This document shows positions 1-64,000 of a stretch of 64,000 nucleotides of DNA, piece after piece. Below the pieces are notes generated by a model. The model saw only the letters and a program-made list of their open reading frames with translations. It did no database searches and was not told where the DNA came from. Made by a program: the position numbers and the translations under genes. This DNA comes from Octopus sinensis. Taxonomy: Eukaryota. Location of the stretch: NCBI RefSeq assembly GCF_006345805.1, contig NC_042998.1, positions 152,520,001 to 152,584,000 on the forward strand. Reading direction: 5' to 3'. Numbering within the stretch: position 1 is the first letter of the stretch; each line of letters starts with the position of its first letter.

Positions 1-178
1 GTCTAAAAGAATGCACTAATATACTAATAAGAAACTTGATGGAAATGTTGACCTTCTGTGTAGAAACTACCTACTTCAGTATGGACACTGATATATATCG
101 ACAAGAGGAGGGTTTAGCTATGGGTTCACCATTATCACCAGTAATAGCCAATATATACATGGAATACTTTGAGAATTT
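1..178 (+). mobile_element. Penelope-like element (PLE) reverse transcriptase fragment, Poseidon-like; runs in from the left edge
   Basis: ORF 36..242 reads LTFCVETTYFSMDTDIYRQEEGLAMGSPLSPVIANIYMEYFE, the PLE RT Q-x-x-G-x-x-MGSPLSP motif. Similarity stops at ~178, where an unrelated segment begins. Confidence 0.85.
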
Positions 179-377
179 GGGTGGGGGGAAAGAAGAGCAA
201 TGTGGAATTGAAAAGAAGTTTTTGCTTCTCTTTCACAGTTGAGTGGTTATGGGGATTGGTCTTTAGAGGTCAAAATGGTGTGAGTGTGTGTGTCTCCCTC
301 TCCACACCAAATTCATTTTTTACTTTTTTCAATTTTTTTTTTTTTAGTAATCTATGGAGAAAAAACAGAGAGTATAA

Positions 378-441
378 ATTGATTGATTGATTGATTTTAG
401 TTTCAGCTCATTGAGCTGTGGCGATGCTGGGGCACCGCCAT
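378..441 (-). mobile_element. Isolated 3' tail of CR1-group LINE or its partner SINE
   Basis: Reverse complement reads ggcggtgccccagcatcgccacagctcaatgagctgaaactaaaatc(aatc)n, the same terminus as the LINEs ending at 37990 and 50405. Confidence 0.8.
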
Positions 442-1083
442 TTAAAAATATATAAAATCTTTAGGAATTTTACCCATCACCTCACCACTTTGAAAAAGCT
501 ACACACTTCCAATGTTTCACTTTTAGCTTTTTGGAAAGTGGCAAAGTTTCTTCAGAAATAATGTCATTTACCTGTTGTTTCTAGCATGTCAGGTTTTCTG
601 GTGGTAGTCTAGCATTTCAGTAAAATGTTGCGCATGCAGGAAACATCAGACAAAAGTGAAAATGAGTAGATGATGGGTAGGTGAGGTGAGGGAAGGGACA
701 TTGAGTGTTTCTTTAAGAAAAATTAAACTATATATACTTCCCAGATTCGTAATCTCTGTATTTTTCTACGTAGATAACAAAAAGAAAATTCAAAAAAGTT
801 ACAAATTAAGAAACTGCGGTGAGGATAAGGGGAAATTAAAATTTTGAAAACGTGATTTCTGGACAAAATCGTGTTAACCCCCTTTTATATGATAAAATAA
901 TATATAGTTTGTGATCCTTCTTAAGAACAAAAAGCACTTTCATGCAAACCCATGCAAATTGTACCCACCCCTTCACTTTTAAACAAACAATTACTTCCAT
1001 TATGCCATTAGCTATATGTCAGCTGTACCGATTCTGCCTATAAGGAAGGAGCAAATAATACAATGTGCCTGTAGGTCATAGCA

Positions 1084-1111
1084 CCTGGGCAACACCAGGA
1101 TGCATTGCTAG
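1084..1111 (+). mobile_element. Helitron-type 3' terminus; the element body probably extends upstream into 450-1083
   Basis: Hairpin CCTGG-gcaaca-CCAGG (1084-1099), then CTAG (1108-1111) followed by T. Same layout as the end at 31506-31533. Confidence 0.6.
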
Positions 1112-1163
1112 TGTGTGTGTGTATATATATATATCACGTTTTTATACATATATTCTTTTATAT

Positions 1164-2960
1164 GTTTCAGCCTTGAGGCTGCGGCCATGCTGGGGTACCA
1201 CCAGTATAATCACCTTTTAATCAACCAATTCTATGGGATTGGTTTTGGTAAATGAGGGAGTTCGATACTATTACCCTCTTTTGAGGTTCCTGCCTTGATA
1301 TTGGTTCATCTGAGATCCTGGACAGCAAGACGTCAGATGTTTTGGCAATGAGTTAAATAACTGTGGGCCCTTGAATCCCGAGGTATTGCAGTACATGGTC
1401 CTCACCTTAGATGAGACAACTGGGACTTTTGGAATAGTGCAGTGACATCCATTTCGAGGTCTGGTATAACTTTCGATTCCAAAGTTTGGTGCCAGCCCCT
1501 CCAGTATCTTTCACACATGCATACCTCTCCTGTCTTCACTCCAGGGAGTAGGGTTATAGCTCTTTCAGTCTCTCCCAGTTCAGCTGTTCCATTGATAAAA
1601 ACTTCCTTGTGTAGTATCGCTGAACCGCCTCAAGCTCTGCTATTAATCCTACAGTGTAAGGTGACTACAGTTGAGAGGAGTAGTCTAGACTGCTGGGGAC
1701 AAATGTCCTCCATATGATCAGCTTAGTTTCCTGGTCCCTTGTTCTGAAGGTTCTCAGAATTCATCCGGACATTTGCCTGCATACTGCCACCATCTTGGTG
1801 ATATGCATGTGAAATGAGGCATCTTTGCTCATATGAATCTCAAGATCACGCACTATATTTGTTTCTGGAATTGCTGCTCCTTTCGATCCAAAGTATCGTT
1901 GTTGTGACTTCTGAGCACCAGTTAGCGAGTAGCAGAGGGCTTGGAATTTGCCTGCATTAAACTGCATGTTGTTGTCCTCAGCCTATTTATATATGGCATC
2001 TAGGTCTTTCTGTAGAAGATTAGCATCAGAAGGTTCTTTGACTGCTTATACTATTTTTGTGTCATTGGCATAGCTAGTAAGTGTAGCTGTCTGTGTAACT
2101 GATGGCATGTCTAGAAGAGTCACCGTGAACAGTAGTGGTGCCATTACAGTTCCCTGAGGCACTTCACTTCTATTAATGTCTCCGTGGAGAGGGCTCTGTT
2201 GGCTGCTACAGCCAGGCTTCTGTTTTTTAAGAGGTCATGCAACCACTCTCCAATTTTCCCAGTTATGCTGAGTTTCCATAGTCTGTAACATATCATCCCA
2301 TGATCAACCTTATCAAAGGCCTTTGCAAAGTCGAGATATATCACATCTACATTTGAGCGATTCATTAATTGTTTCAACACCCATAGTGCTGCAAAAGCTG
2401 TGTAAAGCGAAAGCCATGCTGGGTGTCAAGAAGCAAGTCATTATCTTCAAGAAACACAATTAGTTTCTTCTTGACAATGTGCTCCATGGCTTTGCTGGCA
2501 TAGGAGGTTAGAGAGACAGATCTATAATTCTTAGCATCTGCTCTGCTACCTCCCTTATGGACAGGGCATATAATGCTTTCCTTTAACATTTTTGGAAGTC
2601 TCCCTGTTCTGAGGAAGCTCTGAAAGAGAATCTGAAGTGGTCTAGATAGAGACCCTTTGCATTTCTTTAGGAGAATTGCTTGGAATCCATCAGGGCCTGT
2701 TGCTGAGTTTGAGCTCATTTCATCAATGGCTGATATCATATCAGTTTCCTCTGTGTTGGTGCTGTCAATAATTGCCATTTTGTTGTGTAGATCTGTGGAG
2801 CCAAAGAACTCATCAGGGAAAGCTATTTGCAAGTATCTCAGTGAAGTTGTGAAAGCACTCTTGTATTGGGCATTCAGTATTTCACTGACTCTCTGGGGGG
2901 AGGTTTGCAGTCAGTGAATCATTTTCTTCAAGTAGTGGCCCTATTTTGTACTGTACTGAA
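1164..2960 (-). mobile_element. CR1-group non-LTR retrotransposon, decayed RT half
   Basis: Minus ORFs 2374..2832 (ATGPDGF...KNYRSVSLTS...QHGFR), 2144..2380 ([13 protein letters not shown]) and 1761..1967. The family 3' end gtttcagcc...ggccatgctgggg lies at 1164-1200. Several frameshifts. Confidence 0.92.
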
Positions 2961-2994
2961 ACATATTCTCAAATATATATATATATCATTTATA

Positions 2995-3520
2995 TTCCAT
3001 CAGTCCTCATCCACCTTTCAACGTAGACTTAGATCCAATATACACCTCCTTAAGAATACAAATAGAACCCTACTATTTTCAAATAAGACAAATAAATTTT
3101 ATAAGATAGATAATGACCACTACAACAGGATCTTAGAGAACAACATCACACAAAAATATAGATGGGCCACACATATACCTATAATAACATCAATAATGAG
3201 GCAAAACTAATAGCCACGACCGAGACATTGCCAACAGTAGAAATACTAGCTAAATGTAATGCTTTTATAGCTATCAAGGATCACAAACCAAACTTCGCCT
3301 CCAACCCCAAATGCCACCTGATCAACCCTGCTAAGTCAGAAATCAGACTGGTGAGTAAACACATCCTAAGAAGGGTTAATAAAGACATAACGAAGGCATC
3401 TAATCTCTCTTTATGGCATAACACAATCGAGGTGTTCCATTGTTTTGAGACCAAACGAAGCACTTTCAGAGCTAAGTTCATACAATTCGATATAGTGGAC
3501 TTTTATTCCATCGATATCGA
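2995..3520 (+). mobile_element. PLE reverse transcriptase N-terminal fragment, probably Naiad-type
   Basis: Two frames give FQRRLRSNIHLLKNTNRTLLFSNKTNKFYKI and NAFIAIKDHKPNFASNPKCHLINPAKSEIRLVSK...LW.NT.EV..F...KFIQFDIVDFYS. The KDHK.NF..P.C.LINP.K and FDI..FY motifs match a PLE RT subgroup as I recall it. The clade name is my inference. Confidence 0.7.
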
Positions 3521-3989
3521 AAATGTTCTCACTAGGTCGAGACTATTTCGATGCGCCTTCGTTTGATATAACTAGTACTTATTTTATTATATCAAGTTGA
3601 ACTACCGGCAAGCAGTCAGCATTGGCAGGATTTGAATTCGGAGATACAGAAGTAAATTTCTAGAAATAGTGACATGTTGAAAAGCTAATTACTTTCTAAA
3701 ATACATTTATAGCCAACGTGAAATATGCCTCCCTTAAACCCTGTTGTGTCTAAAACAATAAACAAATTATTTCGTGTTTGCTTTTATATTAAAGTCAAGA
3801 TGAAAGAAACAACTCGTTTACTACAACTAAAAAATAATTCCAGAGGGGAGAAAGATTAGAATTTACTGGGGAGGAAAAAATGATAACACAAATTAAATTT
3901 TACACGTCTGATTTCGTAAGTTTATAATAAAATATTCCTCAGCTACGAATCGTTGAAGAAAGTTCTCAGCTTTATACTCCAGCACAGAT

Positions 3990-4216
3990 AAACTAGTGAC
4001 GTCACTAGATTGTGCGCTAATTCCAGCCGGCGACTCAGTTTTGTTTTTTGTAGTGTTTGCAGTTATTATTTTATTACTGTCTTATTTATTTATTTATTTA
4101 TTATTTGAGGCGAAGATCATTTTTCAACCAATCAGAAATCAATGTTTCTTATGACCGGCACGGCCTAACATGGCTGCCTCCACTGGATAACGATCACCAA
4201 CCCCAGAATCTCAGGT
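3990..4216 (+). promoter_or_regulatory. Probable Pol II promoter and 5' non-coding exon
   Basis: 16-bp perfect palindrome CTAGTGACGTCACTAG (3993-4008) containing a full CRE TGACGTCA. AACCAATCAG NF-Y box (CCAAT 4128-4132). AACATGGCTGCC YY1-like motif (4167-4178). CAG|GTGAAA donor candidate at 4214/4215. CpGs are dense here compared with the rest of the window. Confidence 0.6.
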
Positions 4217-4851
4217 GAAAACCGACAGAATTTCTTTAAAACTTTTATTCTTACAAATAATTACCGTCGTTGTTGTGGTGCATGAAACTGTCGAGACTCG
4301 TTATTGTTTTTGTTTGTTTCTTTGTTTAACGTTTTCATTTGCACGTAGGATGCTGTACACTTTCTACATCAACCGTGTGTACGTGTATATACACATGTGT
4401 GTATATATATATATATACACACACATGTATACACGTACATATACTATATATATGTTTGTATGTACATATATTTATATATGTATATTTTGGTATTCGTTGT
4501 TGGTTTGCTATATATGGGAATATATGTGTTTGTACGTTGTCATCTTGTGTATGTATAAAGTATATCTGGCTTTACAAGAGGAATTCATTCGCTGAAAATG
4601 CTGTACTAGTTACTTGGGGCCTTACAGTTTTTGACTAATTTTCTGCAGAATTATCGGTTTTACAGTTTCAAATCTTACCAATCCTGGTCCACTGAACGAG
4701 GGCCGAATGCATTACGGCATTTAAAAATTGCATTTAAAAAATCCTGTTGGTTTTTAAAAAATGATTTCAAACTCTGATGTGGTGACACATTGTACTTTGA
4801 TACAGCGGAATACATACACAGACGACAGGACTGTACTTTTACGTTCTTCCT

Positions 4852-4885
<34 letters not shown>

Positions 4886-5399
4886 GGATCATTTGTAAAA
4901 ATACATAAATTCGGAGAAGCACACTCTAAGATGTAAAGCAGTTAATATTATAGTGAGGTAGGCCGGTTTATGGGGTTAGCCTGGGGTTTTCGCTCATATC
5001 TTCAGACCCCAAACACTGCTGGCCTATATATATGTGTGTTCAGATTTCGAATCGCTTGCAAACTTTGCGACGTACCTCCAAACTATCCGTGGCCCATTGC
5101 TTGAAGGCACCTGCTAGGGCCTGAAGTTACTTCTACAGTGCTTTCAGTAAGTGATAATATATGTGTCTGTTATGTTATATATCTTTGTATGGCTATTAAG
5201 AATGTGATACATGTGAATGCAGTATATGTGTGTATACGTGTTTATTTGGGAATAGTATACGTTTATATATATATATATAAACGTATACTATTCCCAAATA
5301 AACATATATATATATATATATATACATATGTGTGTGTGTGTGTGTACACATTTCAGAGACTATTTTTAATCAAGTGTCCGTGCCATTATTAGTCAGGAT

Positions 5400-5600
5400 T
5401 AGGGAACCTGTATGTGTTGGCTTAAGCTGTTAGAAATAACAACCAAATCTCCCTCGAACGACAGTCCACTTTCTTTAAAATTAATAAAAGGCTGCATTAG
5501 ATAATGTGGTCTGAGAAACCTTTAAGAATAGGGGATGGTCCTGGAATGCTTTTCACCCAAGATCTGCTCAATTAGAATTAACCTGGAGCTAAACAGCAAC
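5400..5600 (+). repeat. Dispersed repeat, 3' part of an unclassified SINE/LINE; related copies at ~6430-6560 and ~53730-53900
   Basis: Shared blocks aaata(g/a)caacc..., ggat(g/a)gtc(c/a)tgg.tggaa and ...(g)gctaaacaac/cagc between the copies. Confidence 0.5.
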
Positions 5601-6599
5601 TTTATGTATACATCCAATACACACACACATACAATGTGTACATATGTGTGTTTTTGTTATTTTAGGCTGCCCCACCAGTTGGGTGTGTCTACCATACACC
5701 ACTATTCATCTTGATTTTTTTGTTGTTTCATCTCTGTCCTCCTGTATCCAGAGATCAGACAAAAAACCCCTTTCCATGTTTTTCTCTCACAAACCACTGT
5801 ACTTTTTCATCCAGTGTTCATTGTCCATTCTCATCATGTGTCCATACAAGAGCTTTCTTAATGTACATTAGCTGCTACTCTTAATACCAGACCACTTGTG
5901 TTCTAGCCTTCATGCAGATTACTGTTATGCTTTTAATGGACCATGCTCACTGCATATTCAATGCCCATAACTCTCAAACCTGCAACATTTTATGTATGCT
6001 TCATACGGTTTATCTTTTGCGCACGCACACACACACAAATGCTTTAAATTTCTCTCAGATCTTTCTAACTCTAAAAGAGCAACTGTATTTTAATTATACC
6101 CACATCTAACACTAAATTCCCAACTCAACAGATACTATCAATTCTGTCTAATAAACTAATTATTGTCATTGTTATTTCTGACTACAACAATACCTACCTT
6201 TTTTGTGTAATGAAGAAATTTAAAACAAATTTAATCTTTGCTGGTTGCTGGATTTGAACTTTGTATTTGAAACTAAATAGTTAGCTATGCACTGTTAAAA
6301 GCCTCCAGTTTATTGTTTTAGCTATCTCCTCTCTGAGTTTGTCACTGATGAATGTACTTCATACTGAGTATACATAAACAAAACTTACACTTCATTGCTC
6401 TACAGCTCAAATAAATGAGACACTGAGAAAGCCATTATGGAGTTGTTCTATCTGATACAAATAGCAACTAATAATGTATTTGCTGATACCATAAAAAGAC
6501 AGGATAGTCATGGTTGGAACATTTTTGATCAGAGGGTTGATGTGGGACTAAACAACCACTGCAACTCAAAGTATTAAATCTTGTGACTGTCATAATTGT

Positions 6600-7206
6600 T
6601 AGCTAAATGCATTCCTCATTTTATTCATTACTTAATTCCTAATTTCAATGTATATTCTGCCTAGTAACCATTACTGACACTGGTTGACTTTGGTCCATGC
6701 AATTAGGGCAGTGCTCTTTTCGTAAACTGCTAGATTTTTCAAAATATCTTAGATGGTATCCAACTTCTTATCATATAGATGGAGAAGGGTGTTCCAAGTT
6801 TGCCTTCCTGTTACCAACTGCATGGTTTGGATACAATTTATTCTAACACTCACTTTATATGGATTGTTTAAACATTGAAGTACCCTTGCTGAACTATTTT
6901 AGTTTTTAATTTAAAGTTTCTGCTGATCACCTACCTTAGACTAACGTTCCCTTCCCCAAGAGAACTTTTTTTGCACATCTACTTCTCAGTGAGGGTTGCC
7001 TGGCAAACTTGGAACACCCTTCTCCATCTATATGATAAGAAGTTGGATACCATCTAAGATATTTTGAAAAATCTAGCAGTTTACGAAAAGAGCACTGCCC
7101 TAATTGCATGGACCAAAGTCAACCAGTGTCAGTAATGGTTACTAGGCAGAATATACATTGAAATTAGGAATTAAGTAATGAATAAAATGAGGAATGCATT
7201 TAGCTA
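6600..7206. repeat. Perfect 205-bp inverted repeat with a 197-bp spacer
   Basis: 6600-6804 is the exact reverse complement of 7002-7206. I compared the arms block by block and found no mismatch. Confidence 0.97.
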
Positions 7207-7867
7207 CCAAGTAACTGGTTTATACTGTTGAACAAATAGTGCATAAGCGTAATTGATAATATAGGAGGGAAATTAGGTTTACACATGTGTAGCAGACATG
7301 TGTTTGCCACCACTTCTCAGGCAGGAGAGCTAAACTGCTTCTAGTTAATAATTGTAGATAGATAGCTTCTTATTGTTTTTATGAAATACATTGACAAGAA
7401 ATATTGGATGAATAAAGAATATGTAAAATACAGGGGAACAAGGCAACATCTGTAGTGTTGATGACACAATAAACTTCATTGTTTGTAAAATAACTGAGAA
7501 ACAAATGGTGTTGAGAGGAATGTTTAGTGTTGTTGAGAACATGACAATCTAACACTGGTGCTGTGATAAAGTACAACTGGTAAAGTGGTTGGTGTTAAGG
7601 AAGGGCATCCAGCCATAGAAACTATATCAAAAAGTGTACAAGTGTGACATCCCCAACTTGTCTGGGAGGACAATAATTTGAAATAAAGACTGATTCAAAT
7701 CATGACCACCTATCCATCTTCTGTACTGGCTTAGGTTGGGCAGTTTAACAGGAACATGCTGGTCCAAGATTTATATTGTGCTTTAAGGTCTGCTTTGGCT
7801 GGATGCCCTTCTTAATACAAACTACTTGACTTTTGTCATAGCACTAGTGTGTGTGTGTATATGTGAA

Positions 7868-8125
7868 AGCACATGTCCTAGTGGTTAGGGTGTTGCACTC
7901 ATGATCATGAGATCATGGTTTCAATTTGTAGACCAGGTGATGTGTTATGTTCTTGAACAAAATACTTCATTGCTCTATGATCACTTTGATACCCGACACA
8001 TGGTACACTGTGCACCTGTTCAAGCAATGTTGATTTGATGGAAAGAGTGAGCTAATGTACAGTACATACATTTGATCGCCATAAATCCTTTGTGCAGGTC
8101 ATTTGGCAGAAGCTGAACACTCGTA
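7868..8125 (+). mobile_element. Decayed tRNA-derived SINE (second family)
   Basis: A-box-like cctagtggttagg and B-box-like ggtttcaatt, then tgtgttatgttcttgaacaaaatacttc, resembling a SINE central domain. Confidence 0.6.
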
Positions 8126-8159
8126 CATTATCTTCAGGAGAGTCATTCAAAATACATAT

Positions 8160-8345
8160 AATCTATCATCATCATTTAATGCTCTCCATCCATGCTGGCA
8201 TGAGTTGGATGATTTGACAGCAGCTGACATGCCAGAGGACTGGACCAACTCTGTTGTCTGCTTTGGCATGGTTTCTATGGTTGGATTCCCTTCCTAGTGC
8301 CTTCTATATGGCACCAGCACCAACAAAGTTACCAAGTAACTTACA
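8160..8345 (-). mobile_element. RTE 3'-tail fragment
   Basis: (cat)n, then catgctggcatgagttggat...catggtttctatggttggattcccttcc, the reverse complement of the RTE terminus seen at 9830-9973. Confidence 0.75.
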
Positions 8346-8351
8346 AAACAA

Positions 8352-9973
8352 ATATCCTCAACAGTAAGGTGAGGGTTGGCAACGAGTACAGTGAAGAATT
8401 CCGGGTAGGGGTCCACCAAGGCTCAGTCCTCAGCCCCCTCCTATTTATCATAGTCCTCCAGGCAATAACGGAGGAATTCAAGACAGGATGCCCTTGGGAG
8501 CTCCTCTATGCTGATGACATTGCTCTAATAGCTGAGTCACTATCAGAACTGGAGGAGAAGTTTCAGGTGTGGAAGCAAGGATTAGAATCGAAGGGCCCTA
8601 GAGTCAATCTAGCTAAAACCAAAGTCCTAATAAGTAGGAAGGTAGACAAATCACAAACGCCTTCAGATAGATGGCCCTGCTCGATCTGGAGAAAAGGTGT
8701 AGGTAGAAACTCTATAAGATGCACCAAGTGTAAGCTATGGACACATAAGAGGTGCAGCAATGTCAAAGGAAGGCTAACTGGGAAGATAGTTTTTGTATGT
8801 GGCAGATGCTCAGGAACAATAAACACTGGAAATGCTCTGAGACCAACTTCTGTCATTTTCCAGGGAGAAAAACTAGAAATAGTTGATAGCTTCTGTTACC
8901 TAGGTGACCAAGTCAGTAGCGGGGGTGGGTGTGCTGAAAGTGTAACTGCTAGAGTAAGAATAGCTTGGGCAAAGTTCAGAGAGCTCTTACCTCTGCTGGT
9001 GACAAAAGGCCTCTCGCTCAGAGCAAAAGGCAGACTGTATGACGCGTGTGTACGAACAGCCATGCTACATGGCAGTGAAACATGGGCCATGACTGCTGAA
9101 GATATGCGTAAGCTCACAAGGAATGAAGCCAGTATGCTCCGATGGATGTGTAATGTCAGTGTCCATACTCGACAGAGTGTAAGTACCTTGAGAGAAAAGC
9201 TGGACCTAAGAAGCATCAGATGTGGTGTGCAAGAAAGACGTTTGCGCTGGTATGGTCATGTGGTAATGGATGAAGATAGTTGTGTGAAAAAGTGCCACAC
9301 TCTAGCGGTTGAGGGAACCTGTGGAAGAGGCAGACCCAGGAAAACCTGGGACGAGGTGGTGAAGCACGACCTTCGAACTTTAGGTCTCATTGAGGAAATG
9401 ACTAGAGACCGAGACCTCTGGAAGTATGCTGTGCGTGAGAAGACCCGGCAGGACAAGTGAGACCATAACCCGTGGCCTTCTACACGGGATGTAGCCAGTC
9501 CACTTATGCATACCTTCCCTTCTTGGGACACAAATCTCTACTTGTGAAGACCTGTTGAGGCAAGTGAGAATCAGAATCGAAATCGATCAATGGAAATTTC
9601 AGCTGAGATACCAGTGCCGGTGGCACGTGAGAGAACCATCCGTTCGTGGCCATTGCCAGCACCACCCTGACTGGCCTCGTGCCGGTGGCACATAAAAAGC
9701 ACCATCCGTTCGTGGCCGTTGCCCGCCCTGCCTGGCTCCCGTGCTGGTGGCACATAAAAAGCACCATCCGATCGTGGCCGTTTGAGAGACTCATCTGGCA
9801 CATAAAAAGCACCCACTACACTCATGGAGTGGTTGGCGTTAGGAAGGGCATCCAGCTGTAGAAACATTGCCAGATTCAGACTGGGCCTGGTGCAGCCTTC
9901 TGGCTTCCCAGACCCCAGTTGAACCGTCCAACCCATGCTAGCATGGAAAGCGGACGCTAAACGATGATGATGA
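8352..9973 (+). mobile_element. Young 5'-truncated RTE-clade LINE (Expander/Rex3-like): RT C-half, Cys-finger insert, arrayed 3' UTR and (GAT)n tail
   Basis: Open frame to 9460 with VGVHQGSVLSPLLF, LLYADDIAL, FCYLGD and RRLRWYGHV...GRGRPRKTW. Cys-rich insert at 8678-8809. 3' UTR repeats at 9614-9815. Tail acgatgatgatga. Confidence 0.95.
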
Positions 9974-9974
9974 G

Positions 9975-11200
9975 AGGGGAATTGGTATTGAGGGAGGTGG
10001 CTTTGTGCTAGTTGATGAAAGATTAATCTATGATAGAGGGACAGAAACAAGTGTAGAGGAGATACATGGTTACTCCAGTCAGGGTGAGAGCAAGAGATGG
10101 TGGTGGTGTGCCCAGATATACCTTCAAGGTACAAGGACTGGGTGCAATGAATGGAATTCCTTCCAACACCTTTCCTGCATATTGAGCAGGACCATTTACT
10201 TGACAGAAAGAGAATCCTATCTGCTTTCTTGCTCACAACAACTTTGGTTTTCACTAGGTTAACTTTAAGGCCCTTTGATTCCAGGTTTTTGCTTCCATAC
10301 CTGGAATTTCGTTTCTAGTTCTGCTATAAGAGCAAGGTCATCAGTGTATAGTAGTCCCCGTGGATAACCAGTTTTAAATTTCTCTGTTATGGCCTGGAGG
10401 ACTATAATGAATAAGAGTGAACTGAGAACTGAGCTCTGATGAACCCCTACTTGTATACTAAATTTATCACTGTACACATGGCTGACTCTCACCCCACTGA
10501 CAGTAGTACATGGCTTGTACAGCTCTAACAAGCCATTTGTCTTCTAACTTCTTTAGAGACCACCAGATAACAGAGCAAGGGACTCTGCCAAAGGCTTTCT
10601 CCAGGTTAACAAATGCCAAATACATTGATTTACATTTAGCTCTATATTTCAGCAACTGTCTCACTATGAAGATGGCATCTGTAGTACTTCTCCCTGGCAC
10701 AAAACCAAACTGCATCTCATCTGGTCTAATTTTATTCCTAATCAATTGGGGTATAACTCTCTCTCTAATTTTCATGACCTGCTCCAGCAGTTTGATATCT
10801 CTGTAATTGTTTCTGTCTAAAGCAACTCTTTTTACCCATGTAGCAGCTGACTTTAAAGCTGTTACACCAGTTATTCAGTGTAACACCTTCCTGTACCACC
10901 TGTTTGAATATACAGGTGAACAGACTGTATCCTACTTTAGATATTTTAAACATCTCAACAATGATAGCTGATGATCCAGGAACTTTCCCATATCTTCATA
11001 TCCTTAATTGCTTTATCTATCATACTGATGGATGGCCTCTCAGTTGGGACCATATTTGGAAGACTCTCCAACTCCCATGCATTCTTCATATTTAGCTACC
11101 TTTTCATAATAGCATTTCCATTGCCTCTTCCTTAGAATCACTAAGTGCAAGCATACCATTATCCATTCACATACATTTCTCACCCATAACATCTTTATTC
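9975..11200 (-). mobile_element. Decayed RTE LINE of the same family
   Basis: Minus ORFs 10467..10775 (QFGFVPGRSTTDAIFIVRQL...AFVNLEKAFGRVP), 10265..10531 (VGVHQSSVLSSLLF) and WSCSICRKGVGRNS. Confidence 0.85.
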
Positions 11201-11204
11201 TCAT

Positions 11205-11860
11205 CATCGTTTAATGTTCGCTTTCCGTGCTGTCATGGGTTGGACAGTTTGACTGAGGACTAGCAAGCCAGGAGGCTGCACCAGGCTCCAGTCTGTTTTG
11301 GTAAGGTTTCTACAACTGGATGCCCTTCTTAATACCTACCATTCTGAGAGTGTAGTGGGTGCATTTTACGTGTCACCAGCACAGGGGCCAATCAGGTGGC
11401 ACTGACAATGACCTCGCTTGAATGGTGCTTTTTATGTGTCACTAGCATGGGAGCCAGTCAGGCAACACTGGCATTGACCACACTCAAATGGTGCTTTTTA
11501 TGTTCCATGGGCCATGCTTGAAAGGTACCTTTTACATATCACTGGCCACATTCAAATGGTGCTTTTTACGTACCACCGACACGAGTGCCAGTCAGACGGC
11601 ACACTGCTTTGTAATCCAGAAAATCTCTTGCCTCTGATCTTCATGCTGTAAAACATTAGCAAATCTACTTTCTGCTCCCTTCACTGCAAAACTGTCACCT
11701 AGCTTCCCTTCTCTGATACCATCATTTTCCCAGTATTTCCAGGCTTGTCTCTCTGCTTTTATTGCACTGTCTATCTCCTTGTTTCCGATGGTAACCATTG
11801 TTACCCTCCATCTGGCTGGCACCAGCCCTCAGCAGGTTATCCTCTAAGCTATATGTCTCC
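11205..11860 (-). mobile_element. RTE 3' UTR with hairpin-unit array, fused to an ORF linker fragment (internal deletion)
   Basis: (cat)n tail at 11205. Units ggtgctttttaYgtgYcacc.gcac at 11355-11600. Minus ORF 11592..11822 reads AIKAERQAWKYW...ESRFANVL.HEDQR.EIF. Confidence 0.8.
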
Positions 11861-11877
11861 AACTTCTTGTCTGGAGA

Positions 11878-13103
11878 ATACGTCAAAAAGTTCCCAGACT
11901 AGTTATGTTTATAAATTGGTTATCTAAGTTTTAACATAATTTCCTTCGAAATAGTCACCTTGCGCAGTAATACAGCAGTCCCAGCATTTCTGCCACTTTT
12001 GGAATCTGGCCTGAAAGTCGTTTTCTGCAAGCAAGTTGAGGACCTTCTGCAATTTGCTCTGGATTTTGACATCTGCGACGTTTGAGCTGCATTTTCATCT
12101 TGGGGAAGAGATGGAAGTCCACAGGTGCTAAATCTGGTGAATAGGGCAGGTGCAGAAGCGATACTATGTTTTTGATGAGAAACTCCTAAGTGAGGAGAGT
12201 TCAGTGATGGTGCATTGTTGTCATAAAAAATCCAATTCTTTGTGCTTCACAGATTCAGTCACTTTCACCAAGTGCCCTTCCTCAAATGCTTCAAAACATT
12301 GCAGTAGAACTCTTGATTGGTGGTTTGGCCCTGAGGGATGTATTCTTGATGCACAATACTATGGATGTCAGAAACAATGATGAGCACATGCCTTCTTTGG
12401 TTGTGGAGATAAAAGCCTCTTTCACTGTGATTACTGCTGCTTCATCTCGGGGTCGTACCCACAAACCCAACTCTCATCACCAGTGATGATCCTCAACATA
12501 AAGGCTGGGTCATCAGTGGTACACTGATGGAAATCTTGACAGACATCAATGTGGTATTCTTTCTGCTCAGTGATGAGCAGACAGGGGATAGACTTGGCAG
12601 ATACACTGCATGTTCAATTTAGACAATAGGATTGCCTGCACAGACCCATATGACAGACCAACAGCATCAGCAATGTTGTTGATAGTCCTCCAATGATCCT
12701 GCTGCACAAGGGCTGACACTCATGGCAGGTCTTCCAGATTGCTTGTAATCACCCAGAGACATTATTCTGCTTTTGAAGTACCTGTGCCACTCAAAACCTT
12801 GCATACAGCCCATTGCCTCATCACTGTCAGCTTGCCAAAGCATGCTCAATGACTCTGTAGCAGACTTTCCAAGTTTAATGCAAAATTTCACATTGGCTCT
12901 TTGTTCCAGCCTTTGCATGATAAAATTGCAGACTACAGCTTAGAAGTGATCACAAATTTTATAACTTGTGAAGTAGACACAGTGATGTCACTCAGCAGAC
13001 TGTCTCATGAAGATCACTGCTAGCTCTCACCGCACACACAACCATGCAGCCATCTGTTGGCTGCATGTACAGAACTAGTCCAGGAACTTTTTGATACCAC
13101 CTC
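11878..13103 (-). mobile_element. Full-length defective mariner transposon
   Basis: N-terminal EQRANVKFCIKLGKSATE...FEWHRYFKS...SGRP (12667..12918). DESW at ~12480, DNA-motif region at ~12230, and PYSPDLAP.DF.LFP at ~12110-12150. TIR-like ends tcaaaaagttcccagact (11883) and agtccaggaactttttgataccacctc (13077-13103). Confidence 0.9.
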
Positions 13104-13437
13104 TCATCTCTAAATTTCTGTTCCATAACCTCCTTTTCCAGACTGTTTTGTTTCTCCAAGTCCTTCTAGCTCTAGTTCTCTAATTCTGAAGCAACTGACT
13201 ACTAATTTATGTTGGATTGTGTGTGTGTATATATATATTTATATATATATATGTCTGTTTGCTTTCAAATTCAAAATAATTTTACTTTGAATTGAAGGAT
13301 TACTCACTACTTTTGTAGAGTACAAATTTATTTTTTAAAAGAATAGTATTGACAGCAACTTCAAGGTTCTGGCTAGCTAAGCCATCATTGGATTGTCCAA
13401 TACTATTCTTGATAAAGAATAGTAAATATATATAATA

Positions 13438-13611
13438 ATCATCATTTAATGTCTGTTCTTTTTTTCATGCTAGCATGAGTTGGATGGTTTGACAGGAGCT
13501 GGGAAGCCAAAAAGCTGCACCAGGCTTTAATTGTCTGTTTTGACATGGTTTCTCTGGCTGGATGCCCTTCCTAACACCGACCACTCTACAGAGTGTACTG
13601 GGTACATCAGA
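13438..13611 (-). mobile_element. RTE 3' tail leading directly into the 26-bp satellite
   Basis: atcatcatttaatgtc...catgctagcatgagttggat...gctggatgcccttcctaacacc...gagtgtactgggt. Confidence 0.85.
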
Positions 13612-14152
13612 CATGGCACCTGTATGGGTGCTTCATACGTGGCACCTGAATGGATGCTTCATACATGGCACCTGAAAGGGTGCTTTATACGTGGAACCTG
13701 AATGGGTGCTTCATATGTAACACCTGAATGGATGTTTTATACATGGCACTTGAATGGGTGATTTATATGTGGCACTTGAATCGGAGCCTTTATTTGTGGC
13801 ACCTATATGAGTGCTTCATACATTGCACCTGTATGGGTGCTTGATACATGGCACCGACACAGGTGCATTATATGTGGAACCAGCACGGATGCATCATGTG
13901 ACACCAGCACGGGTACTTCATACATGGCACCAGCATGGGTGCCTCATACATGACACTAGCATGGCCACATCATGTGGCACCAGCATGGGTGCTTCATACA
14001 TGACACCAGCATGGGTGCATAACACGTGACACCAGCAAGGGTTCTTCACACATGGAACCAGCTCAAATGCTTCGTATGTGACACCAGCACAGGTGTTTTT
14101 TACGTGACACCAGCATGTGTGCTTTTTACATGGTATTAACATGGGTGCTTAA
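13612..14152. repeat. 26-bp minisatellite, about 20 diverged copies
   Basis: Unit catggcacctgtatgggtgcttcata / cgtggcacctgaatggatgcttcata, grading into tgtgacaccagcatgggtgcttcata toward the right end. Confidence 0.9.
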
Positions 14153-14439
14153 GTAATACAGAGCTGATGGAAGACCGAATTATGTGTGTGAAGGGATAAT
14201 GTCCATAAAGGACTTGCCTGCATGTATAGTTGGTCATGATTTTACTGAACTTGGCATGGTCTTCCCATGCACAGTAAATCCCCAGAAGTTTTGATCATGT
14301 GTGTGTTTTTATATATATATATATAGAGGTTGATAGATAGATATTGATATATATTTATTCACATAAATACACATCAGTAGCAGTAGTGAAAATGACTTAT
14401 TGTATAGCTTCTCTTTTTCTTACAAGTTATGTGGCAGGT

Positions 14440-16275
14440 TCTACCTGATCAAAAACTGTGCTGGGTGTCAGTCATGAAGCTATTCTCTTCAAAGAATGCA
14501 ATTAGTTTTCTGTGGACTATTCGTTCCATGACTTTGAGGTCAGAGAGATAAGGCTGTAATTTTTAGCATCTGCTCTACTTCCTCCTTTATGAATAGGGTA
14601 TATCATTCCCTCCACTTGCTAGGAAACTCTGAAAAAGAAGCTGCAGTGGTTTTGCAAGGGCTCATTTGCATGATTTGAGAAGGATTGCTGGGAATCCATT
14701 GAGGCCAGCAGCTGAGTTTGCATCTACATCATTACATCCTTTTCTCTGATATTGATGTAATCAGTTGTTACTGCCAACTTTTTGGAAGAGTTGCCCTACC
14801 CTCTATCACACTAGTTCAAATTCCGCCGAGGTTGACTTTGCCTTTCATCCTTTCGGGGTCGATAAATTAAGTACCAGTTACGCACTGGGGTCGATGTAAT
14901 CGACTTAATACCTATGTCTGTCCTTGTTTGTCCCCTCTGTGTTTAGCCCCTTGTGGGTAATAAAGAAATAGGTAATTTCTTTGGCATACTTAAAGAAGGC
15001 TTTAGGGTTTGATTTTATATTTTCTAATACTTTGGCTTCTTTGCTCTTTCTTTTTTGTGAGAATGTTTCTGATTTTTCTCAGTCTCTGGCAGTATTGTTT
15101 CTAGATGAGATTTTTCACCACCATTGAGTTCTCTGTTGCAGTCTTTTTGTGCAGTGGCCTTTCTTTCTGATATAATCTTGTAGCATATGGCTTGCATTAT
15201 ATACATGAATTCTTTGAATTTCATATCGATATCAGGTGTAGAGAGACATTGAATTCAATCCTCTGTTGATCTCTTTTTCAACTGATTTCCAGTCTGGTCT
15301 TTGGAAGTTCAGATTGGATAGATTTCAGGTGCTTTTCATTGGCTGCATGTAGGCAAGTTCCTTTGCTCCATACATGGTCAGCTCCATCATATTATGATCC
15401 AAGACTAACATCAGTGCGTCTTTGATCCATTGGCTGTGGCAGTCTTGTATGATGGTGGAGATGGCTCTAACCCTGAAACTGATGTAGCCAGGTCAGTTGC
15501 TGTACAGTCTTTTGAACTATGCATAAAAAAAGATTGTTGCTCAGCTTCAGCCTTTATGATGACATTTGGATAGGGCCAGCTCTTGGAAGTAGTGTGCACT
15601 ACAACAGCATATTTTCATTTGATACAGGTAATGTGCAACTTTTTCTCCTTTGGGAGTCTATTTGCTGGTCCCATTTCTATTGTTCAGGGTATCTTTTGTC
15701 TCAGTGTTTATTTTCTTTTTAACTATTTGTACTTTTGGTTATGGGCTGTCTAACTTATTTCTTTCTTTGGTTGCTCTATTTGGGAGTTTTTTCTTTTTCA
15801 TTTGTATCTTCATCAGAAGCTTTTGTTGTCCTGTTTTCATTCATTTTTCCTTTTGTCTTTTTATAGCCCTTTCATCTCTTTAGTTGTTCATATTGGTGGT
15901 GGTTAGGCCATTTGTGCTGGTGTCTCTTTCCTTGGCAGGTCCTTCACTCATGGTTTCATTTGTGTTCCCTTGTGAGTTAGTAGAACCAGGGAAATATTTG
16001 TCACATCAGTGTCTCCGTCCTTGTCATCTTTTTTCTATTTGTGTTCAAAGAGGAGCCATAGATCCTAATGTGAGGTCTGATGAGAGCATAGGAATGGGTG
16101 AATTCTTGTTTCTTCCACTCTATCTGAGCAGTAATCCTTGTGTAGCCATTGCTCAGTAATACTGCCATTATTATATTATTTGGATTGTCTCCCGATATTT
16201 GCCAGCCTCTTAAACATAATTTCAGTTCTGTGGTCCTCCAGTTTCAAAACATCTTTAGCATGATTCTCTGTCATT
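14440..16275 (-). mobile_element. Old CR1-group LINE fragments (RT start, linker, APE remnant, possible ORF1 remnant), interrupted by a SINE
   Basis: ctctacttcctcctttatgaatagggt and gtcagagagataaggctgtaattttt match the CR1 RT start. Minus ORF 15024..15224 (KFKEFM.IMQAICYK...EKNQK.SHKKERA) matches the linker at 27687..28025. Confidence 0.75.
14813..14975 (+). mobile_element. SINE 3' part with a Nin-like central domain; other copies on the minus strand at ~3530-3680, ~51255-51445 and ~53385-53530
   Basis: aattccgccgaggttgactttgcctttcatcctttcggggtcgataaattaagtaccagtt...ggggtcgatgtaatcgac, then an A-rich taataaagaaata end. Confidence 0.8.
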
Positions 16276-16407
16276 TCCTACTGTATATATGTTGTGAAGA
16301 GATAAAGAGATAGAAAGGAACAAAGATGTACATTCGTATTGATCTGTGAGTGGGTATACCTACACAAAGATAAGGAGGTGGGATAAACTTATTTATATAT
16401 GTATAGT

Positions 16408-16446
<39 letters not shown>

Positions 16447-16504
16447 GTATGTAAATAATGTGTATGTCCATATATATACATATATGTATCTCTCTCTCTC
16501 TCTC

Positions 16505-16582
<78 letters not shown>

Positions 16583-16607
16583 ATATATATTATATATTAT
16601 TTATATT

Positions 16608-16773
16608 AAGGGCATTACTATACATAAATGCCTCACGCTAGGAGGGACTCTTAAAGTCATAACTACTATAATAACCACATTGTACCGAACGCGAGGAACA
16701 ATGTGGTTATTGTAGTAGTTCTGACTTTAAGAGTCCCTCCTAGCATGAGGCATTTATGTATAGTAATGCCCTT
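16608..16773. mobile_element. Palindromic (foldback) MITE in a TA microsatellite
   Basis: Arms 16608-16683 and 16698-16773 (76 bp, 3 mismatches), 14-nt loop accgaacgcgagga, TA-rich flanks. Confidence 0.85.
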
Positions 16774-16975
16774 TATATAAATAAATATATTTATAGGGAA
16801 TAATTAATAAATTTTCCCTTATGAGGGTTTTCACGCTATCTACTTGATAAATTCTTATAAAGATTTTATCCTATATTCAAATTATATATATATATATATG
16901 TACATCTCTGTATATATACATATATACACACATATACATCTTGTGTGTGTGTATATATACGCACACACACACATG

Positions 16976-17560
16976 TATCATCATCATCATTTAATGTCCA
17001 TTTTCCCAGCTGGCATTGGTTGGACAGTTTGACTGAAGACTGGTGAGCCAGGGGCTGCACAAGGCTCAATCTGGTCTGGCAACTTTCTACAGCTGGATGC
17101 CCTTCCTAACACCAATCACTCCGAGAGTATAGTGGGTGCTTTTTACGTGCCACCAGCATGAGGGCTAGTCAGGCAGTTCTGGAAATGACCACGTTCATGT
17201 TCAAAAGGTGTTTTGACGTGCTACCTGCAGAGGAGCCAGTCCATCAACGCTGGCAACAATCACACTGGAATGTTGTTTTTCACATGCCACTGGCACATGT
17301 GCCTGTAAGGCAACGCTGGCAATGATCATGCTCAAATGGTACTTTTCAAATGTCATCGGCACGGGAGCCAATCCATGGCCCTGGCAACAATCGCGCTTGG
17401 ATGTGCTTTTAATGTTCTACTGGCATGAGTGCCAATCAGGCGTTACTGTCATCGGCCACATCAGCGATTTTGGTTTGTTTACATTTCCTTCAATAGGTCT
17501 TTGCAAGCAAAGTTCATTGTCCAGTGAATGAGGGGTACTCATAAGTGGCTCGGTTACACC
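16976..17560 (-). mobile_element. RTE 3' UTR fragment with five hairpin units
   Basis: (cat)n tail, gctggatgcccttcctaac, five units of ggtgYttttt..gtgcca..ggcac...gccag-loop-ctggc type, then aggtctttgcaagcaaag. Confidence 0.85.
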
Positions 17561-17592
17561 CCACGTTCGGATGTGTTTTTAACGTTTTTAAA

Positions 17593-17752
17593 GCTTCTTT
17601 CAGTTTCCCATCTACCAAATTCACTTATAAGGCTCTGGTCGGCCTGCAGCTGTAGTAGAAGACACTTGCCCAAGGTGCCACATGGTGGGACTGAACCCAG
17701 AATCCTGTTGTTGGGAAGCAAGCTTCTTATCACACAGCCACTCCTGCACCTG
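17593..17752 (-). mobile_element. tRNA-SINE 5' half
   Basis: Reverse complement of gcaggagtggctgtgtg...gggttcagtcccac...ccttgggcaagtgtcttctact, matching 35729 onward. Confidence 0.85.
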
Positions 17753-17791
17753 TATATATATATATGTAAATATATATTTAGGGTGAATACT

Positions 17792-17829
<38 letters not shown>

Positions 17830-17831
<2 letters not shown>

Positions 17832-18090
17832 CATCATCATCATCATCCAGTGTTTTAAATCTGGGTTTTGTCCCCGTTGACTGAGGTGGCTGGATCCACC
17901 TCAGTGCCATAGCAACTGAGGCAGGCTGGTGCAGCCCACCCCATCCTTTGGGCTGCCTAGTGCCCATTCTTCCTTGCTATCATGAGGCTTTTTTAGAGCT
18001 GAATTTTCTAAAGGAAGTATGCCCTTGCTTATCCCCAACCTCAGTTTCTAGACATGAGTAGTCCTGAGACCAAGGACTCTACCACGGTTT
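17830..18090 (-). mobile_element. 3' end of another (GAT)n-tailed non-LTR element
   Basis: (cat)n at 17830-17846 and a perfect 10-bp stem ACTGAGGTGG-ctggat-CCACCTCAGT (17880-17905). No ORF to classify it. Confidence 0.45.
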
Positions 18091-18699
18091 TTAAAAAGAT
18101 GTGGTGGGAAACTAGCTCAGGAAGATAGAGACGCTACTCCCTGAGACCCTTTTCGGAGCCCCCCCCCCCCTACCTACATATATATAAATTTGAAATAAGC
18201 AGAAAATGGAGAAAACTTTTGATCAACAAACAAATTGACTACCATCGGTTATTATTTTTTTAAGGCAAAACTTTAACATTGGTAACAGCCATTTCTGCTA
18301 CCATTGTCAGTCAGTGCTGCCAAAGGAAATTATGAGAATAATATTCGTCCTCTTTTTTAGCACATCCAGTCTGGTACATGGAGCTTCATCAGAGTGCATA
18401 CAAATACATAAAAGAAGAGAAGAGGGAAGAGGAAAGAACAGCGTCTCAAGATGAGGAAAGAAGGCTTAATAAATTAGAATCACACCATTTTGTAGTGAAA
18501 AGCTTGAAATCAATGAGCAAATGAATAAACTAGAAAAATAATTCTTTAGGAGTACCAGGGTATATAAATAATAATAAAATAAAACTAATAATTAAGTATA
18601 ACTGGATTCACCAATAAGTTTAGAAAAAGAATAGCACTTATAATTTCGTAAATAGTGCTAATTAATATTTATCCAAAAACATACCCATAAAGATGTTAC

Positions 18700-19228
18700 A
18701 ATAGTGTACTTACTGATATATTATAAAGACCAACCACCTGTTGTTCGTTATACAATTCGCTATACAACATCATGTGTATTGTGTGTCTTGTTAGTCCACT
18801 TTCACGAGCTGCTTGACATGTTGATTTTTGCAGGCTGTGATTAAACATTTCCTGCACTGTTGCCACATTCTCCACTGATCAGAATGTAGTTGAACGGCCA
18901 CTTTTTCTTGCATCAGTCACAGAGCCCATGGTCATTAGCTTTGCATGAACACTTTCTATTGTCTCCCGACGTAGTGTTGCATTCTTACCTTTCCATGCAT
19001 GCCACCATCTCTGAACTAAAACAATGGAATTCCACACTTCATAGCATGCTGCTATGTTAAGTCGCTCCTGAACAGTCAAGAGACCAGCTATCTGGAAAAT
19101 AAGAAATAGGGCAATAAGAAATCCCCATTAGTGTTGTCTGTTTAAAAACTGTTTTCATCATGGTTTCAGTGATTCTAAAAATTCTATAAGCAATTTCTAA
19201 TGCCCAGTTACTTTCCACACACCTTGGA
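18700..19228 (-). mobile_element. Tc1/mariner-superfamily 5' fragment (N-terminal HTH, DUF4817-like)
   Basis: ORF 18879..19079 reads MTVQERLNIAACYEVWNSIVLVQRWW...RRETIESVHAKLMTMGSVTDARKSGR. TIR-like caaggtgtgtggaaagtaactgggca on the minus strand at ~19201-19226. Confidence 0.75.
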
Positions 19229-19271
19229 TATGTATCTATCTGTCTATCTACCTACCGGTCTATCTATCTAC

Positions 19272-20716
19272 ATATCATCATCATCGGTTAATGTCTGCTT
19301 TCCATGCTAGCATGGGTTGGACAGTTTGACCGGAGTCTGGGAAACCAGGAGGCTGCACCAGGCTCCAGTCTCATCTGGCAGTGTTTCTACAGCTGGATGC
19401 CCTTCCTAATGCCAACCACTCCGTGAGTGGGTGCTTTTTATGTGCCACTGGCACAAGGGCCAGTTAGGGGATATTGGCATTGACCACATTTGAATGGTGC
19501 TTTTTTACATGCCGCCAGTATGGGAGCCAGTTATGTGGTACTGGCAACGATTACACTTGAATGGTGCTTTTACATGCCACTGGCATGGGACCAGTCAGGC
19601 AGCACTGGCATTGACCACACTCAAATGGTACTTTTTATGTGTCACTGGCACGGGTGCCAATCAGATGGTACTCTCATTGGCCACAACAATGACTTCACTT
19701 AACAGGTCTTTGCAAGCACAGTTTATTGCCCAATTATTGAAGGGTACTCTTAAATGGGCTGGTTATGCTGCACTGGCATAGGCCACGGTTACGGTTTCAC
19801 TTGGTTTGCCAGGTCGTCTCAAGCACAGCATATCTCCAAAGGTCTCAGTCAGTGTTTATTGCCCCTGAGCATTTTCCACACACAAAAACTATCTTCCCAG
19901 TTAGCCTTCTTTTGATATTGCTGCACCTCTTATATGTCCATAGGTACATCTTATGGAGTTTCTACCTATGCCTTTTCTACAGATCAAGCAGTACCATCTG
20001 CCTGAAGGGATTTGTGATTTGTCTGCCTACCTGCTTATTAAGACTTTGGTTTTTGCTAGATTGACTCTAAGGCCCTTCGATTCTAATCCTTGCTTCCTCA
20101 CCTGAAACTTCTCTAGTTCTGATAGTGACTTAGCTATTAGAGCAAGGTCATCAATATAGAGAAGCTGCCAGGGGCATCCTGTCTTGGAATTCTTTCGTTA
20201 TTAACTGGAGGACTATGGTGGACCCCTACCCAGAATTCTTCACAATACTCGTTGCCAACCCTCACCTTACTGACAGCATCCCTGTACATGCCTTGTACAG
20301 CTCTCACTAACCACTCATCTGTGCCTAGTTTCTGCATTGACCACCAGCTAAGGGATCAGGGGACCCTGTCAAAGACTTTCTCCATGTCTACGAAAGCCAG
20401 GTACAGAGATTTATCTTTGGCTAGGTATTTTTCCTGCAGTTGTCTTACCAGAAATATAGCATCAGTGGTGCTTTTCCCTGGCACAAACCCAAACTGCATC
20501 CTGCCTAAACTGACTCTCTCCTTAATTAGTTGGGCTATGACCTTCATTACCTGATCCAACAACTTGATACCGCTGTAATTATTTATATCTAAAGTGTCAC
20601 CTTTACTTTTGTAGCAGTTGACTATGGTGCTGCTCCACCAGTCATTGGGTATGACTCCTTCATGTATCACCTGATTGACTATACGGGTGACTAGACTATA
20701 GCCAACACCGCCAGAC
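19272..20716 (-). mobile_element. RTE LINE fragment (3' UTR array plus deleted ORF), truncated at its 5' side by a mariner
   Basis: Tail and 4 hairpin units at 19272-19690. Minus ORFs 20356..20748 (IPNDWWSSTIVNCYKSKGD...QFGFVPGKSTTDAIFLVRQLQEKYL...FVDMEKVFDRVP) and 20137..20337. Confidence 0.88.
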
Positions 20717-20723
20717 ATATATA

Positions 20724-21960
20724 TATCAGGCACAACGTTTTGAACCATGAAGAATTTGTACCAGATTTTTGCAGAGTTTTGATAATTTTTTAAACATTTT
20801 TTTGCAATTGTCTGATGATATAGACATAAACTTACCCAAATGCATCAATAAATTAACGTTGATATTTTTTTCACTATTGTTACAATCATCTGAAATGGAA
20901 CTGTCAAAGTGTGATATTCAACTTCAAAAAAGGACATAAAGCAGCTGAAACTGCTTGCAATATCAACAAAATGTTTGATGAGGAAATGACCAGTGAGTAG
21001 TCAGTTCATAAATGGTTTAAACAATTTCGCAGTGGAGACCTGAGCCTTGAAGATATTGAGCATAGTGGACGCCCATCTGTCATCAATGATGGTCAATTAA
21101 AGACCTCATTGAGAAAAATCCATGTAAAACCACTCAAGAACTGGCAAACCATAAAATGCCTGCAACCATTTGCATGCGATCAAAAAGCTCAACAAATGGG
21201 TACCATGCGTTTTAATGAAAATCGGAAAATGTGCAGGTATGAAATTTGCACGTCACTTCTTCTCCATAACCAGACCAATTCATTTCTCAACCATATTGTA
21301 ACTTGTGATGAAAAGTGGATTCTGTATAATAATAATAATAATAAATGTTCTTCACAGTGGTTGGACCAAAATGAAGCACCGAAAACCTTCCCTATACCCA
21401 AGCTCTTCAAAAAGAAGGTTATGGTGACTGTTTAGTGGTGTACTGCTGGACTCATCCACTATCACTTCTTAAAACCCAGAAAAAACATTACTGCAGAAAC
21501 ATTGCTATGAAATTAACAAAATGAACAAAAAACTGCTACTCCTCCATCTCAGACTGGTCAACAGAAGAGGGCCAATCATTTTTCATGACAATGCTCAATC
21601 ACACATTTCCCTAATGATGCTCCAGACATTGAGGGAACTTAACTATGAAGTTCTTCCCCACCCAGCTTATTCTCCAGACCTTTCTCCTACCAACTACCAC
21701 TTTTTCAAGCACCTTGAGGGTTTCCTGCAAGAGAAGGAGTTCAAAAATCAAACCGATGCTGTAACTGTGTTCAAAGAGTTCATCAGCTCCAGAACTTCAG
21801 ATTTTTTATGTTACCGGAATAAACAAACTTGTAACTTGTTGGCAAAAATGTGTTGATTGTAATGGTACTTATTTTGATGAATAAAATTTCTGCATTGTTG
21901 AAATTTACTGTGATGAATTTCATGTTTCAAAACGTTGCTTATTTTTTATTCAGCCTGATA
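20724..21960 (+). mobile_element. Mariner transposon, Hsmar1/cecropia-like, defective
   Basis: GHKAAETACNIN...KWFKQFRSGDLSLED.EHSGRP, IVTCDEKWILYNN, IFHDNAQSH and LPHPAYSPDLSPTNYHFFKHL. Right TIR ...caaaacgttgcttattttttattcagcctgata. Left TIR tatcaggc..caacgttttgaaccatgaa carries a short deletion. TA flanks. Confidence 0.93.
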
Positions 21961-22206
21961 TATATGTGTGTGTATGTATGCATGTGAAGATCCTACGTGT
22001 TGCTAGCACAAGAGGTGAAACCGATACTGTGATGTCTGTACTTTTAAAAAAATAGAGCTATTTTTATTATATTCACTGCATTAACCATGTGTGTTCACTT
22101 AGAGTGAAATATGTGGCTTTCGAGTGTTGACACTTCTTTCTAGCATACCTGGTATATTTTGTACCCTAATTTTTATGTATGTATATATATATATATATGT
22201 GTGTAT

Positions 22207-22564
22207 ATTCTTTTATTTGTTTCAGTCATCTGACTGTGGCCATGCTGGAACACTGCCTTTAGTTGAGCAAATCGACCCCAGGACTTACTCTTTATAAACC
22301 TAATACTTATTCTATCGGTCCCTTTTGCTGAACCGCTATGTTATGAGAATGTAAATATATTAGCATCAGTTATCAAGCGATGGGGGGGGGGGGCAAACAC
22401 AGACACACAAACATATATATGTATGTATATGATGAACTTCTTTCAGTTTCCATCTACCAAATCCACTCACAAGGCTTTTGTTGGCTCAAGGCTATAGTAG
22501 AAGACACTTGCCCAAAGTGCCACGCAGTGGGACTGAACCTGGAACTATGTGATTGGTAAGCAAG
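22207..22564 (-). mobile_element. tRNA-SINE, near full length
   Basis: Collinear reverse complement of the SINE at 35729-36150 (head, gggcaagtgtcttctactatagcc core, internal microsatellite, CR1-type tail). Confidence 0.9.
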
Positions 22565-22581
22565 ATGTATAGATGTATGTA

Positions 22582-23000
22582 CAGTATCTCACAAATATGT
22601 ACACCCCTAAAAAATTTCAGTAAAATTGCCATTACTCTAATATCAAAGGAAATCAAATGAAATTTATGCTGAATAAAATATATTATATATGCAAACTTTA
22701 TACAAATTTGGAACACAAAACAACCATTTTCAAAGATATGAATGAAATATTAATTTTCAAATGATACAAAAATATGTACACCCTAAAGGATTATTTGCTA
22801 TATTCAATAATTAGTGTGACCGACCTTGCTTTCAATGACTGCATTAAGTCTTCTGGGCATAGAGTCAACTAAATTTCCGCACATAACCAACTAACTTAAA
22901 AGCCACCCTATCAGGTTGTTTTTAAGTTAATGTATAGGTTTTAAGCAACTGACCCCAAATGGGAAGATCTGCAAATGGATCTCTGACTTGTTTTGGAGAA
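22582..23000 (-). mobile_element. Tc1-like transposon 3' fragment
   Basis: TA|CAGTATCTCACAAATATGTACACCCC terminus with an internal direct repeat aaatatgtacaccc. Minus strand at ~22810-22890 translates LCGNLVDSMPRRLNAVIESKVGHTNY*, the Tc1 C-terminal motif. Confidence 0.8.
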
Positions 23001-23363
23001 TTTGTTGCAGTTGCTTCCTACAGAGTCATATCCCAATGATGATCATATTCATCACAAAAAATTGTGTAAACGAAATTTCCAGAAACAATCACAGTAATGA
23101 AAACATCAGAATCCCAAATTTCAGGATTGCAGGTCCGAATTCAGCTGGGAATCTTTTAAATTTATTCATGGAGTTAGCCATTAGATTATAAAAGTTACCA
23201 TACAAAAGAATTTGTCGCAAAGTGTCACATAAAAAAATCGCTGAAAACAATTACAGTAATGAAAATTTGGGAATCCAAAATTTCAGGATTGTGCTTCCAA
23301 TAGAAAGGATTTATTTAAATTGAAAAAGTGTGACACACTGACATTCACATTTATTATATTAGA
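23000..23363 (-). mobile_element. Possible non-autonomous Helitron 5' portion
   Basis: Minus strand begins A|TCTAATATAATAAATGTGAATGTCAGTGTGTC. Internal direct repeat acagtaatgaaaa...aatttcaggattg occurs twice. Confidence 0.4.
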
Positions 23364-23842
23364 TATGTTTAATTTTGGGAAATCTTTATTTCAATTAAAG
23401 TGTATTTTATGTGTGTGTGTGTGTGTATGTAGTAAACAAAGCAAAAAATAAAACAAAAATGATAGTGTTCAGTATGTCGGTGACAGGAATTTCTGTCAAA
23501 GAGACATGGTTAAACAAAGTTGTACACCTTTCTCTCACACACCCACTATCTCTCTTTTATTATTACTTCCACTGCTACGTTCAACACTACTACTTGTAAT
23601 AAAACATCATCAGCTCTCCTTAAATTTCTGACTTTCTTTCTCTCCCTCTCTTCATTTCTCTCTCTCTTCGCCATCACCCTCACCATCTCTATGCCTACTA
23701 TTACTCTCACCCCATCATGAGGAATAGTAGGAGTGTCGTATGTATATATATATATGTACATGTATACTTTTGTGTTTCAGCCAGTGGCTGTGGTCATGCT
23801 GGAGCACCACTATATATATATGTGTGTGTATATGTATGTGTG

Positions 23843-25830
23843 TGATGATGATGATGATGGCAATCCCTCATGGTCGAGGATGATGGTCTTCGCGCAAATT
23901 TACTGGGTGAGTCCGTAGGTGACCGATAAGACCAATTCTTGCTTGAAAAGATCGGTCGCAGTGCAGACATCTAGTGCTGGAAGGGAGAGTCGCACATGGT
24001 TGTTGTTGGCGCTCCTTCCATCGTCGTCTTTTCTCCTCCAGCTCTGCAGACCTTTTCAACTCGAAAGCCGCCGTTCCCTCATGGATGGTGGTTTTCCAGA
24101 GTGATCTGTTTTTTGCCGTTTCCTCCCAGTTAGTGAAGTCGATGTCACACTTTTTGAGGTTCGTTTTCAGGGAGTCCTTGTAGCGTTTATTCTGGCCTCC
24201 TTTTGTACGCTTGCCGTCTTTGAGTTGGGAGTAGAAGATCTGTTTGGGAAGTCGTTCGTCAGTCATTCTAACCACGTGGCCACTCCATCTTGGCCTTTGA
24301 TGACATAGACTTCGATGCTGGTCATTTTTGCTTCTTGTAGCACGCTGACGTTAGTTCTTCTGTCTTCCCAGCTGATGTTAAGGATCTTCCGAAGACAGCG
24401 TTGGTGAAATTTCTCGAGCGTTTTCAGGTGGTGACTATACGGGATCCAGGTTTCGGATGCGTAAAGGAGGGTTGGAATAATGACTGCCCTGTTTGGTTTC
24501 GGTTTGGATGTCCCGATCAGCAAAAACTCTTGTTCGAAGCTTGCCGAAAGCTGTTCCTGCACACTTCAGACGGTGTTGGATTTCATCGCTGAGGTCTACC
24601 TTTGCTGACAGATGGCTCCCAAGGTAGCAGAAATGGTTCACATTTTCCAGTGGAATTCCTTCGAGTTGAAACGATGGCGGGTTGTCAACACGGGCATCGG
24701 GAGGAGGTTGGTAGAGTAAGTGAGTCTTCTTGATGTTGATGCTCAGTCCAAGTTTAGTATATGCATGATGAAAAGCATTTAGGATCTGTTGGAGGTGATC
24801 CTCTCTGTAAGCTGCTACACTGTTGTCGTCGGCATATTGGAACTCTAGCAAGCTTCGCGCTATTGTCTTTGACGTACTTTTGAGGCGAGTGAGGTTGAAA
24901 AGGTCATCTCGTATGATATGCAACACTTGCGATAAAGATGGTAAAGAGAGTTGGCGCTATCACGCAGCCTTGCTTCACTCTGGAGGTGACTTTAAAGGGC
25001 TCAGAACTGCCTCCATCGGTCTGGACTCTGGCGTGCATATTGTCATGGAGGAGTTTGAGGATCCGGATGAACTTATCTGGGCATCCATACTGGGTGAGAA
25101 TATCCCAGAGGAGCTCGCACAAGACACGATCAAAGGCTTTGGATAGGTCGATAAAGGCCAAATAGAGCGGTTGGTGTTGCTCACGACATTTTTCTTGTAG
25201 CTATCGCAGCGTGAAGATCATGTCGGTTGTGCTTTGTGATGGCCTAAAGCCAGTCTGCGTCTCAGGAAGGATCCTCTCTGACAGTGTTTTGAGGTGGTTG
25301 TTCAGGATGCGTGCAAGAATCTTCCCAGCAGTTGCTAATAAGGAAATACCCCGGTAATTTCCACACTCAGAACAATCTCCCTTTCGTTTGTAAATGTTAA
25401 TGATGTTAGCATCCCTGAAGTCGGATGGTACAACTTCATTTGTCCAGATTTTGACCAAGAGTTGGTGGAGCTGGTGTTGGACAAAATCACCTCCCAGTTT
25501 GTAGATCTCAGCTGGGATTCTGTCAGGACCCGCGGCTTTGTTGTTCTTCATCGCTGTGATAGCAATTTTGACCTCTTCGAGGGATGGAATTCGAGCGAGA
25601 GAGTAATCTTTGGCTTCTTTAGGAATCATGTCAAGTATGCTTTTGTCAATGGTAGCCTTGTGATTGAGGAGGTCATCGAAGTGTTCTCTCCATCTGTCTC
25701 CTATTTTGGTGTTGCTTTTCAGGATGGTCACTCCGTCTTTACTCTTCAGAGGAGCCTGTCCATGTGTGGAAGGTCCGTATATTTCTTTCGTGGCTTTGAA
25801 AAACCCTCTGGTGTTGTTTACATCTGCTAG
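23843..25830 (-). mobile_element. RTE-BovB-like LINE, 5'-truncated, with (CAT)n tail
   Basis: Minus ORFs RWREHFDDLLN...KAAGPDRIPAE...GNYRGISLL...GFRP..STTDMIFTLR, AFIDLSKAFDRV...VKQGCVIAPTLF, LFNLTRLKS...QYADD...FCYLGS, and RLPKQIFYSQLKDGKR..GGQ.KRYKDSLK...C.HC.R.F.ARIGL.GH.RTH. A few frameshifts. Confidence 0.95.
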
Positions 25831-25850
25831 CTGCTGGATTTCACGAGATT

Positions 25851-25916
<66 letters not shown>

Positions 25917-25918
25917 TT

Positions 25919-28035
25919 GATCTAATCTAATTTCAGCTCATGAGCTGTGGCCATGCTGGGGCACCACCAGTTGGTGTTGCTATGTAATTTCACTTCACTA
26001 ATTCTTTTTAGAAATTGACATTTGGTGCATGAGGGAGTTTGATGTCGCTGCCCTCACCTGCATCTCCTGCTGTGAAGTTGGTTCATCTGGGACACTTGAC
26101 AGTAAGAGGTTCAGTTTTGTTTTGAAAATACCTACATCCACCTCATGCAGGTCTCTCAAGTCCTTTGGGAGGATATTGAAGGGTTGTGGTCTCCTAAAGC
26201 CCAGGCTGTTGCAGTATCTTGTCCTATATCTTGATGGCAAATTTGGAGTCCTTGGCACTATGCAGTGGCACCCTGTTCTAGTATTAGTGTAACTCTCGAT
26301 GCCAAAGTTTGGGACAAGTCCCTCCAGGATCTTCCAGATGTATATTATGGCATATCCTTTTCACCTATGCTCTAAGGAGTAGAGTCTTAATCTCTTGAGT
26401 TTTTCCCAGTAGCTTATCTGCTGCACAAAGACTATCTTCTTCATGTAGCTTCGTTGGATTGCCTCAAGATCTGCAATTAATTTTACACTGGTTGGTGACC
26501 ATAGCTGGGAACAATAGTCAAACTAGCTTAGGACAAGTGTCCTCCATCTCTTGTTCTAAAAGTTCTAAGAATCCATCCGGTCAGCCACCTGCATTTCATT
26601 GCTAACTTAGCAACAAGGATGCATCATTACTCCTGTAAATACCCAGGTCTCGCACTGACTGTGTCTCTGGGATTGCAATCCCTCCAGGTCTAATGTATTT
26701 AATTGGCATTGCATTTAGTTTTGCATGCTGATAACACAAGGGTTGAAGCCTTTCAGCAGTAAACTGCATGCTATTCTTTTCATCCAACTCACATTGCAGG
26801 TGCATAGTGTCTTCAGGGTTCTGTATTACCTGTGAGACTTTTGTATCATCTGCATAACTTGTGATCATGGCTCTCTGTGTGGCTGAGGGCATGTCTGACC
26901 TATATCTTTCAGAAAGTCATGAAGCCATTCTTCCAATTTCTCAACTATGCCGAGATCATGCAGTTTGTGACATTTCGTTCCATGATCAACTTTATTGAAG
27001 GCCTTTGCTAAGTCAAGATATATCACTTCCACATTTGAGTGGTTGACTAGCTGTTTCAACACCTAGTCATAGTGTTGTAAGAGATTAAGTCAGGCAGCTT
27101 CTTCCTGGTCAGAAACCATGTTGTGTGTCAGTCAGCAAGTCATTTTTTTCAAGGAAGGTGATTAGTTTTCTTCTGAGTATTCGTTCCATGACTTTGCTGA
27201 TGCACGAGGTCAGAGAGATAGGTCTGTAGTTTTTGGCCTCTGCTCTGCTACCTCCTTTATGAATAGGGCATATTTTACCCTCCTTCAGCTTGCTTGGAAG
27301 TTTCTCAGTTACAAGGAAGGAGGGACAGCAGTGGTTTTGCTAGGACTCGCTTACATGCTTTTAGAAGGATTGCTGTGAATCCATCAGGACCAGTAGCTGA
27401 GTTCAGGTTCATTTCATCTGTATCCCTTATTACATCATCTTTTATATTGATGTAATCAATCATCACTGCCTCTGATTTTATATCTGCAGTGGTAAAAGAG
27501 TCAGTTGGATTGCAAGTTTACTAGGGGGTGGGGTGAAAACACTTTTGAATTGCTCATTTAATATTTCACTTATGCTCATTGGGTTTCCTGTGAGTGAACC
27601 AACTTTTTCAAGGAGTGGCCCTACCTTGCTGTTTCTTAGGCAAATTTGCAGAAAGCTCTGGGGTTAGATTTCATATTGTCTATAGCTCAGGCTTCTTTGT
27701 ATGCTCTTTCTTTTTCATGGGAGAGTTGCAGATTTTTTTCAATCTCCAGTAGTTGTATTTTCAGGGGGGGATTTCTCACTGCTTTCAATTTGTTTAGGCG
27801 ATTTGAAATTTTTGTATGCCATCTCATAAGAATTTTCCTCTCCCTGGAGATTTTGTTCTTGTGTACTGTGGCCTTTCTCACCAGGACACATTTGTAGCAT
27901 ATGGCTTGCATTATAGACATGAATTGTTGAAGTTTCATGTCAATGTCCAGTGAGGAGAAACATTTAGACCAGCTTTGGTTGAGGATCTCTTTCTCTGCAT
28001 TGGCTAGCAAGAATGCCAGAGGCATTTCATCCTCC
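25919..28035 (-). mobile_element. CR1-group LINE, decayed, same subfamily as 37990-39316 and 47290-50405
   Basis: Minus ORFs 27687..28025, 26865..27062 (YLDLAKAFNKVDHG), 26602..26892 (SYADDTKVS) and 25998..26258. The 3' end gctgaaattagattagatc abuts the TA array at 25855-25918. Confidence 0.93.
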
Positions 28036-28194
28036 TTGGGCCTCAGCCAGCTACATGACTAGATGAGATATTTGTTGCCTCACAATATATAGGAAACAAT
28101 GGATAACATTTTCACTAATATTGTAAATAGCTGATGCAACATATGCAATTGAAACAGCATAAAATTAGATACACACATACACTCACACACACAC

Positions 28195-28960
28195 ATCACC
28201 ACCATCATTATAATCATTGTCATTTCTACATCTGTTTTCCATGATGGCATGGGTTGGACGGTCAGACAAGATCCAGTTAGTCTGACATATTTTGCTCCAG
28301 TATCTCAGCTAGATCCCCTTCCTAATGTCAGCCACTTAACAAAGTGTACTGGATGCTTTTTCCATGGCATCAGTACTAATGCAGTCATCTTGTAACTCAC
28401 AACACCGAAGTATTCCCTTATTTGAAAGAGGAGGAGGAAATGGAGTGGTTAGTTTAAGTGTGATGTTGAGAGGAAGGAGTAGGGACAGGTTTGTTGTGGA
28501 GGGATTCATTGCTACTTACAATTTACATAAGTTGAGTGGTGTGACTGAAGTGGTGCCACAAAGCAGGTAAATAAGGTAGTGATGGGTGAGAGGTGAAGGT
28601 AGTGAATAGTAAGCAGGGTTGAGCTGAGTAATAATAAATATGTGTAGAGAACATTGATAAGAATGAAGGGGTGGTGTGCGATGTCAGTTGAAAGTAGTTA
28701 AGAGGAAATGGAGTGGTGACTAATAATACAGAGATGGTGATATGAAATTGTTTGTTGTAAGAGTTACTAATTTCATTACTTACAACCGCAAAATAATACA
28801 GGAGAGTTATGGAGGGTTTGACTGAATGAAAGATGAGGGATGAAGAAGATTGTTAGAGTGTAGTGGGGGGAGAGTAGTAGTGTGTTAGTGAAGCAAAAGC
28901 AGTGACACATATGTAATAGTGGGTTACATGCATTTAGATTTCTAACTGCAGTCAACAACA
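28195..28960 (-). mobile_element. Heavily decayed RTE 3' region; similar remnants at ~29790-29850 and ~30150-30480
   Basis: catgatggcatgggttggac...gctagatccccttcctaatgtcagccacttaac matches the RTE tail, followed by a purine-rich UTR-like segment. Confidence 0.55.
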
Positions 28961-30942
28961 GCAGAGATAGGAATGAACTCTTTCTTAGCCTGACACTATA
29001 CAATAGTTTAAGGAGTCAATAACTGTTATGGAGTATTTTCTTTCTTTATCTTTGTAGTTCTTTTATTATATTAGAAAATGGTGGTAAAGAGTTTGACATG
29101 ATGCAGGTCAAAGGCCAGAGGTCTATTTAACACTCCTTCTCTGTCTGGCTATAAATAATATATCTGTCTGTCTGTGTCTGTAACAGTCAGTTGGTGTGTG
29201 AACTGCAAGTGGTTTTTAAGCAGTTCATGTATTGTTCCACAAAAAGTTTGCCTTTATTCTAAACTTTATCTAACATTTCCACATTTAACTTCCTTCTCAC
29301 TTTGTCCTTGATAAACATAGCCTATTTTGTCGCTGTTAATTATTTTTCCTTCTTTCTTTTTATTAAAATTTCTTATCCCCATCTCAATTTGCCATACATT
29401 CAGTAATATAACTATTGATTATTCAATTTTTAATGAAATGGAGTCCTGAAACTAATATTTGTATATTTTTAATTGATTCCTTATTTTAGTTTAATGTTGT
29501 GACTTCTAATACCATTTAGTGAACTTTGAAAATTTATGGTACTAATTCTTTTGATACCAACCTACTGTATCTAGTCATATGCTGCCAAGCTGTGTTTAAA
29601 GTATTTCAATTTAAACTTTCTGCTGTAATTTCATTTATATTCCAAACACCAGCTTGATAATGGAAATTTCAATTATCTTAATAACCATCACCTTGCAAAC
29701 TTTTTATCATATTCAAAATTAATCAAAGCTTGAAGACAGAGCATTTCAAAGCATTTGAGTGGAATCTTCTCTCTCTGACCATTTTCTATAATGATCACTT
29801 CTTCAGTCCAACCCATGTCAGCATGGAAATATATGTTAAATGATGATGATAATGATGTTCACTTGTTGATTAAACATTATTGATTTAGTTCAATAGGTTT
29901 AACAACTCAGCTGAATTTACAATCAAAAGAGGGTGTGGAATTATTATATACATGAGGTATTGTATAAAGTATTACATATGTAAGATACACAGGTCATGAA
30001 AGAGGAAATGGATGATAGAGAAAATAAAAATTTACAAATCTCTTTTTGTTGGTTGTTTTTCATGATTTTTTTCTTGTAAAATTTGCATTAAAAACATATT
30101 TATACAGTTTTTTTCTTTTTTCAAATTTTGGTGAAATCCTGTTTTAATTTACATGTTCCAATGATGGTATGGGTTGGGTAATTTGAAAGGATCAAATGAG
30201 CCCAAGTACTGCATCATGCACCTCTGTCTGCTTTGGCATTGTTTCTCCAGCTGGGTACCTTTCCTAATGCCAACCACTTTACGGTGTGTACTGTGTGTTT
30301 TTTTTTTACTCTAATTTTGTAGCAGTAGCACCAGATAGGTCACCATATAGCTTGCATGTTTAAGAAACTTGAGAGAGGCAGCTTTATGCTAGATAAAGAG
30401 TTAATGTATGAGAGGAAGGGCCAAGTAGAACAGGTTTCTTGCTATAGAGGTACCACATGACTTGAAGAATACTACCGAGTATTTATACGCATGATGATTC
30501 AACAGTATCCTCTTTTGTAGGGAAAAAGAAACATTATGAAGCATTTAATCTAGGGGTTACGTTAATCTCTTCTTCCAAATTATCCTCACTAATCTAATCA
30601 CTGCCACTAAAAAGAAGTCAGCCAAAATTATGTGAACATCTTTTGTCTCTTATAAATTGTCAAATATTTTTTGGTTACTCACCACACAAAACATTTTTTG
30701 TATTTGTTTCTCACCTTTTACCTCTACATTTTCCAGTCAAATTTACATCTTAAGCTTTACCTATTATATCTGTATGTATATATATATTCTTGTATATATA
30801 TTCTTGACTGAGGATAGAAAGCTTCGAATGACCCGTCCTTGTTTTTTTGTATCGTCTATCTGTATATTTTGTTGTCCCTTTTTGTATCACCTAGTTCTCT
30901 GAATATTTTGCGTTCTTGTCCCATTTTGTGTATGTGTGTGTG

Positions 30943-30982
<40 letters not shown>

Positions 30983-31150
30983 TATTTATTTACATAAGTA
31001 AATATGAAATTGGAAAGGGTAAACAATCGACAAACATCAGCCAGTAGACATTCAATTAAATCTATTTATTAATTGATTACAAACATATGTGTGGATTCAA
31101 GTTAACAAATGAAATAAGTCAATAAATACGTAAACAGATATATATATATA

Positions 31151-31533
31151 TCTCTCTCTATATAAACGGCAGTTTGTCTGTGCCTGTTTCTGTGTGTCTG
31201 TTTGCTTGTACCCTCACCCTGACCACGGCTTTCAACCGATTCTGATGAAACTTGACACACACATAGCCAAATGTCATAATTCAAAACTAACGCAGCGAAA
31301 ATTTTGAAAAGTTCCCCCAGTTCTGAAAAAAATCGATAAATTCGACATGGGGTCGAGAATCGGAAACACAAACCACAAACTGTCTAGGGGACGCAACTCC
31401 ACCTTTTTTAACTCTCAAAAAAATTTACCATCATTTTTTTCCATTTTTTTGCTATTTTTTGGCTATAACTCTCTAAAAATGCTTTATAGTTATTTCCCTT
31501 ACAAACCTGAGCAACGCCGGGCGATACTGCTAG
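31151..31533 (+). mobile_element. Non-autonomous Helitron (383 bp)
   Basis: Begins A|TC(TCTCTCTATATAAACGGCAG...), has a subterminal cctgagcaacgccggg hairpin (31506-31521), and ends CTAG|T. No TSD, inserted between A and T. Confidence 0.85.
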
Positions 31534-31581
31534 TATATAAATAAATGAATAATAGATAAGTGTACAAATACTAAACCCTTA

Positions 31582-32026
31582 CAGCTGTTTCTACCATGAA
31601 GCAGCCAAATCTACATGTTATCCTCATCACGTCAGTGATATACAGGGATGAACAAACATTGGACAGGGATTGGACAATGGCTGAGCCCCAAGGCTTCTTC
31701 AGAGAGACCAAATGTTAGGAAACTAACGTGGGAAAGTAAGATAAAATGATAGATTAGGGTAAAATAAAATAGAAATAATGTAATTAGAAATAGTAAGGAA
31801 TGAAGTTCTTACCATTCTTTACTATTTCTATTACATTTTATTTTACCCTAATCTATTATTTTAACTTACTTTCCCACATGTTAGTTTCCTAACATTTGGA
31901 CTCTCTGAAGAAGCCTTGGGGCTCAACCATTGTCCAATCCCTGACCAATGTTTGTTCATCTCTCTTTATCATTGACGGGATGAGGATATCTTGGAAGATT
32001 TGGCTGCCTCATGATAGAAACAGCTG
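31582..32026. mobile_element. Large imperfect palindromic MITE (~220-bp arms); left end piggyBac-like, right end cut by RTE
   Basis: cagctgtttctaccatgaagcagccaaatct...gagccccaaggcttcttcagagag...gggtaaaataaaa is mirrored by ttttattttaccc...ctctctgaagaagccttggggctc...agatttggctgcctcatgatagaaacagctg. Centre ~31804. Left flank taaaccctta. Confidence 0.8.
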
Positions 32027-32027
32027 C

Positions 32028-33298
32028 TGCAATGCTTGAACGGAGACGTGTAGATTTGTGCTGCATCCAAGAAGTAAAGTGGAGATGAGGTTCTGCTAGG
32101 TTCCTCACAGGCAAAGAACACAGGTACAAGATTTTCTGGGCAGGGAACACTGACGGGATCAGGGGCATAGGTATACTTCTTGCAGAGAAATGGGTTGATA
32201 AGGTAATCGAGGTAGTCAGAGTATGTGACAGAGTACTTAAGATTAGATTAGTGCTTCACCATAGGTTAGCTACCGTTATCTTGGCCTATGCCCCTCAACC
32301 CGGGCTACCGGAGGGGCAGAAAGACCGATTCTATGACACCCTATTGCAGACTACTTCGTTGACGAATGACAGGGACCTTCTCTTTGTGGCTGGTGATTTC
32401 AATGGACATGTTGGATAACATGCCGGGGGATTCCATGGAGGCTATGGTTTTGGTTCCCGCAATGAGGAGGGAACCAGACTGCTGGAGTTCTGCGATGCAA
32501 ATGATCTTATGGTTTGCAATACCAACTTCAGGAAACCCGCCTGTCACCTAGTCACCTGTCATTCTGGCAGACACACTAGCCAAATTAACTACATCATGTT
32601 GAAGATAGGTTTGTGAAAAAGTGCCACACCCTAGATGGAACCTGTGGAAGAGGTAGACCCAGGAAAACCTGGGACAAGGTGGTGAAGCACGACCGTCGAA
32701 CATTAGGCCTCACTGAAGCAATGACTAGTGACCGAGACCTTTGGAAATATGCTGTGTGTGAGAAGACCCGGCAGGACAAGTGAGACCATAACCCGTGGCC
32801 TTTACCAGGGATGTAGCCAGCCCACTTATGCATACCTTTCCTTCTTGGACACAAAATTCTGCTTGCAAAGACCTGTTGAGGCAAGTGATATCAAAATCGA
32901 TCAAAAAATCAATGGAAATTGTAGTTGTGATACCTGTGCTGGTGGCACATAAAAAGCACCATCTGAACGTGGCCATTGCCAGCCTCGCCTGGCACCTGTG
33001 TGGGTGGCACGTAAAAAGCACACAGTGCCGCCTCAACTGACTTCCATGCCTGTGGCACATAAAAAGCACCGACCAATTGTGGCCATTGCCAGCCTCGCCT
33101 GGCACCTGTGCGGGTGGCACGTAAAAGGCACCCACTACACTCACGGAGTGGCTGGCATTAGGAAGGGCATCCAGTTGTAGAAACACTGCCAGATCAGACT
33201 GGAGCCTGGTGCAGCCTCCTGGCTTCCCAGACCCCAGTCAAACCGTCCAACCCATGCTAGCATGGAAAACTGACATTAAACAATGATGATGATGATGA
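32028..33298 (+). mobile_element. Internally deleted RTE: APE domain fused directly to the ORF end and 3' UTR
   Basis: MLERRRVDLCCIQEVKW...AYAPQ.GL...GDFNGHVG...RNEEGTRLLEFCDANDL...NTNF...SQI.Y (32030-32597), then directly the C-terminal KKCHTL...GRPRKTW (32600+), hairpin units and (GAT)n tail. Confidence 0.9.
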
Positions 33299-33867
33299 TA
33301 TATATCTGTATTTATTTCATTTGTTTACTTGAATCACTTATGCATATGTTTGTAATCAATTAATAAATAGATATAATTGAATGTTTACTGGCTGATGTTT
33401 GCCGATTCTTTATTCTCTCCCTTTTCTTATTTGCCTAATAAATCCTGGGTAACTTTCTAATTTACCCGCACCCATACCTAGTATTCAATTGCACTATTGC
33501 CATGTAATGGTAAGCACTTGCTTATGAGTACGTAGGTACATATCCACTAATATATTGGATATTTACTATCCCTTAGATGGTTTCTAGACCTGTATATGTA
33601 TGTATATATATGTGGGTATATGTATCTATACAAAGAAGTCAGCCAAATACATATATGTGTATATGTATAGTTATATATCTTTAAAAATGCGTACATGTAT
33701 ATATATATATATCTTTAAATATATGTATATATGTGGGTATATATATGTATATATATATGTATATTTATATATATGTATATATACATATATGTGTATATAT
33801 ATATATGTATACATATATGTATATATATATGTATACATACATAGTTTTATATATATATATATATATA

Positions 33868-34197
33868 TTGGGACACTCTTTTGTCTTAAAAAATAACTTC
33901 ACCTGCACATCAAAGAATTTACTCTATGCCATAAGGTGTGAAGGGTGCCACAAAGATTACATAGGGCAAATGAATCTTACCCTCAGAGAAAGGATGACAG
34001 TTCACTGCCAAAAATTGAAGGATCCCACCACAAGACAGATACCACTTAGTGGGCACTTAGATATCTGTGCACACAAGTCCCCCAAATTCCTAGTTTTCCC
34101 GCTATACCAATGCCCGGACAACACCACTGACCAAACACAAATAAATAGGGAAGATAATCTTATTCAAAAATACAGACCACAACTCAGCGTACTCTAA
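33868..34197 (+). mobile_element. PLE GIY-YIG endonuclease (C-terminal), Neptune-like
   Basis: [26 protein letters not shown]...LRERMTVH...PLSGHLDICAH...RE..LIQKYRPQL* has the Y-x-I-x-C..C..YIG, R..EH-like, H..C..H and RE motifs. Its 5' end is lost in a TA array. Confidence 0.9.
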
Positions 34198-35460
34198 CAT
34201 ACCCACCCAAAACAAATACACAGAAACACATACAGATATACAAAATCATACACAAAAACAATGCAAACCTCCACCGCAAACACACATATATATATATACA
34301 CACACGCACAAACACAATATCCCCACACACATTCCAAGACAAAACACATATATACACTTGCAATGCAATTCTAACAACTATAACCAACAGTCATACACAG
34401 ATACGTAAACACTACATGCACACCTACACACACCACCCTGACAATTACAAACCACATTCACACAAACACATACACACAAACACGCAAATACAACACAACC
34501 CTCACAGACAATACGCCCGTTCCCCAGTAAAAAATCACACACGCAAAAGAAAAAACACACATATACACACAATACAATCACAACAAATACTCACAAACAC
34601 ACATACCCACAAGCATGCACACACACAAACACACCGACACGTATACATGCACACTGCACTAACAATACAAACAAAACAAATCACAAATACAGCACACACA
34701 CATGTGCATATGCACACCCGGAAACTACATAAACCATACCCACATATATGCACACACACAAACGCATTCTCAGTACCTACATACACAAAACGCACATGCA
34801 CACATATATACACCACCCAGATAAACCTAACACACACAACCCCTGATAAATACAACACACATACACACCCACACATACATATGCACCCTCACACACATAC
34901 AGTTGTTCACATACACACACACACGCACACATCACAGACAAAACAACAGACACACACACTCATGTATACACACATAACATCCCCACCAGCACAAAACACA
35001 CATACATGCTCACAGAAACAGATGCACACACACACACACACACACACACACGAACAAACACATATACACACATGCGCACACACAACACTAACATACCAAT
35101 CATACACATACACACACACCAGCAGGACAATTATAACAACACAAACATACTCAGACAGACACACACACATGTACACACACACTCATGTACATACATAACA
35201 TGCACCCACACACACGAACACATACACATGCGCACACACAACACCCTAACAAATATTAATCACACACATACACACACACACACACACACAAACGTGCACA
35301 CATATACACACCATCCCACCAAATATAAAACACACACAGACCCATTTACACACGCCATGATAAACTCTGGGACCAATCAAAAATGGCTCGCGCACACAAA
35401 CACATGTATATACACACACACACACACACACATAGAAACATGCACAAAGACACACACACT
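34198..35460 (+). repeat. 1.26-kb degenerate (CA)n/(CACATA) low-complexity tract
   Basis: Directly visible. It starts at the GIY-YIG stop codon and ends at the conserved cacaccattctgacctctaagacc block. Confidence 0.95.
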
Positions 35461-35689
35461 CACACCATTCTGACCTCTAAGACCAGTTCTGACTAGCCCA
35501 GAAACAAAAAAATCCTTTTAATTCCACATTGCTCTTCCCCACCACCCCAACCAACCTCCCACATTGTCCCTTAAAATAGCAAACAATCCCTAGCTACACC
35601 AAGACAAAAAATGCCAGAAAGACCGGTTGGTTCCTCTCGAATTCTTTGTAAACTCTTAAATATATCTCCTGTGTGTGTGTATGTATATA

Positions 35690-35724
<35 letters not shown>

Positions 35725-35728
35725 TATA

Positions 35729-35899
35729 GGCGCAGGAGTGGCTGTGTGGTAAGTAGCTTGCTAACCAACCACTTGGTTCCGGGTTCAGTCCCACTGCGTG
35801 GCATCTTGGGCAAGTGTCTTCTGCTATAGCCCCGGGCCGACCAATGCCTTGTGAGTGGATTTGGTAGACGGAAACTGAAAGAAGCCTGTCGTATATATG

Positions 35900-35932
<33 letters not shown>

Positions 35933-36150
35933 TTGTGTGTCTGTGTTTGTCCCCCTAGCATTGCCTGACAACCGATGCTGGTGTGTTTACGTCCCCGTCA
36001 CTTAGCGGTTCGGCAAAAGAGACCGATAGAATAAGTACTGGGCTTACAAAGAATAAGTTCCGGGGTCGATTTGCTCAACTAAAGGCGGTGCTCCAGCATG
36101 GCCGCAGTCAAATGACTGAAACAAGTAAAAGAGTAAAAGAGTAAAAGAGT
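35729..36150 (+). mobile_element. Full-length young tRNA-derived SINE with CR1-type tail
   Basis: A box tggctgtgtgg, B box ggttcagtcc (35782-35791), core ccttgggcaagtgtcttc, internal (TA)(TG) tract, 3' ggcggtgctccagcatggccgcagtcaaatgactgaaacaagtaaaaga(gtaaaaga)2. Confidence 0.95.
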
Positions 36151-36451
36151 ACCAAACAAACATGATTTTTATTGAACTCTTAATACCTTTTGTTGAATAT
36201 TTTCTTAAATACTCTCTTGAAAAGTGTTTTTAAGATTTTCTTATTATTATCAAAGAATGTATATATGTATTTTAATACTTTTGTGACAATCAGTACTTAA
36301 CACAACAAAGCTTATACAAAGCTTTACATTTTACTTTTGACAATCTTTTTCTAAAGAAGTGAAACTGGTCAAATGAATAAACATCTTTAAAATTGCATTT
36401 TCAAACCTTCTTTCATATATATTTCCACTCATGCAGTACCCGTGCACTTTG

Positions 36452-36497
<46 letters not shown>

Positions 36498-37328
36498 CAA
36501 GATTCCAAGTAGATTTTATCTCAATAATAATGATGTGCACACATATTCTATCTATTTTCTGTCTATCTATCTCCCTCTCTTGTTCTTCTTCCTTTCTGTT
36601 TTTCTCTCCCACCCTGTCCCTATTCTTCTCTCCCCATTCACCGTTCTCTCTCTCTCTCTTTCTCAATTTTCTTCCTTGGCTCTCTTACTGCTTACACGTA
36701 ACTAACAGCTTCGTTCCTAAAGATAAGACATGCTTTTATCTGTCTCTTCTCAAACCTCATTTTTCCAGTGTTCGGCACTTCACATCATCTTGGCTTAACA
36801 TCCCTCACTGTTTGTTTTTACTATTTTGTTCTCACTGTCCTATTTTTGGGACCACTTTCACCCGCCACAAAAAATCCCAAATTTTATTTAATTTGCTTTG
36901 AGGGAAGGGCTGTTTTAATGAAGTCATGTTTTGTCCCTACCTTCGAAACACAAAGTAGATAAAACAGGGGACAATTGATGAAAGAAATGTTCTTTATGTT
37001 GCATGTCTCGTTTCTCTGTTTTTGCGTTGTTCGAAAAAAGTTTGTTTTGTACGTTCTTGTTTCTCATTCTGTCTCGTTTATTTGATGTCCTGTACCCATA
37101 TATGCACGTATATATACATATATATGTAGGTATGTACATATATATATGTATATATGCATATAGTTATATTATTATATGATCGAATGCCACACATCCTTTT
37201 CCAAGTAAGTTTTATCTTAATAAGTGCGATGCGCACACTTATTCTATCTCTTTTCTGTCTATCTCCCTCTCTTGTTCTTCCTTTCTGTTTTTTGATGTTC
37301 TGTACACATGTGTGCATGTATATATATA

Positions 37329-37370
<42 letters not shown>

Positions 37371-37429
37371 GGTATGTACATATATGTATGTATATATGCA
37401 TATATTTATATACTTATATATAGATGTAT

Positions 37430-37860
37430 ATATGTGTATATATATGTGTGTGTGTATATATATATATAAATATTCCCATATTTGTCTGAGTGTTGGGTCT
37501 TGTGTGTGCTTGGATAAGATGCAGATGTCAAGTTGACCAAAGTTGCCTCCATGTTGATCTTTGTCATGTTGGTAGAGTATGGAGGACTGTTTTTTGCCAT
37601 CATATTGTCTCAGATGTTGATGTCTTTAGAAGCACCTTCTATGCATCTTATGCTGTAAACTACATTTTCAATTCTACAGTTAATGCCAGGGCCAATCCTA
37701 CATACCATGCAGTTATCATTGGTGCATATGGTATTCTCAAAGGGGTAAGTCCTAATAGTTGTGATCTGATGGAGTTCCCTGGCTTTTCAACAACCTTAAT
37801 GTTGCGTTTGGTCTCCTTCGGAGCTTTCCTAAATCTACGGGCTGTAAAACTAGAAATGTA
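37430..37860 (-). mobile_element. Second PLE GIY-YIG endonuclease fragment (different subfamily), decayed
   Basis: My manual minus translation across frameshifts gives [19 protein letters not shown], then CTNDNCMVCRIGPGINCRIENVVYSIRC, then [23 protein letters not shown]...[16 protein letters not shown]. The YxG/R..EH core appears deleted. Confidence 0.7.
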
Positions 37861-37989
37861 TGTGTGTGTATATATGTGTGTATGTATATGTGTATGTATA
37901 TATGTATGCATATATGTATGTATGTATATATATGTATATATATGTATGTATATATATATGTACATATGTATATATATGTATGTATATAT

Positions 37990-39316
37990 ATGATTGATTG
38001 ATTGATTGATTCTAGTTTCAGCTTATGAGCTGTGGCCATGCTGGGGCACGGCCATTTGGTGTTGCTACTTGGTTTCACTTCACAAAAGCTTTCTAGCAAC
38101 TGCCATTTGGTGCATGAGAGAGTTCGATGCAGCTGCCCTCATCTGCCCCTCCTGCCGTGAAGTTGGTTCATCTGGGACACCTGACAGGAAGGGATCCAGC
38201 TTCATTTTAAAGACATCTGCATCCACCCCATGCAGGTCTCTCAGGTTCTTCGGGAGGATATTGAAGAGCTGTGGGCCTCGGAAGCCCAGGCTATCACAGA
38301 ATCTTGTCCTACATCTTGATGGCAAGTTTGGAGTCCTAGGCACCACGCAGTGGCGCCCAGTTCTGGCATTTGCGTAACTTTCGATGCCAAAGTTCAGGAC
38401 ACGTCCCTCCAGGATCTTCCAGATGTATATTATGGCATATCTTTCCCGCCTACGCTCCAGGGAATATAATTTTAATCTCTTGAGTCTTTCCCAGTAGCTT
38501 ACATTCTGCATAGAGGCTATCTTCTTTGTGTAGCTACGTTGGATCGCCTCGAGCTCTGTGATCAACTTGACACTGGATGGTGACCATAACTGAGAGCAGT
38601 AGTCAAAGTGGCTTAGGACAAGTGTCCTCCAGAGGTCCATCATGGTTTCTTGTTCTCTTGTTCTAAAGGTTCTGAGGATCCATCCGGCCAGTCGTCTACA
38701 TTTCATTGCCAATTTAGCAACATGTACACGAAAGGTCGCGTCATCACTCATGTAAATACCTAGGTCACGCACCGATTGTGCCTCTGGGATTGCTATTCCT
38801 CCGGGTCCAGTGTATTCATTGGGTATTGCATTTAGTTTTGCATGCTGATAGTATAGAGCTTGAAACTTTTCAGCATTGAACTGCATGCTATTCTTTTCAG
38901 CCCACTTGTATATTTTGTCTAGCTCACATTGCAGGTGTTTAGTGTCCTCAGGGTTCTGTATTGCCTGTGAAACTTTTGTATCATCTGCATAACTTGTGAT
39001 CGTGGCTCTCTGCGTGGCTGAGGGCATGTCTGAGAGGGCCATTATGAACAGTAGTGGTCCCAGAACAGTGCCCTGCGGAACACCTCTCACTATTTGCGTG
39101 TTAATGGAAGTGGTCCCATTGGCCACTACCACCTGACTTCTATCTTTCAGAAAGTCATGAAGCCATTCTCCCAGTTTTCCAACTATGTTGAGATCACGCA
39201 GTTTGTGACATATCATTCCATGATCGACTTTATCAAAGGCCTTTGCAAAGTCGAGATATATCACTTCCACATTTGAGTGGTTGAACAGCCGTTTCAGCAC
39301 CCAGTTTCAGCACCCA
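37990..39316 (-). mobile_element. Young 5'-truncated CR1-group LINE, one uninterrupted 406-aa frame
   Basis: ORF 38080..39300 contains [37 protein letters not shown] and SLERRR. 3' tail gctgaaactagaatc(aatc)n. Confidence 0.97.
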
Positions 39317-39384
39317 ACCTTAATGTTGCGTTTGGTCTCCTTCAGAGCTTTCCTAAATCTACGGGCTGTAAAACTAGAAATGTA

Positions 39385-39546
39385 TGTGTGTGTATATATG
39401 TGTGTATGTATATGTGTATGTATATATGTGTGTGTATGTATATGTGTATGTATATATGTGTATGTATATGTGTATGTATATATGTGTGGTATATATATAT
39501 GTATATATATATATGTATATATGTATGTATGTATATATATATATTG

Positions 39547-39577
<31 letters not shown>

Positions 39578-39581
39578 GTAT

Positions 39582-39628
<47 letters not shown>

Positions 39629-39629
39629 G

Positions 39630-39661
<32 letters not shown>

Positions 39662-39867
39662 ATATATATATGTATATATATATATGTATATATTATATGT
39701 ATATATATATTATATATATGTATATATATATATGTATATATATATATGTATATATATATGTTGTATATATATATGTATTATATATATATGTATATGTATA
39801 TATAATATGTATATATATATGTATATGTATATATATATAGTAATATATATATGTATACATATATATG

Positions 39868-39900
<33 letters not shown>

Positions 39901-40210
39901 GTATATAATATATGTATATATATATCTGTATATATATATATGTATATATATATATGTATCTATATATATGTATATAATATATGTATATATATATATATGT
40001 ATATATATATATTGTATATATATATATTATATATGTATATATATATGTGTATATATATGTGTATATATATGTGTATATATATATGTGTATAATATATGTG
40101 TATATAATATGTGTATATATATATTGTGTATATATATATTATGTATATATATATTATATGTGTATGTATAAATATATATGTGTATATATATATGTGTATA
40201 TATATATATA
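39385..40210. repeat. TA-rich microsatellite array
   Basis: (TA)n interrupted by TG, about 0.8 kb. Confidence 0.97.
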
Positions 40211-42790
40211 GAAAGTCAAATGGCCAGATGGCCATCTCCTCCCTGGAATGACATCACTTGAACAGAGACAGACAGAGTCCTTGTTGGCTCTCACACGCAA
40301 GTTTTTCATGGAGCAAGCAGTGCTTTGGCCAACAAGAGGTGAGAATGTTTTGGACCTCTGTTTCACAAGCAACCCGATGCTCATCCTCAACATAATGGTA
40401 ACACCAACAATTCTCTCAGATCACAACTTAGTAGAGGTAATGATATATGGTATGAGAGAGTTAGTTGAGACGCAGCCATTAGAAAATACCACAGGCCTAT
40501 CCAGTCTAAACTTCCATAAGGCAAACTGGAAGAAGATCAACGAAGAGATCCGAAAACATGACTGGAGTGACTTCATCACCACACAAGACACCAACACACA
40601 TTTCCAACATTTCATGACAACAATACAGAACATATGCCATAAGTTTGTCCGGAGAAAAAAGCCAGCGGGCATAGGAACGTTATTCCCAGAGACAGGAAAA
40701 TACTTATGAGGCGAAGAGCTAAGCTCTCGAAGCCACTGAATGCACGGCAGAGAAACAATGAGGGACTCCACCTGAAACTTTTTGAAACGGAAACTGCACT
40801 CAAACTTTCCTATGAGAAGGAGAGGGCAGAGAGAGAAGCCAGGGCCATAGAGAATATTAAAACAAACCCTAAAGCCTTCTTTAAATTTGCGAAAGAAACC
40901 ACCTCGGTACACTGCAAGATTGGCCCACTCTTTGATAAAAAGGGCTCTCTAACTGAGGACCCCCAAGGGATAAGTGAAATACTAAAGGAACAGTATAAAA
41001 GTGTGTTCACATCCCCTCTGGGGCACATGCAAATCACAAACCCAGAAGTTTTCTTTGATGCCACAACACTCCAAAACCAAACAACAACCATCGACCACAT
41101 AGACATAACAGAGAGGGATGTAATATCTGCCATAGAAGAAATGAGATAAACTCAGCTGCTGGACCAGATGGATTCCCAGCAGTCCTCCTAAAAACATGCA
41201 GGCATGCCCTAGCGGGACCACTGAAGAAGCTCTTCAGTGGTTCCTTGGCTAACGGTAAACTGCCCAGGGCGCTAAAAGAAGGCACCATATGCCCTATCCA
41301 CAAAGGAGGGAGTAGAGCAGAGGCCAAAAACTACAGGCCAGTCTCCCTGATGTCACACATAAGTAAGGTCATGGAACGAATCATCAGAAAAAAAACTGAT
41401 CACGTTCCTCGAAGAAACTAACCGTCTCACTGACACACAGCATGGCTTTCGCCCAGGAAGAAGCTGCCTTACGCAGCTGTTACAACACTACGACTGGGTA
41501 CTGAAACAACTACTGGATCGCTCACAGGTAGATGTGGTATATCTCGACTTGCGAAGGCCTTTGACAAAGTCGACCACGGAGTGATATGTCACAAATTACT
41601 CAGACTCGGCAAAACAGGAAAAGTAGGTGAGTGGATACATGACTTCCTGAAGGACAGAAGCCAGATGGTTGCAGCCAATGGAGCCCTCTCGGGAAAGACA
41701 CCAATAGCAAGCGGGGTGCCACAGGGCACAGTCTTGGGACCCTTGCTGTTTTTGGTGGCGCTCTCTGACATGCCCTTGGTAGCACAAACAACATCCCTCA
41801 CTAGCTATGCTGATGACACAAAGGTAGCACAGGCAATCAAAACCCAGCTGATGCTGACCTTTTACAACAAGATCTGGATGCCATATACAAATGGGCTGAA
41901 GACAACAACATGCAATTTAATGCTGGTAAATTTCAAGCCTTACAATATCAAGCTGTAAACACATATACATTACAACACAACTATACTGGTCCAGGAGGGA
42001 TCGAAATCCCAGTATCGAAATCAATACGGGACCTGGGGATAGACATGAGTGACGATGCATCTTTTTCTTCACACATCGCGAAGGTGGCGACAATGTGCAG
42101 ACGACTCACTGGCTGGATCCTGAGGACATTCCGGACAAGAGACTGCGAGACCATGTTGACACTATGGAGGACATTTGTCCTAAGCCGCCTGGACTACTGC
42201 TCCCAACTGTGGTCACCGCATAGTGTCAAACTAACCACAGAGCTTGAGACAATCCAAAGACATTTCACCAAGAGGATTTCCACCATGAAAGAAAAGAACT
42301 ATTGGGAGAGGCTTAGGGAACTCAATTTGTACTCCTTGGAACGAAGACGAGAGAGATATGCAGTGATATACATATGGAAAATCCTGGAGGGACTAGCACC
42401 AAATTTTGGAATTGAGAGCTGTTCCAATCCCCGTACAGGACGTCACTGTGTGGTGCCAAAGGTCCCGTCTACCACATCCAGGGTAAGGAGCAGATACTGT
42501 AATAGCCTGGGGTTCAGGGGCCCTCAGCTGTTCAACAAACTGCCAAGAAAACTAAGAGATCTACATGATGCGGATGTGGACATTTTCAAAAAACATCTAG
42601 ACAAGCTGCTTTCCAGGATCCCAGATGAACCCACTGCAAGGTACGAAGGTAACCTAAGGGCAGCAGCTACAAACTCTCTCTTAGATCAGTGGCCAGCCAC
42701 GGCAAACTGGACTTAGAGAGGGTAGCAACAAGGGCGGTGCCCCAGCATGGCCTCAGCCGGATGGCTGAAACAAGTAAAAGAGTAAAAGAG
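40211..42790 (+). mobile_element. CR1-group LINE (second subfamily), APE C-terminus through RT, several frameshifts
   Basis: PTRGENVLDLCFT...SDHNLV, AAGPDGFP...KNYRPVSL, GVPQGTVLGPLLF...SYADDTK and [10 protein letters not shown]. Tail gctgaaacaagtaaaagagtaaaagag. Confidence 0.95.
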
Positions 42791-43607
42791 TATATATGTG
42801 TATATATATATGTATATATATATATGTATATATATGTATATATATGTGTATATATATATATATGTTTATATGTATATATATATATGTGTATATATATATA
42901 TGTATGTATATATGTGTATATATATATGTATATATATATATGTATATATATATGTGTGTATATATATATGTATAAAAATATGTATATATGTGTGTGTATA
43001 TATATATGTATATATGTGTGTATATATATATGTATATATATGTATATATATGTGTGTATATATATATATGTATATATATGTATATATATATGTGTATATA
43101 TATATGTATATATATATATGTGTATATATATGTGTATATATATATGTATATATATGTATATAATATATGTATATATATATATGTGTATATATATGTATAT
43201 ATATATGTATATATATATGTATATATATATGTATATATATATGTATATATATATTGTATATATATATATATATATTATATATGTGTATATATATGTATAT
43301 ATATATGTGTATATATATGTATATATATATGTGTATATATATATGTGTATATATATGTGTATATATATATGTATATATATGTGTATATATATGTATATAT
43401 GTGTATATATATATGTATATATATGTGTATATATATATGTATATATATGTGTATATATATATGTATATATATGTGTATATATATATGTATATATATATAT
43501 GTATATATGTATATATATTATGTATATATATGTATTATATATATGTATATATATATGTATATATATATGTATATATGTATATATATATGTATATATATGT
43601 ATATATG

Positions 43608-43638
<31 letters not shown>

Positions 43639-44048
43639 GTATATATTATATATGTATAATATATATATGTATCTATATATATATGTATATATTATATATG
43701 TATATATATATATATGTGTATATATATATGTATTATATATATGTGTATATATATGTATATATATTGTGTATATATATATTATATGTATATATTATGTATA
43801 TATATATGTGTATATATATATACGTATATATATATGTGTATATATATATGTATATATATATATGTATATATATGTATATATATATGTGTATATATATATG
43901 TATATATATATGTGTATATATATGTATATATATATGTGTATATATATGTATATATATATGTATATATATATGTATTTATACATATGTATATATATGTATA
44001 TATATATATATGTATATATATATGTATTTATACATATGTATATATATG

Positions 44049-44079
<31 letters not shown>

Positions 44080-44560
44080 GTGTATATATATATGTATATA
44101 TATATATGTATATATACATATGTGTATATATATACATGTATGTATATATATATGTATGTATATATATATATGTATGTATATATATATATGTATGTATATA
44201 TATATATATGTATGTATATATATATATATGTATGTATATATATATATGTATATATTATATATGTATGTATACATATATATATGTATGTATACATATATAT
44301 ATGTATATCTATATGTATACATATATATATGTATGTATAATATATGTATGTATACATATATATATGTATGTATAATATATATATGTATATATATATATAT
44401 GTATGTATACATATATATGTATATATATATATATGTATACATATATATATGTATTATATATATGTATACATATATATATGTATATATATATATGTATGTA
44501 TACATATATATATGTATATATATATATGTATACATATATATATGTATATATATATGTATG

Positions 44561-44599
<39 letters not shown>

Positions 44600-44602
44600 G
44601 TA
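42791..44602. repeat. TA-rich microsatellite array
   Basis: About 1.8 kb of (TA)nTG and TACA units. Confidence 0.97.
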
Positions 44603-45460
44603 TGCGCTACTGGCACACAAAGGTAAATGACGTGAAGACTGGATACACTGGCCCAGGAAGAATTGCAATCCCTGAGTCAAAATCAGTGCGTGACCTGGGC
44701 ATTGACATGAGCAATGATGCATCTTTCCAAATGCATATTGCTAATCTGGTGATAAAATGCAGACGGCTAGCTGGATGGATTCTCCGAACTTTCAGAACAA
44801 GAGAGAAGGAGACACTGATGGTCCTATGGAAAACATTTGTCCTCAGCCGCTTGGACTACTGCTCCCAACTTTGGTCACCACACAATATAAAACAAACAGC
44901 AGAACTCGAAGCAACTCAGAGAAGCTACACAAAGAAAATCGTCTCAATGCAAAATGTCAGCTACTGGGAAAGACTGAAGGTATTAACCTCTTCTCCCTGG
45001 AGCGGAGGCGGGAGAGATATGCAGTAATATACATCTGGAAAATCCTGGAGGGTCTTATCCCAAACTTTGGCATTCAAAGTTACTCCAACCGCAGAACGGG
45101 GCGCCGCTGCGTGGTGCCAAGGATTCCAACATCACCATCAAAATACAGGTCCAGATACTGCAACAGCTTGGGTTTCAGAGGACCACAGCTTTTCAACATC
45201 CTCCCTAAATGCCTGAGAGACTTACATGGTGTGGATGTGGGTTTCTTTAAAACTAAACTGGATCTCTTCTTGTTGGAAGTCCCAGATGAACCTACCTCAC
45301 GACAGGAGACGCGGATGCGGGCAGCAGCATCGAACTCCCTTGTTGATCAAGTGCCACGTATCAGAGGTGGATTCACAAACTAGTGTGGCTCATTCAGCGG
45401 TGGTGCCCCAGCATGGCCGCGGCCTTCGGGCTAAAACATTTTTAAGGATTTAAGGATTTA
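44603..45460 (+). mobile_element. CR1-group LINE 3' fragment (third tail type)
   Basis: [19 protein letters not shown]...[20 protein letters not shown]...GFRGPQLFN. Tail ctaaaacatttttaaggatttaaggattt. Confidence 0.95.
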
Positions 45461-45915
45461 TATGTATGTATACATATATATATGTATATATATATATATG
45501 TATACATATATATATGTATATATATATATATGTATGTATACATATATATATGTATATATATATATGTATGTATATATATATGTATGTATATATATATATG
45601 TATGTATATATATATGTATGTATATATATATGTATGTATATATATATATGTATGTATTCATATATATATGTATATATATATATATGTATGTATACATATA
45701 TATATGTATGTATATATATATATGTATATATATATATATGTATGTATGTATATATATATGTATGTATACATATATATATGTATACATATATATATGTATA
45801 TATATATATGTATGTATACATATATATATATGTATGTATACATATATATATATGTATGTATACATATATATATGTATGTATACATATATATATATATGTA
45901 TATATATATATGTAA

Positions 45916-45950
<35 letters not shown>

Positions 45951-47245
45951 CATATATATATGTATGTATACATATATATATGTATGTATACATATATATA
46001 TGTATGTATACATATATATATGTATGTATACATATATATATGTATGTATACATATATGTATGTATACATATATATATGTATGTATACATATATGTATGTA
46101 TACATATATATATGTATGTATACATATATATATGTATACATATATATATGTATGTATACATATATATATATGTATACATATATATATGTATGTATGCATA
46201 TATATATGTATATATATATATGTATGTATGCATATATAAATGTATATATATATGTATTTATGCATATATATATGTATATATATATATGTATGTATGCATA
46301 TATAAATGTATATATATATGTATTTATACATATATATGTATATATATGTGTATGTATATATATGTATATATATATGTGTATTTATACATATACATATGTA
46401 TATATATATGTATGTATGCATATATAAATGTATATATATATGTATTTATACATATATATGTATATATATGTGTATGTATATATATGTATATATATATGTG
46501 TATTTATACATATACATATGTATATATATATATATATGTATGTATACATATATATATGTATATATATATATGTATTTATACATATATATATGTATATATA
46601 TATATATGTATTTATACATATATATATGTATATATATATATGTATTTATACATATATATATGTATATATATATATGTATTTATACATATATATATGTATA
46701 TATATATGTATTTATACGTATATATATATATGTATTTATACGTATATATATGTATATATATATATGTATGTATACGTATATATACGTATATATATGTATA
46801 TATATATGTATGTATACATATATATATATATGTATATATATATATATGTATGTATACATATATATATGTATATATATATATGTATGTATACATATATATA
46901 TGTATATATATATATATGTATGTATACATATATATATGTATATATATGTATGTATATATATGTGTGTATATATATATATATATATGTATGTATATATGTA
47001 TGTATATATATATGTGTATGTATATATGTATGTATATATATATGTGTATATATATATGTATGTATATATATATGTGTATATATATATGTATGTATATATA
47101 TATGTGTATATATATATGTATGTATATATATATGTGTATATATATATGTATGTATATATATATGTGTATATATATATGTATGTATATATATATGTATGTA
47201 TATATATATGTATGTATATATATATGTATGTATATATATATGTAT

Positions 47246-47286
<41 letters not shown>

Positions 47287-47289
47287 TGT
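45461..47289. repeat. TA-rich microsatellite array with higher-order sub-periods
   Basis: About 1.8 kb, with blocks of tatgtatgtatacatatata, tgtatttatacata and a ~28-nt tatatatatgtgtatatatatatgtatg unit near 47000-47190. Confidence 0.97.
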
Positions 47290-50200
47290 ACCACAAACCG
47301 CCAACGTGTTGTTGAAAGGGCAGCTGCTGAACAAGAATCTTTTTTGTGCATGGCACAAAAGATTGTACAGCAGCTATCCTGGCTCCATCAAACCCAAGCT
47401 CGCAGATGGGACTACCCACAGTTCACAAGACCACCACAGCAAATAGACCCAAGGTGGACACCACCGGCAACAGCATACACCTCACCTCGATGCTCCTACT
47501 GAACATCAGAGGACTACTAACACACAGTAACAGGACAAAAGTCCCGTTCTTGAGAGAAGCCTTATGCATAGCACCTACGGAAACACATTTGAAACCGGAC
47601 ATAGCGGATGCGGAAGTACACATACCACAGTATGTTGTACTACGGACCGACAGGAAAGAAAGGAGTCATGGAGGAGTTGCTATGTACATCCGTGAGTACC
47701 TCACACCCCAGGTCCTTTTGTCATACTCAAACTCGGTGTGTGACACACTAATTGTACATGTAAGGCAACTTGGTGTAGTTGTGTGTGCTACATATCGCCC
47801 TACAGATGCCCCGAGCTATATGGGCAAGTTTGAAGACTGCCTTATAAAAATAGAAGAAGTTCTAGTCACACTAGAACAGCACATAAGTGTTCTTCTCATG
47901 GGAGACTTCAACCTGCCCAATGTCAGATGACCCGAGGGCCTTTCTCTCCCAGGAATGACACGATGTGAACGGGGACAGGCGAAGTCCCTCCTGAACCTCA
48001 TCAACACCCTGTACATGGAGCAAGTAATACTCCAACCAACCAGGGCAGGTAACACACTGGATCTCTGCTTCACAAATAATATGGATCTCATCCATAATGT
48101 GAAAGTGACGCCGACACTACTCTCGGATCACAACATGGTAGAGCTGACCATGTACGGGCCAAAGGAAACAATGGACATGCAGCCTACAAGAAACTCTCAG
48201 AATCTTTCCAGCTTGAACTTCAATAAGGCAAACTGGAAACAAATTGAGAAAGAGATCCTCAAACAAAACTGGCCTGAATGTCTCTCCTCGCCGGACATCG
48301 ACATGAAACTTCAACAATTCATGAAAATTCTAATGAGATGGCGCACAAAAATCTCAAATCGCCTAAACAAACAAATTGAAAGCAGTGAAAAGTCCCGCCT
48401 GAAAATGAAACTGTTGGAAATTGAAAATTGTCTGCAACTCTCCCATGAAAAGGAAAGAGCAGACATAGAAGCCTGGGCTATAGACAACATAAAATCTAAC
48501 CCAGAGCTTTCTACAGGTATGCCAAAGAAACAGCTACGGTGCACTGTAGGATAGGGCCACTCCTTGAAAGGGATGGCACACTCACAGGAAATCCAATGAG
48601 GGTAAGTGAAATACTAAATGAGCAATTCAAGAGTGTTTTCCCCCCACCCCTTGGGCATTTCCAAATCAGCAATCCAACTGACTTCTTCACCACTGCAGAT
48701 ATGGGGTCAGAGGCGGGGATGATTGATTACATCAATATAAAGGAAGACGATGTAATAAAGGCTATAGATGAGATGGAAACAAACTCAGCTACTGGCCCCG
48801 ATGGATTCCCAGCAATCCTTCTAAAAGTATGTAAGAGGGTCCTAGCAAGGCCACTGCTGTCTCTCTTTCAGAGCTTCCTTGCAACTGGCAAACTTCCAAG
48901 TAAACTGAAGGAAGGTAAAATATGCCCTATTCATAAAGGAGGTAGCAGAGCGGAGGCCAAGAACTACAGACCTATCTCCCTAATCTCACACATCAGCAAG
49001 GTCATGGAACGAATAGTCAGAAGGAAACTAATCACCTTCCTTGAAGAAAATGACTTGCTGCCTGACACCCAACATGGTTTCCGACCAGGAAGAAGCTGCT
49101 TAACTCAGCTCCTGCAGCACTATGACTGGGTGCTGAAACAACTGCTCAACCACTCAAATGTGGAAGTCATATATCTCGACTTCGCAAAGGCCTTCGATAA
49201 AGTCGATCATGGAATGATATGTCGCAAACTGCGTGATCTTGGCATAGTTGGAAAACTAGGAGAATGGTGGTAACATCCAATGGGGCCACTTGCATTAACA
49301 CGCAAATAGTGAGCGGTGTTCCGCAGGGCACTGTTTTGGGACCACTACTGTTCATAATGGCCCTCTCAGACATGCCCTCAGCCACGCAGAGAGCCACGAT
49401 CACAAGTTATGCAGATGATACAAAAGTCTCACAGGCAATACAGAACCCTGAAGACACTAAGCACCTGCAATGTGAGCTGGACGAAATATACAAGTGGGCT
49501 GAAATGAATAGCATGCAGTTCAATGCTGAAAAGTTTCAAGCTTTATACTATCAGCATGCAAAACTGAATGCAATACCCAATGAATACACTGGACCCGGAG
49601 GGATTGCAATCCCAGAGGCACAATCAGTGCGTGACTTGGGTATTCACATGAGTGATGACGTGACCTTTCATGTACATGTTGCTAAACTGGCAATGAAATG
49701 TAGACGGCTGGCTGGATGGATTCTTAGAACCTTTAGAACAAGAGAACATGAAACCATGATGGTCCTCTGGAAGACACTTGTCCTAAGCCACTTTGACTAT
49801 TGCTCTCAGCTATGGTCACCATCCAGTGTCAAGATGATCACAGAACTTGAGGCGATCCAACGAAGCTACACGAAGAAGATAGCCTCTGTGCAGCATATGA
49901 GCTACTGGGAAAGACTCAAGAGATTAAAGCTCTATTCCCTGGAGCGTAGGCGAGAAAGATATGCCATAATATATATCTGGAAGATCCTGGAAGGACTTGT
50001 CCCAAACTTTGGCATCGAGAGTCACACAAATGCCAGAACCGGGCACTACTGCGTAGTACCAAGGACTCCAAATTTGCCATCAAGACGTAGGACAAGATAT
50101 TGTGATAGCCTGGGCTTCAGAAGCCCACAGCTCTTCAATATCCTCCCAAAGAACCTGAGGGACCTGCATGGTGTAGATGCGGATGTCTTTAAAGTAGGAC

Positions 50201-50405
50201 TGGACCTCTTCCTGTCAGGTGTCCCGGATGAACCAACTTCACGGCAGGAGGTGCAGATGAGGGCAGCTGCATCGAACTCTCTCATGCATCAGATGGCGTT
50301 TGCTAAAAAGCATCCGTGAGGTAAAATCGTGTAGCAAACCAAATGGCGGTGCCCCAGCATGGCCACAGCTCATTAGCTGAAACTGGAAAAATCAAAATCA
50401 AAATC
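47290..50405 (+). mobile_element. Near full-length ORF2 CR1-group LINE (APE plus RT), with small deletions and frameshifts
   Basis: LLNIRGL...TETHL...RTDR...GGVAMYI...YRP...MGDFNLP, PTRAGNTLDL...SDHN, ATGPDGFP...KNYRPISL...QHGFRPGRSC...[23 protein letters not shown]...YADD. Tail gctgaaactggaaaaatc(aaaatc)2. Confidence 0.97.
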
Positions 50406-50430
50406 ATATATATATGTATATATATATATG

Positions 50431-50461
<31 letters not shown>

Positions 50462-50991
50462 GTATGTATATATATATGTATGTATATATATATGTATATA
50501 TATATATGTATGTATGTATATATATATATGTATGTATATAATATATGTATATATATATATGTATGTATGTATATATATATATGTATGTATGTATATATAT
50601 ATATATATATATGTATGTATATATATATATGTATGTATATATATATATGTATGTATATATATATATGTATGTATATATATATATGTATGTATATATATAT
50701 ATGTATGTATATATATATATGTATGTATATATATATGTATGTATATATATATATGTATGTATATATATATGTATGTATATATATATGTATATATATATAT
50801 ATATATGTAGATATATATATATATGTACGTATACATATATATATATATGTATGTATACATATATATATGTATGTATACATATATATATGTATGTATACAT
50901 ATATATATATGTGTATATGTATCTATGTATGTATATATATGGGTGTGTATATATATGTGTGTGTGTGTGTATATATATGTGTGTGTGTATG

Positions 50992-51024
<33 letters not shown>

Positions 51025-51030
51025 ATCTAT
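50406..51030. repeat. TA/TG microsatellite array
   Basis: Directly visible, with an 18-nt tatatatatatgtatgta sub-unit in 50590-50770. Confidence 0.97.
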
Positions 51031-51034
51031 GTAT

Positions 51035-51236
51035 ATGGCAACATATCTGCTGTTCGTGTCATTTTTGACCAACAGAATGAAAGCTTCTTCCCCAATGTGA
51101 TCCAAGCACTGCAACACTAGTGTTAAAAGCACGTGTGTGGACCACAAAGGGAACTATGTTGAAAAATAAACCTCATTTGGTCACATTGATTGAGTGTATC
51201 TTGGTCAGCCTATGAACTTTTCAGCCAACCCTCATA
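51035..51236 (+). mobile_element. Mariner 3' end
   Basis: [25 protein letters not shown] resembles the mariner C-terminus. TIR ttggtcagcctatgaacttttcagccaaccctca|ta. Confidence 0.75.
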
Positions 51237-52412
51237 GGTGCAAATGAATGATAGTAATAATAATCATTTTTACAATAGGCACAAATCCTGAAATTTTAGG
51301 GCAGGGGGTCAATCGATTATATCAGCCCCAGTATGATGTCATCCAAAAAGATGAAAGGCAGTGTTACTCTCAGCGGAATTTGAAATCAGAATGTATAGAT
51401 GGACAAAGTGCCACTGAGCATTTTGTCCAGCATGCTGATGATTCTTTCCTCTGCATCTCCAGCCTTATGCCCTTTGTCTCTACAAGACATGCATTCAGTA
51501 CGGCTTTAGGATTTTCAGGTCCAACTTGATCCCTCCCGGCCATATGTCACTTTGCATCACATTTGTGCCAGTTGACCACCCATTCAGTGATTGAAAGGTG
51601 ACTGATCAGTATTATTACCAATGCACTTCATTGCCACCTCTATATTTCTCTGCCCCAGATATTGGAGTTCAAGTGGATGGGTTATATCTCACTATTTCAA
51701 GTTTTTTTTTTGAGTTCTTGGTGCCAAAAATACTAAATACACTTCCATATGCCTTACTACACTCAATCAAGAGAATTTCTTCTGATTTATCATTTACAAG
51801 GCCTTTTCTAGTTTCTCTTTCAGTGCCAAATGGAATCCTTGACTGTTCTTTTTTTGGGTAGAAAGAGAGGAAGACTGTCTTGCATGACATAGCATTTCCA
51901 AATGGAGCTTTTTTTTTTTTAAAGAAATTCTCCATGTCTAGTGTATCCCTACCTGGCTTAACATGCAAACAAAACTGACCCCATCTGTAATATTCTTTAT
52001 GTTTTCAGTTTGAAGCTGTAAGTGTGTGTGTAATGTTATTCTTGACCAAAGAGATACTGACAATTATTTACACTAGCAATGTCTTCAATGGAATTGTCAT
52101 ATTTTTTTTCTGTAATGCGGGTCTTTGCAAATGATTTCTTGCTCTTTTTTGTGTATATTGCGTGTGTGACAGTCTTAGTTCAACATTTTGTTTTTTATTC
52201 TTTTGAGGAGTATGGCTGGGAATTTTTGCAGCCATTTATAGATAGTGAGAAAGCAAAAAAATTTCTCTACAAAAAAATAGCAAATCTTATTTATTTTCTG
52301 TCAACCTCTAAGCTTTCTAAAGCTATCTGTATACAAGTAAGTTTAATAAGGTTATATGCCTTATTGTAATTGTCCTGTCTTGAAAATATCTGATCAGGTC
52401 ATCAAATTTATA

Positions 52413-52612
52413 TTAATCCTTTAGCATTTAGCTTACTCTGTCATTGTTTGAATTAATCATGTATTATCTCATAGTTTTGATATTTCAGTTATATGATTGT
52501 TTGTTTTTAGAATAACATTGTAGGGTGTGAGAGCCTGGATCTGGCCAGTTTGAACATAAAACAGGTAGAATATTTTGGCTAGATATGATTGGTTTAAATG
52601 TTAAAGGGTTAA
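52413..52612. mobile_element. piggyBac-type MITE
   Basis: TTAA-tcctttagcattt ... aaatgttaaaggg-TTAA, i.e. TTAA target duplication and CCCTTTA-type short TIRs. Confidence 0.8.
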
Positions 52613-54079
52613 AGCTAGATTGCTGTAGTGTTAAAAAGATGTCATGCTGTGGAAAATGAGATGGTAAAAGTATATATGAGAGATGTTTAAACAACCTCTA
52701 CTGGTACATGCACACATACACTAATGTTAATGGCACACACTGATGACAATTAGTTTTGTATGTGAAAGAGTGGGGTGTATATGTGCATTCCATTAACATT
52801 TATGTGTGTGTGAGTATGTTACAGAGTTTTCCTACTATCATAATAATAACCATGTTCCTAACTTACTTCATAAAATATGTATAATCATATATTCTCAATA
52901 TGAGTGGTACTAACTATATAACACCAACTACTTCTTAAATTATTTAATTACTGAAAGTTTGACAGACAATGAACATAGAGCATGAGACCAAGAATAGAAT
53001 CAAAAGAGGCTGAGAAGATACAAGGAAACATTGAGGAAAGGGCAAAAGGAAAAATTAAGGAATAAAGAGAGAAAACTCAGGAATAATAAGAATTAACTCA
53101 GAAGGAAAAGAATGGAATTAGAAGGTGCTTTACAATGAATAATGGAAACCAAGGCAAATAGGGAAAGAATAAGAATTGATCAAGAAAGAAGACAAAATAT
53201 GAATGATGATGATAGGCAAGAATATTTTGTACATGAATAAGAAAACAGTCTAGAAGAGAAGGCATGACTGAAGAGAATCAGAATTGTGAAGGCAATGACA
53301 GGATGTTCTCACTGACTGGGAAGATATTTATGACTGACACTGTCATAAAATGAAATAATCATAGTTACTGATAACAGTAATAATAATTCTTTATAATTTA
53401 GTCACAACTCCTAAATTTTGGGAGGTGAGATATGGAATTAATTGATACTATCAACCTTAGTACTTGACTGTTACTTAATTTTATCCCAGAGGGGGATAAA
53501 AAGCAAAGTTAACCTCAGTGGGATTTTTTACATTGGTACAAGGTTTCTGATATTTAGAGGATGGCTTTTATTTCATTGACTCCAGTATATATCTAGTATA
53601 TATTTTATCTCAGAAGGAAGAAAGTAAATTATGTGTAGAGTTCAAATCCCAGCAGGATTAATTATTGATTGTCACAATTTAATCGATTGAAGCCAACCAA
53701 TTAATTTTGTCAATATTTCCTGAAAGGAAACAGAGGGCTTCTACAAGCCATTCAGTCTACAAAAATAAATAACCAGTTTCCTTCAAATCACACTGCCATC
53801 TTAAAAAAAATAAAGAGCACACTTTATGATGTTGTCCAGAATACTCAATGCTTAAAGGACACATAAGACAACACTGTCATAGATACTCAATGCTTAAAAA
53901 CAATATTGGTTGATCTTGTCTGGATTGCTGGTTCAGCACTTACTTGGATGTCGAACAGCTGTGTCAGCGCACACTCAGTAGTACACGGGTAAGATTTTGA
54001 GAATGAAGCAAATCACTTATTTTCTTTGTGGTATGCACATAAATACTGTCATATTAGTCATAACAAAGAAATAACTGAT

Positions 54080-55445
54080 TTAATGGAAATAGCACCCTTG
54101 TTCTTACAGTCAATGAAAAGATGAGGCATGAGAGTGTCATTACAAGAGGTTGTTGACTGATGAAAATGCATGGGAGAAAGAAGGACTCAACAGAGGAATC
54201 TGGCATCAAAATTGATAGCAGCATGATGGATAGAGTGACTAAGGTAGGGAAGGCAACTGGACCATCAGAAATTATAGATGAGATGCTTAGCATATCTAGT
54301 GGAGTGAGATATGTGCCAGTCAACTGCACAGTAAATCAGGTGGTGCAGGAGGGCATCATACCCAATGACTGTCATAGAAGCATCATTGTCAACTGTTATG
54401 AAGACAAAAGTGATGAATTGAAGAAAGGAAACTAGATGTTTTAAATTGTTGAACTAGGTTAAGGAGATTAAAAAAAAACCCAGTTTATTTGATGGTAAAG
54501 AGAATTAACAGAGATTCAATGTAGTTTGATTTTGTGCTAAGAAGTACACCTTCTTGAAACAGCTACAAAAGTATCTAGTTAGGAATAAGCCCCTACTCCT
54601 GGTATTTGTCAACTGAGAGAAGGTATTGACAGGGTTCTTTGGTCTATTGGTCTGGTGGTCACTGAGGAAGCTTGAAGTAGAATAATGGCTTGTGAGAGCT
54701 CTACAAACCATGTATAGAAGTGTAGTCAACAGTATGTGAGATAGAAATGAATCCAGTGCAAAAATAGGGAGTGCACCAGGAGTCAGTCTTCACTCCTCTG
54801 TTCATTTAGTCCTTCACTTCATAACTAAGATATTTAAGACCAACTGCCTGTAAGAATTCCTTTATGCTGATGTCCTTGTCCTGGTTGTTATACTGGAAAC
54901 TGTAGAACAATTAGAAAAGAGGTTCCAGATAGGGAATTATGAGGCTTCAAATGAATTTAGCAAAGACTAAAGTATTAGTAAGTAGGAAAGACAACATTGT
55001 TTCCATCAGGGAAATGACTATGTTTGATATATAGAAAAGGAGTTGGTAGGAACTACTCTATACAATGTACCAAGAGTAAACTGGGAGTGCACAGAAGTTG
55101 TAGTGAAAACATGTAGGCTAATAGAGAAGGTAAATTTCTTATATTGGCAGGTGCACAGAGGTTTTAAGTACGAAAGGTACATGTGAAATAGATCCTCCAA
55201 TTCCTTGACAGTTCTCTAGAATGAGTAGATATTAGCAATGGTCTAGGTATTCTGAAAGCATAATAACCAACATAAAAACTGGTTGGAAAAAATTTAGAGA
55301 CCTCTAACCTCTGCTGGCAACAAAGTGCTTCTTCAAAATGAGGGGCAGATTGATGCTTGTGTGTGAAGTATTATGTTCCATGGTAGGAAGACAGAGGATT
55401 TGCAAAGACTAGAAAGAATTGAAGTAAACATGCTTTATTGGATGC
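54080..55445 (+). mobile_element. Heavily decayed RTE LINE (RT region)
   Basis: KVGKATGPSEI.DEML...IIPNDC..SIIVNCY.DK.DEL (54160..54435). Downstream matches to the tactcctggtatttgtc...gagaagg, aggagtcagtcttc and gctgatg motifs of the 8352-9973 copy. Confidence 0.75.
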
Positions 55446-55446
55446 T

Positions 55447-56150
55447 CAAGGTGGTATCAAAAGGTTCACAGACAATTATGTTTAATAAAAAATAACTTAT
55501 TTACCTAACTTTTAACATCCTCTCCTTCGAAATAGTCACCTTGCGCAGCAATACGCAGGCCCCCAGCATTCCTGCCACTTTTGGAATCCAGCCTGAAAGT
55601 CGTTTTCCATAAGCAAGTCAAGGACCTTCTGCAATTCACTCTGGATTTCAACAAAGTGTTAAAATGGAGATGGAAGTCTGCAGGTGTTTAATCTGATGAA
55701 TAGGGCTGGTGCAGAAACAATGCCATATTGTTTTTGGTGAGAAACTCACAAGTGAGAAGAGCTCAGTGACAGGATGAATTGTTGTCACAAAGATCCATTC
55801 GGCTTCATTAAATGTCCTTCCTCAAGCACTTTAAAACATTACAGTAAAACTCTTGATTGATGGTCTGGCCCTAGGGGATGAATTCTCAATGCACAGTACC
55901 ACATTTCCAGGATGACACTTGTAGCAGGTCTTCAATATCACTCAGCATCTTCCAGGGACATTCTTCCACTTTTAAAGCGTCCATGCCACTCAAAACATTG
56001 TGTCAACCCATTGCCTCATCACTGTAAGCTTGCTGAAACATGCTTAATATCTCTGTTGCAGACTTCCCTAGTTTAACACAAGATTTCACACTGGCTTTTT
56101 GTTCTTGTCCATGACAAGATTGCAGATTACAGCATACACGTAATCACAAA
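55447..56150 (-). mobile_element. Internally deleted mariner, same family as 11878-13103
   Basis: TIR aggtggtatcaaaaggttcacagac. Block tccttcgaaatagtcaccttgcgcagcaatac...tttggaatc..gcctgaaagtcgttttc is shared with 11940-12030, and cactcaaaac...cccattgcctcatcactgt.agcttgc with 12790-12840. Confidence 0.88.
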
Positions 56151-56164
56151 AATCTGTGGATTCC

Positions 56165-58033
56165 CATGACCCTCTATTGCCATCCGATTCCATTATTAAA
56201 ATGATTTTGAATCGAGAGCTTGAGTCATGTTTTACTTTGCATTTCTAAATTGTTATCTTGACTCTCATAGCACAGATTTTATCAACCGATATTAAGATAT
56301 TTTCTGCTTTTCCCTGCATACCTGTATTAATTTTGTTCAATGTTCAAATATGTCTGAAAGATATGCCAATTAGGTGCACCAAAGATCGTCTTGAATCAGA
56401 TCATTCTTTTGATTTTCTTCAAAAAGTTTAAGCATCATTTCTCTCAATTTGTATACACACCAATGCACACAACCTTTTGAAAGCCAACAAATCTCTATGT
56501 GTAGTAGATGTTTCTTGAAATTTGCTCCCATTTCTTCACAAATACGAGCAAATAATTTTGATCTAAGAGGTCTACTTTTGATGTAATAGACCATTTGAAC
56601 CACTTCATTTATAACTCTTCATAAATCATCTCCAACAGTTTGCACAATTAGTGTTTCATGATGCAAAAAACAGTGAGTAATTATATTTGTATTGTCTTAT
56701 TTTGCTAAATTTGTAAAACCTTTTACTGAACCTACCATTGAGAGTGTGCCATCTGTGCATATTCCTACACAGTTTAACCATAACAAATTATTTTCCCTCA
56801 TTAAGGATTCTAAAGCTTCACCTCTAGCTCTCAATGGATGTTCTAGACAACACAAGAATTGCTCAATAATTCTGTCATTATAAATGAAACATATAAAAAC
56901 CATTAATTATGCTAACCCATAGACATCTGTTGATTCATCTAACAGCAATGCAAATATGATATTATCTTGAAAAATATCCTTCATTTGCAGCTTAATGTCA
57001 TCAGACATATCTTGAATTTGTCGTTCTATTGTGTTATCTGCCAGAGGAATTTTATTAACTTCTATCTCAAATTCGGGTCCAAACATTGTTCGAACAATAG
57101 CACAGCAAGATTCCTTTATAGTACTTTCAGCAGTACTGTGTCATTCCTTGTTTTTGGCAATTATTTGAGCAACCAAGTAACTTACCTCTTGAACTTTGTC
57201 TGATGTCTTCTTTCTCTTTGTGACCATTGAAGCCTGCTTTTTTTAGAGATTTTGAAAGTTCAATGAAGTATTCCACTGGTTTTGTTGACAAGTTTCCATA
57301 TCTAGTGCTGAAATGACGCTTTGTTTGGTACCATACTTTCATTTGCATGTATATCCCCACAAGCTAACACAAGGGACTAGGGTTCTTTTCATTTCCAGAA
57401 AATGTGAAGCTCAGTTTTATATAATCTTTGTTGTATTAAAATTTTTTTCCCTGTGCCAGTGACACATAAAATGCACCATCCGAATGTGGCCGTTGCCAGT
57501 GCAGCCTCCACTGGCTTCTGTGCCGGTGGCACATAAAAAGCACCATCCGAACGTGACCGATGCCAACCCTGCCTCGAATGGCTTCTGTGCTGGTGGCACA
57601 TAAAAAGCACCATCCGAACGTGGCCGATGCCAGCACCGCCTTGACTGGCTTCTGTGCCGGTAGCACATAAAAAAGCACCAACCGATTGTGGCCGATGCCA
57701 GACCCCTCTGGCACCTGTGCAGGTGGCACGTAAAAAGCACCCACTACACTCGCAGAGTGGTTGGCGTTAGGAAGGGCATCCAGCTGTAGAAACACTGCCA
57801 GATCAGACTGGAGCCTGGGGCAGCCCCTGGCTCCCCAGACCCCGGTCGAACCGTCCAACCCGTGCTAGCGCGGAAAACAGACGTTAAACGATGATGATGA
57901 TGATGATGTGTCCTTCTCACTCACTGATGCAGGTTGTTCAACAGTTGTCTGAGCGGTTTCCTTTGTAGTTGTTGAATTTTGTTCATTGGAAATGTCAAGA
58001 TCTGCAACTTTTCTTAATTAAAAACTTATCCAT
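56165..58033 (-). mobile_element. hAT (Buster/Charlie-like) transposase pseudogene, interrupted by an RTE 3' fragment
   Basis: Minus frames MDKFLIKK (ATG at 58033), YIKLSFTFSGNE, KRHFSTRYGNLSTKPVEYF, CVGICTDGT.SMVG...GF...AK, and VYYIKSRPLRSKLFARICEEMG....LLH.EI.WLSKG. Confidence 0.88.
57453..57907 (+). mobile_element. Young RTE 3' UTR fragment with a 67/67/67/63-nt unit array and (GAT)n tail
   Basis: Units start at 57453, 57520, 57587, 57654 and 57717 (partial), followed by cactacactc...ggttggcgttaggaagggcatccagctgtagaaac...gttaaacgatgatgatg. Confidence 0.95.
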
Positions 58034-59469
58034 TTTATGGCTAATTTAATTACTATTTATGAATAAACTAATCTGATTTATTATAAAGTTATGATAACTA
58101 AACATGTAATTAATATCACCAGCACTGAGCATGATAAAATTAGAAATGGCACGTTGCACTTATTTAGAACACCCAGTTCCTAAGGTTAAGCCCGCGAGAC
58201 TGATGAACAAGGGGCAAGTGTGGCATGGGTTTAATGGGATTTCATAATTATTTGTTCACCCTCAGTAATGTGTAGTATCAGTATAGGTGAGCAATAACTT
58301 TTGAAAGCAGTCCCAGTGTGTTTTGCTCACTAAAGCAGGTGTGGATTTGAAAATTTTTAATCGATTTTCAATTTACTTTACTTAAGAGAATAGCACTTAC
58401 AATATGTTAATTCTTTTACACTGAATAAAATACAAGAAAAAGGGGCATTAATAATGAAGATTACTTGTGCCTTTTTTCTCTTTTTTTTTGTCTAATCTGG
58501 CCTCCAAACATTAAGTGGGAAACAATAGCTGGTAGGTACATGCATTGACATGTTCACTATGCTAACAAACAGATTCTGAAAAGCTGAAACAAATTGGTAT
58601 TGGGTATTTTATATATTGGTTTCCTGTACATTTACGACACTGCTCTATAACATACACAACAGTCGGGTTTTCTCTACTGCTATACATGTGTGTGTGTGTG
58701 TGCAAGGGAAGCAGACCATTACAACTGGTTCAACTCGTAACATGAATAAAAGAAACATGAAAATATATTTCTAATGGCTATGAAGCTAAGGTTCTATAAA
58801 TGGAAGTCACATACAGGATTTGAAGCCTCACTACAACCAGTGGGTTGTTATAAGTAATACAACTCTGGTTTCACTGATACCAACCTTACTAGGTGATGAC
58901 TGTGGTTAGTAGTGGGAAGGGCCTCCAACTGGAGCTGCTCCACCAAATAAACCAACCAAGTAAATCTAAACATGGTGAGAAAAGGATAGAATTAAATATT
59001 TGGATTTTTAAAAAAAAAGCTTAATATATTCTAGCTGGCAATTTTTTTTTTATTTTATTAGTTAATTAGCAACTTCATTCAAAATATTTCTCCCAGTTTA
59101 TTTCTTGACACTACCAAAAGTATTACTTTTTCCTCACACACACCTTACACTACCAAACTTCAGTCATTTTACAAATTTTCTTAACAACTGCCAAATTTTG
59201 TTAATATTCATACATACATACATACATACACCTTTAATTAGGAAACTTGTGAGGGAGAAGCATACTCTTATTTGAAAATGTATTTAGTATATAAGGCAAG
59301 TAAATAAATATATACCAGAAACCTCTCGTGTATCAGTACTCTATCAATGACAGTACTACAGTATAAAAGGCATAGGTAGCACCTTTGCATCAGAAATGTC
59401 ACTTCAGGATACTTATCAGTCAATTAACTAATTAATCAGTTATTATTTATCTTTGTATTAACTATGTTG

Positions 59470-62315
59470 TAGACTACGCCCTCTTCTGGTAGATGCAAGT
59501 ATCAAATGAGTGAATGATGATGGTAAATTGAATGCAAGGACACTGATATGATATGCCTGCTGGCAAACATCCATACAAACCTTCTTTACAGATGCTGAAT
59601 GCTGTACCCCACCCCATCTCCCTGTTCCTTTTTGCCACCCCTTCTGCTTCCTTAGCATTGACACTGTCAATGTAGGCACATTGAAAAGTATGCCTGGTGA
59701 GATTGTTGAGATGTTGGAATGGAGCCATGTAGTTGTGTGTTGCATTCAAGAACTAAGGTGGAAATGAGCTTCAGTCAGGTTCCTCACAGGCAAAGAACAG
59801 ATACAAAAAAATTCTGAAAAGGTAATAGTGATGAAGTAAGTGGTGTGAGCATACCTTTAGCTGAAAAATGGGTTGATAAGGTGATCAAGATGGTCAGAGT
59901 GTGTAATAGGATACTACACTTAAACTAATTTTGCAAAGTAGTACAGTATTATTTCTGTCTCTACTCCTCAACTGAGACTGCTGACAAACAAAAAGATCAA
60001 TCTTATGATATTCTTTTGCTGACTACCTCAAAGACATGGCAGTGACCTTGTTTTCGTGACTAGTAACTTCAATAGGTATGTTGGGCAGCATCTGGGTGGC
60101 TTCCATGGCATGCATGGAGTTAGCTCCCATAATGAGGAGGGGATAAGGCTACTGGAATTCTGTGATGCAAATAACCTAATGATCTGCAACACCAACTTCC
60201 AGAAAGCAGCCAGTCACCTGATTACCTATTAATCTGGTGATCACATTGTTAGATTGACTACATTCTCACCAGAAAGTGAGATAAATGGTTATTCATAAAT
60301 GCAAAAGACCTTCTTAGGTGAAGAACATACTCCTCAACATAGGTTAATTATAAGTGACATTGGACTACAAGGATTCCAAGAAGCAACTTAGTCTGGAGAA
60401 GGAAAATTTGGAAGCTTAAAAATCCTTTGAATAATTAAAGATTTAGAGAAGCATATGAGGAGGAGATAGACTTGTAACCTAGAGGACAACAGGAAGTTTC
60501 TGTGGGTCACAGGTCAAATTTGAGGCTGATGCATGATCTCGACCAGACCCAGGTGGACTTGGTGATGGAACAGTGGAGTAGATAGGGCCATAAGAGCAAA
60601 GAAACAAGTGTGGAAGAGTGGGTGTAGCAGATAGCTATACAAGGTAGCTAGAAAAGCTAGGAGACAGGTATATTTAGCCAGGGGAGATGCAGAAAGGAAG
60701 AAGTTTGCCAATGATCTGCAGCTTGAGGACCAGAGTCATGAGGTATTTCAGATTGCAAGACAGTTTGTTTGGATAGATGATAGTGCACTTGGACTTAGTG
60801 ATTCTGCAAAGAAAGAGGCTTGGAAGTGCCACTATGAAAGGTTGCTAAGTGTGGAGAATGCATGGGAGAAGGATAGTCTTCCTCATGTGGACCCAACTGA
60901 GAGACCAGCTATTCAAGATGACAGCAGCATAATAGGTAAAGCAATTAAGGATATGAAGACAAGGAAAGCTCTTGAATCAAGAAATACCACCAAGAAGCTT
61001 AAAATATCTGACAGAGTGGGACAGTCACCTGTAGAGTTAATCAGGCTGTCCAGGAAGGGTTCAAACACAATAACTGGTGCAGCAGCATTATAGTCAACTG
61101 CTATGGAATAAACCTTTGACAAGGTCCCTCACTCTCTCATCTGATGGTTGATGAGTGGTTAGTAAGAGCCATCTGAGCCATGTACAGGGATGCTCTCTAT
61201 AAAGTAAAATTCAGCAGTGAGTTCAGAGAGCTACTACCTTTATCAGTAACAAAGGGCTTTTCCTTCAGAGTGAAAAACAGATTGTATGATGCCTGTGTAT
61301 GGGTAACAATGCTATGTGGCAGTGATTGCAGAGGACATGTGAAGGCTTCAAAGAAATGAAGCCAGTCTACTCTGCTAGATGTGCAATGCCAGTGTGCATA
61401 TATGACAAAGTATAAATGTGTTTGAGAGAAAAATTGGATATAACCGGCATCACATGTAGTATGTAAGAGAGGGAAGAAGACTGCATTGGTATGGTCATGT
61501 GATGTCTATGGATGAGGACAGCTGCATAAAGAAGTGCCACTCTCTAAATGTGAAGGGAAACTATGGAAGAGGAAGATGTGGAAAAAAGTAGTAAGAAATG
61601 ATCTGATGTTATTGCCTCACAGAGTAGATGAGAAAGGACTGAGGCAATTGACAATATGCTGTGCTTGAGAAGACCTGTCCACCTGAGTAAAATCAAAGAC
61701 ATTATGGTGTGTCCATGCCCCTCTCATTCCCATAACACAATCTATTCTCCAACAAACCTCACCCACGACCCATCATCCCAACACCTCCCACTTCCCCTTA
61801 GCCATGTTCACCACCACTATATTCCCCTCCATTCTGCCTCACCTACCTCTACGCAGTATGTCCCTACTGAATCTCTTCCCTACAACATAGCCTCACAATC
61901 CCTCATCCACTTCACTCTATACACCTCCCTGTAACTTGGGTGTACAGCCCTTGCCCCCTCCCCATCCCATCTTCACCTCCTTTTCTTAGCTCTCTCTCTC
62001 CCTCTCCACTTCAGGTAGCCATGTTTCTTCACTAATGCAAGAAACCTTTTTCTGCTCCTTAATATTATCCCCCCCCCACCACCACGTTAGTTGAGAAGTC
62101 TAGCCCTGTAAATTATTTGGTGACCTCACTGCTGCTGGTACCACATAAAAAACACCCAGTACACTCTGTAAAGCATTTGGCATTAGGATGGGCATCCAGC
62201 CATAGAAACCATGCCAAAGCACACAGCAGAGCATGGTGCAGTCTTCTGATTTGCTATTTCCTGTCAAACTGTCCAACCAATGCCAGTATGGAAAACAGAC
62301 ATTAAATGATGATAT
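59470..62315 (+). mobile_element. Near full-length but heavily decayed RTE LINE
   Basis: APE start SIDTVNVGTLKSMPGEIVEMLE...VCCIQELRW (~59650-59760), ataatgaggaggggataaggctactggaattctgtgatgc, linker, C-terminal cattggtatggtcatgtg...aagaagtgccac and tail 62130-62315. Many stops. Confidence 0.85.
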
Positions 62316-62399
62316 AATATAAATGGTAAATATATAAGAAAAAGCTTTGGTCTCCTTTGATGAATAATATTTGGTTTTTATGTTTTTCCAGAATTAATC

Positions 62400-62550
62400 A
62401 TGAGTCGTAAAAGAACATTGATGCCTGATATCTATAAAGCGAAGAAACGGCAGTGTTTGGCTGTTGGAACTGCTGCTGCTACTGTTGCTGCCTCTGCCAC
62501 TCCCACTCCCAATTCTCTTGACAGTGAAGAAGCAGAGAACAAGAATGATT
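62400..62550 (+). CDS. First coding exon of an unidentified host gene (exon 62392-62550): MSRKRTLMPDIYKAKKRQCLAVGTAAATVAASATPTPNSLDSEEAENKND, then a phase-1 intron
   Basis: Acceptor ttttatgtttttccAG (62390-62391), ATG 8 nt later, non-repetitive codon-like sequence, consensus donor GTAAGT at 62551. Basic clusters RKR and KAKKR resemble a bipartite NLS. Confidence 0.75.
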
Positions 62551-64000
62551 GTAAGTTAACAACATTCATAGATAGATGTATATACACACACACACACACA
62601 GTTATGCCTTGGCTAGTGCTCTAGTTACATCCCTAAAAGCTGCAGCACTACCCAAAGCCACATTATATTGGGCCAATATAGAGAACCATTCTAACATAAT
62701 ATAAACAGAGTTGTGGGCTAAAAAAATAAAGATGAGGTCAAAAGAACAGAGTGGATTAGGTTGACACTCAGGAAAATTGTAAGAAGTCTTTAATGTTTTG
62801 AGCTTACAGAAAGCGTAGATGAGGAAAGAAAAAAATAGAGAAACAGTGAGATGACTGGAAAAAGAATTTGGCTTGAGGTGTGGGTGGCAAAGGAGACAGC
62901 AGTGTGTGTGTATATGATGAAATATATATGTGTATAGTCTGTGTGTTTAAGCATGTGTATGTGTGTGTATGAAACTATAGTGTATATGTATACCATGTGC
63001 ATTTAGCATGTATATGTGTGATCTTATTTTTTGTTTATGTGTGTATGCATGTGATGCTATTGTGTGTGTTTATACATGTGTGCAAGTCACTGTTTTCAGT
63101 TGGTGTTTGTATGAAGCAGAGAAATGCCACCTAGGTAGGCAATGTAGGTAGTGCCTACCTTGAATAAAATAGGTTGATAGCAGTATTTTCCTTTTATGGC
63201 AAAATATGCATTTAATTCAATAAAATGCAAAATATTTAATTTTTTTGTAGAGTAGGTAGACAATTCGCCTCTGCTTTTCAATCTCAGTATTTAAGCTATG
63301 CATAGTATTGCTGTAGTGCATGTGCTGCATACACTCCTAGAACACCATTTTCTTTACATGCTATAAAGGCAGAAATAAATCTGCCTTCAACTCCGTCGCA
63401 CACCTGTGTTTCACTTGCACTGCCTACCTGAGTAATTACTGACTGCACATGCCTGGTATAAAGTTAATGTGTGTATGTATATTCCATGTATTTGTGCTTG
63501 CATGTGTGTGCGTTATAGGAGGGTGTTGTGAGCTTCATAGGTTATCCTTAATGTTGATATAGATACAATTGAATGAGCAGGTGGACAAGTAGCATTTTGT
63601 AAAAAATCAAATTACTATGAAACAAGCAACTATAGAATCCCTATGAACATGTGTAATTGAAGAGATGAAAGACAGATAGAGGAGCTCGTAGGCAGGTGAC
63701 TTAAATATGAAGTTATTGCAACAAACATAGTCAAAAGTTTTATTGGTTTTTAAGAGCAACATTAATTTAGCCCATGTTTTCAAGGAGCATTAGTGCCAAA
63801 AAAGTAAGTCTTTGGTAAACATGGCTCTGTGGATATAATATTGGTAGACAAAAAGAGACCATTAATAACAGGTTCCACACTTTTGAAATATAGAACCTGA
63901 CAGGTTCAGAGATATTTCCTTTTATTGGAACCATAAAACTAGAGCTGATTTCCAATGATTGGTAAACATTCCTGGAGAGAGAGAGAGTTTATTGACTATA

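What the first reader, a model, noticed from the sequence alone, without database searches (positions are those of the whole stretch)
6600..7206. Mismatch-free 205-bp inverted repeat in otherwise decayed, non-TE-looking sequence
Seen: arms 6600-6804 and 7002-7206 are 100% complementary, with a 197-nt spacer. Both outer ends are the palindrome TAGCTA, and a mini-palindrome TTGCC-T-GGCAA sits at the inner junction of the right arm. Every other palindrome in the window has mismatches. Inference, three options: a very recent template-switch inverted duplication; a young long-TIR MITE with a TA target; or arms homogenised by conversion or selection. If intronic, it gives a 205-bp perfect dsRNA, an ideal ADAR or Dicer substrate. 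Established: coleoid cephalopods edit RNA extensively. An assembly or polishing artefact is also possible.
Basis: partly seen in the sequence, partly recalled or inferred. Interest (0 to 1): 0.7.

Follow-up and report, generated by a model that had tools for sequence, protein, structure and literature searches.

The report
Perfect 205-bp hairpin repeat, octopus DNA
A 607-bp stretch of non-coding octopus-type DNA carries two exactly reverse-complementary 205-bp arms around a 197-bp spacer; it is real in the sequence and less than about 2 million years old, most likely a recently inserted small DNA transposon or a one-step inverted duplication, and such hairpin loci are common in octopus genomes, so it is fairly ordinary.

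Summary
Arms 6600-6804 and 7002-7206 are exact reverse complements (205 nt, no mismatch) around a 197-nt spacer, and identity falls to random at all four boundaries. It is the only 100% repeat pair in the window; other repeat copies are 65-88% alike.

The window is octopod. RT and TE copies best match Octopus vulgaris and O. bimaculoides.

Arm, spacer and the flanks (5352-7575) have no second copy in 84 kb sampled. They show no coding remnant, no Rfam or tRNA hit and no adapter. Zero differences in 205 sites puts the age under about 2 My.

The origin is not settled:
- Young TA-flanked long-TIR non-autonomous DNA transposon (about 0.45).
- One-step template-switch or fold-back inverted duplication (about 0.28).
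- Older repeat re-homogenised by conversion (about 0.1).
- Assembly artefact (about 0.07); its shape does not fit known fold-back read artefacts.

I could not measure genome-wide copy number or find an empty site.

If transcribed, the locus would form a 205-bp perfect dsRNA, a plausible ADAR hyper-editing substrate. A Dicer/endo-siRNA role is unlikely, because molluscs show no endo-siRNA pathway.

Three older hairpin repeats lie in the same window, and published work reports near-perfect inverted repeats as unusually frequent in octopus. Interest is low to moderate.

The parts
6600..6804 (.). Left arm of the inverted repeat (205 nt, 35% GC, 1 CpG)
   Evidence: Exact reverse complement of 7002-7206. 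No other copy in the window or in L001.
6805..7001 (.). Spacer (197 nt, 36% GC), unique and without internal symmetry
   Evidence: Spacer against its own reverse complement gives z = 0.28. It shows no similarity to the arm, no Rfam or tRNA hit and no second copy.
7002..7206 (.). Right arm of the inverted repeat (205 nt)
   Evidence: Exact reverse complement of 6600-6804.
6600..6613 (.). Outer terminus of the left arm: back-to-back palindromes TAGCTA + AATGCATT. The first two bases, TA, could be one copy of a TA target duplication.
   Evidence: These are the only palindromic 6-mers and 8-mer in the arm. The chance of this pair at a fixed position is about 5e-5.
7193..7206 (.). Outer terminus of the right arm: AATGCATT + TAGCTA. 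The last two bases, TA, could be the other copy of a TA target duplication.
6800..6805 (+). TTGCCT, first copy of a 6-nt direct repeat that brackets the spacer (last 5 nt of the left arm plus the first spacer base)
   Evidence: Read from the sequence. Unexplained; about 1% by chance on my own estimate.
6996..7006 (+). TTGCC-T-GGCAA mini-palindrome at the inner junction of the right arm. 6996-7001 is the second TTGCCT copy.
   Evidence: Read from the sequence.

Best explanation
The element 6600-7206 is a very young insertion (under about 2 My) of a small, non-coding, non-autonomous cut-and-paste DNA transposon with unusually long terminal inverted repeats of about 203-205 bp around a 197-bp core. 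It most likely went into a TA dinucleotide, which is the Tc1/mariner target. A transposase supplied in trans by an autonomous relative elsewhere in the genome would bind the arm termini, cut the element out and paste it at TA, duplicating the TA. The arms are identical because the copy is new. It probably has no function for the host. If it lies inside a transcribed region, the RNA would fold into a 205-bp perfect duplex and be hyper-edited by ADAR. Shown here: the exact structure, its sharp edges, its youth, its non-coding nature, the TA at both ends, and its octopod origin. Inferred: that it is mobile, which superfamily it belongs to, and any transcription or editing.
For: The structure is TIR-core-TIR, 607 bp and non-coding: no Pfam domain in six frames and no protein anywhere matches any frame. 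Identity drops from 100% to random at all four boundaries, as expected for one discrete inserted unit. The outermost bases are TA...TA. All target duplications of 3-11 bp placed outside the repeat are absent. That excludes hAT-, Mutator-, P/Galileo-, Foldback- and piggyBac-type insertions and leaves TA. Zero of 205 differences gives an age under 2.0 My at dS 0.0036/site/My. O. vulgaris has 3,243 recently active TIR insertions (2% or less divergence), of which 1,553 are Tc1-Mariner averaging about 700 bp (PMC13282606), so young small TA-targeting elements of this size do occur in the genus. A decayed mariner copy in the window shows the superfamily is present. Three other hairpin-type repeats of graded age (about 8 and 14 My for two of them) lie in the same 64 kb, so self-complementary elements are a regular part of this genome.
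Against: I found no second copy of arm or spacer in 84 kb of octopod sequence. This test is weak: a 1,000-copy family would give about 0.03 expected copies. The TA ends have roughly a 10% chance of arising by accident, and they cannot be separated from the palindrome TAGCTA. The terminus TA|GCTAAATG is unlike the Tc1/mariner ends I know (CAGT.., CAGG.., TTAGG..; from my own knowledge) and unlike the mariner copy in the window. Long-TIR Tc1-like elements usually carry duplicated binding sites in each arm (IR/DR), and none is present. Every other TE copy in the window is old, 65-88% identical. The terminal double palindrome and the TTGCCT bracket are not predicted by this model.
Confidence: 0.45

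Rival explanations
1. One-step local inverted duplication. During replication or break repair, a 3' end switched template or folded back at a short inverted microhomology (TTGCC at 6800-6804 pairing with GGCAA at 7002-7006). It copied 205 nt of the neighbouring sequence in reverse complement and then rejoined the original path. One arm and the spacer are native sequence and the other arm is the new copy.
For: Perfect arm identity and sharp edges come automatically from a single copying event. Arm, spacer and flanks are all unique in the sample and look like the surrounding unique DNA, at 35-36% GC. No target duplication of 3 bp or more is present. Short palindromes sit at both boundaries: TAGCTA and AATGCATT on the outside, TTGCC-T-GGCAA on the inside. 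Template switching is documented to create perfect reverse-complement repeats and to expand or homogenise short inverted repeats (PMC8794818, PMC5453318, PMC8604942, PMC13100816, PMC10766183).
Against: Documented template-switch hairpins are mostly tens of bases long (the largest rRNA case in PMC8794818 was 59 bp); a 205-nt tract is long for this process. Beyond the arms there is no usable microhomology at either junction (my own junction analysis). The TA...TA ends would be a roughly 10% coincidence. Four hairpin repeats in 64 kb would need an implausibly high rate of such events, whereas palindromic transposons are the usual source of abundant hairpins in animal genomes (for example the frog Harbinger repeat, PMC5625713).
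Confidence: 0.28
2. An older inverted repeat, of either origin, whose arms were recently made identical again by arm-to-arm gene conversion or by template switching between the arms.
For: Template switching between inverted-repeat arms is reported to homogenise them (PMC8604942, PMC13100816). The window's other hairpins show that such structures persist for many millions of years.
Against: No mismatch at all over the full 205 nt and no residual similarity beyond the arms or inside the spacer. A conversion tract would have to cover each arm exactly from end to end. The two older hairpins nearby have drifted to 86-94%, so homogenisation is not general here.
Confidence: 0.1
3. Assembly or polishing artefact: the animal's DNA has one arm only, or a different arrangement.
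For: Perfect identity is what an artefact would give, and no reads were available to check. The window comes from a long-read-type assembly, with several kb of AT-rich simple-repeat arrays resolved and no N, and long reads are known to carry fold-back chimeras (PMC12870357, PMC6218980).
Against: Known fold-back artefacts join a read to its own complement with no unique spacer, and their arms are as long as the read (PMC12870357). Here the arms are 205 nt, the spacer is 197 nt of unique sequence, and unique flanks continue on both sides. No SMRTbell, ONT, TruSeq or Nextera adapter shares more than 8 nt with the element; the adapter sequences came from my memory. Older imperfect hairpins of the same architecture in the window cannot be artefacts of this kind.
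Confidence: 0.07
4. A selected hairpin-RNA gene, either a source of endogenous siRNA or a dedicated ADAR substrate, whose stem is kept perfect by selection.
For: It would form a 205-bp perfect duplex with a very strong predicted fold. Octopus shows the strongest hyper-editing signal among the animals surveyed, and that signal is tied to near-perfect dsRNA (PMC5625713).
Against: No Rfam family matches. The arms match no protein-coding sequence in any frame, unlike Drosophila hpRNAs, whose arms derive from target genes according to my own knowledge. Molluscs, octopus included, show no endo-siRNA pathway (PMC12479628). ADAR hyper-editing needs no selection on the substrate, and edited repeats are typically young neutral insertions (PMC9989829). 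I found no evidence of transcription or conservation.
Confidence: 0.03

Closest known systems
Non-autonomous Tc1/mariner elements and MITEs (Stowaway-like), including the young roughly 700-bp Tc1-Mariner insertions annotated in Octopus vulgaris (PMC13282606)
   Same: Small (607 bp), non-coding, with terminal inverted repeats, TA at both ends, and very young.
   Different: The TIRs are about 205 bp, two thirds of the element, where MITEs usually have 10-40 bp. The terminus GCTAAATG is unlike known Tc1/mariner ends and unlike the mariner copy in the window. No IR/DR binding-site repeats are present. No family copies have been seen.
Palindromic or fold-back transposons (Drosophila FB and Galileo, the palindromic Harbinger repeat of Xenopus cited in PMC5625713)
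   Same: Most of the element is self-complementary and would fold into a long hairpin that ADAR could edit without a partner copy.
   Different: The required target duplications are absent: 7 bp for Galileo/P, 9 bp for FB, TWA for Harbinger. The 197-nt non-palindromic core is larger than in typical palindromic MITEs.
Template-switch mutations and inverted-repeat expansion (PMC5453318, PMC8794818, PMC13100816); ODIRA-type switches at short inverted repeats (PMC10766183)
   Same: A perfect reverse-complement copy of adjacent sequence made in one step, with short palindromes at the boundaries.
   Different: The copied tract of 205 nt is several times longer than typical short-range events and far shorter than ODIRA amplicons. 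The ancestral state is unknown.
Inverted Alu-type repeat pairs that form ADAR substrates
   Same: Near-perfect reverse-oriented sequence within 2 kb, which meets the criterion used for dsRNA potential in PMC5625713.
   Different: This is not two independent insertions of a dispersed repeat. Neither arm has its own target duplication, and the arms have no other copy in the sample.

Membership tests
MITE / non-autonomous Tc1-mariner element | Terminal inverted repeats at both ends | tested here: met
   205-nt exact inverted repeat. This is far longer than is typical for MITEs.
MITE / non-autonomous Tc1-mariner element | TA target-site duplication flanking the TIRs | tested here: inconclusive
   TA is present at 6600-6601 and 7205-7206, but TA is palindromic and cannot be told apart from the repeat itself. 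The chance expectation is about 10%.
MITE / non-autonomous Tc1-mariner element | Multiple dispersed copies in the genome | not testable with these tools
   No copy in the 64-kb window plus the 21-kb O. vulgaris locus. Nothing in the protein collections or in viral, prokaryotic or metagenome contigs. No cephalopod genome could be searched by DNA.
MITE / non-autonomous Tc1-mariner element | Termini related to an autonomous partner | tested here: not met
   The only mariner copy available (about 20725-21960, Pfam Transposase_1) has the TIR TCAGGCACAACGTTTTGAA, which is unrelated to GCTAAATGCATTCC. Other partners could not be examined.
MITE / non-autonomous Tc1-mariner element | Small (under about 800 bp) and non-coding | tested here: met
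   607 bp. The longest ORF is 57 aa, with no Pfam hit in six frames.
IR/DR group of Tc1-like elements (long TIRs of about 200 bp) | Two direct-repeat transposase-binding sites within each long TIR | tested here: not met
   No repeated k-mer of 8 nt or more, and no 16-mer pair with 3 or fewer mismatches, within the arm.
Long-TIR superfamilies with longer target duplications (Mutator/MULE 9-10 bp, Foldback 9 bp, P/Galileo 7-8 bp, hAT 8 bp, piggyBac TTAA, Harbinger TWA) | Direct target duplication of the characteristic length just outside the TIRs | tested here: not met
   The flanks CATAATTGT and CCAAGTAAC share nothing. The only direct repeats are those created by the terminal palindromes themselves: TAGCTA at 6 bp and TTAGCTA at 7 bp.
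Template-switch / fold-back inverted duplication | Reverse-complement copy of immediately neighbouring sequence with exact identity and sharp ends | tested here: met
Template-switch / fold-back inverted duplication | Ancestral or allelic state with a single arm plus spacer | not testable with these tools
   No orthologous or allelic locus could be fetched. Exact look-ups of 23 window ORFs all failed.
Hairpin-RNA (endo-siRNA) locus | Arms derived from, and complementary to, a target gene | tested here: not met
   A six-frame translation of the whole element found no protein at E <= 1 among 5.8 billion. The exhaustive search of the 57-aa ORF gave only two weak hits in repetitive proteins.
Hairpin-RNA (endo-siRNA) locus | A dedicated siRNA pathway in the lineage and small RNAs from the arms | not tested
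   Literature only: no endo-siRNA pathway detected in molluscs, O. bimaculoides included (PMC12479628).
ADAR hyper-editing substrate | Reverse-oriented match of at least 40 bp and over 95% identity within 2 kb (criterion of PMC5625713) | tested here: met
   the predicted fold is.
ADAR hyper-editing substrate | Transcription of both arms on one RNA, and A-to-G clusters | not testable with these tools
   No RNA data. No gene model or exon was recognised near the locus.
Long-read fold-back / missed-adapter artefact | Forward and reverse copies joined directly or through an adapter, with arms running the length of the read | tested here: not met
   A 197-nt unique spacer, 205-nt arms and unique flanks on both sides. 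No adapter k-mer longer than 8 nt (PMC12870357).

The most novel reading that the evidence does not exclude
The repeat is a freshly made (under 2 My) product of replication template switching, and it is the youngest of a series. The same 64 kb holds four unrelated hairpin repeats of graded age (100%, 94%, 90%, 86-91% arm identity), none with a dispersed copy in the sample and none with a clear target duplication. That would mean octopus genomes keep producing long dsRNA-forming hairpins de novo rather than by transposition. This would help explain their exceptional density of near-perfect inverted repeats and their heavy ADAR hyper-editing load.
Probability: 0.1. Interest if true: 0.55.

Novelty: new member of a known kind. 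Interest (0 to 1): 0.22.

Why it matters
On its own it matters little. It is one more young hairpin-forming locus in a genome already known to be rich in them. It could serve as a dated (under 2 My), structurally perfect test substrate: if transcribed, it would show how octopus ADAR handles a mismatch-free 205-bp duplex. Its presence or absence among individuals and sister species would show whether such hairpins arise by transposition or by template switching. That bears on why octopus has so much dsRNA-forming DNA.

Tried and rejected
- **Other copies through protein space.**
  - Exact look-ups of the two ORFs that cross the arm/spacer junctions found nothing.
  - Homology searches with the 57-aa ORF and with a six-frame translation of the whole element found nothing.
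  - The exhaustive HMMER search gave two weak multi-stretch hits in long proteins, which I treat as spurious.
- **DNA pattern scans.** Arm 20-22-mers found nothing in viral, prokaryotic and metagenome contigs. These collections hold no cephalopod genome, so this says little.
- **Fetching the same or the orthologous locus.** 23 window ORFs in all were looked up by exact sequence and none is on record. The one Octopus locus I could fetch (L001, O. vulgaris OX597814.1) is a paralogous RT copy and carries no copy of the element.
- **RNA families.** No Rfam match at gathering or permissive thresholds, and no tRNA or SINE head.
- **Older, larger palindrome partly homogenised.** Rejected: there is no residual symmetry in the flanks or the spacer.
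- **Two independent insertions of one 205-bp repeat.** Rejected: neither arm has its own target duplication, and two hits of a very young family within 200 bp are improbable.
- **IR/DR Tc1-like structure.** Rejected.
- **Derivation from the mariner copy in the window.** Rejected.
- **Spacer as a nested TE inserted into a perfect palindrome, with TTGCCT as its target duplication.** The arithmetic fits, but the spacer has no tail, no TIR and no other copy. I left it as unexplained.
- **Junction microhomology for a template switch.** None is visible beyond the arms. Any microhomology that was used would be hidden inside the arms.
- **The supplement of the O. vulgaris repeat paper** holds no consensus library to search.

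Full report
**Observation.** Positions 6600-6804 and 7002-7206 are exact reverse complements of each other (205 nt, no mismatch or gap), separated by 197 nt.
- The repeat finder's longer 212-nt, 99% version adds only 5 of 7 matching bases on the outside, which is chance. On the inside the match fails at the first base.
- The outer ends are TAGCTA, and the mini-palindrome TTGCC-T-GGCAA lies at 6996-7006.
- Folded as RNA, the element gives -408 kcal/mol against -135 +/- 7 for shuffles.
- A dust-filtered self-comparison of the window shows that all other repeat pairs, direct or inverted, are 65-88% identical, so this is the only 100% pair.

**Where the window comes from.** The window is eukaryotic and rich in TEs.
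- It carries reverse-transcriptase fragments and a decayed mariner transposase, several kb of AT-rich simple-repeat arrays, and no tRNA or Rfam family.
- The RT ORF next to the repeat (8297-9460) has its best named matches in Octopus vulgaris (84%) and O. bimaculoides (81%). All other animals fall at 57% or below.
- The one O. vulgaris locus I could fetch (L001) shares the window's TE families at 84-93% DNA identity, and also a roughly 50-bp SINE-like core.
The species stays unknown: exact look-ups of 23 window ORFs found none in the public protein collection.

**The element and its surroundings.**
- Arm, spacer and the whole stretch 5352-7575 have no similarity to anything else in the window or in L001.
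- No Pfam domain appears in any of the six frames of 5300-7700.
- A six-frame translation of the element matches none of 5.8 billion predicted proteins, so the arms are not a recognisable gene fragment.
- There is no residual complementarity between the outer flanks, no internal symmetry in the spacer, and no arm-spacer similarity. The repeat is a discrete unit with four sharp edges, not the core of a larger decayed palindrome.
- The arm has no internal direct repeats.
- No sequencing adapter is present.

**Age.** I used the octopus synonymous rate of 0.0036 per site per My that the O. vulgaris repeat study applies (PMC13282606). Two 205-nt arms should then gain about 1.5 differences per My. 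Seeing none puts the last event that made them identical under 2.0 My at 95%. The TE copies around it date to tens of My (PMC13282606).

**Target duplications.** I enumerated every possible pair of boundaries near the ends.
- Outside the repeat the flanks (CATAATTGT / CCAAGTAAC) share nothing. Insertions that duplicate 3-11 bp (hAT, Mutator, Foldback, P/Galileo, Harbinger, piggyBac) are therefore excluded for a copy this young.
- What remains is TA, the Tc1/mariner target. Here it cannot be told apart from the repeat, and it has about a 10% chance of being accidental.
- The only other candidates are direct repeats that exist only because the terminus is palindromic (TAGCTA, TTAGCTA).

**Two boundary oddities remain unexplained.**
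- The outermost 14 nt of each arm are two back-to-back palindromes, TAGCTA and AATGCATT. They are the only palindromic 6- or 8-mers in the arm, and the chance of this at a fixed position is about 5e-5.
- TTGCCT occurs at 6800-6805 and again at 6996-7001, bracketing the spacer. Removing one copy and the 190 nt between them would leave a perfect 205+T+205 palindrome.
- Neither main model predicts these features, and I could not build a template-switch path that uses them.

**Context that lowers the surprise.**
- The same 64 kb contains three more hairpin-type repeats. They are a 188-nt palindrome at 16597-16784 (arms 94%, 8-nt loop), a 445-nt palindrome at 31582-32026 (arms 86-91%, about 10-nt loop), and a 98-nt AT-rich one at 5223-5320.
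- The first two were searched against the 84-kb sample and have no second copy there. Their arm divergence corresponds to roughly 8 and 14 My.
- In this window, 1.3% of 40-mers have a reverse-complement partner of at least 95% identity within 2 kb. About half of that comes from these hairpins and the rest from (TA)n-type microsatellites.
- Porath et al. measured 0.44% for O. bimaculoides by a similar criterion and called it exceptionally high among 19 animals (PMC5625713).
- A curated O. vulgaris annotation lists 3,243 recently active TIR insertions, 1,553 of them Tc1-Mariner averaging about 700 bp (PMC13282606).
- A young, small, TA-flanked element is therefore an expected kind of object in this genus. 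Its absence from an 84-kb sample is uninformative, since a 1,000-copy family would yield about 0.03 expected copies.

**Weighing the explanations.**
- *Young long-TIR transposon, about 0.45.* In favour: the unit-like structure, its size, the TA ends, the exclusion of other superfamilies, the documented recent TIR activity in Octopus, and the local abundance of hairpin elements. Against: atypical termini, no IR/DR sites, no relation to the mariner copy in the window, and no second copy seen.
- *One-step inverted duplication by template switching or fold-back priming, about 0.28.* In favour: it gives perfect arms, sharp edges, uniqueness and no target duplication directly, and it has solid precedent (PMC8794818, PMC5453318, PMC8604942, PMC13100816, PMC10766183). 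Against: 205 nt is long for the short-range process, the TA ends would be a coincidence, and four hairpins in 64 kb would need a very high event rate.
- *Re-homogenisation of an older repeat, about 0.1.* It needs a conversion tract that matches both arms end to end.
- *Assembly artefact, about 0.07.* It cannot be excluded without reads, but known fold-back artefacts have no unique spacer and read-length arms (PMC12870357).
- *Selected hairpin-RNA gene, about 0.03.* I found no support for it.

**What it would do.** Nothing shows that the locus is transcribed. No exon or gene model was recognised nearby.
- If it lies in a pre-mRNA, the 205-bp perfect stem meets the published criteria for ADAR hyper-editing substrates. 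In metazoans, octopus included, these are mainly young repeats (PMC5625713, PMC9989829).
A 2025 survey found no endo-siRNA pathway in molluscs, O. bimaculoides included (PMC12479628).
- At the DNA level, and from my own knowledge of yeast and human inverted-Alu work rather than any test here, a 197-bp spacer greatly reduces the hairpin-driven instability that closely spaced perfect repeats cause. That may be why the structure is tolerated.

**Verdict.** The object is a new member of a known kind, a young hairpin-forming inverted repeat in an octopod genome. Whether it arose by transposition or by template switching is still open, and a whole-genome BLAST plus the empty-site test would settle it. 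Interest is low to moderate.

Noticed in passing
window 16597-16784: A 188-nt palindrome with 90-nt arms, 94% complementary, and an 8-nt loop. Its GC-richer core GGGCATTAC...GTAATGCCC is flanked by TTAA on the left and TTTA on the right, inside AT-rich microsatellite. It may be a TTAA-targeting palindromic MITE. There is no second copy in 84 kb. Arm divergence corresponds to about 8 My.
   Followed up: partly
window 31582-32026: A 445-nt near-complete palindrome with arms of about 215 nt, 86-91% complementary, and a loop of about 10 nt. Its termini are CAGCTGTTTCTACC / GGTAGAAACAGCTG, with no obvious target duplication and no second copy in 84 kb. Arm divergence corresponds to about 14 My. It has the architecture the 6600-7206 repeat would have without its spacer.
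   Followed up: partly
window 5223-5320: A 98-nt AT-rich palindrome, 90% self-complementary, embedded in (TA)n/(TG)n microsatellite.
   Followed up: no
window about 20725-21960: A decayed mariner copy: Pfam Transposase_1 in ORF 21109-21435, with the reading frame broken into at least two ORFs. The TIRs are about TCAGGCACAACGTTTTGAA and it lies within TA-rich flanks. It is unrelated to the arms of the finding.
   Followed up: partly
window 7576-7632, 7793-7830, 8150-8301 and more than 10 other sites (e.g. 9828-9865, 13538-13589, 57748-57793, 62168-62218): A roughly 50-bp core (AGGAAGGGCATCCAGCCATAGAAAC...) recurs at least 12 times in the window in both orientations, and also in the O. vulgaris locus L001. 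It often sits at the 3' side of RT-bearing copies, so it looks like a shared SINE/LINE tail module.
   Followed up: no
window 42700-47300 (also 33600-35500, 36300-37400, 39300-40250, 50300-51100): Several kb of AT-rich (TATG/TATA/TGTA)n-like arrays (GC 0.26), fully resolved with no N, interleaved with RT fragments. They produce hundreds of meaningless long 'YIYI' ORFs and thousands of spurious inverted-repeat calls. They also imply a long-read assembly.
   Followed up: no
window 3162-3566 and 33733-34197: These ORFs have motifs that I recall from Penelope-like elements (KDHKPNF...NPKC.LINPAKSE; a GIY-YIG-like CEGCHKDYIGQ). Pfam gave no hit at E <= 0.001, so the assignment rests on memory only.
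   Followed up: partly
window 34001-36000: Strong strand asymmetry (GC skew -0.49, AT skew +0.37) caused by (CA/CACA-T)n-rich simple sequence.
   Followed up: no

What the first reader, a model, noticed from the sequence alone, without database searches (positions are those of the whole stretch)
57453..57741. Repeat-and-variable-loop array of double hairpins in the RTE 3' UTR (best candidate for something undescribed)
Seen: units of 67, 67, 67 and 63 nt plus a partial one. Each has hairpin 1 GTGCC-ggt-GGCAC, a linker ATAAAAAGCACCATCCGAACGTGGCCG(A/T)T, and hairpin 2 GCCAG-loop-CTGGC. The loops differ while the frame is constant: tgcagcctcca, ccctgcctcga, caccgccttga, acccct. Loop-proximal bases sometimes extend the stem (GCCAGTG/CACTGGC; TGCCAGA/TCTGGCA). 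The same array with 3-5 units and other loops occurs at 9614-9815, 11355-11600, 17140-17470, 19430-19690 and 32935-33135 (e.g. caccaccctga, cctcgc, cgttgatgga, taccacataa, tgttgcctga). The layout looks like a repeat-spacer array attached to an RT/endonuclease element. Caveat: most loops fit N4-5-GCCT-(T)GA and some recur between copies, so variation is concentrated in 4-5 nt. That favours diverged unit subtypes of a structured RNA (RNP assembly, export or multivalent ORF2 binding) over acquired spacers.
Basis: partly seen in the sequence, partly recalled or inferred. Interest (0 to 1): 0.72.

Follow-up and report, generated by a model that had tools for sequence, protein, structure and literature searches.

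The report
Minisatellite in an octopus LINE tail
The repeat is real, but it is a variable-number tandem repeat built from partial copies of the 3' tail of an octopus RTE-type jumping gene, sitting in a dead truncated copy, with no sign of acquired spacers or of a selected RNA fold.

Summary
The array is confirmed: 67, 67, 67 and 63 nt units plus a 25-nt partial unit at 57451-57741.

It lies in the roughly 540-nt 3' UTR of an Octopus RTE-like LINE (reverse transcriptase plus a PHD-like finger). The copy at 57451-57908 is a 5'-truncated insertion that starts inside the array.

Each unit is a degenerate partial duplicate of the element's own conserved tail. It joins the first 25 nt (hairpin 1 plus ATAAAAAGCACC) to a derivative of tail positions about 79-125.

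The loops are not spacers:
- They descend from one ancestral segment, about CGCCGCCTGA, with two CpGs.
- They are inherited position by position between copies.
- They match no flank.
- Once CpG decay is removed they vary no more than the linker.

The hairpins are short palindromes. Their folding energy is no better than shuffled sequence, and they show no covariation.

Two things keep a functional reading open at about 0.2. The stems and A-rich box change 2-3 times more slowly than the rest. Arrays also persist in a lineage whose protein is only 69% identical.

Relatives in a clam and two unknown hosts have almost no 3' UTR and no array.

Verdict: an ordinary transposon-internal minisatellite, a new member of a known kind, of low interest.

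The parts
57451..57741 (+). Tandem array, 4.4 units of 63-67 nt: 57453-57519, 57520-57586, 57587-57653, 57654-57716 and partial 57717-57741. Each unit is hairpin 1 (GTGCC-GGT-GGCAC), an A-rich box (ATAAAAAGCACC), a linker (ATCCGAACGTGGCCGAT), hairpin 2 (GCCAG-loop-CTGGC) and a TTCT or ACCT junction.
   Evidence: TRF; sequence; nhmmer unit hits
57717..57741 (+). Last, partial unit. It is also the first 25 nt of the conserved tail (GTGCAGGTGGCACGTAAAAAGCACC). This module is present in every tail-bearing family and is the seed of the tandem units.
   Evidence: Tail alignment; module census
57742..57849 (+). 5' and middle domains of the tail. They hold the CACTC-GCA-GAGTG hairpin (57747-57759), the block GGAAGGGCATCCAGCTGTAGAAAC (57770-57793, 9 copies in the window), AGATCAGACTGG (57800-57811) and the variable hairpin GGAGCC-TGGGG-CAG-CCCCT-GGCTCC (57810-57834).
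57850..57889 (+). Ancient terminal motif ACCGTCCAACCCGTGCTAGCGCGGAAAACAGACGTTAAAC, with hairpin CCGTGC-TA-GCGCGG (57860-57873). It is shared with relatives at 55-57% protein identity, where it encodes the ORF's C-terminus and stop codon. It is the likely site recognised by the reverse transcriptase.
57890..57908 (+). (GAT)n microsatellite at the 3' end of the element.
   Evidence: The same tail ends the clam, L002, L006 and L007 relatives.
8297..9460 (+). C-terminal 387 codons of the parent LINE ORF in another copy: RT with YADD, a PHD-like finger and the GRGRPRKTW...DLWKYAV end. It is followed by a roughly 150-nt spacer, the array at 9614-9813, the tail at 9793-9973 and (GAT)n.
9614..9813 (+). 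Sister array, 2.6 units, in the copy that keeps the ORF.
11358..11582 (-). Sister array. This copy is also 5'-truncated inside the array.
17135..17461 (-). Sister array, about 5 older and CpG-depleted units.
19430..19685 (-). Sister array, 3.6 units. The copy extends into the RT ORF up to about 20748.
32936..33132 (+). Sister array, with two short-loop units and one internally deleted unit. The ORF end lies upstream at about 32700-32790.

Best explanation
The feature is a variable-number tandem repeat (minisatellite) inside the long 3' UTR of an Octopus RTE-type LINE.

The copy at 57451-57908 is a roughly 455-bp, 5'-truncated and therefore dead insertion. It keeps only 4.4 repeat units, the 170-nt tail and (GAT)n.

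Each 62-67-nt unit is a degenerate, internally deleted duplicate of the 5' half of the element's own tail. It joins tail positions 1-25 (hairpin 1 plus ATAAAAAGCACC) to a derivative of tail positions about 79-125 (linker plus hairpin 2).

Shown here:
- Arrays are inherited by daughter copies from their master elements, with unit order and loops intact.
- Unit number and integrity vary between subfamilies.
- Loop differences are ordinary divergence of one ancestral loop, about CGCCGCCTGA, dominated by CpG-to-TG/CA decay.

Inferred:
- The array arose and changes length by reverse-transcriptase template switching or slippage on the repeated GCACC / GGTGGCAC microhomologies just after the tail has been copied. 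Later replication slippage or unequal exchange could also contribute.
- The array is nearly neutral for the element.
- The real cis signal for target-primed reverse transcription is the tail, above all the terminal hairpin CCAUGC-UA-GCAUGG next to (GAU)n, which is conserved across phyla.
- The modest conservation of the stems and A-rich box reflects their origin from a functional tail module. They may still bind the element's protein weakly.
For: The array belongs to a LINE:
- The ORF with RVT_1 and a PHD-like finger ends 150 nt before array 9614.
- That ORF is 81-84% identical to Octopus RT proteins.
- Seven of ten arrays in the window and in the O. vulgaris locus L001 are preceded by the LINE's UTR or ORF. 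Three, including this one, are truncated inside the array.

Units derive from the tail:
- The last partial unit is also the first 25 nt of the tail in all families.
- The rest of unit 57453 aligns 34/41 with tail segment ATCAGACTGGAGCC..GTGCAGCCTC..CTGGCTTC, z = 3.3-5.5.
- Twenty-two of 27 units have their best match inside tail positions 60-130, and 8 of them reach p <= 0.035.

Loops are inherited:
- CACCACCCTGA (9614) corresponds to CGCCACCCTGA (L001:3751).
- The last unit before the tail has a short loop and a ...CTGGCACCT junction in 57654, 33047 and L001:11578.

CpG decay explains much of the variety:
- The ancestral unit has 8 CpGs in 66 nt, two of them in the 5' half of the loop.
- The CpG transition frequency is 0.27-0.52 per site.
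- The non-CpG rate in the loop (0.19) is no higher than in the linker (0.23) or the junction (0.33).
- CpG observed/expected in copies ranges from 0.20 to 0.68 against a window background of 0.34.

No support for a selected fold:
- 85.2% of cells are paired against 84.5% in shuffles. The only pair changed on both sides (1-13, G-C to A-U) sits at two CpG sites.
- Folding z-scores are unremarkable, and Rfam finds nothing.
- Hairpin 1 is lost in the 3' half of a 26-nt sister array and weakened in L002.

The array is dispensable:
- The clam relative has a roughly 45-nt UTR.
- In L006 and L007 the ORF runs to within about 8 nt of (GAT)n.
- Tail families at 7599 and 62186 have no array.
- Truncated or fused units are tolerated at 9741 and 32998.
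Against: - Stems and the A-rich box have non-CpG substitution rates of 0.07-0.10, against 0.19-0.33 in the linker, loop and junction. Post-insertion decay should be uniform, so some constraint or shared ancestry in master lineages is implied. The counts are not phylogenetically independent.
- Within this young copy, loops differ at about 6 of 13 positions while the frames differ at about 6 of 56.
- Arrays built on the same 25-nt module exist in three forms: 62-67 nt units here, 26 nt at 13599-14124 and 52 nt in L002. The full unit architecture is recognisable in L002, whose RT is only 69% identical (z = 4.5). Such persistence could mean selection for multiple copies.
- Only about 27 full units from two loci were available, nearly all from dead copies. 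The covariation test therefore has little power to reject a structure in the active masters.
- The template-switching origin is inferred, not observed.
Confidence: 0.65

Rival explanations
1. The array is a selected, multivalent RNA module. Each unit keeps a binding site (hairpin 1 / A-rich box, hairpin 2) for the RTE protein or a host factor. Several copies upstream of the true tail would raise the local protein concentration, favouring cis-preference, RNP assembly or RNA stability.
For: - Stems and the A-rich box evolve 2-3 times more slowly than the linker, loop and junction at non-CpG sites.
- The repeated module is the most 5' conserved block of the tail in every family.
- Arrays of this module arose or persist in three architectures, and in a lineage with 69% protein identity.
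- The cephalopod elements keep a roughly 500-nt UTR, whereas relatives have almost none.
Against: - No covariation, and folding no better than shuffles.
- Hairpin 1 is not conserved across module families. An alternative helix, GGTGY/GCACC, replaces it in the 26-nt array.
- Units are often truncated or fused, and numbers vary from 2 to 5.
- Tail-only families spread without any array.
Confidence: 0.2
2. The spacer, array and tail form a captured module. An RTE that originally had almost no 3' UTR fused, by template switch or read-through, to a non-autonomous RTE-tail retroposon that already carried the minisatellite. On this view the array is primarily a feature of octopus SINE-like elements rather than of the LINE.
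For: - Directly after the stop codon, frame +1 reads ETITRGLLHGM*. This resembles the C-terminus ITRLTHASMENGR* of relatives whose ORF ends at the (GAT)n tail. A vestigial original 3' end therefore lies upstream of the array.
- The present tail aligns colinearly with the last roughly 45 codons of such an ORF, including RSDW and the same TAA stop (z = 6.3).
- The tail is shared by other families with different bodies at 7599, 13571 and 62186.
- RTE is known to spawn bipartite non-autonomous elements and SINE bodies (PMC5786205).
Against: - No head (tRNA or 5S) was found next to any array.
- All array-bearing copies that extend further upstream run into this LINE's UTR.
- The fossil-coding alignment is significant only for the youngest copies.
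- This rival concerns origin and is compatible with the main explanation of what the array is now.
Confidence: 0.1
3. The array acts at the DNA level. The CpG-rich palindromes (58% G+C in a 37% G+C window) would serve as protein-binding sites, a promoter or insulator, or a source or target of small RNAs.
For: - Young copies are CpG-rich islands, with observed/expected 0.62-0.68 against 0.34 for the window.
- The antisense strand folds slightly better than the sense strand, z = -2.84.
Against: - Nothing tested here points to it.
- Copies lose their CpGs with age like neutral DNA.
- The 67-nt period and unit decay give no conserved motif beyond those inherited from the tail.
Confidence: 0.04
4. 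The array is a repeat-spacer system in which the loops are acquired sequences.
For: Only the visual layout, with constant frames and differing loops in this one copy.
Against: - Loops are 6-13 nt and alignable to one ancestral sequence.
- They are inherited at the same unit position in different copies.
- There is no match to flanks at up to 2 mismatches, with 0.08 hits expected.
- Unit 1's loop is nearly identical to the tail's own hairpin, TGCAGCCTCC.
Confidence: 0.01

Closest known systems
RTE-clade LINEs and the repeats they carry, including octopus RTE-2_OV (Petrosino et al. 2022, PMC9115989), Tay et al. 2010 and Malik & Eickbush 1998
   Same: - A single RT ORF ending in GRPRKTW...W, with a microsatellite (GAT)n 3' end.
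- Massive 5' truncation, and a tail shared with non-autonomous families.
- The octopus RTE described in the literature also has a zinc finger and a roughly 600-nt, largely repetitive 3' UTR.
   Different: - Typical RTEs, including this element's own relatives in a clam and in L006/L007, have almost no 3' UTR.
- Here a roughly 540-nt UTR holds a 62-67-nt minisatellite made of partial tail copies.
- Identity with RTE-2_OV could not be checked, because that sequence is not held.
VNTR regions inside retroposons, such as the SVA VNTR and the tandem 5' monomers of mouse L1
   Same: Head-to-tail units of tens of bases, G+C-rich, with copy number varying between insertions and subfamilies. They are carried passively or semi-functionally inside a retroposon mobilised by a LINE.
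   Different: - The array lies immediately upstream of the LINE's own 3' recognition tail and derives from that tail.
- It is not a promoter array, since it is at the 3' end.
- The unit contains two short palindromes.
3' stem-loop recognition signals of stringent-type LINEs, such as eel UnaL2 and zebrafish ZfL2 (Kajikawa & Okada 2002; review PMC3747384)
   Same: A conserved hairpin next to short 3' repeats, shared by LINE and non-autonomous partners, with compensatory changes. The terminal CCAUGC-UA-GCAUGG hairpin here fits this description.
   Different: The array hairpins lie 130-420 nt upstream, show no compensatory change and are absent in relatives. They are copies of a different, 5' module of the tail.
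Tandem repeats embedded in mollusc transposons that seed satellites (pearl/CvA-type elements, Helitron-associated repeats; named from general knowledge)
   Same: A mollusc transposon carrying an internal array with a variable number of units.
   Different: Those are DNA-transposon or Helitron-linked arrays of about 150-190-bp units. This one is in a non-LTR retrotransposon, has 26-67-nt units, and no independent satellite expansion was seen in the window.

Membership tests
RTE-clade non-LTR retrotransposon (3' region) | Encodes a reverse transcriptase of non-LTR type | tested here: met
   Pfam RVT_1 E = 4.4e-13 on ORF 8297-9460. Further RT pieces lie at 10467-10775(-) and 20356-20748(-).
RTE-clade non-LTR retrotransposon (3' region) | RT phylogeny places it in the RTE clade, and an APE endonuclease lies upstream in the same ORF | not tested
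   No reference RT set was available, and all copies read are 5'-truncated before the endonuclease. Indirect support: an octopus LINE with a zinc finger and a roughly 600-nt UTR was placed in RTE by phylogeny (PMC9115989).
RTE-clade non-LTR retrotransposon (3' region) | Very short 3' UTR ending in a short tandem repeat | tested here: inconclusive
   The (GAT)n tail is met. The short UTR is met in relatives L005, L006 and L007 but not in the octopus element, whose UTR is about 540 nt.
Minisatellite / VNTR inside a retroposon | Head-to-tail units of 10-100 nt, beyond chance | tested here: met
   TRF period 67, 4.4 copies, score 356. Seven 24-mer matches against 0 expected.
Minisatellite / VNTR inside a retroposon | Unit number varies between copies of the same element family | tested here: met
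   Between 2.2 and about 5 units in ten arrays, with deleted or fused units.
Structured RNA element supported by evolution | Compensatory base changes in the proposed helices | tested here: not met
   85.2% paired against 84.5% in shuffles. One pair has both-side changes, and both sides are CpG sites. The covariation score is 0.107 against 0.106. Power is low, with 19 units from dead copies.
Structured RNA element supported by evolution | Folding energy lower than that of shuffled sequence, or a match to a curated RNA family | tested here: not met
   z = -1.74 for the array plus tail, and -1.7 to +1.3 for single units. There are no Rfam hits at gathering score.
Stringent-type LINE 3' recognition stem-loop | Conserved hairpin adjacent to the 3' repeats, shared by LINE and partners, with compensatory changes | tested here: met
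   This is met for the terminal hairpin at 57860-57873, not for the array. CCATGC/GCATGG is conserved to relatives at 55-57% protein identity. The variants CCGTGC/GCGCGG and CTCATGC/GCATGA keep the pairing.
Stringent-type LINE 3' recognition stem-loop | Required in cis for retrotransposition | not testable with these tools
   This needs a retrotransposition assay.
Repeat-spacer (acquired-insert) array | Unrelated inserts between constant repeats, differing between otherwise identical arrays and matching external sequences | tested here: not met
   Loops are alignable to one ancestor, inherited by position and have no flank matches.

The most novel reading that the evidence does not exclude
Cephalopod RTE elements have repeatedly multimerised the 5' module of their recognition tail (GGTGGCAC-RTAAAAA-GCACC) into arrays of 26-, 52- and 62-67-nt units. 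On this reading the arrays are kept by selection as multivalent binding platforms for the element's protein or a host RNA-binding factor. That would help explain the success of tail-sharing retroposons, which make up a large part of octopus genomes.
Probability: 0.15. Interest if true: 0.5.

Novelty: new member of a known kind. Interest (0 to 1): 0.2.

Why it matters
The finding matters mostly as annotation. It shows that a conspicuous 'hairpin array' seen many times per 64 kb of octopus DNA is the variable 3' UTR minisatellite of one RTE-type LINE and of its truncated copies. It is not a new kind of programmable or structured-RNA system.

This helps repeat annotation in cephalopods. Variable unit numbers can split one family into many apparent 'unclassified SINE' families. 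The recent O. vulgaris annotation lists 893 such families (PMC13282606).

The anatomy also gives testable boundaries for the cis signals of an element reported to be active in the octopus brain. From 5' to 3' it runs: a vestigial old 3' end after the stop codon, a spacer, the array of partial tail copies, the fossil-coding tail, then the ancient terminal hairpin and (GAT)n.

If the minority reading of a selected multivalent binding array were true, it would be a modestly interesting example of a LINE amplifying its own recognition module.

Tried and rejected
- Rfam scan of the whole window at gathering thresholds found nothing.
- ARAGORN found no tRNA-like heads, so there is no evidence that the units or copies are tRNA-derived SINEs.
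- An exact-pattern scan of JGI metagenome contigs for the tail block gave one irrelevant partial hit, L004. No further octopus copies could be collected that way.
- The look-up of P0120 failed.
- The host of the ENA contigs L002 and L003 could not be identified from the literature.
- The supplements of PMC9115989 held only a truncated transcriptome, not the RTE-2_OV sequence. Identity with that element is therefore untested.
- Literature searches for LINE 3' UTR tandem repeats found no description of this array.
- A profile search of units with a tail HMM gave no hits, because the sequences are too short for nhmmer. Smith-Waterman alignment with shuffles was used instead.
- An alternative helix, GGTG/CACC, was considered in place of hairpin 1. 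It is the better-kept pairing in the 26-nt family and in one L002 unit, but weaker in the 67-nt units. Neither helix is universal.
- Coding potential of the array was rejected. The period of 67 is not a multiple of 3, and the minus-strand ORFs at 57417-57858 arise only because the repeats lack stop codons.
- The idea that ATAAAAAGCACC is a fossil of the GRPRKTW codons is suggestive in a global alignment but not significant on its own. It is not claimed.
Full report
**1. The observation**

Tandem Repeats Finder reports an array at 57451-57741 with period 67, 4.4 copies and 82% matches. Read directly, the units are 57453-57519, 57520-57586 and 57587-57653 (67 nt each), 57654-57716 (63 nt) and a partial unit of 25 nt at 57717-57741.

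A 24-mer from the frame occurs 7 times in the window, against 0 in 100 shuffles. The repeat is real.

The two hairpins are short palindromes with 5-bp stems, and several are imperfect even in this copy. Only unit 2 has a perfect GTGCC/GGCAC, and unit 2's second hairpin is GCCAA/ATGGC.

**2. What the array belongs to**

The window is Octopus DNA. ORF 8297-9460 carries a reverse transcriptase domain (RVT_1) and a PHD-like finger. It is 81-84% identical to O. bimaculoides and O. vulgaris proteins, and 45-57% identical to proteins of Hydractinia, corals, a clam and amphioxus.

In that copy the order is:
- stop codon at 9458-9460;
- about 150 nt of spacer;
- the array at 9614-9813;
- a conserved tail of about 170 nt;
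- (GAT)n.

The tail block GGAAGGGCATCCAGCTGTAGAAAC occurs 9 times in the window. More sensitive searching finds still more, older tails.

I read ten arrays, six in the window and four in the O. vulgaris locus L001. Seven are preceded by this LINE's UTR or ORF. Three, including 57453, begin inside the array. That is the usual random 5' truncation of LINE insertions.

The finding is therefore a dead copy of about 455 bp: 4.4 units, the tail and (GAT)6. A run of T lies 5-11 nt upstream of its 5' junction. TGTGCC at the 5' junction and TGTGTCC just after (GAT)n allow a short target duplication or microhomology junction. The exact 5' end is thus uncertain by about 7 nt.

**3. Is it RTE?**

I did not run an RT phylogeny. 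Several features fit the RTE clade:
- the (GAT)n end;
- the C-terminal GRGRPRKTW...DLWKYAV motif;
- relatives whose ORF runs almost to the microsatellite.

The clam copy L005 has a UTR of about 45 nt. In L006 and L007 the stop codon lies within GTTAAAC, about 8 nt before the repeats.

Petrosino et al. placed an octopus LINE in RTE by phylogeny. That element has a zinc finger and a 3' UTR of about 600 nt 'made up mostly of a microsatellite' (PMC9115989).

**4. Anatomy and origin of the unit**

The last partial unit is also the first 25 nt of the tail (GTGCNGGTGGCACRTAAAAAGCACC). This module heads the tail in every family, including those without arrays.

The remainder of unit 57453 aligns 34/41 with the tail segment ATCAGACTGGAGCC..GTGCAGCCTC..CTGGCTTC, with z = 3.3-5.5 against four tails. 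Across 27 units, 22 have their best local match within tail positions 60-130, and 8 are individually significant at p <= 0.035.

A unit is therefore a partial, internally deleted duplicate of the tail's 5' half. The so-called hairpins are inherited from tail sequence.

Sister families multimerised the same module differently:
- 26-nt units, about 20 copies, at 13599-14124. The unit is hairpin 1 plus the A-rich box only.
- 52-nt units in L002, an ENA metagenome contig whose RT is 69% identical.

L002 also keeps one long unit with a recognisable linker plus hairpin 2 (z = 4.5). The unit architecture is therefore older than the split between these two lineages.

**5. The wider 3' UTR**

Immediately after the stop codon, the +1 frame reads ETITRGLLHGM*. 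This resembles the C-terminus ITRLTHASMENGR* of L006 and L007. A vestigial original 3' end therefore lies upstream of the spacer and array.

The present tail aligns colinearly with the last roughly 45 codons of such an ORF. AGATCAGACTGG corresponds to RSDW, and the same TAA stop is present. The fit is z = 6.3 for the youngest copy and weaker for decayed ones.

The terminal motif ACCGTCCAACCCATGCTAGCATGGAAAAYGGACGTTAAAC is conserved to relatives at 55-57% protein identity. Its hairpin keeps pairing through double changes, CCGTGC/GCGCGG in this copy and CTCATGC/GCATGA at 13435.

I infer two things. The spacer, array and tail were appended to an RTE that once had almost no UTR. The terminal hairpin next to (GAU)n is the real recognition signal, as in stringent-type LINEs (PMC3747384).

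**6. Are the loops special?**

A CpG-aware ancestral unit is GTGCCGGTGGCACGTAAAAAGCACCATCCGAGCGTGGCCGTTGCCAGCGCCGCCTGACTGGCTCCC. It has 8 CpGs in 66 nt, two of them in the 5' half of the loop (CGCCG).

Most observed loops are TG/CA derivatives of that segment: TGCCG, CACCG, CGCCA, TGCCA, CACCA, TGTTG and CGTTG.

Non-CpG substitution rates by region are:

| Region | Rate |
|---|---|
| Hairpin 2 stem | 0.07 |
| Hairpin 1 stem | 0.085 |
| A-rich box | 0.10 |
| Hairpin 1 loop | 0.11 |
| Hairpin 2 loop | 0.19 |
| Linker | 0.23 |
| Inter-unit junction | 0.33 |

The loop is not uniquely variable.

CpG observed/expected in copies runs from 0.20 to 0.68, against 0.34 for the window. The 57453 copy is among the youngest.

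Loops are inherited at the same unit position in different copies:
- 9614 and L001:3751 share the same loop apart from one CpG change.
- The short-loop last unit ...CTGGCACCT occurs in 57654, 33047 and L001:11578.

The short loop arises by a 4-nt slippage deletion, CTGA|CTGG, which preserves the hairpin. No loop matches the flanks of its own copy. Spacer acquisition is excluded as far as these data reach.

**7. Is it a structured RNA?**

Folding gives these z-scores against shuffles:
- sense array plus tail: -1.74;
- antisense: -2.84;
- eight single units: -1.7 to +1.3.

I tested three helices (hairpin 1, CCAU/GUGG and hairpin 2) on 19 long-loop units. Cells are 85.2% paired against 84.5% in column shuffles. 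Only pair 1-13 changes on both sides (G-C to A-U, 3 cells), and both positions are CpG sites, at the unit boundary and in CACG.

Across 49 instances of the 25-nt module, hairpin 1 has at least 4 of 5 pairs in 34. It is lost in the 3' half of the 26-nt array, where an alternative GGTGC/GCACC helix is complete.

There is thus no positive evidence for a selected fold. The test is weak, however, because nearly all units come from dead copies that decay neutrally.

**8. What keeps a functional reading open**

Post-insertion decay should be uniform. The 2-3-fold lower rate in the stems and A-rich box must therefore come from divergence among units in the master lineages. That points to some constraint, or to shared ancestry inflating the counts.

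Within this young copy, loops differ at about 6 of 13 positions, against about 6 of 56 in the frames. Arrays of the same module also persist in several architectures and lineages.

I put about 0.2 on a selected multivalent binding role.

**9. Mechanism adopted**

*Shown.* This is an inherited, length-variable minisatellite of partial tail copies, in the 3' UTR of an octopus RTE-type LINE and in its truncated progeny.

*Inferred.* The array is generated and resized by reverse-transcriptase template switching or slippage at the repeated GCACC/GGTGGCAC microhomologies once the tail has been copied, or by later replication slippage. It is close to neutral. The tail and its terminal hairpin provide the cis function.

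**10. Novelty**

Minisatellites inside retroposons, and repeat-rich RTE 3' ends, are known kinds. The repetitive UTR of an octopus RTE has been mentioned in print.

The specific anatomy was not found in the papers I could search. This covers units as partial tail duplicates, the vestigial upstream 3' end and the fossil-coding tail. Repbase and Dfam could not be consulted.

I rate it a new member of a known kind, with low interest.

Noticed in passing
window 13599-14124 (-): A 26-nt minisatellite of about 20 units lies directly upstream of the same conserved tail in a different family. The unit equals the first 26 nt (hairpin 1 plus A-rich box) of the 67-nt unit. In its 3' half hairpin 1 is lost, while an alternative GGTGC/GCACC helix is complete.
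   Followed up: partly
window 9461-9500 (+); also 32780-32815 and L001:11265-11300: Just after the LINE stop codon, the +1 frame reads ETITRGLLHGM*. This resembles the C-terminus ITRLTHASMENGR* of relatives whose ORF ends at the (GAT)n tail. A hairpin CCCGTG...CACGGG is still present. This looks like a vestigial original 3' end, implying the spacer, array and tail were appended later.
   Followed up: partly
window 57752-57889 (+): The conserved tail aligns colinearly with the last roughly 45 codons of related RTE ORFs (L007). AGATCAGACTGG corresponds to RSDW, and the same TAA lies in GTTAAAC. The tail looks like fossil coding sequence of an RTE 3' end. The fit is z = 6.3 for this youngest copy and weak for decayed ones.
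   Followed up: partly
window 57860-57873 (+); 13435-13623 (-); L006:4823-4872; L007:1090-1147: The terminal hairpin CCATGC-TA-GCATGG next to (GAT)n is conserved between octopus and relatives at 55-57% protein identity. Changes on both arms keep the pairing (CCGTGC/GCGCGG and CTCATGC/GCATGA). It is the best candidate for the RT recognition signal.
   Followed up: partly
window 8690-8810 (+) within ORF 8297-9460: A PHD-like cysteine/histidine finger (CSI[C/W]RKGVGRNSIRCTKCKLWTHKRCS...FVCGRC) is inserted between the RT palm (YADD) and the C-terminal region. It is shared by hundreds of relatives in cnidarians, molluscs and amphioxus (Pfam PHD E = 0.006, below the curated cut-off).
   Followed up: no
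window 38080-39300 (-), 40248-42716 (+), 44344-45383 (+), 47346-50319 (+): Four copies of a second LINE family carry an APE endonuclease and RT, with a C-terminus ...[18 protein letters not shown].... Each is followed at its 3' end by TA-rich microsatellites of up to 1.8 kb (37859-37992, 42791-44603, 45459-47287, 50406-51024). This suggests either tail-seeded microsatellite expansion or insertion into (TA)n.
   Followed up: no
window 21109-21856 (+): There is a mariner-like transposase remnant (...LSPTNYHFFKHL...) beside the upstream end of the LINE copy that ends at 19275.
   Followed up: no
L002:1494-2037 (ENA metagenome contig, host unknown): A related LINE with 69% protein identity has a roughly 520-nt 3' UTR with 52-nt tandem units built on the same GGTGGCACGTAAAA(T)CACC module. 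The tail block GAGTGGTTGGCGTTAGGAAGGGCATCCAGCTGTAGAAA is 100% identical to the octopus one. That is far more conserved than the protein.
   Followed up: partly
window 8165-8304 (-), 28216-28373 (-), 30162-30302 (-), 7576-7628 (+): Older, diverged copies of the same tail without arrays lie at these positions. Together with the nine clear copies, the tail occurs roughly once per 5 kb of this window.
   Followed up: no
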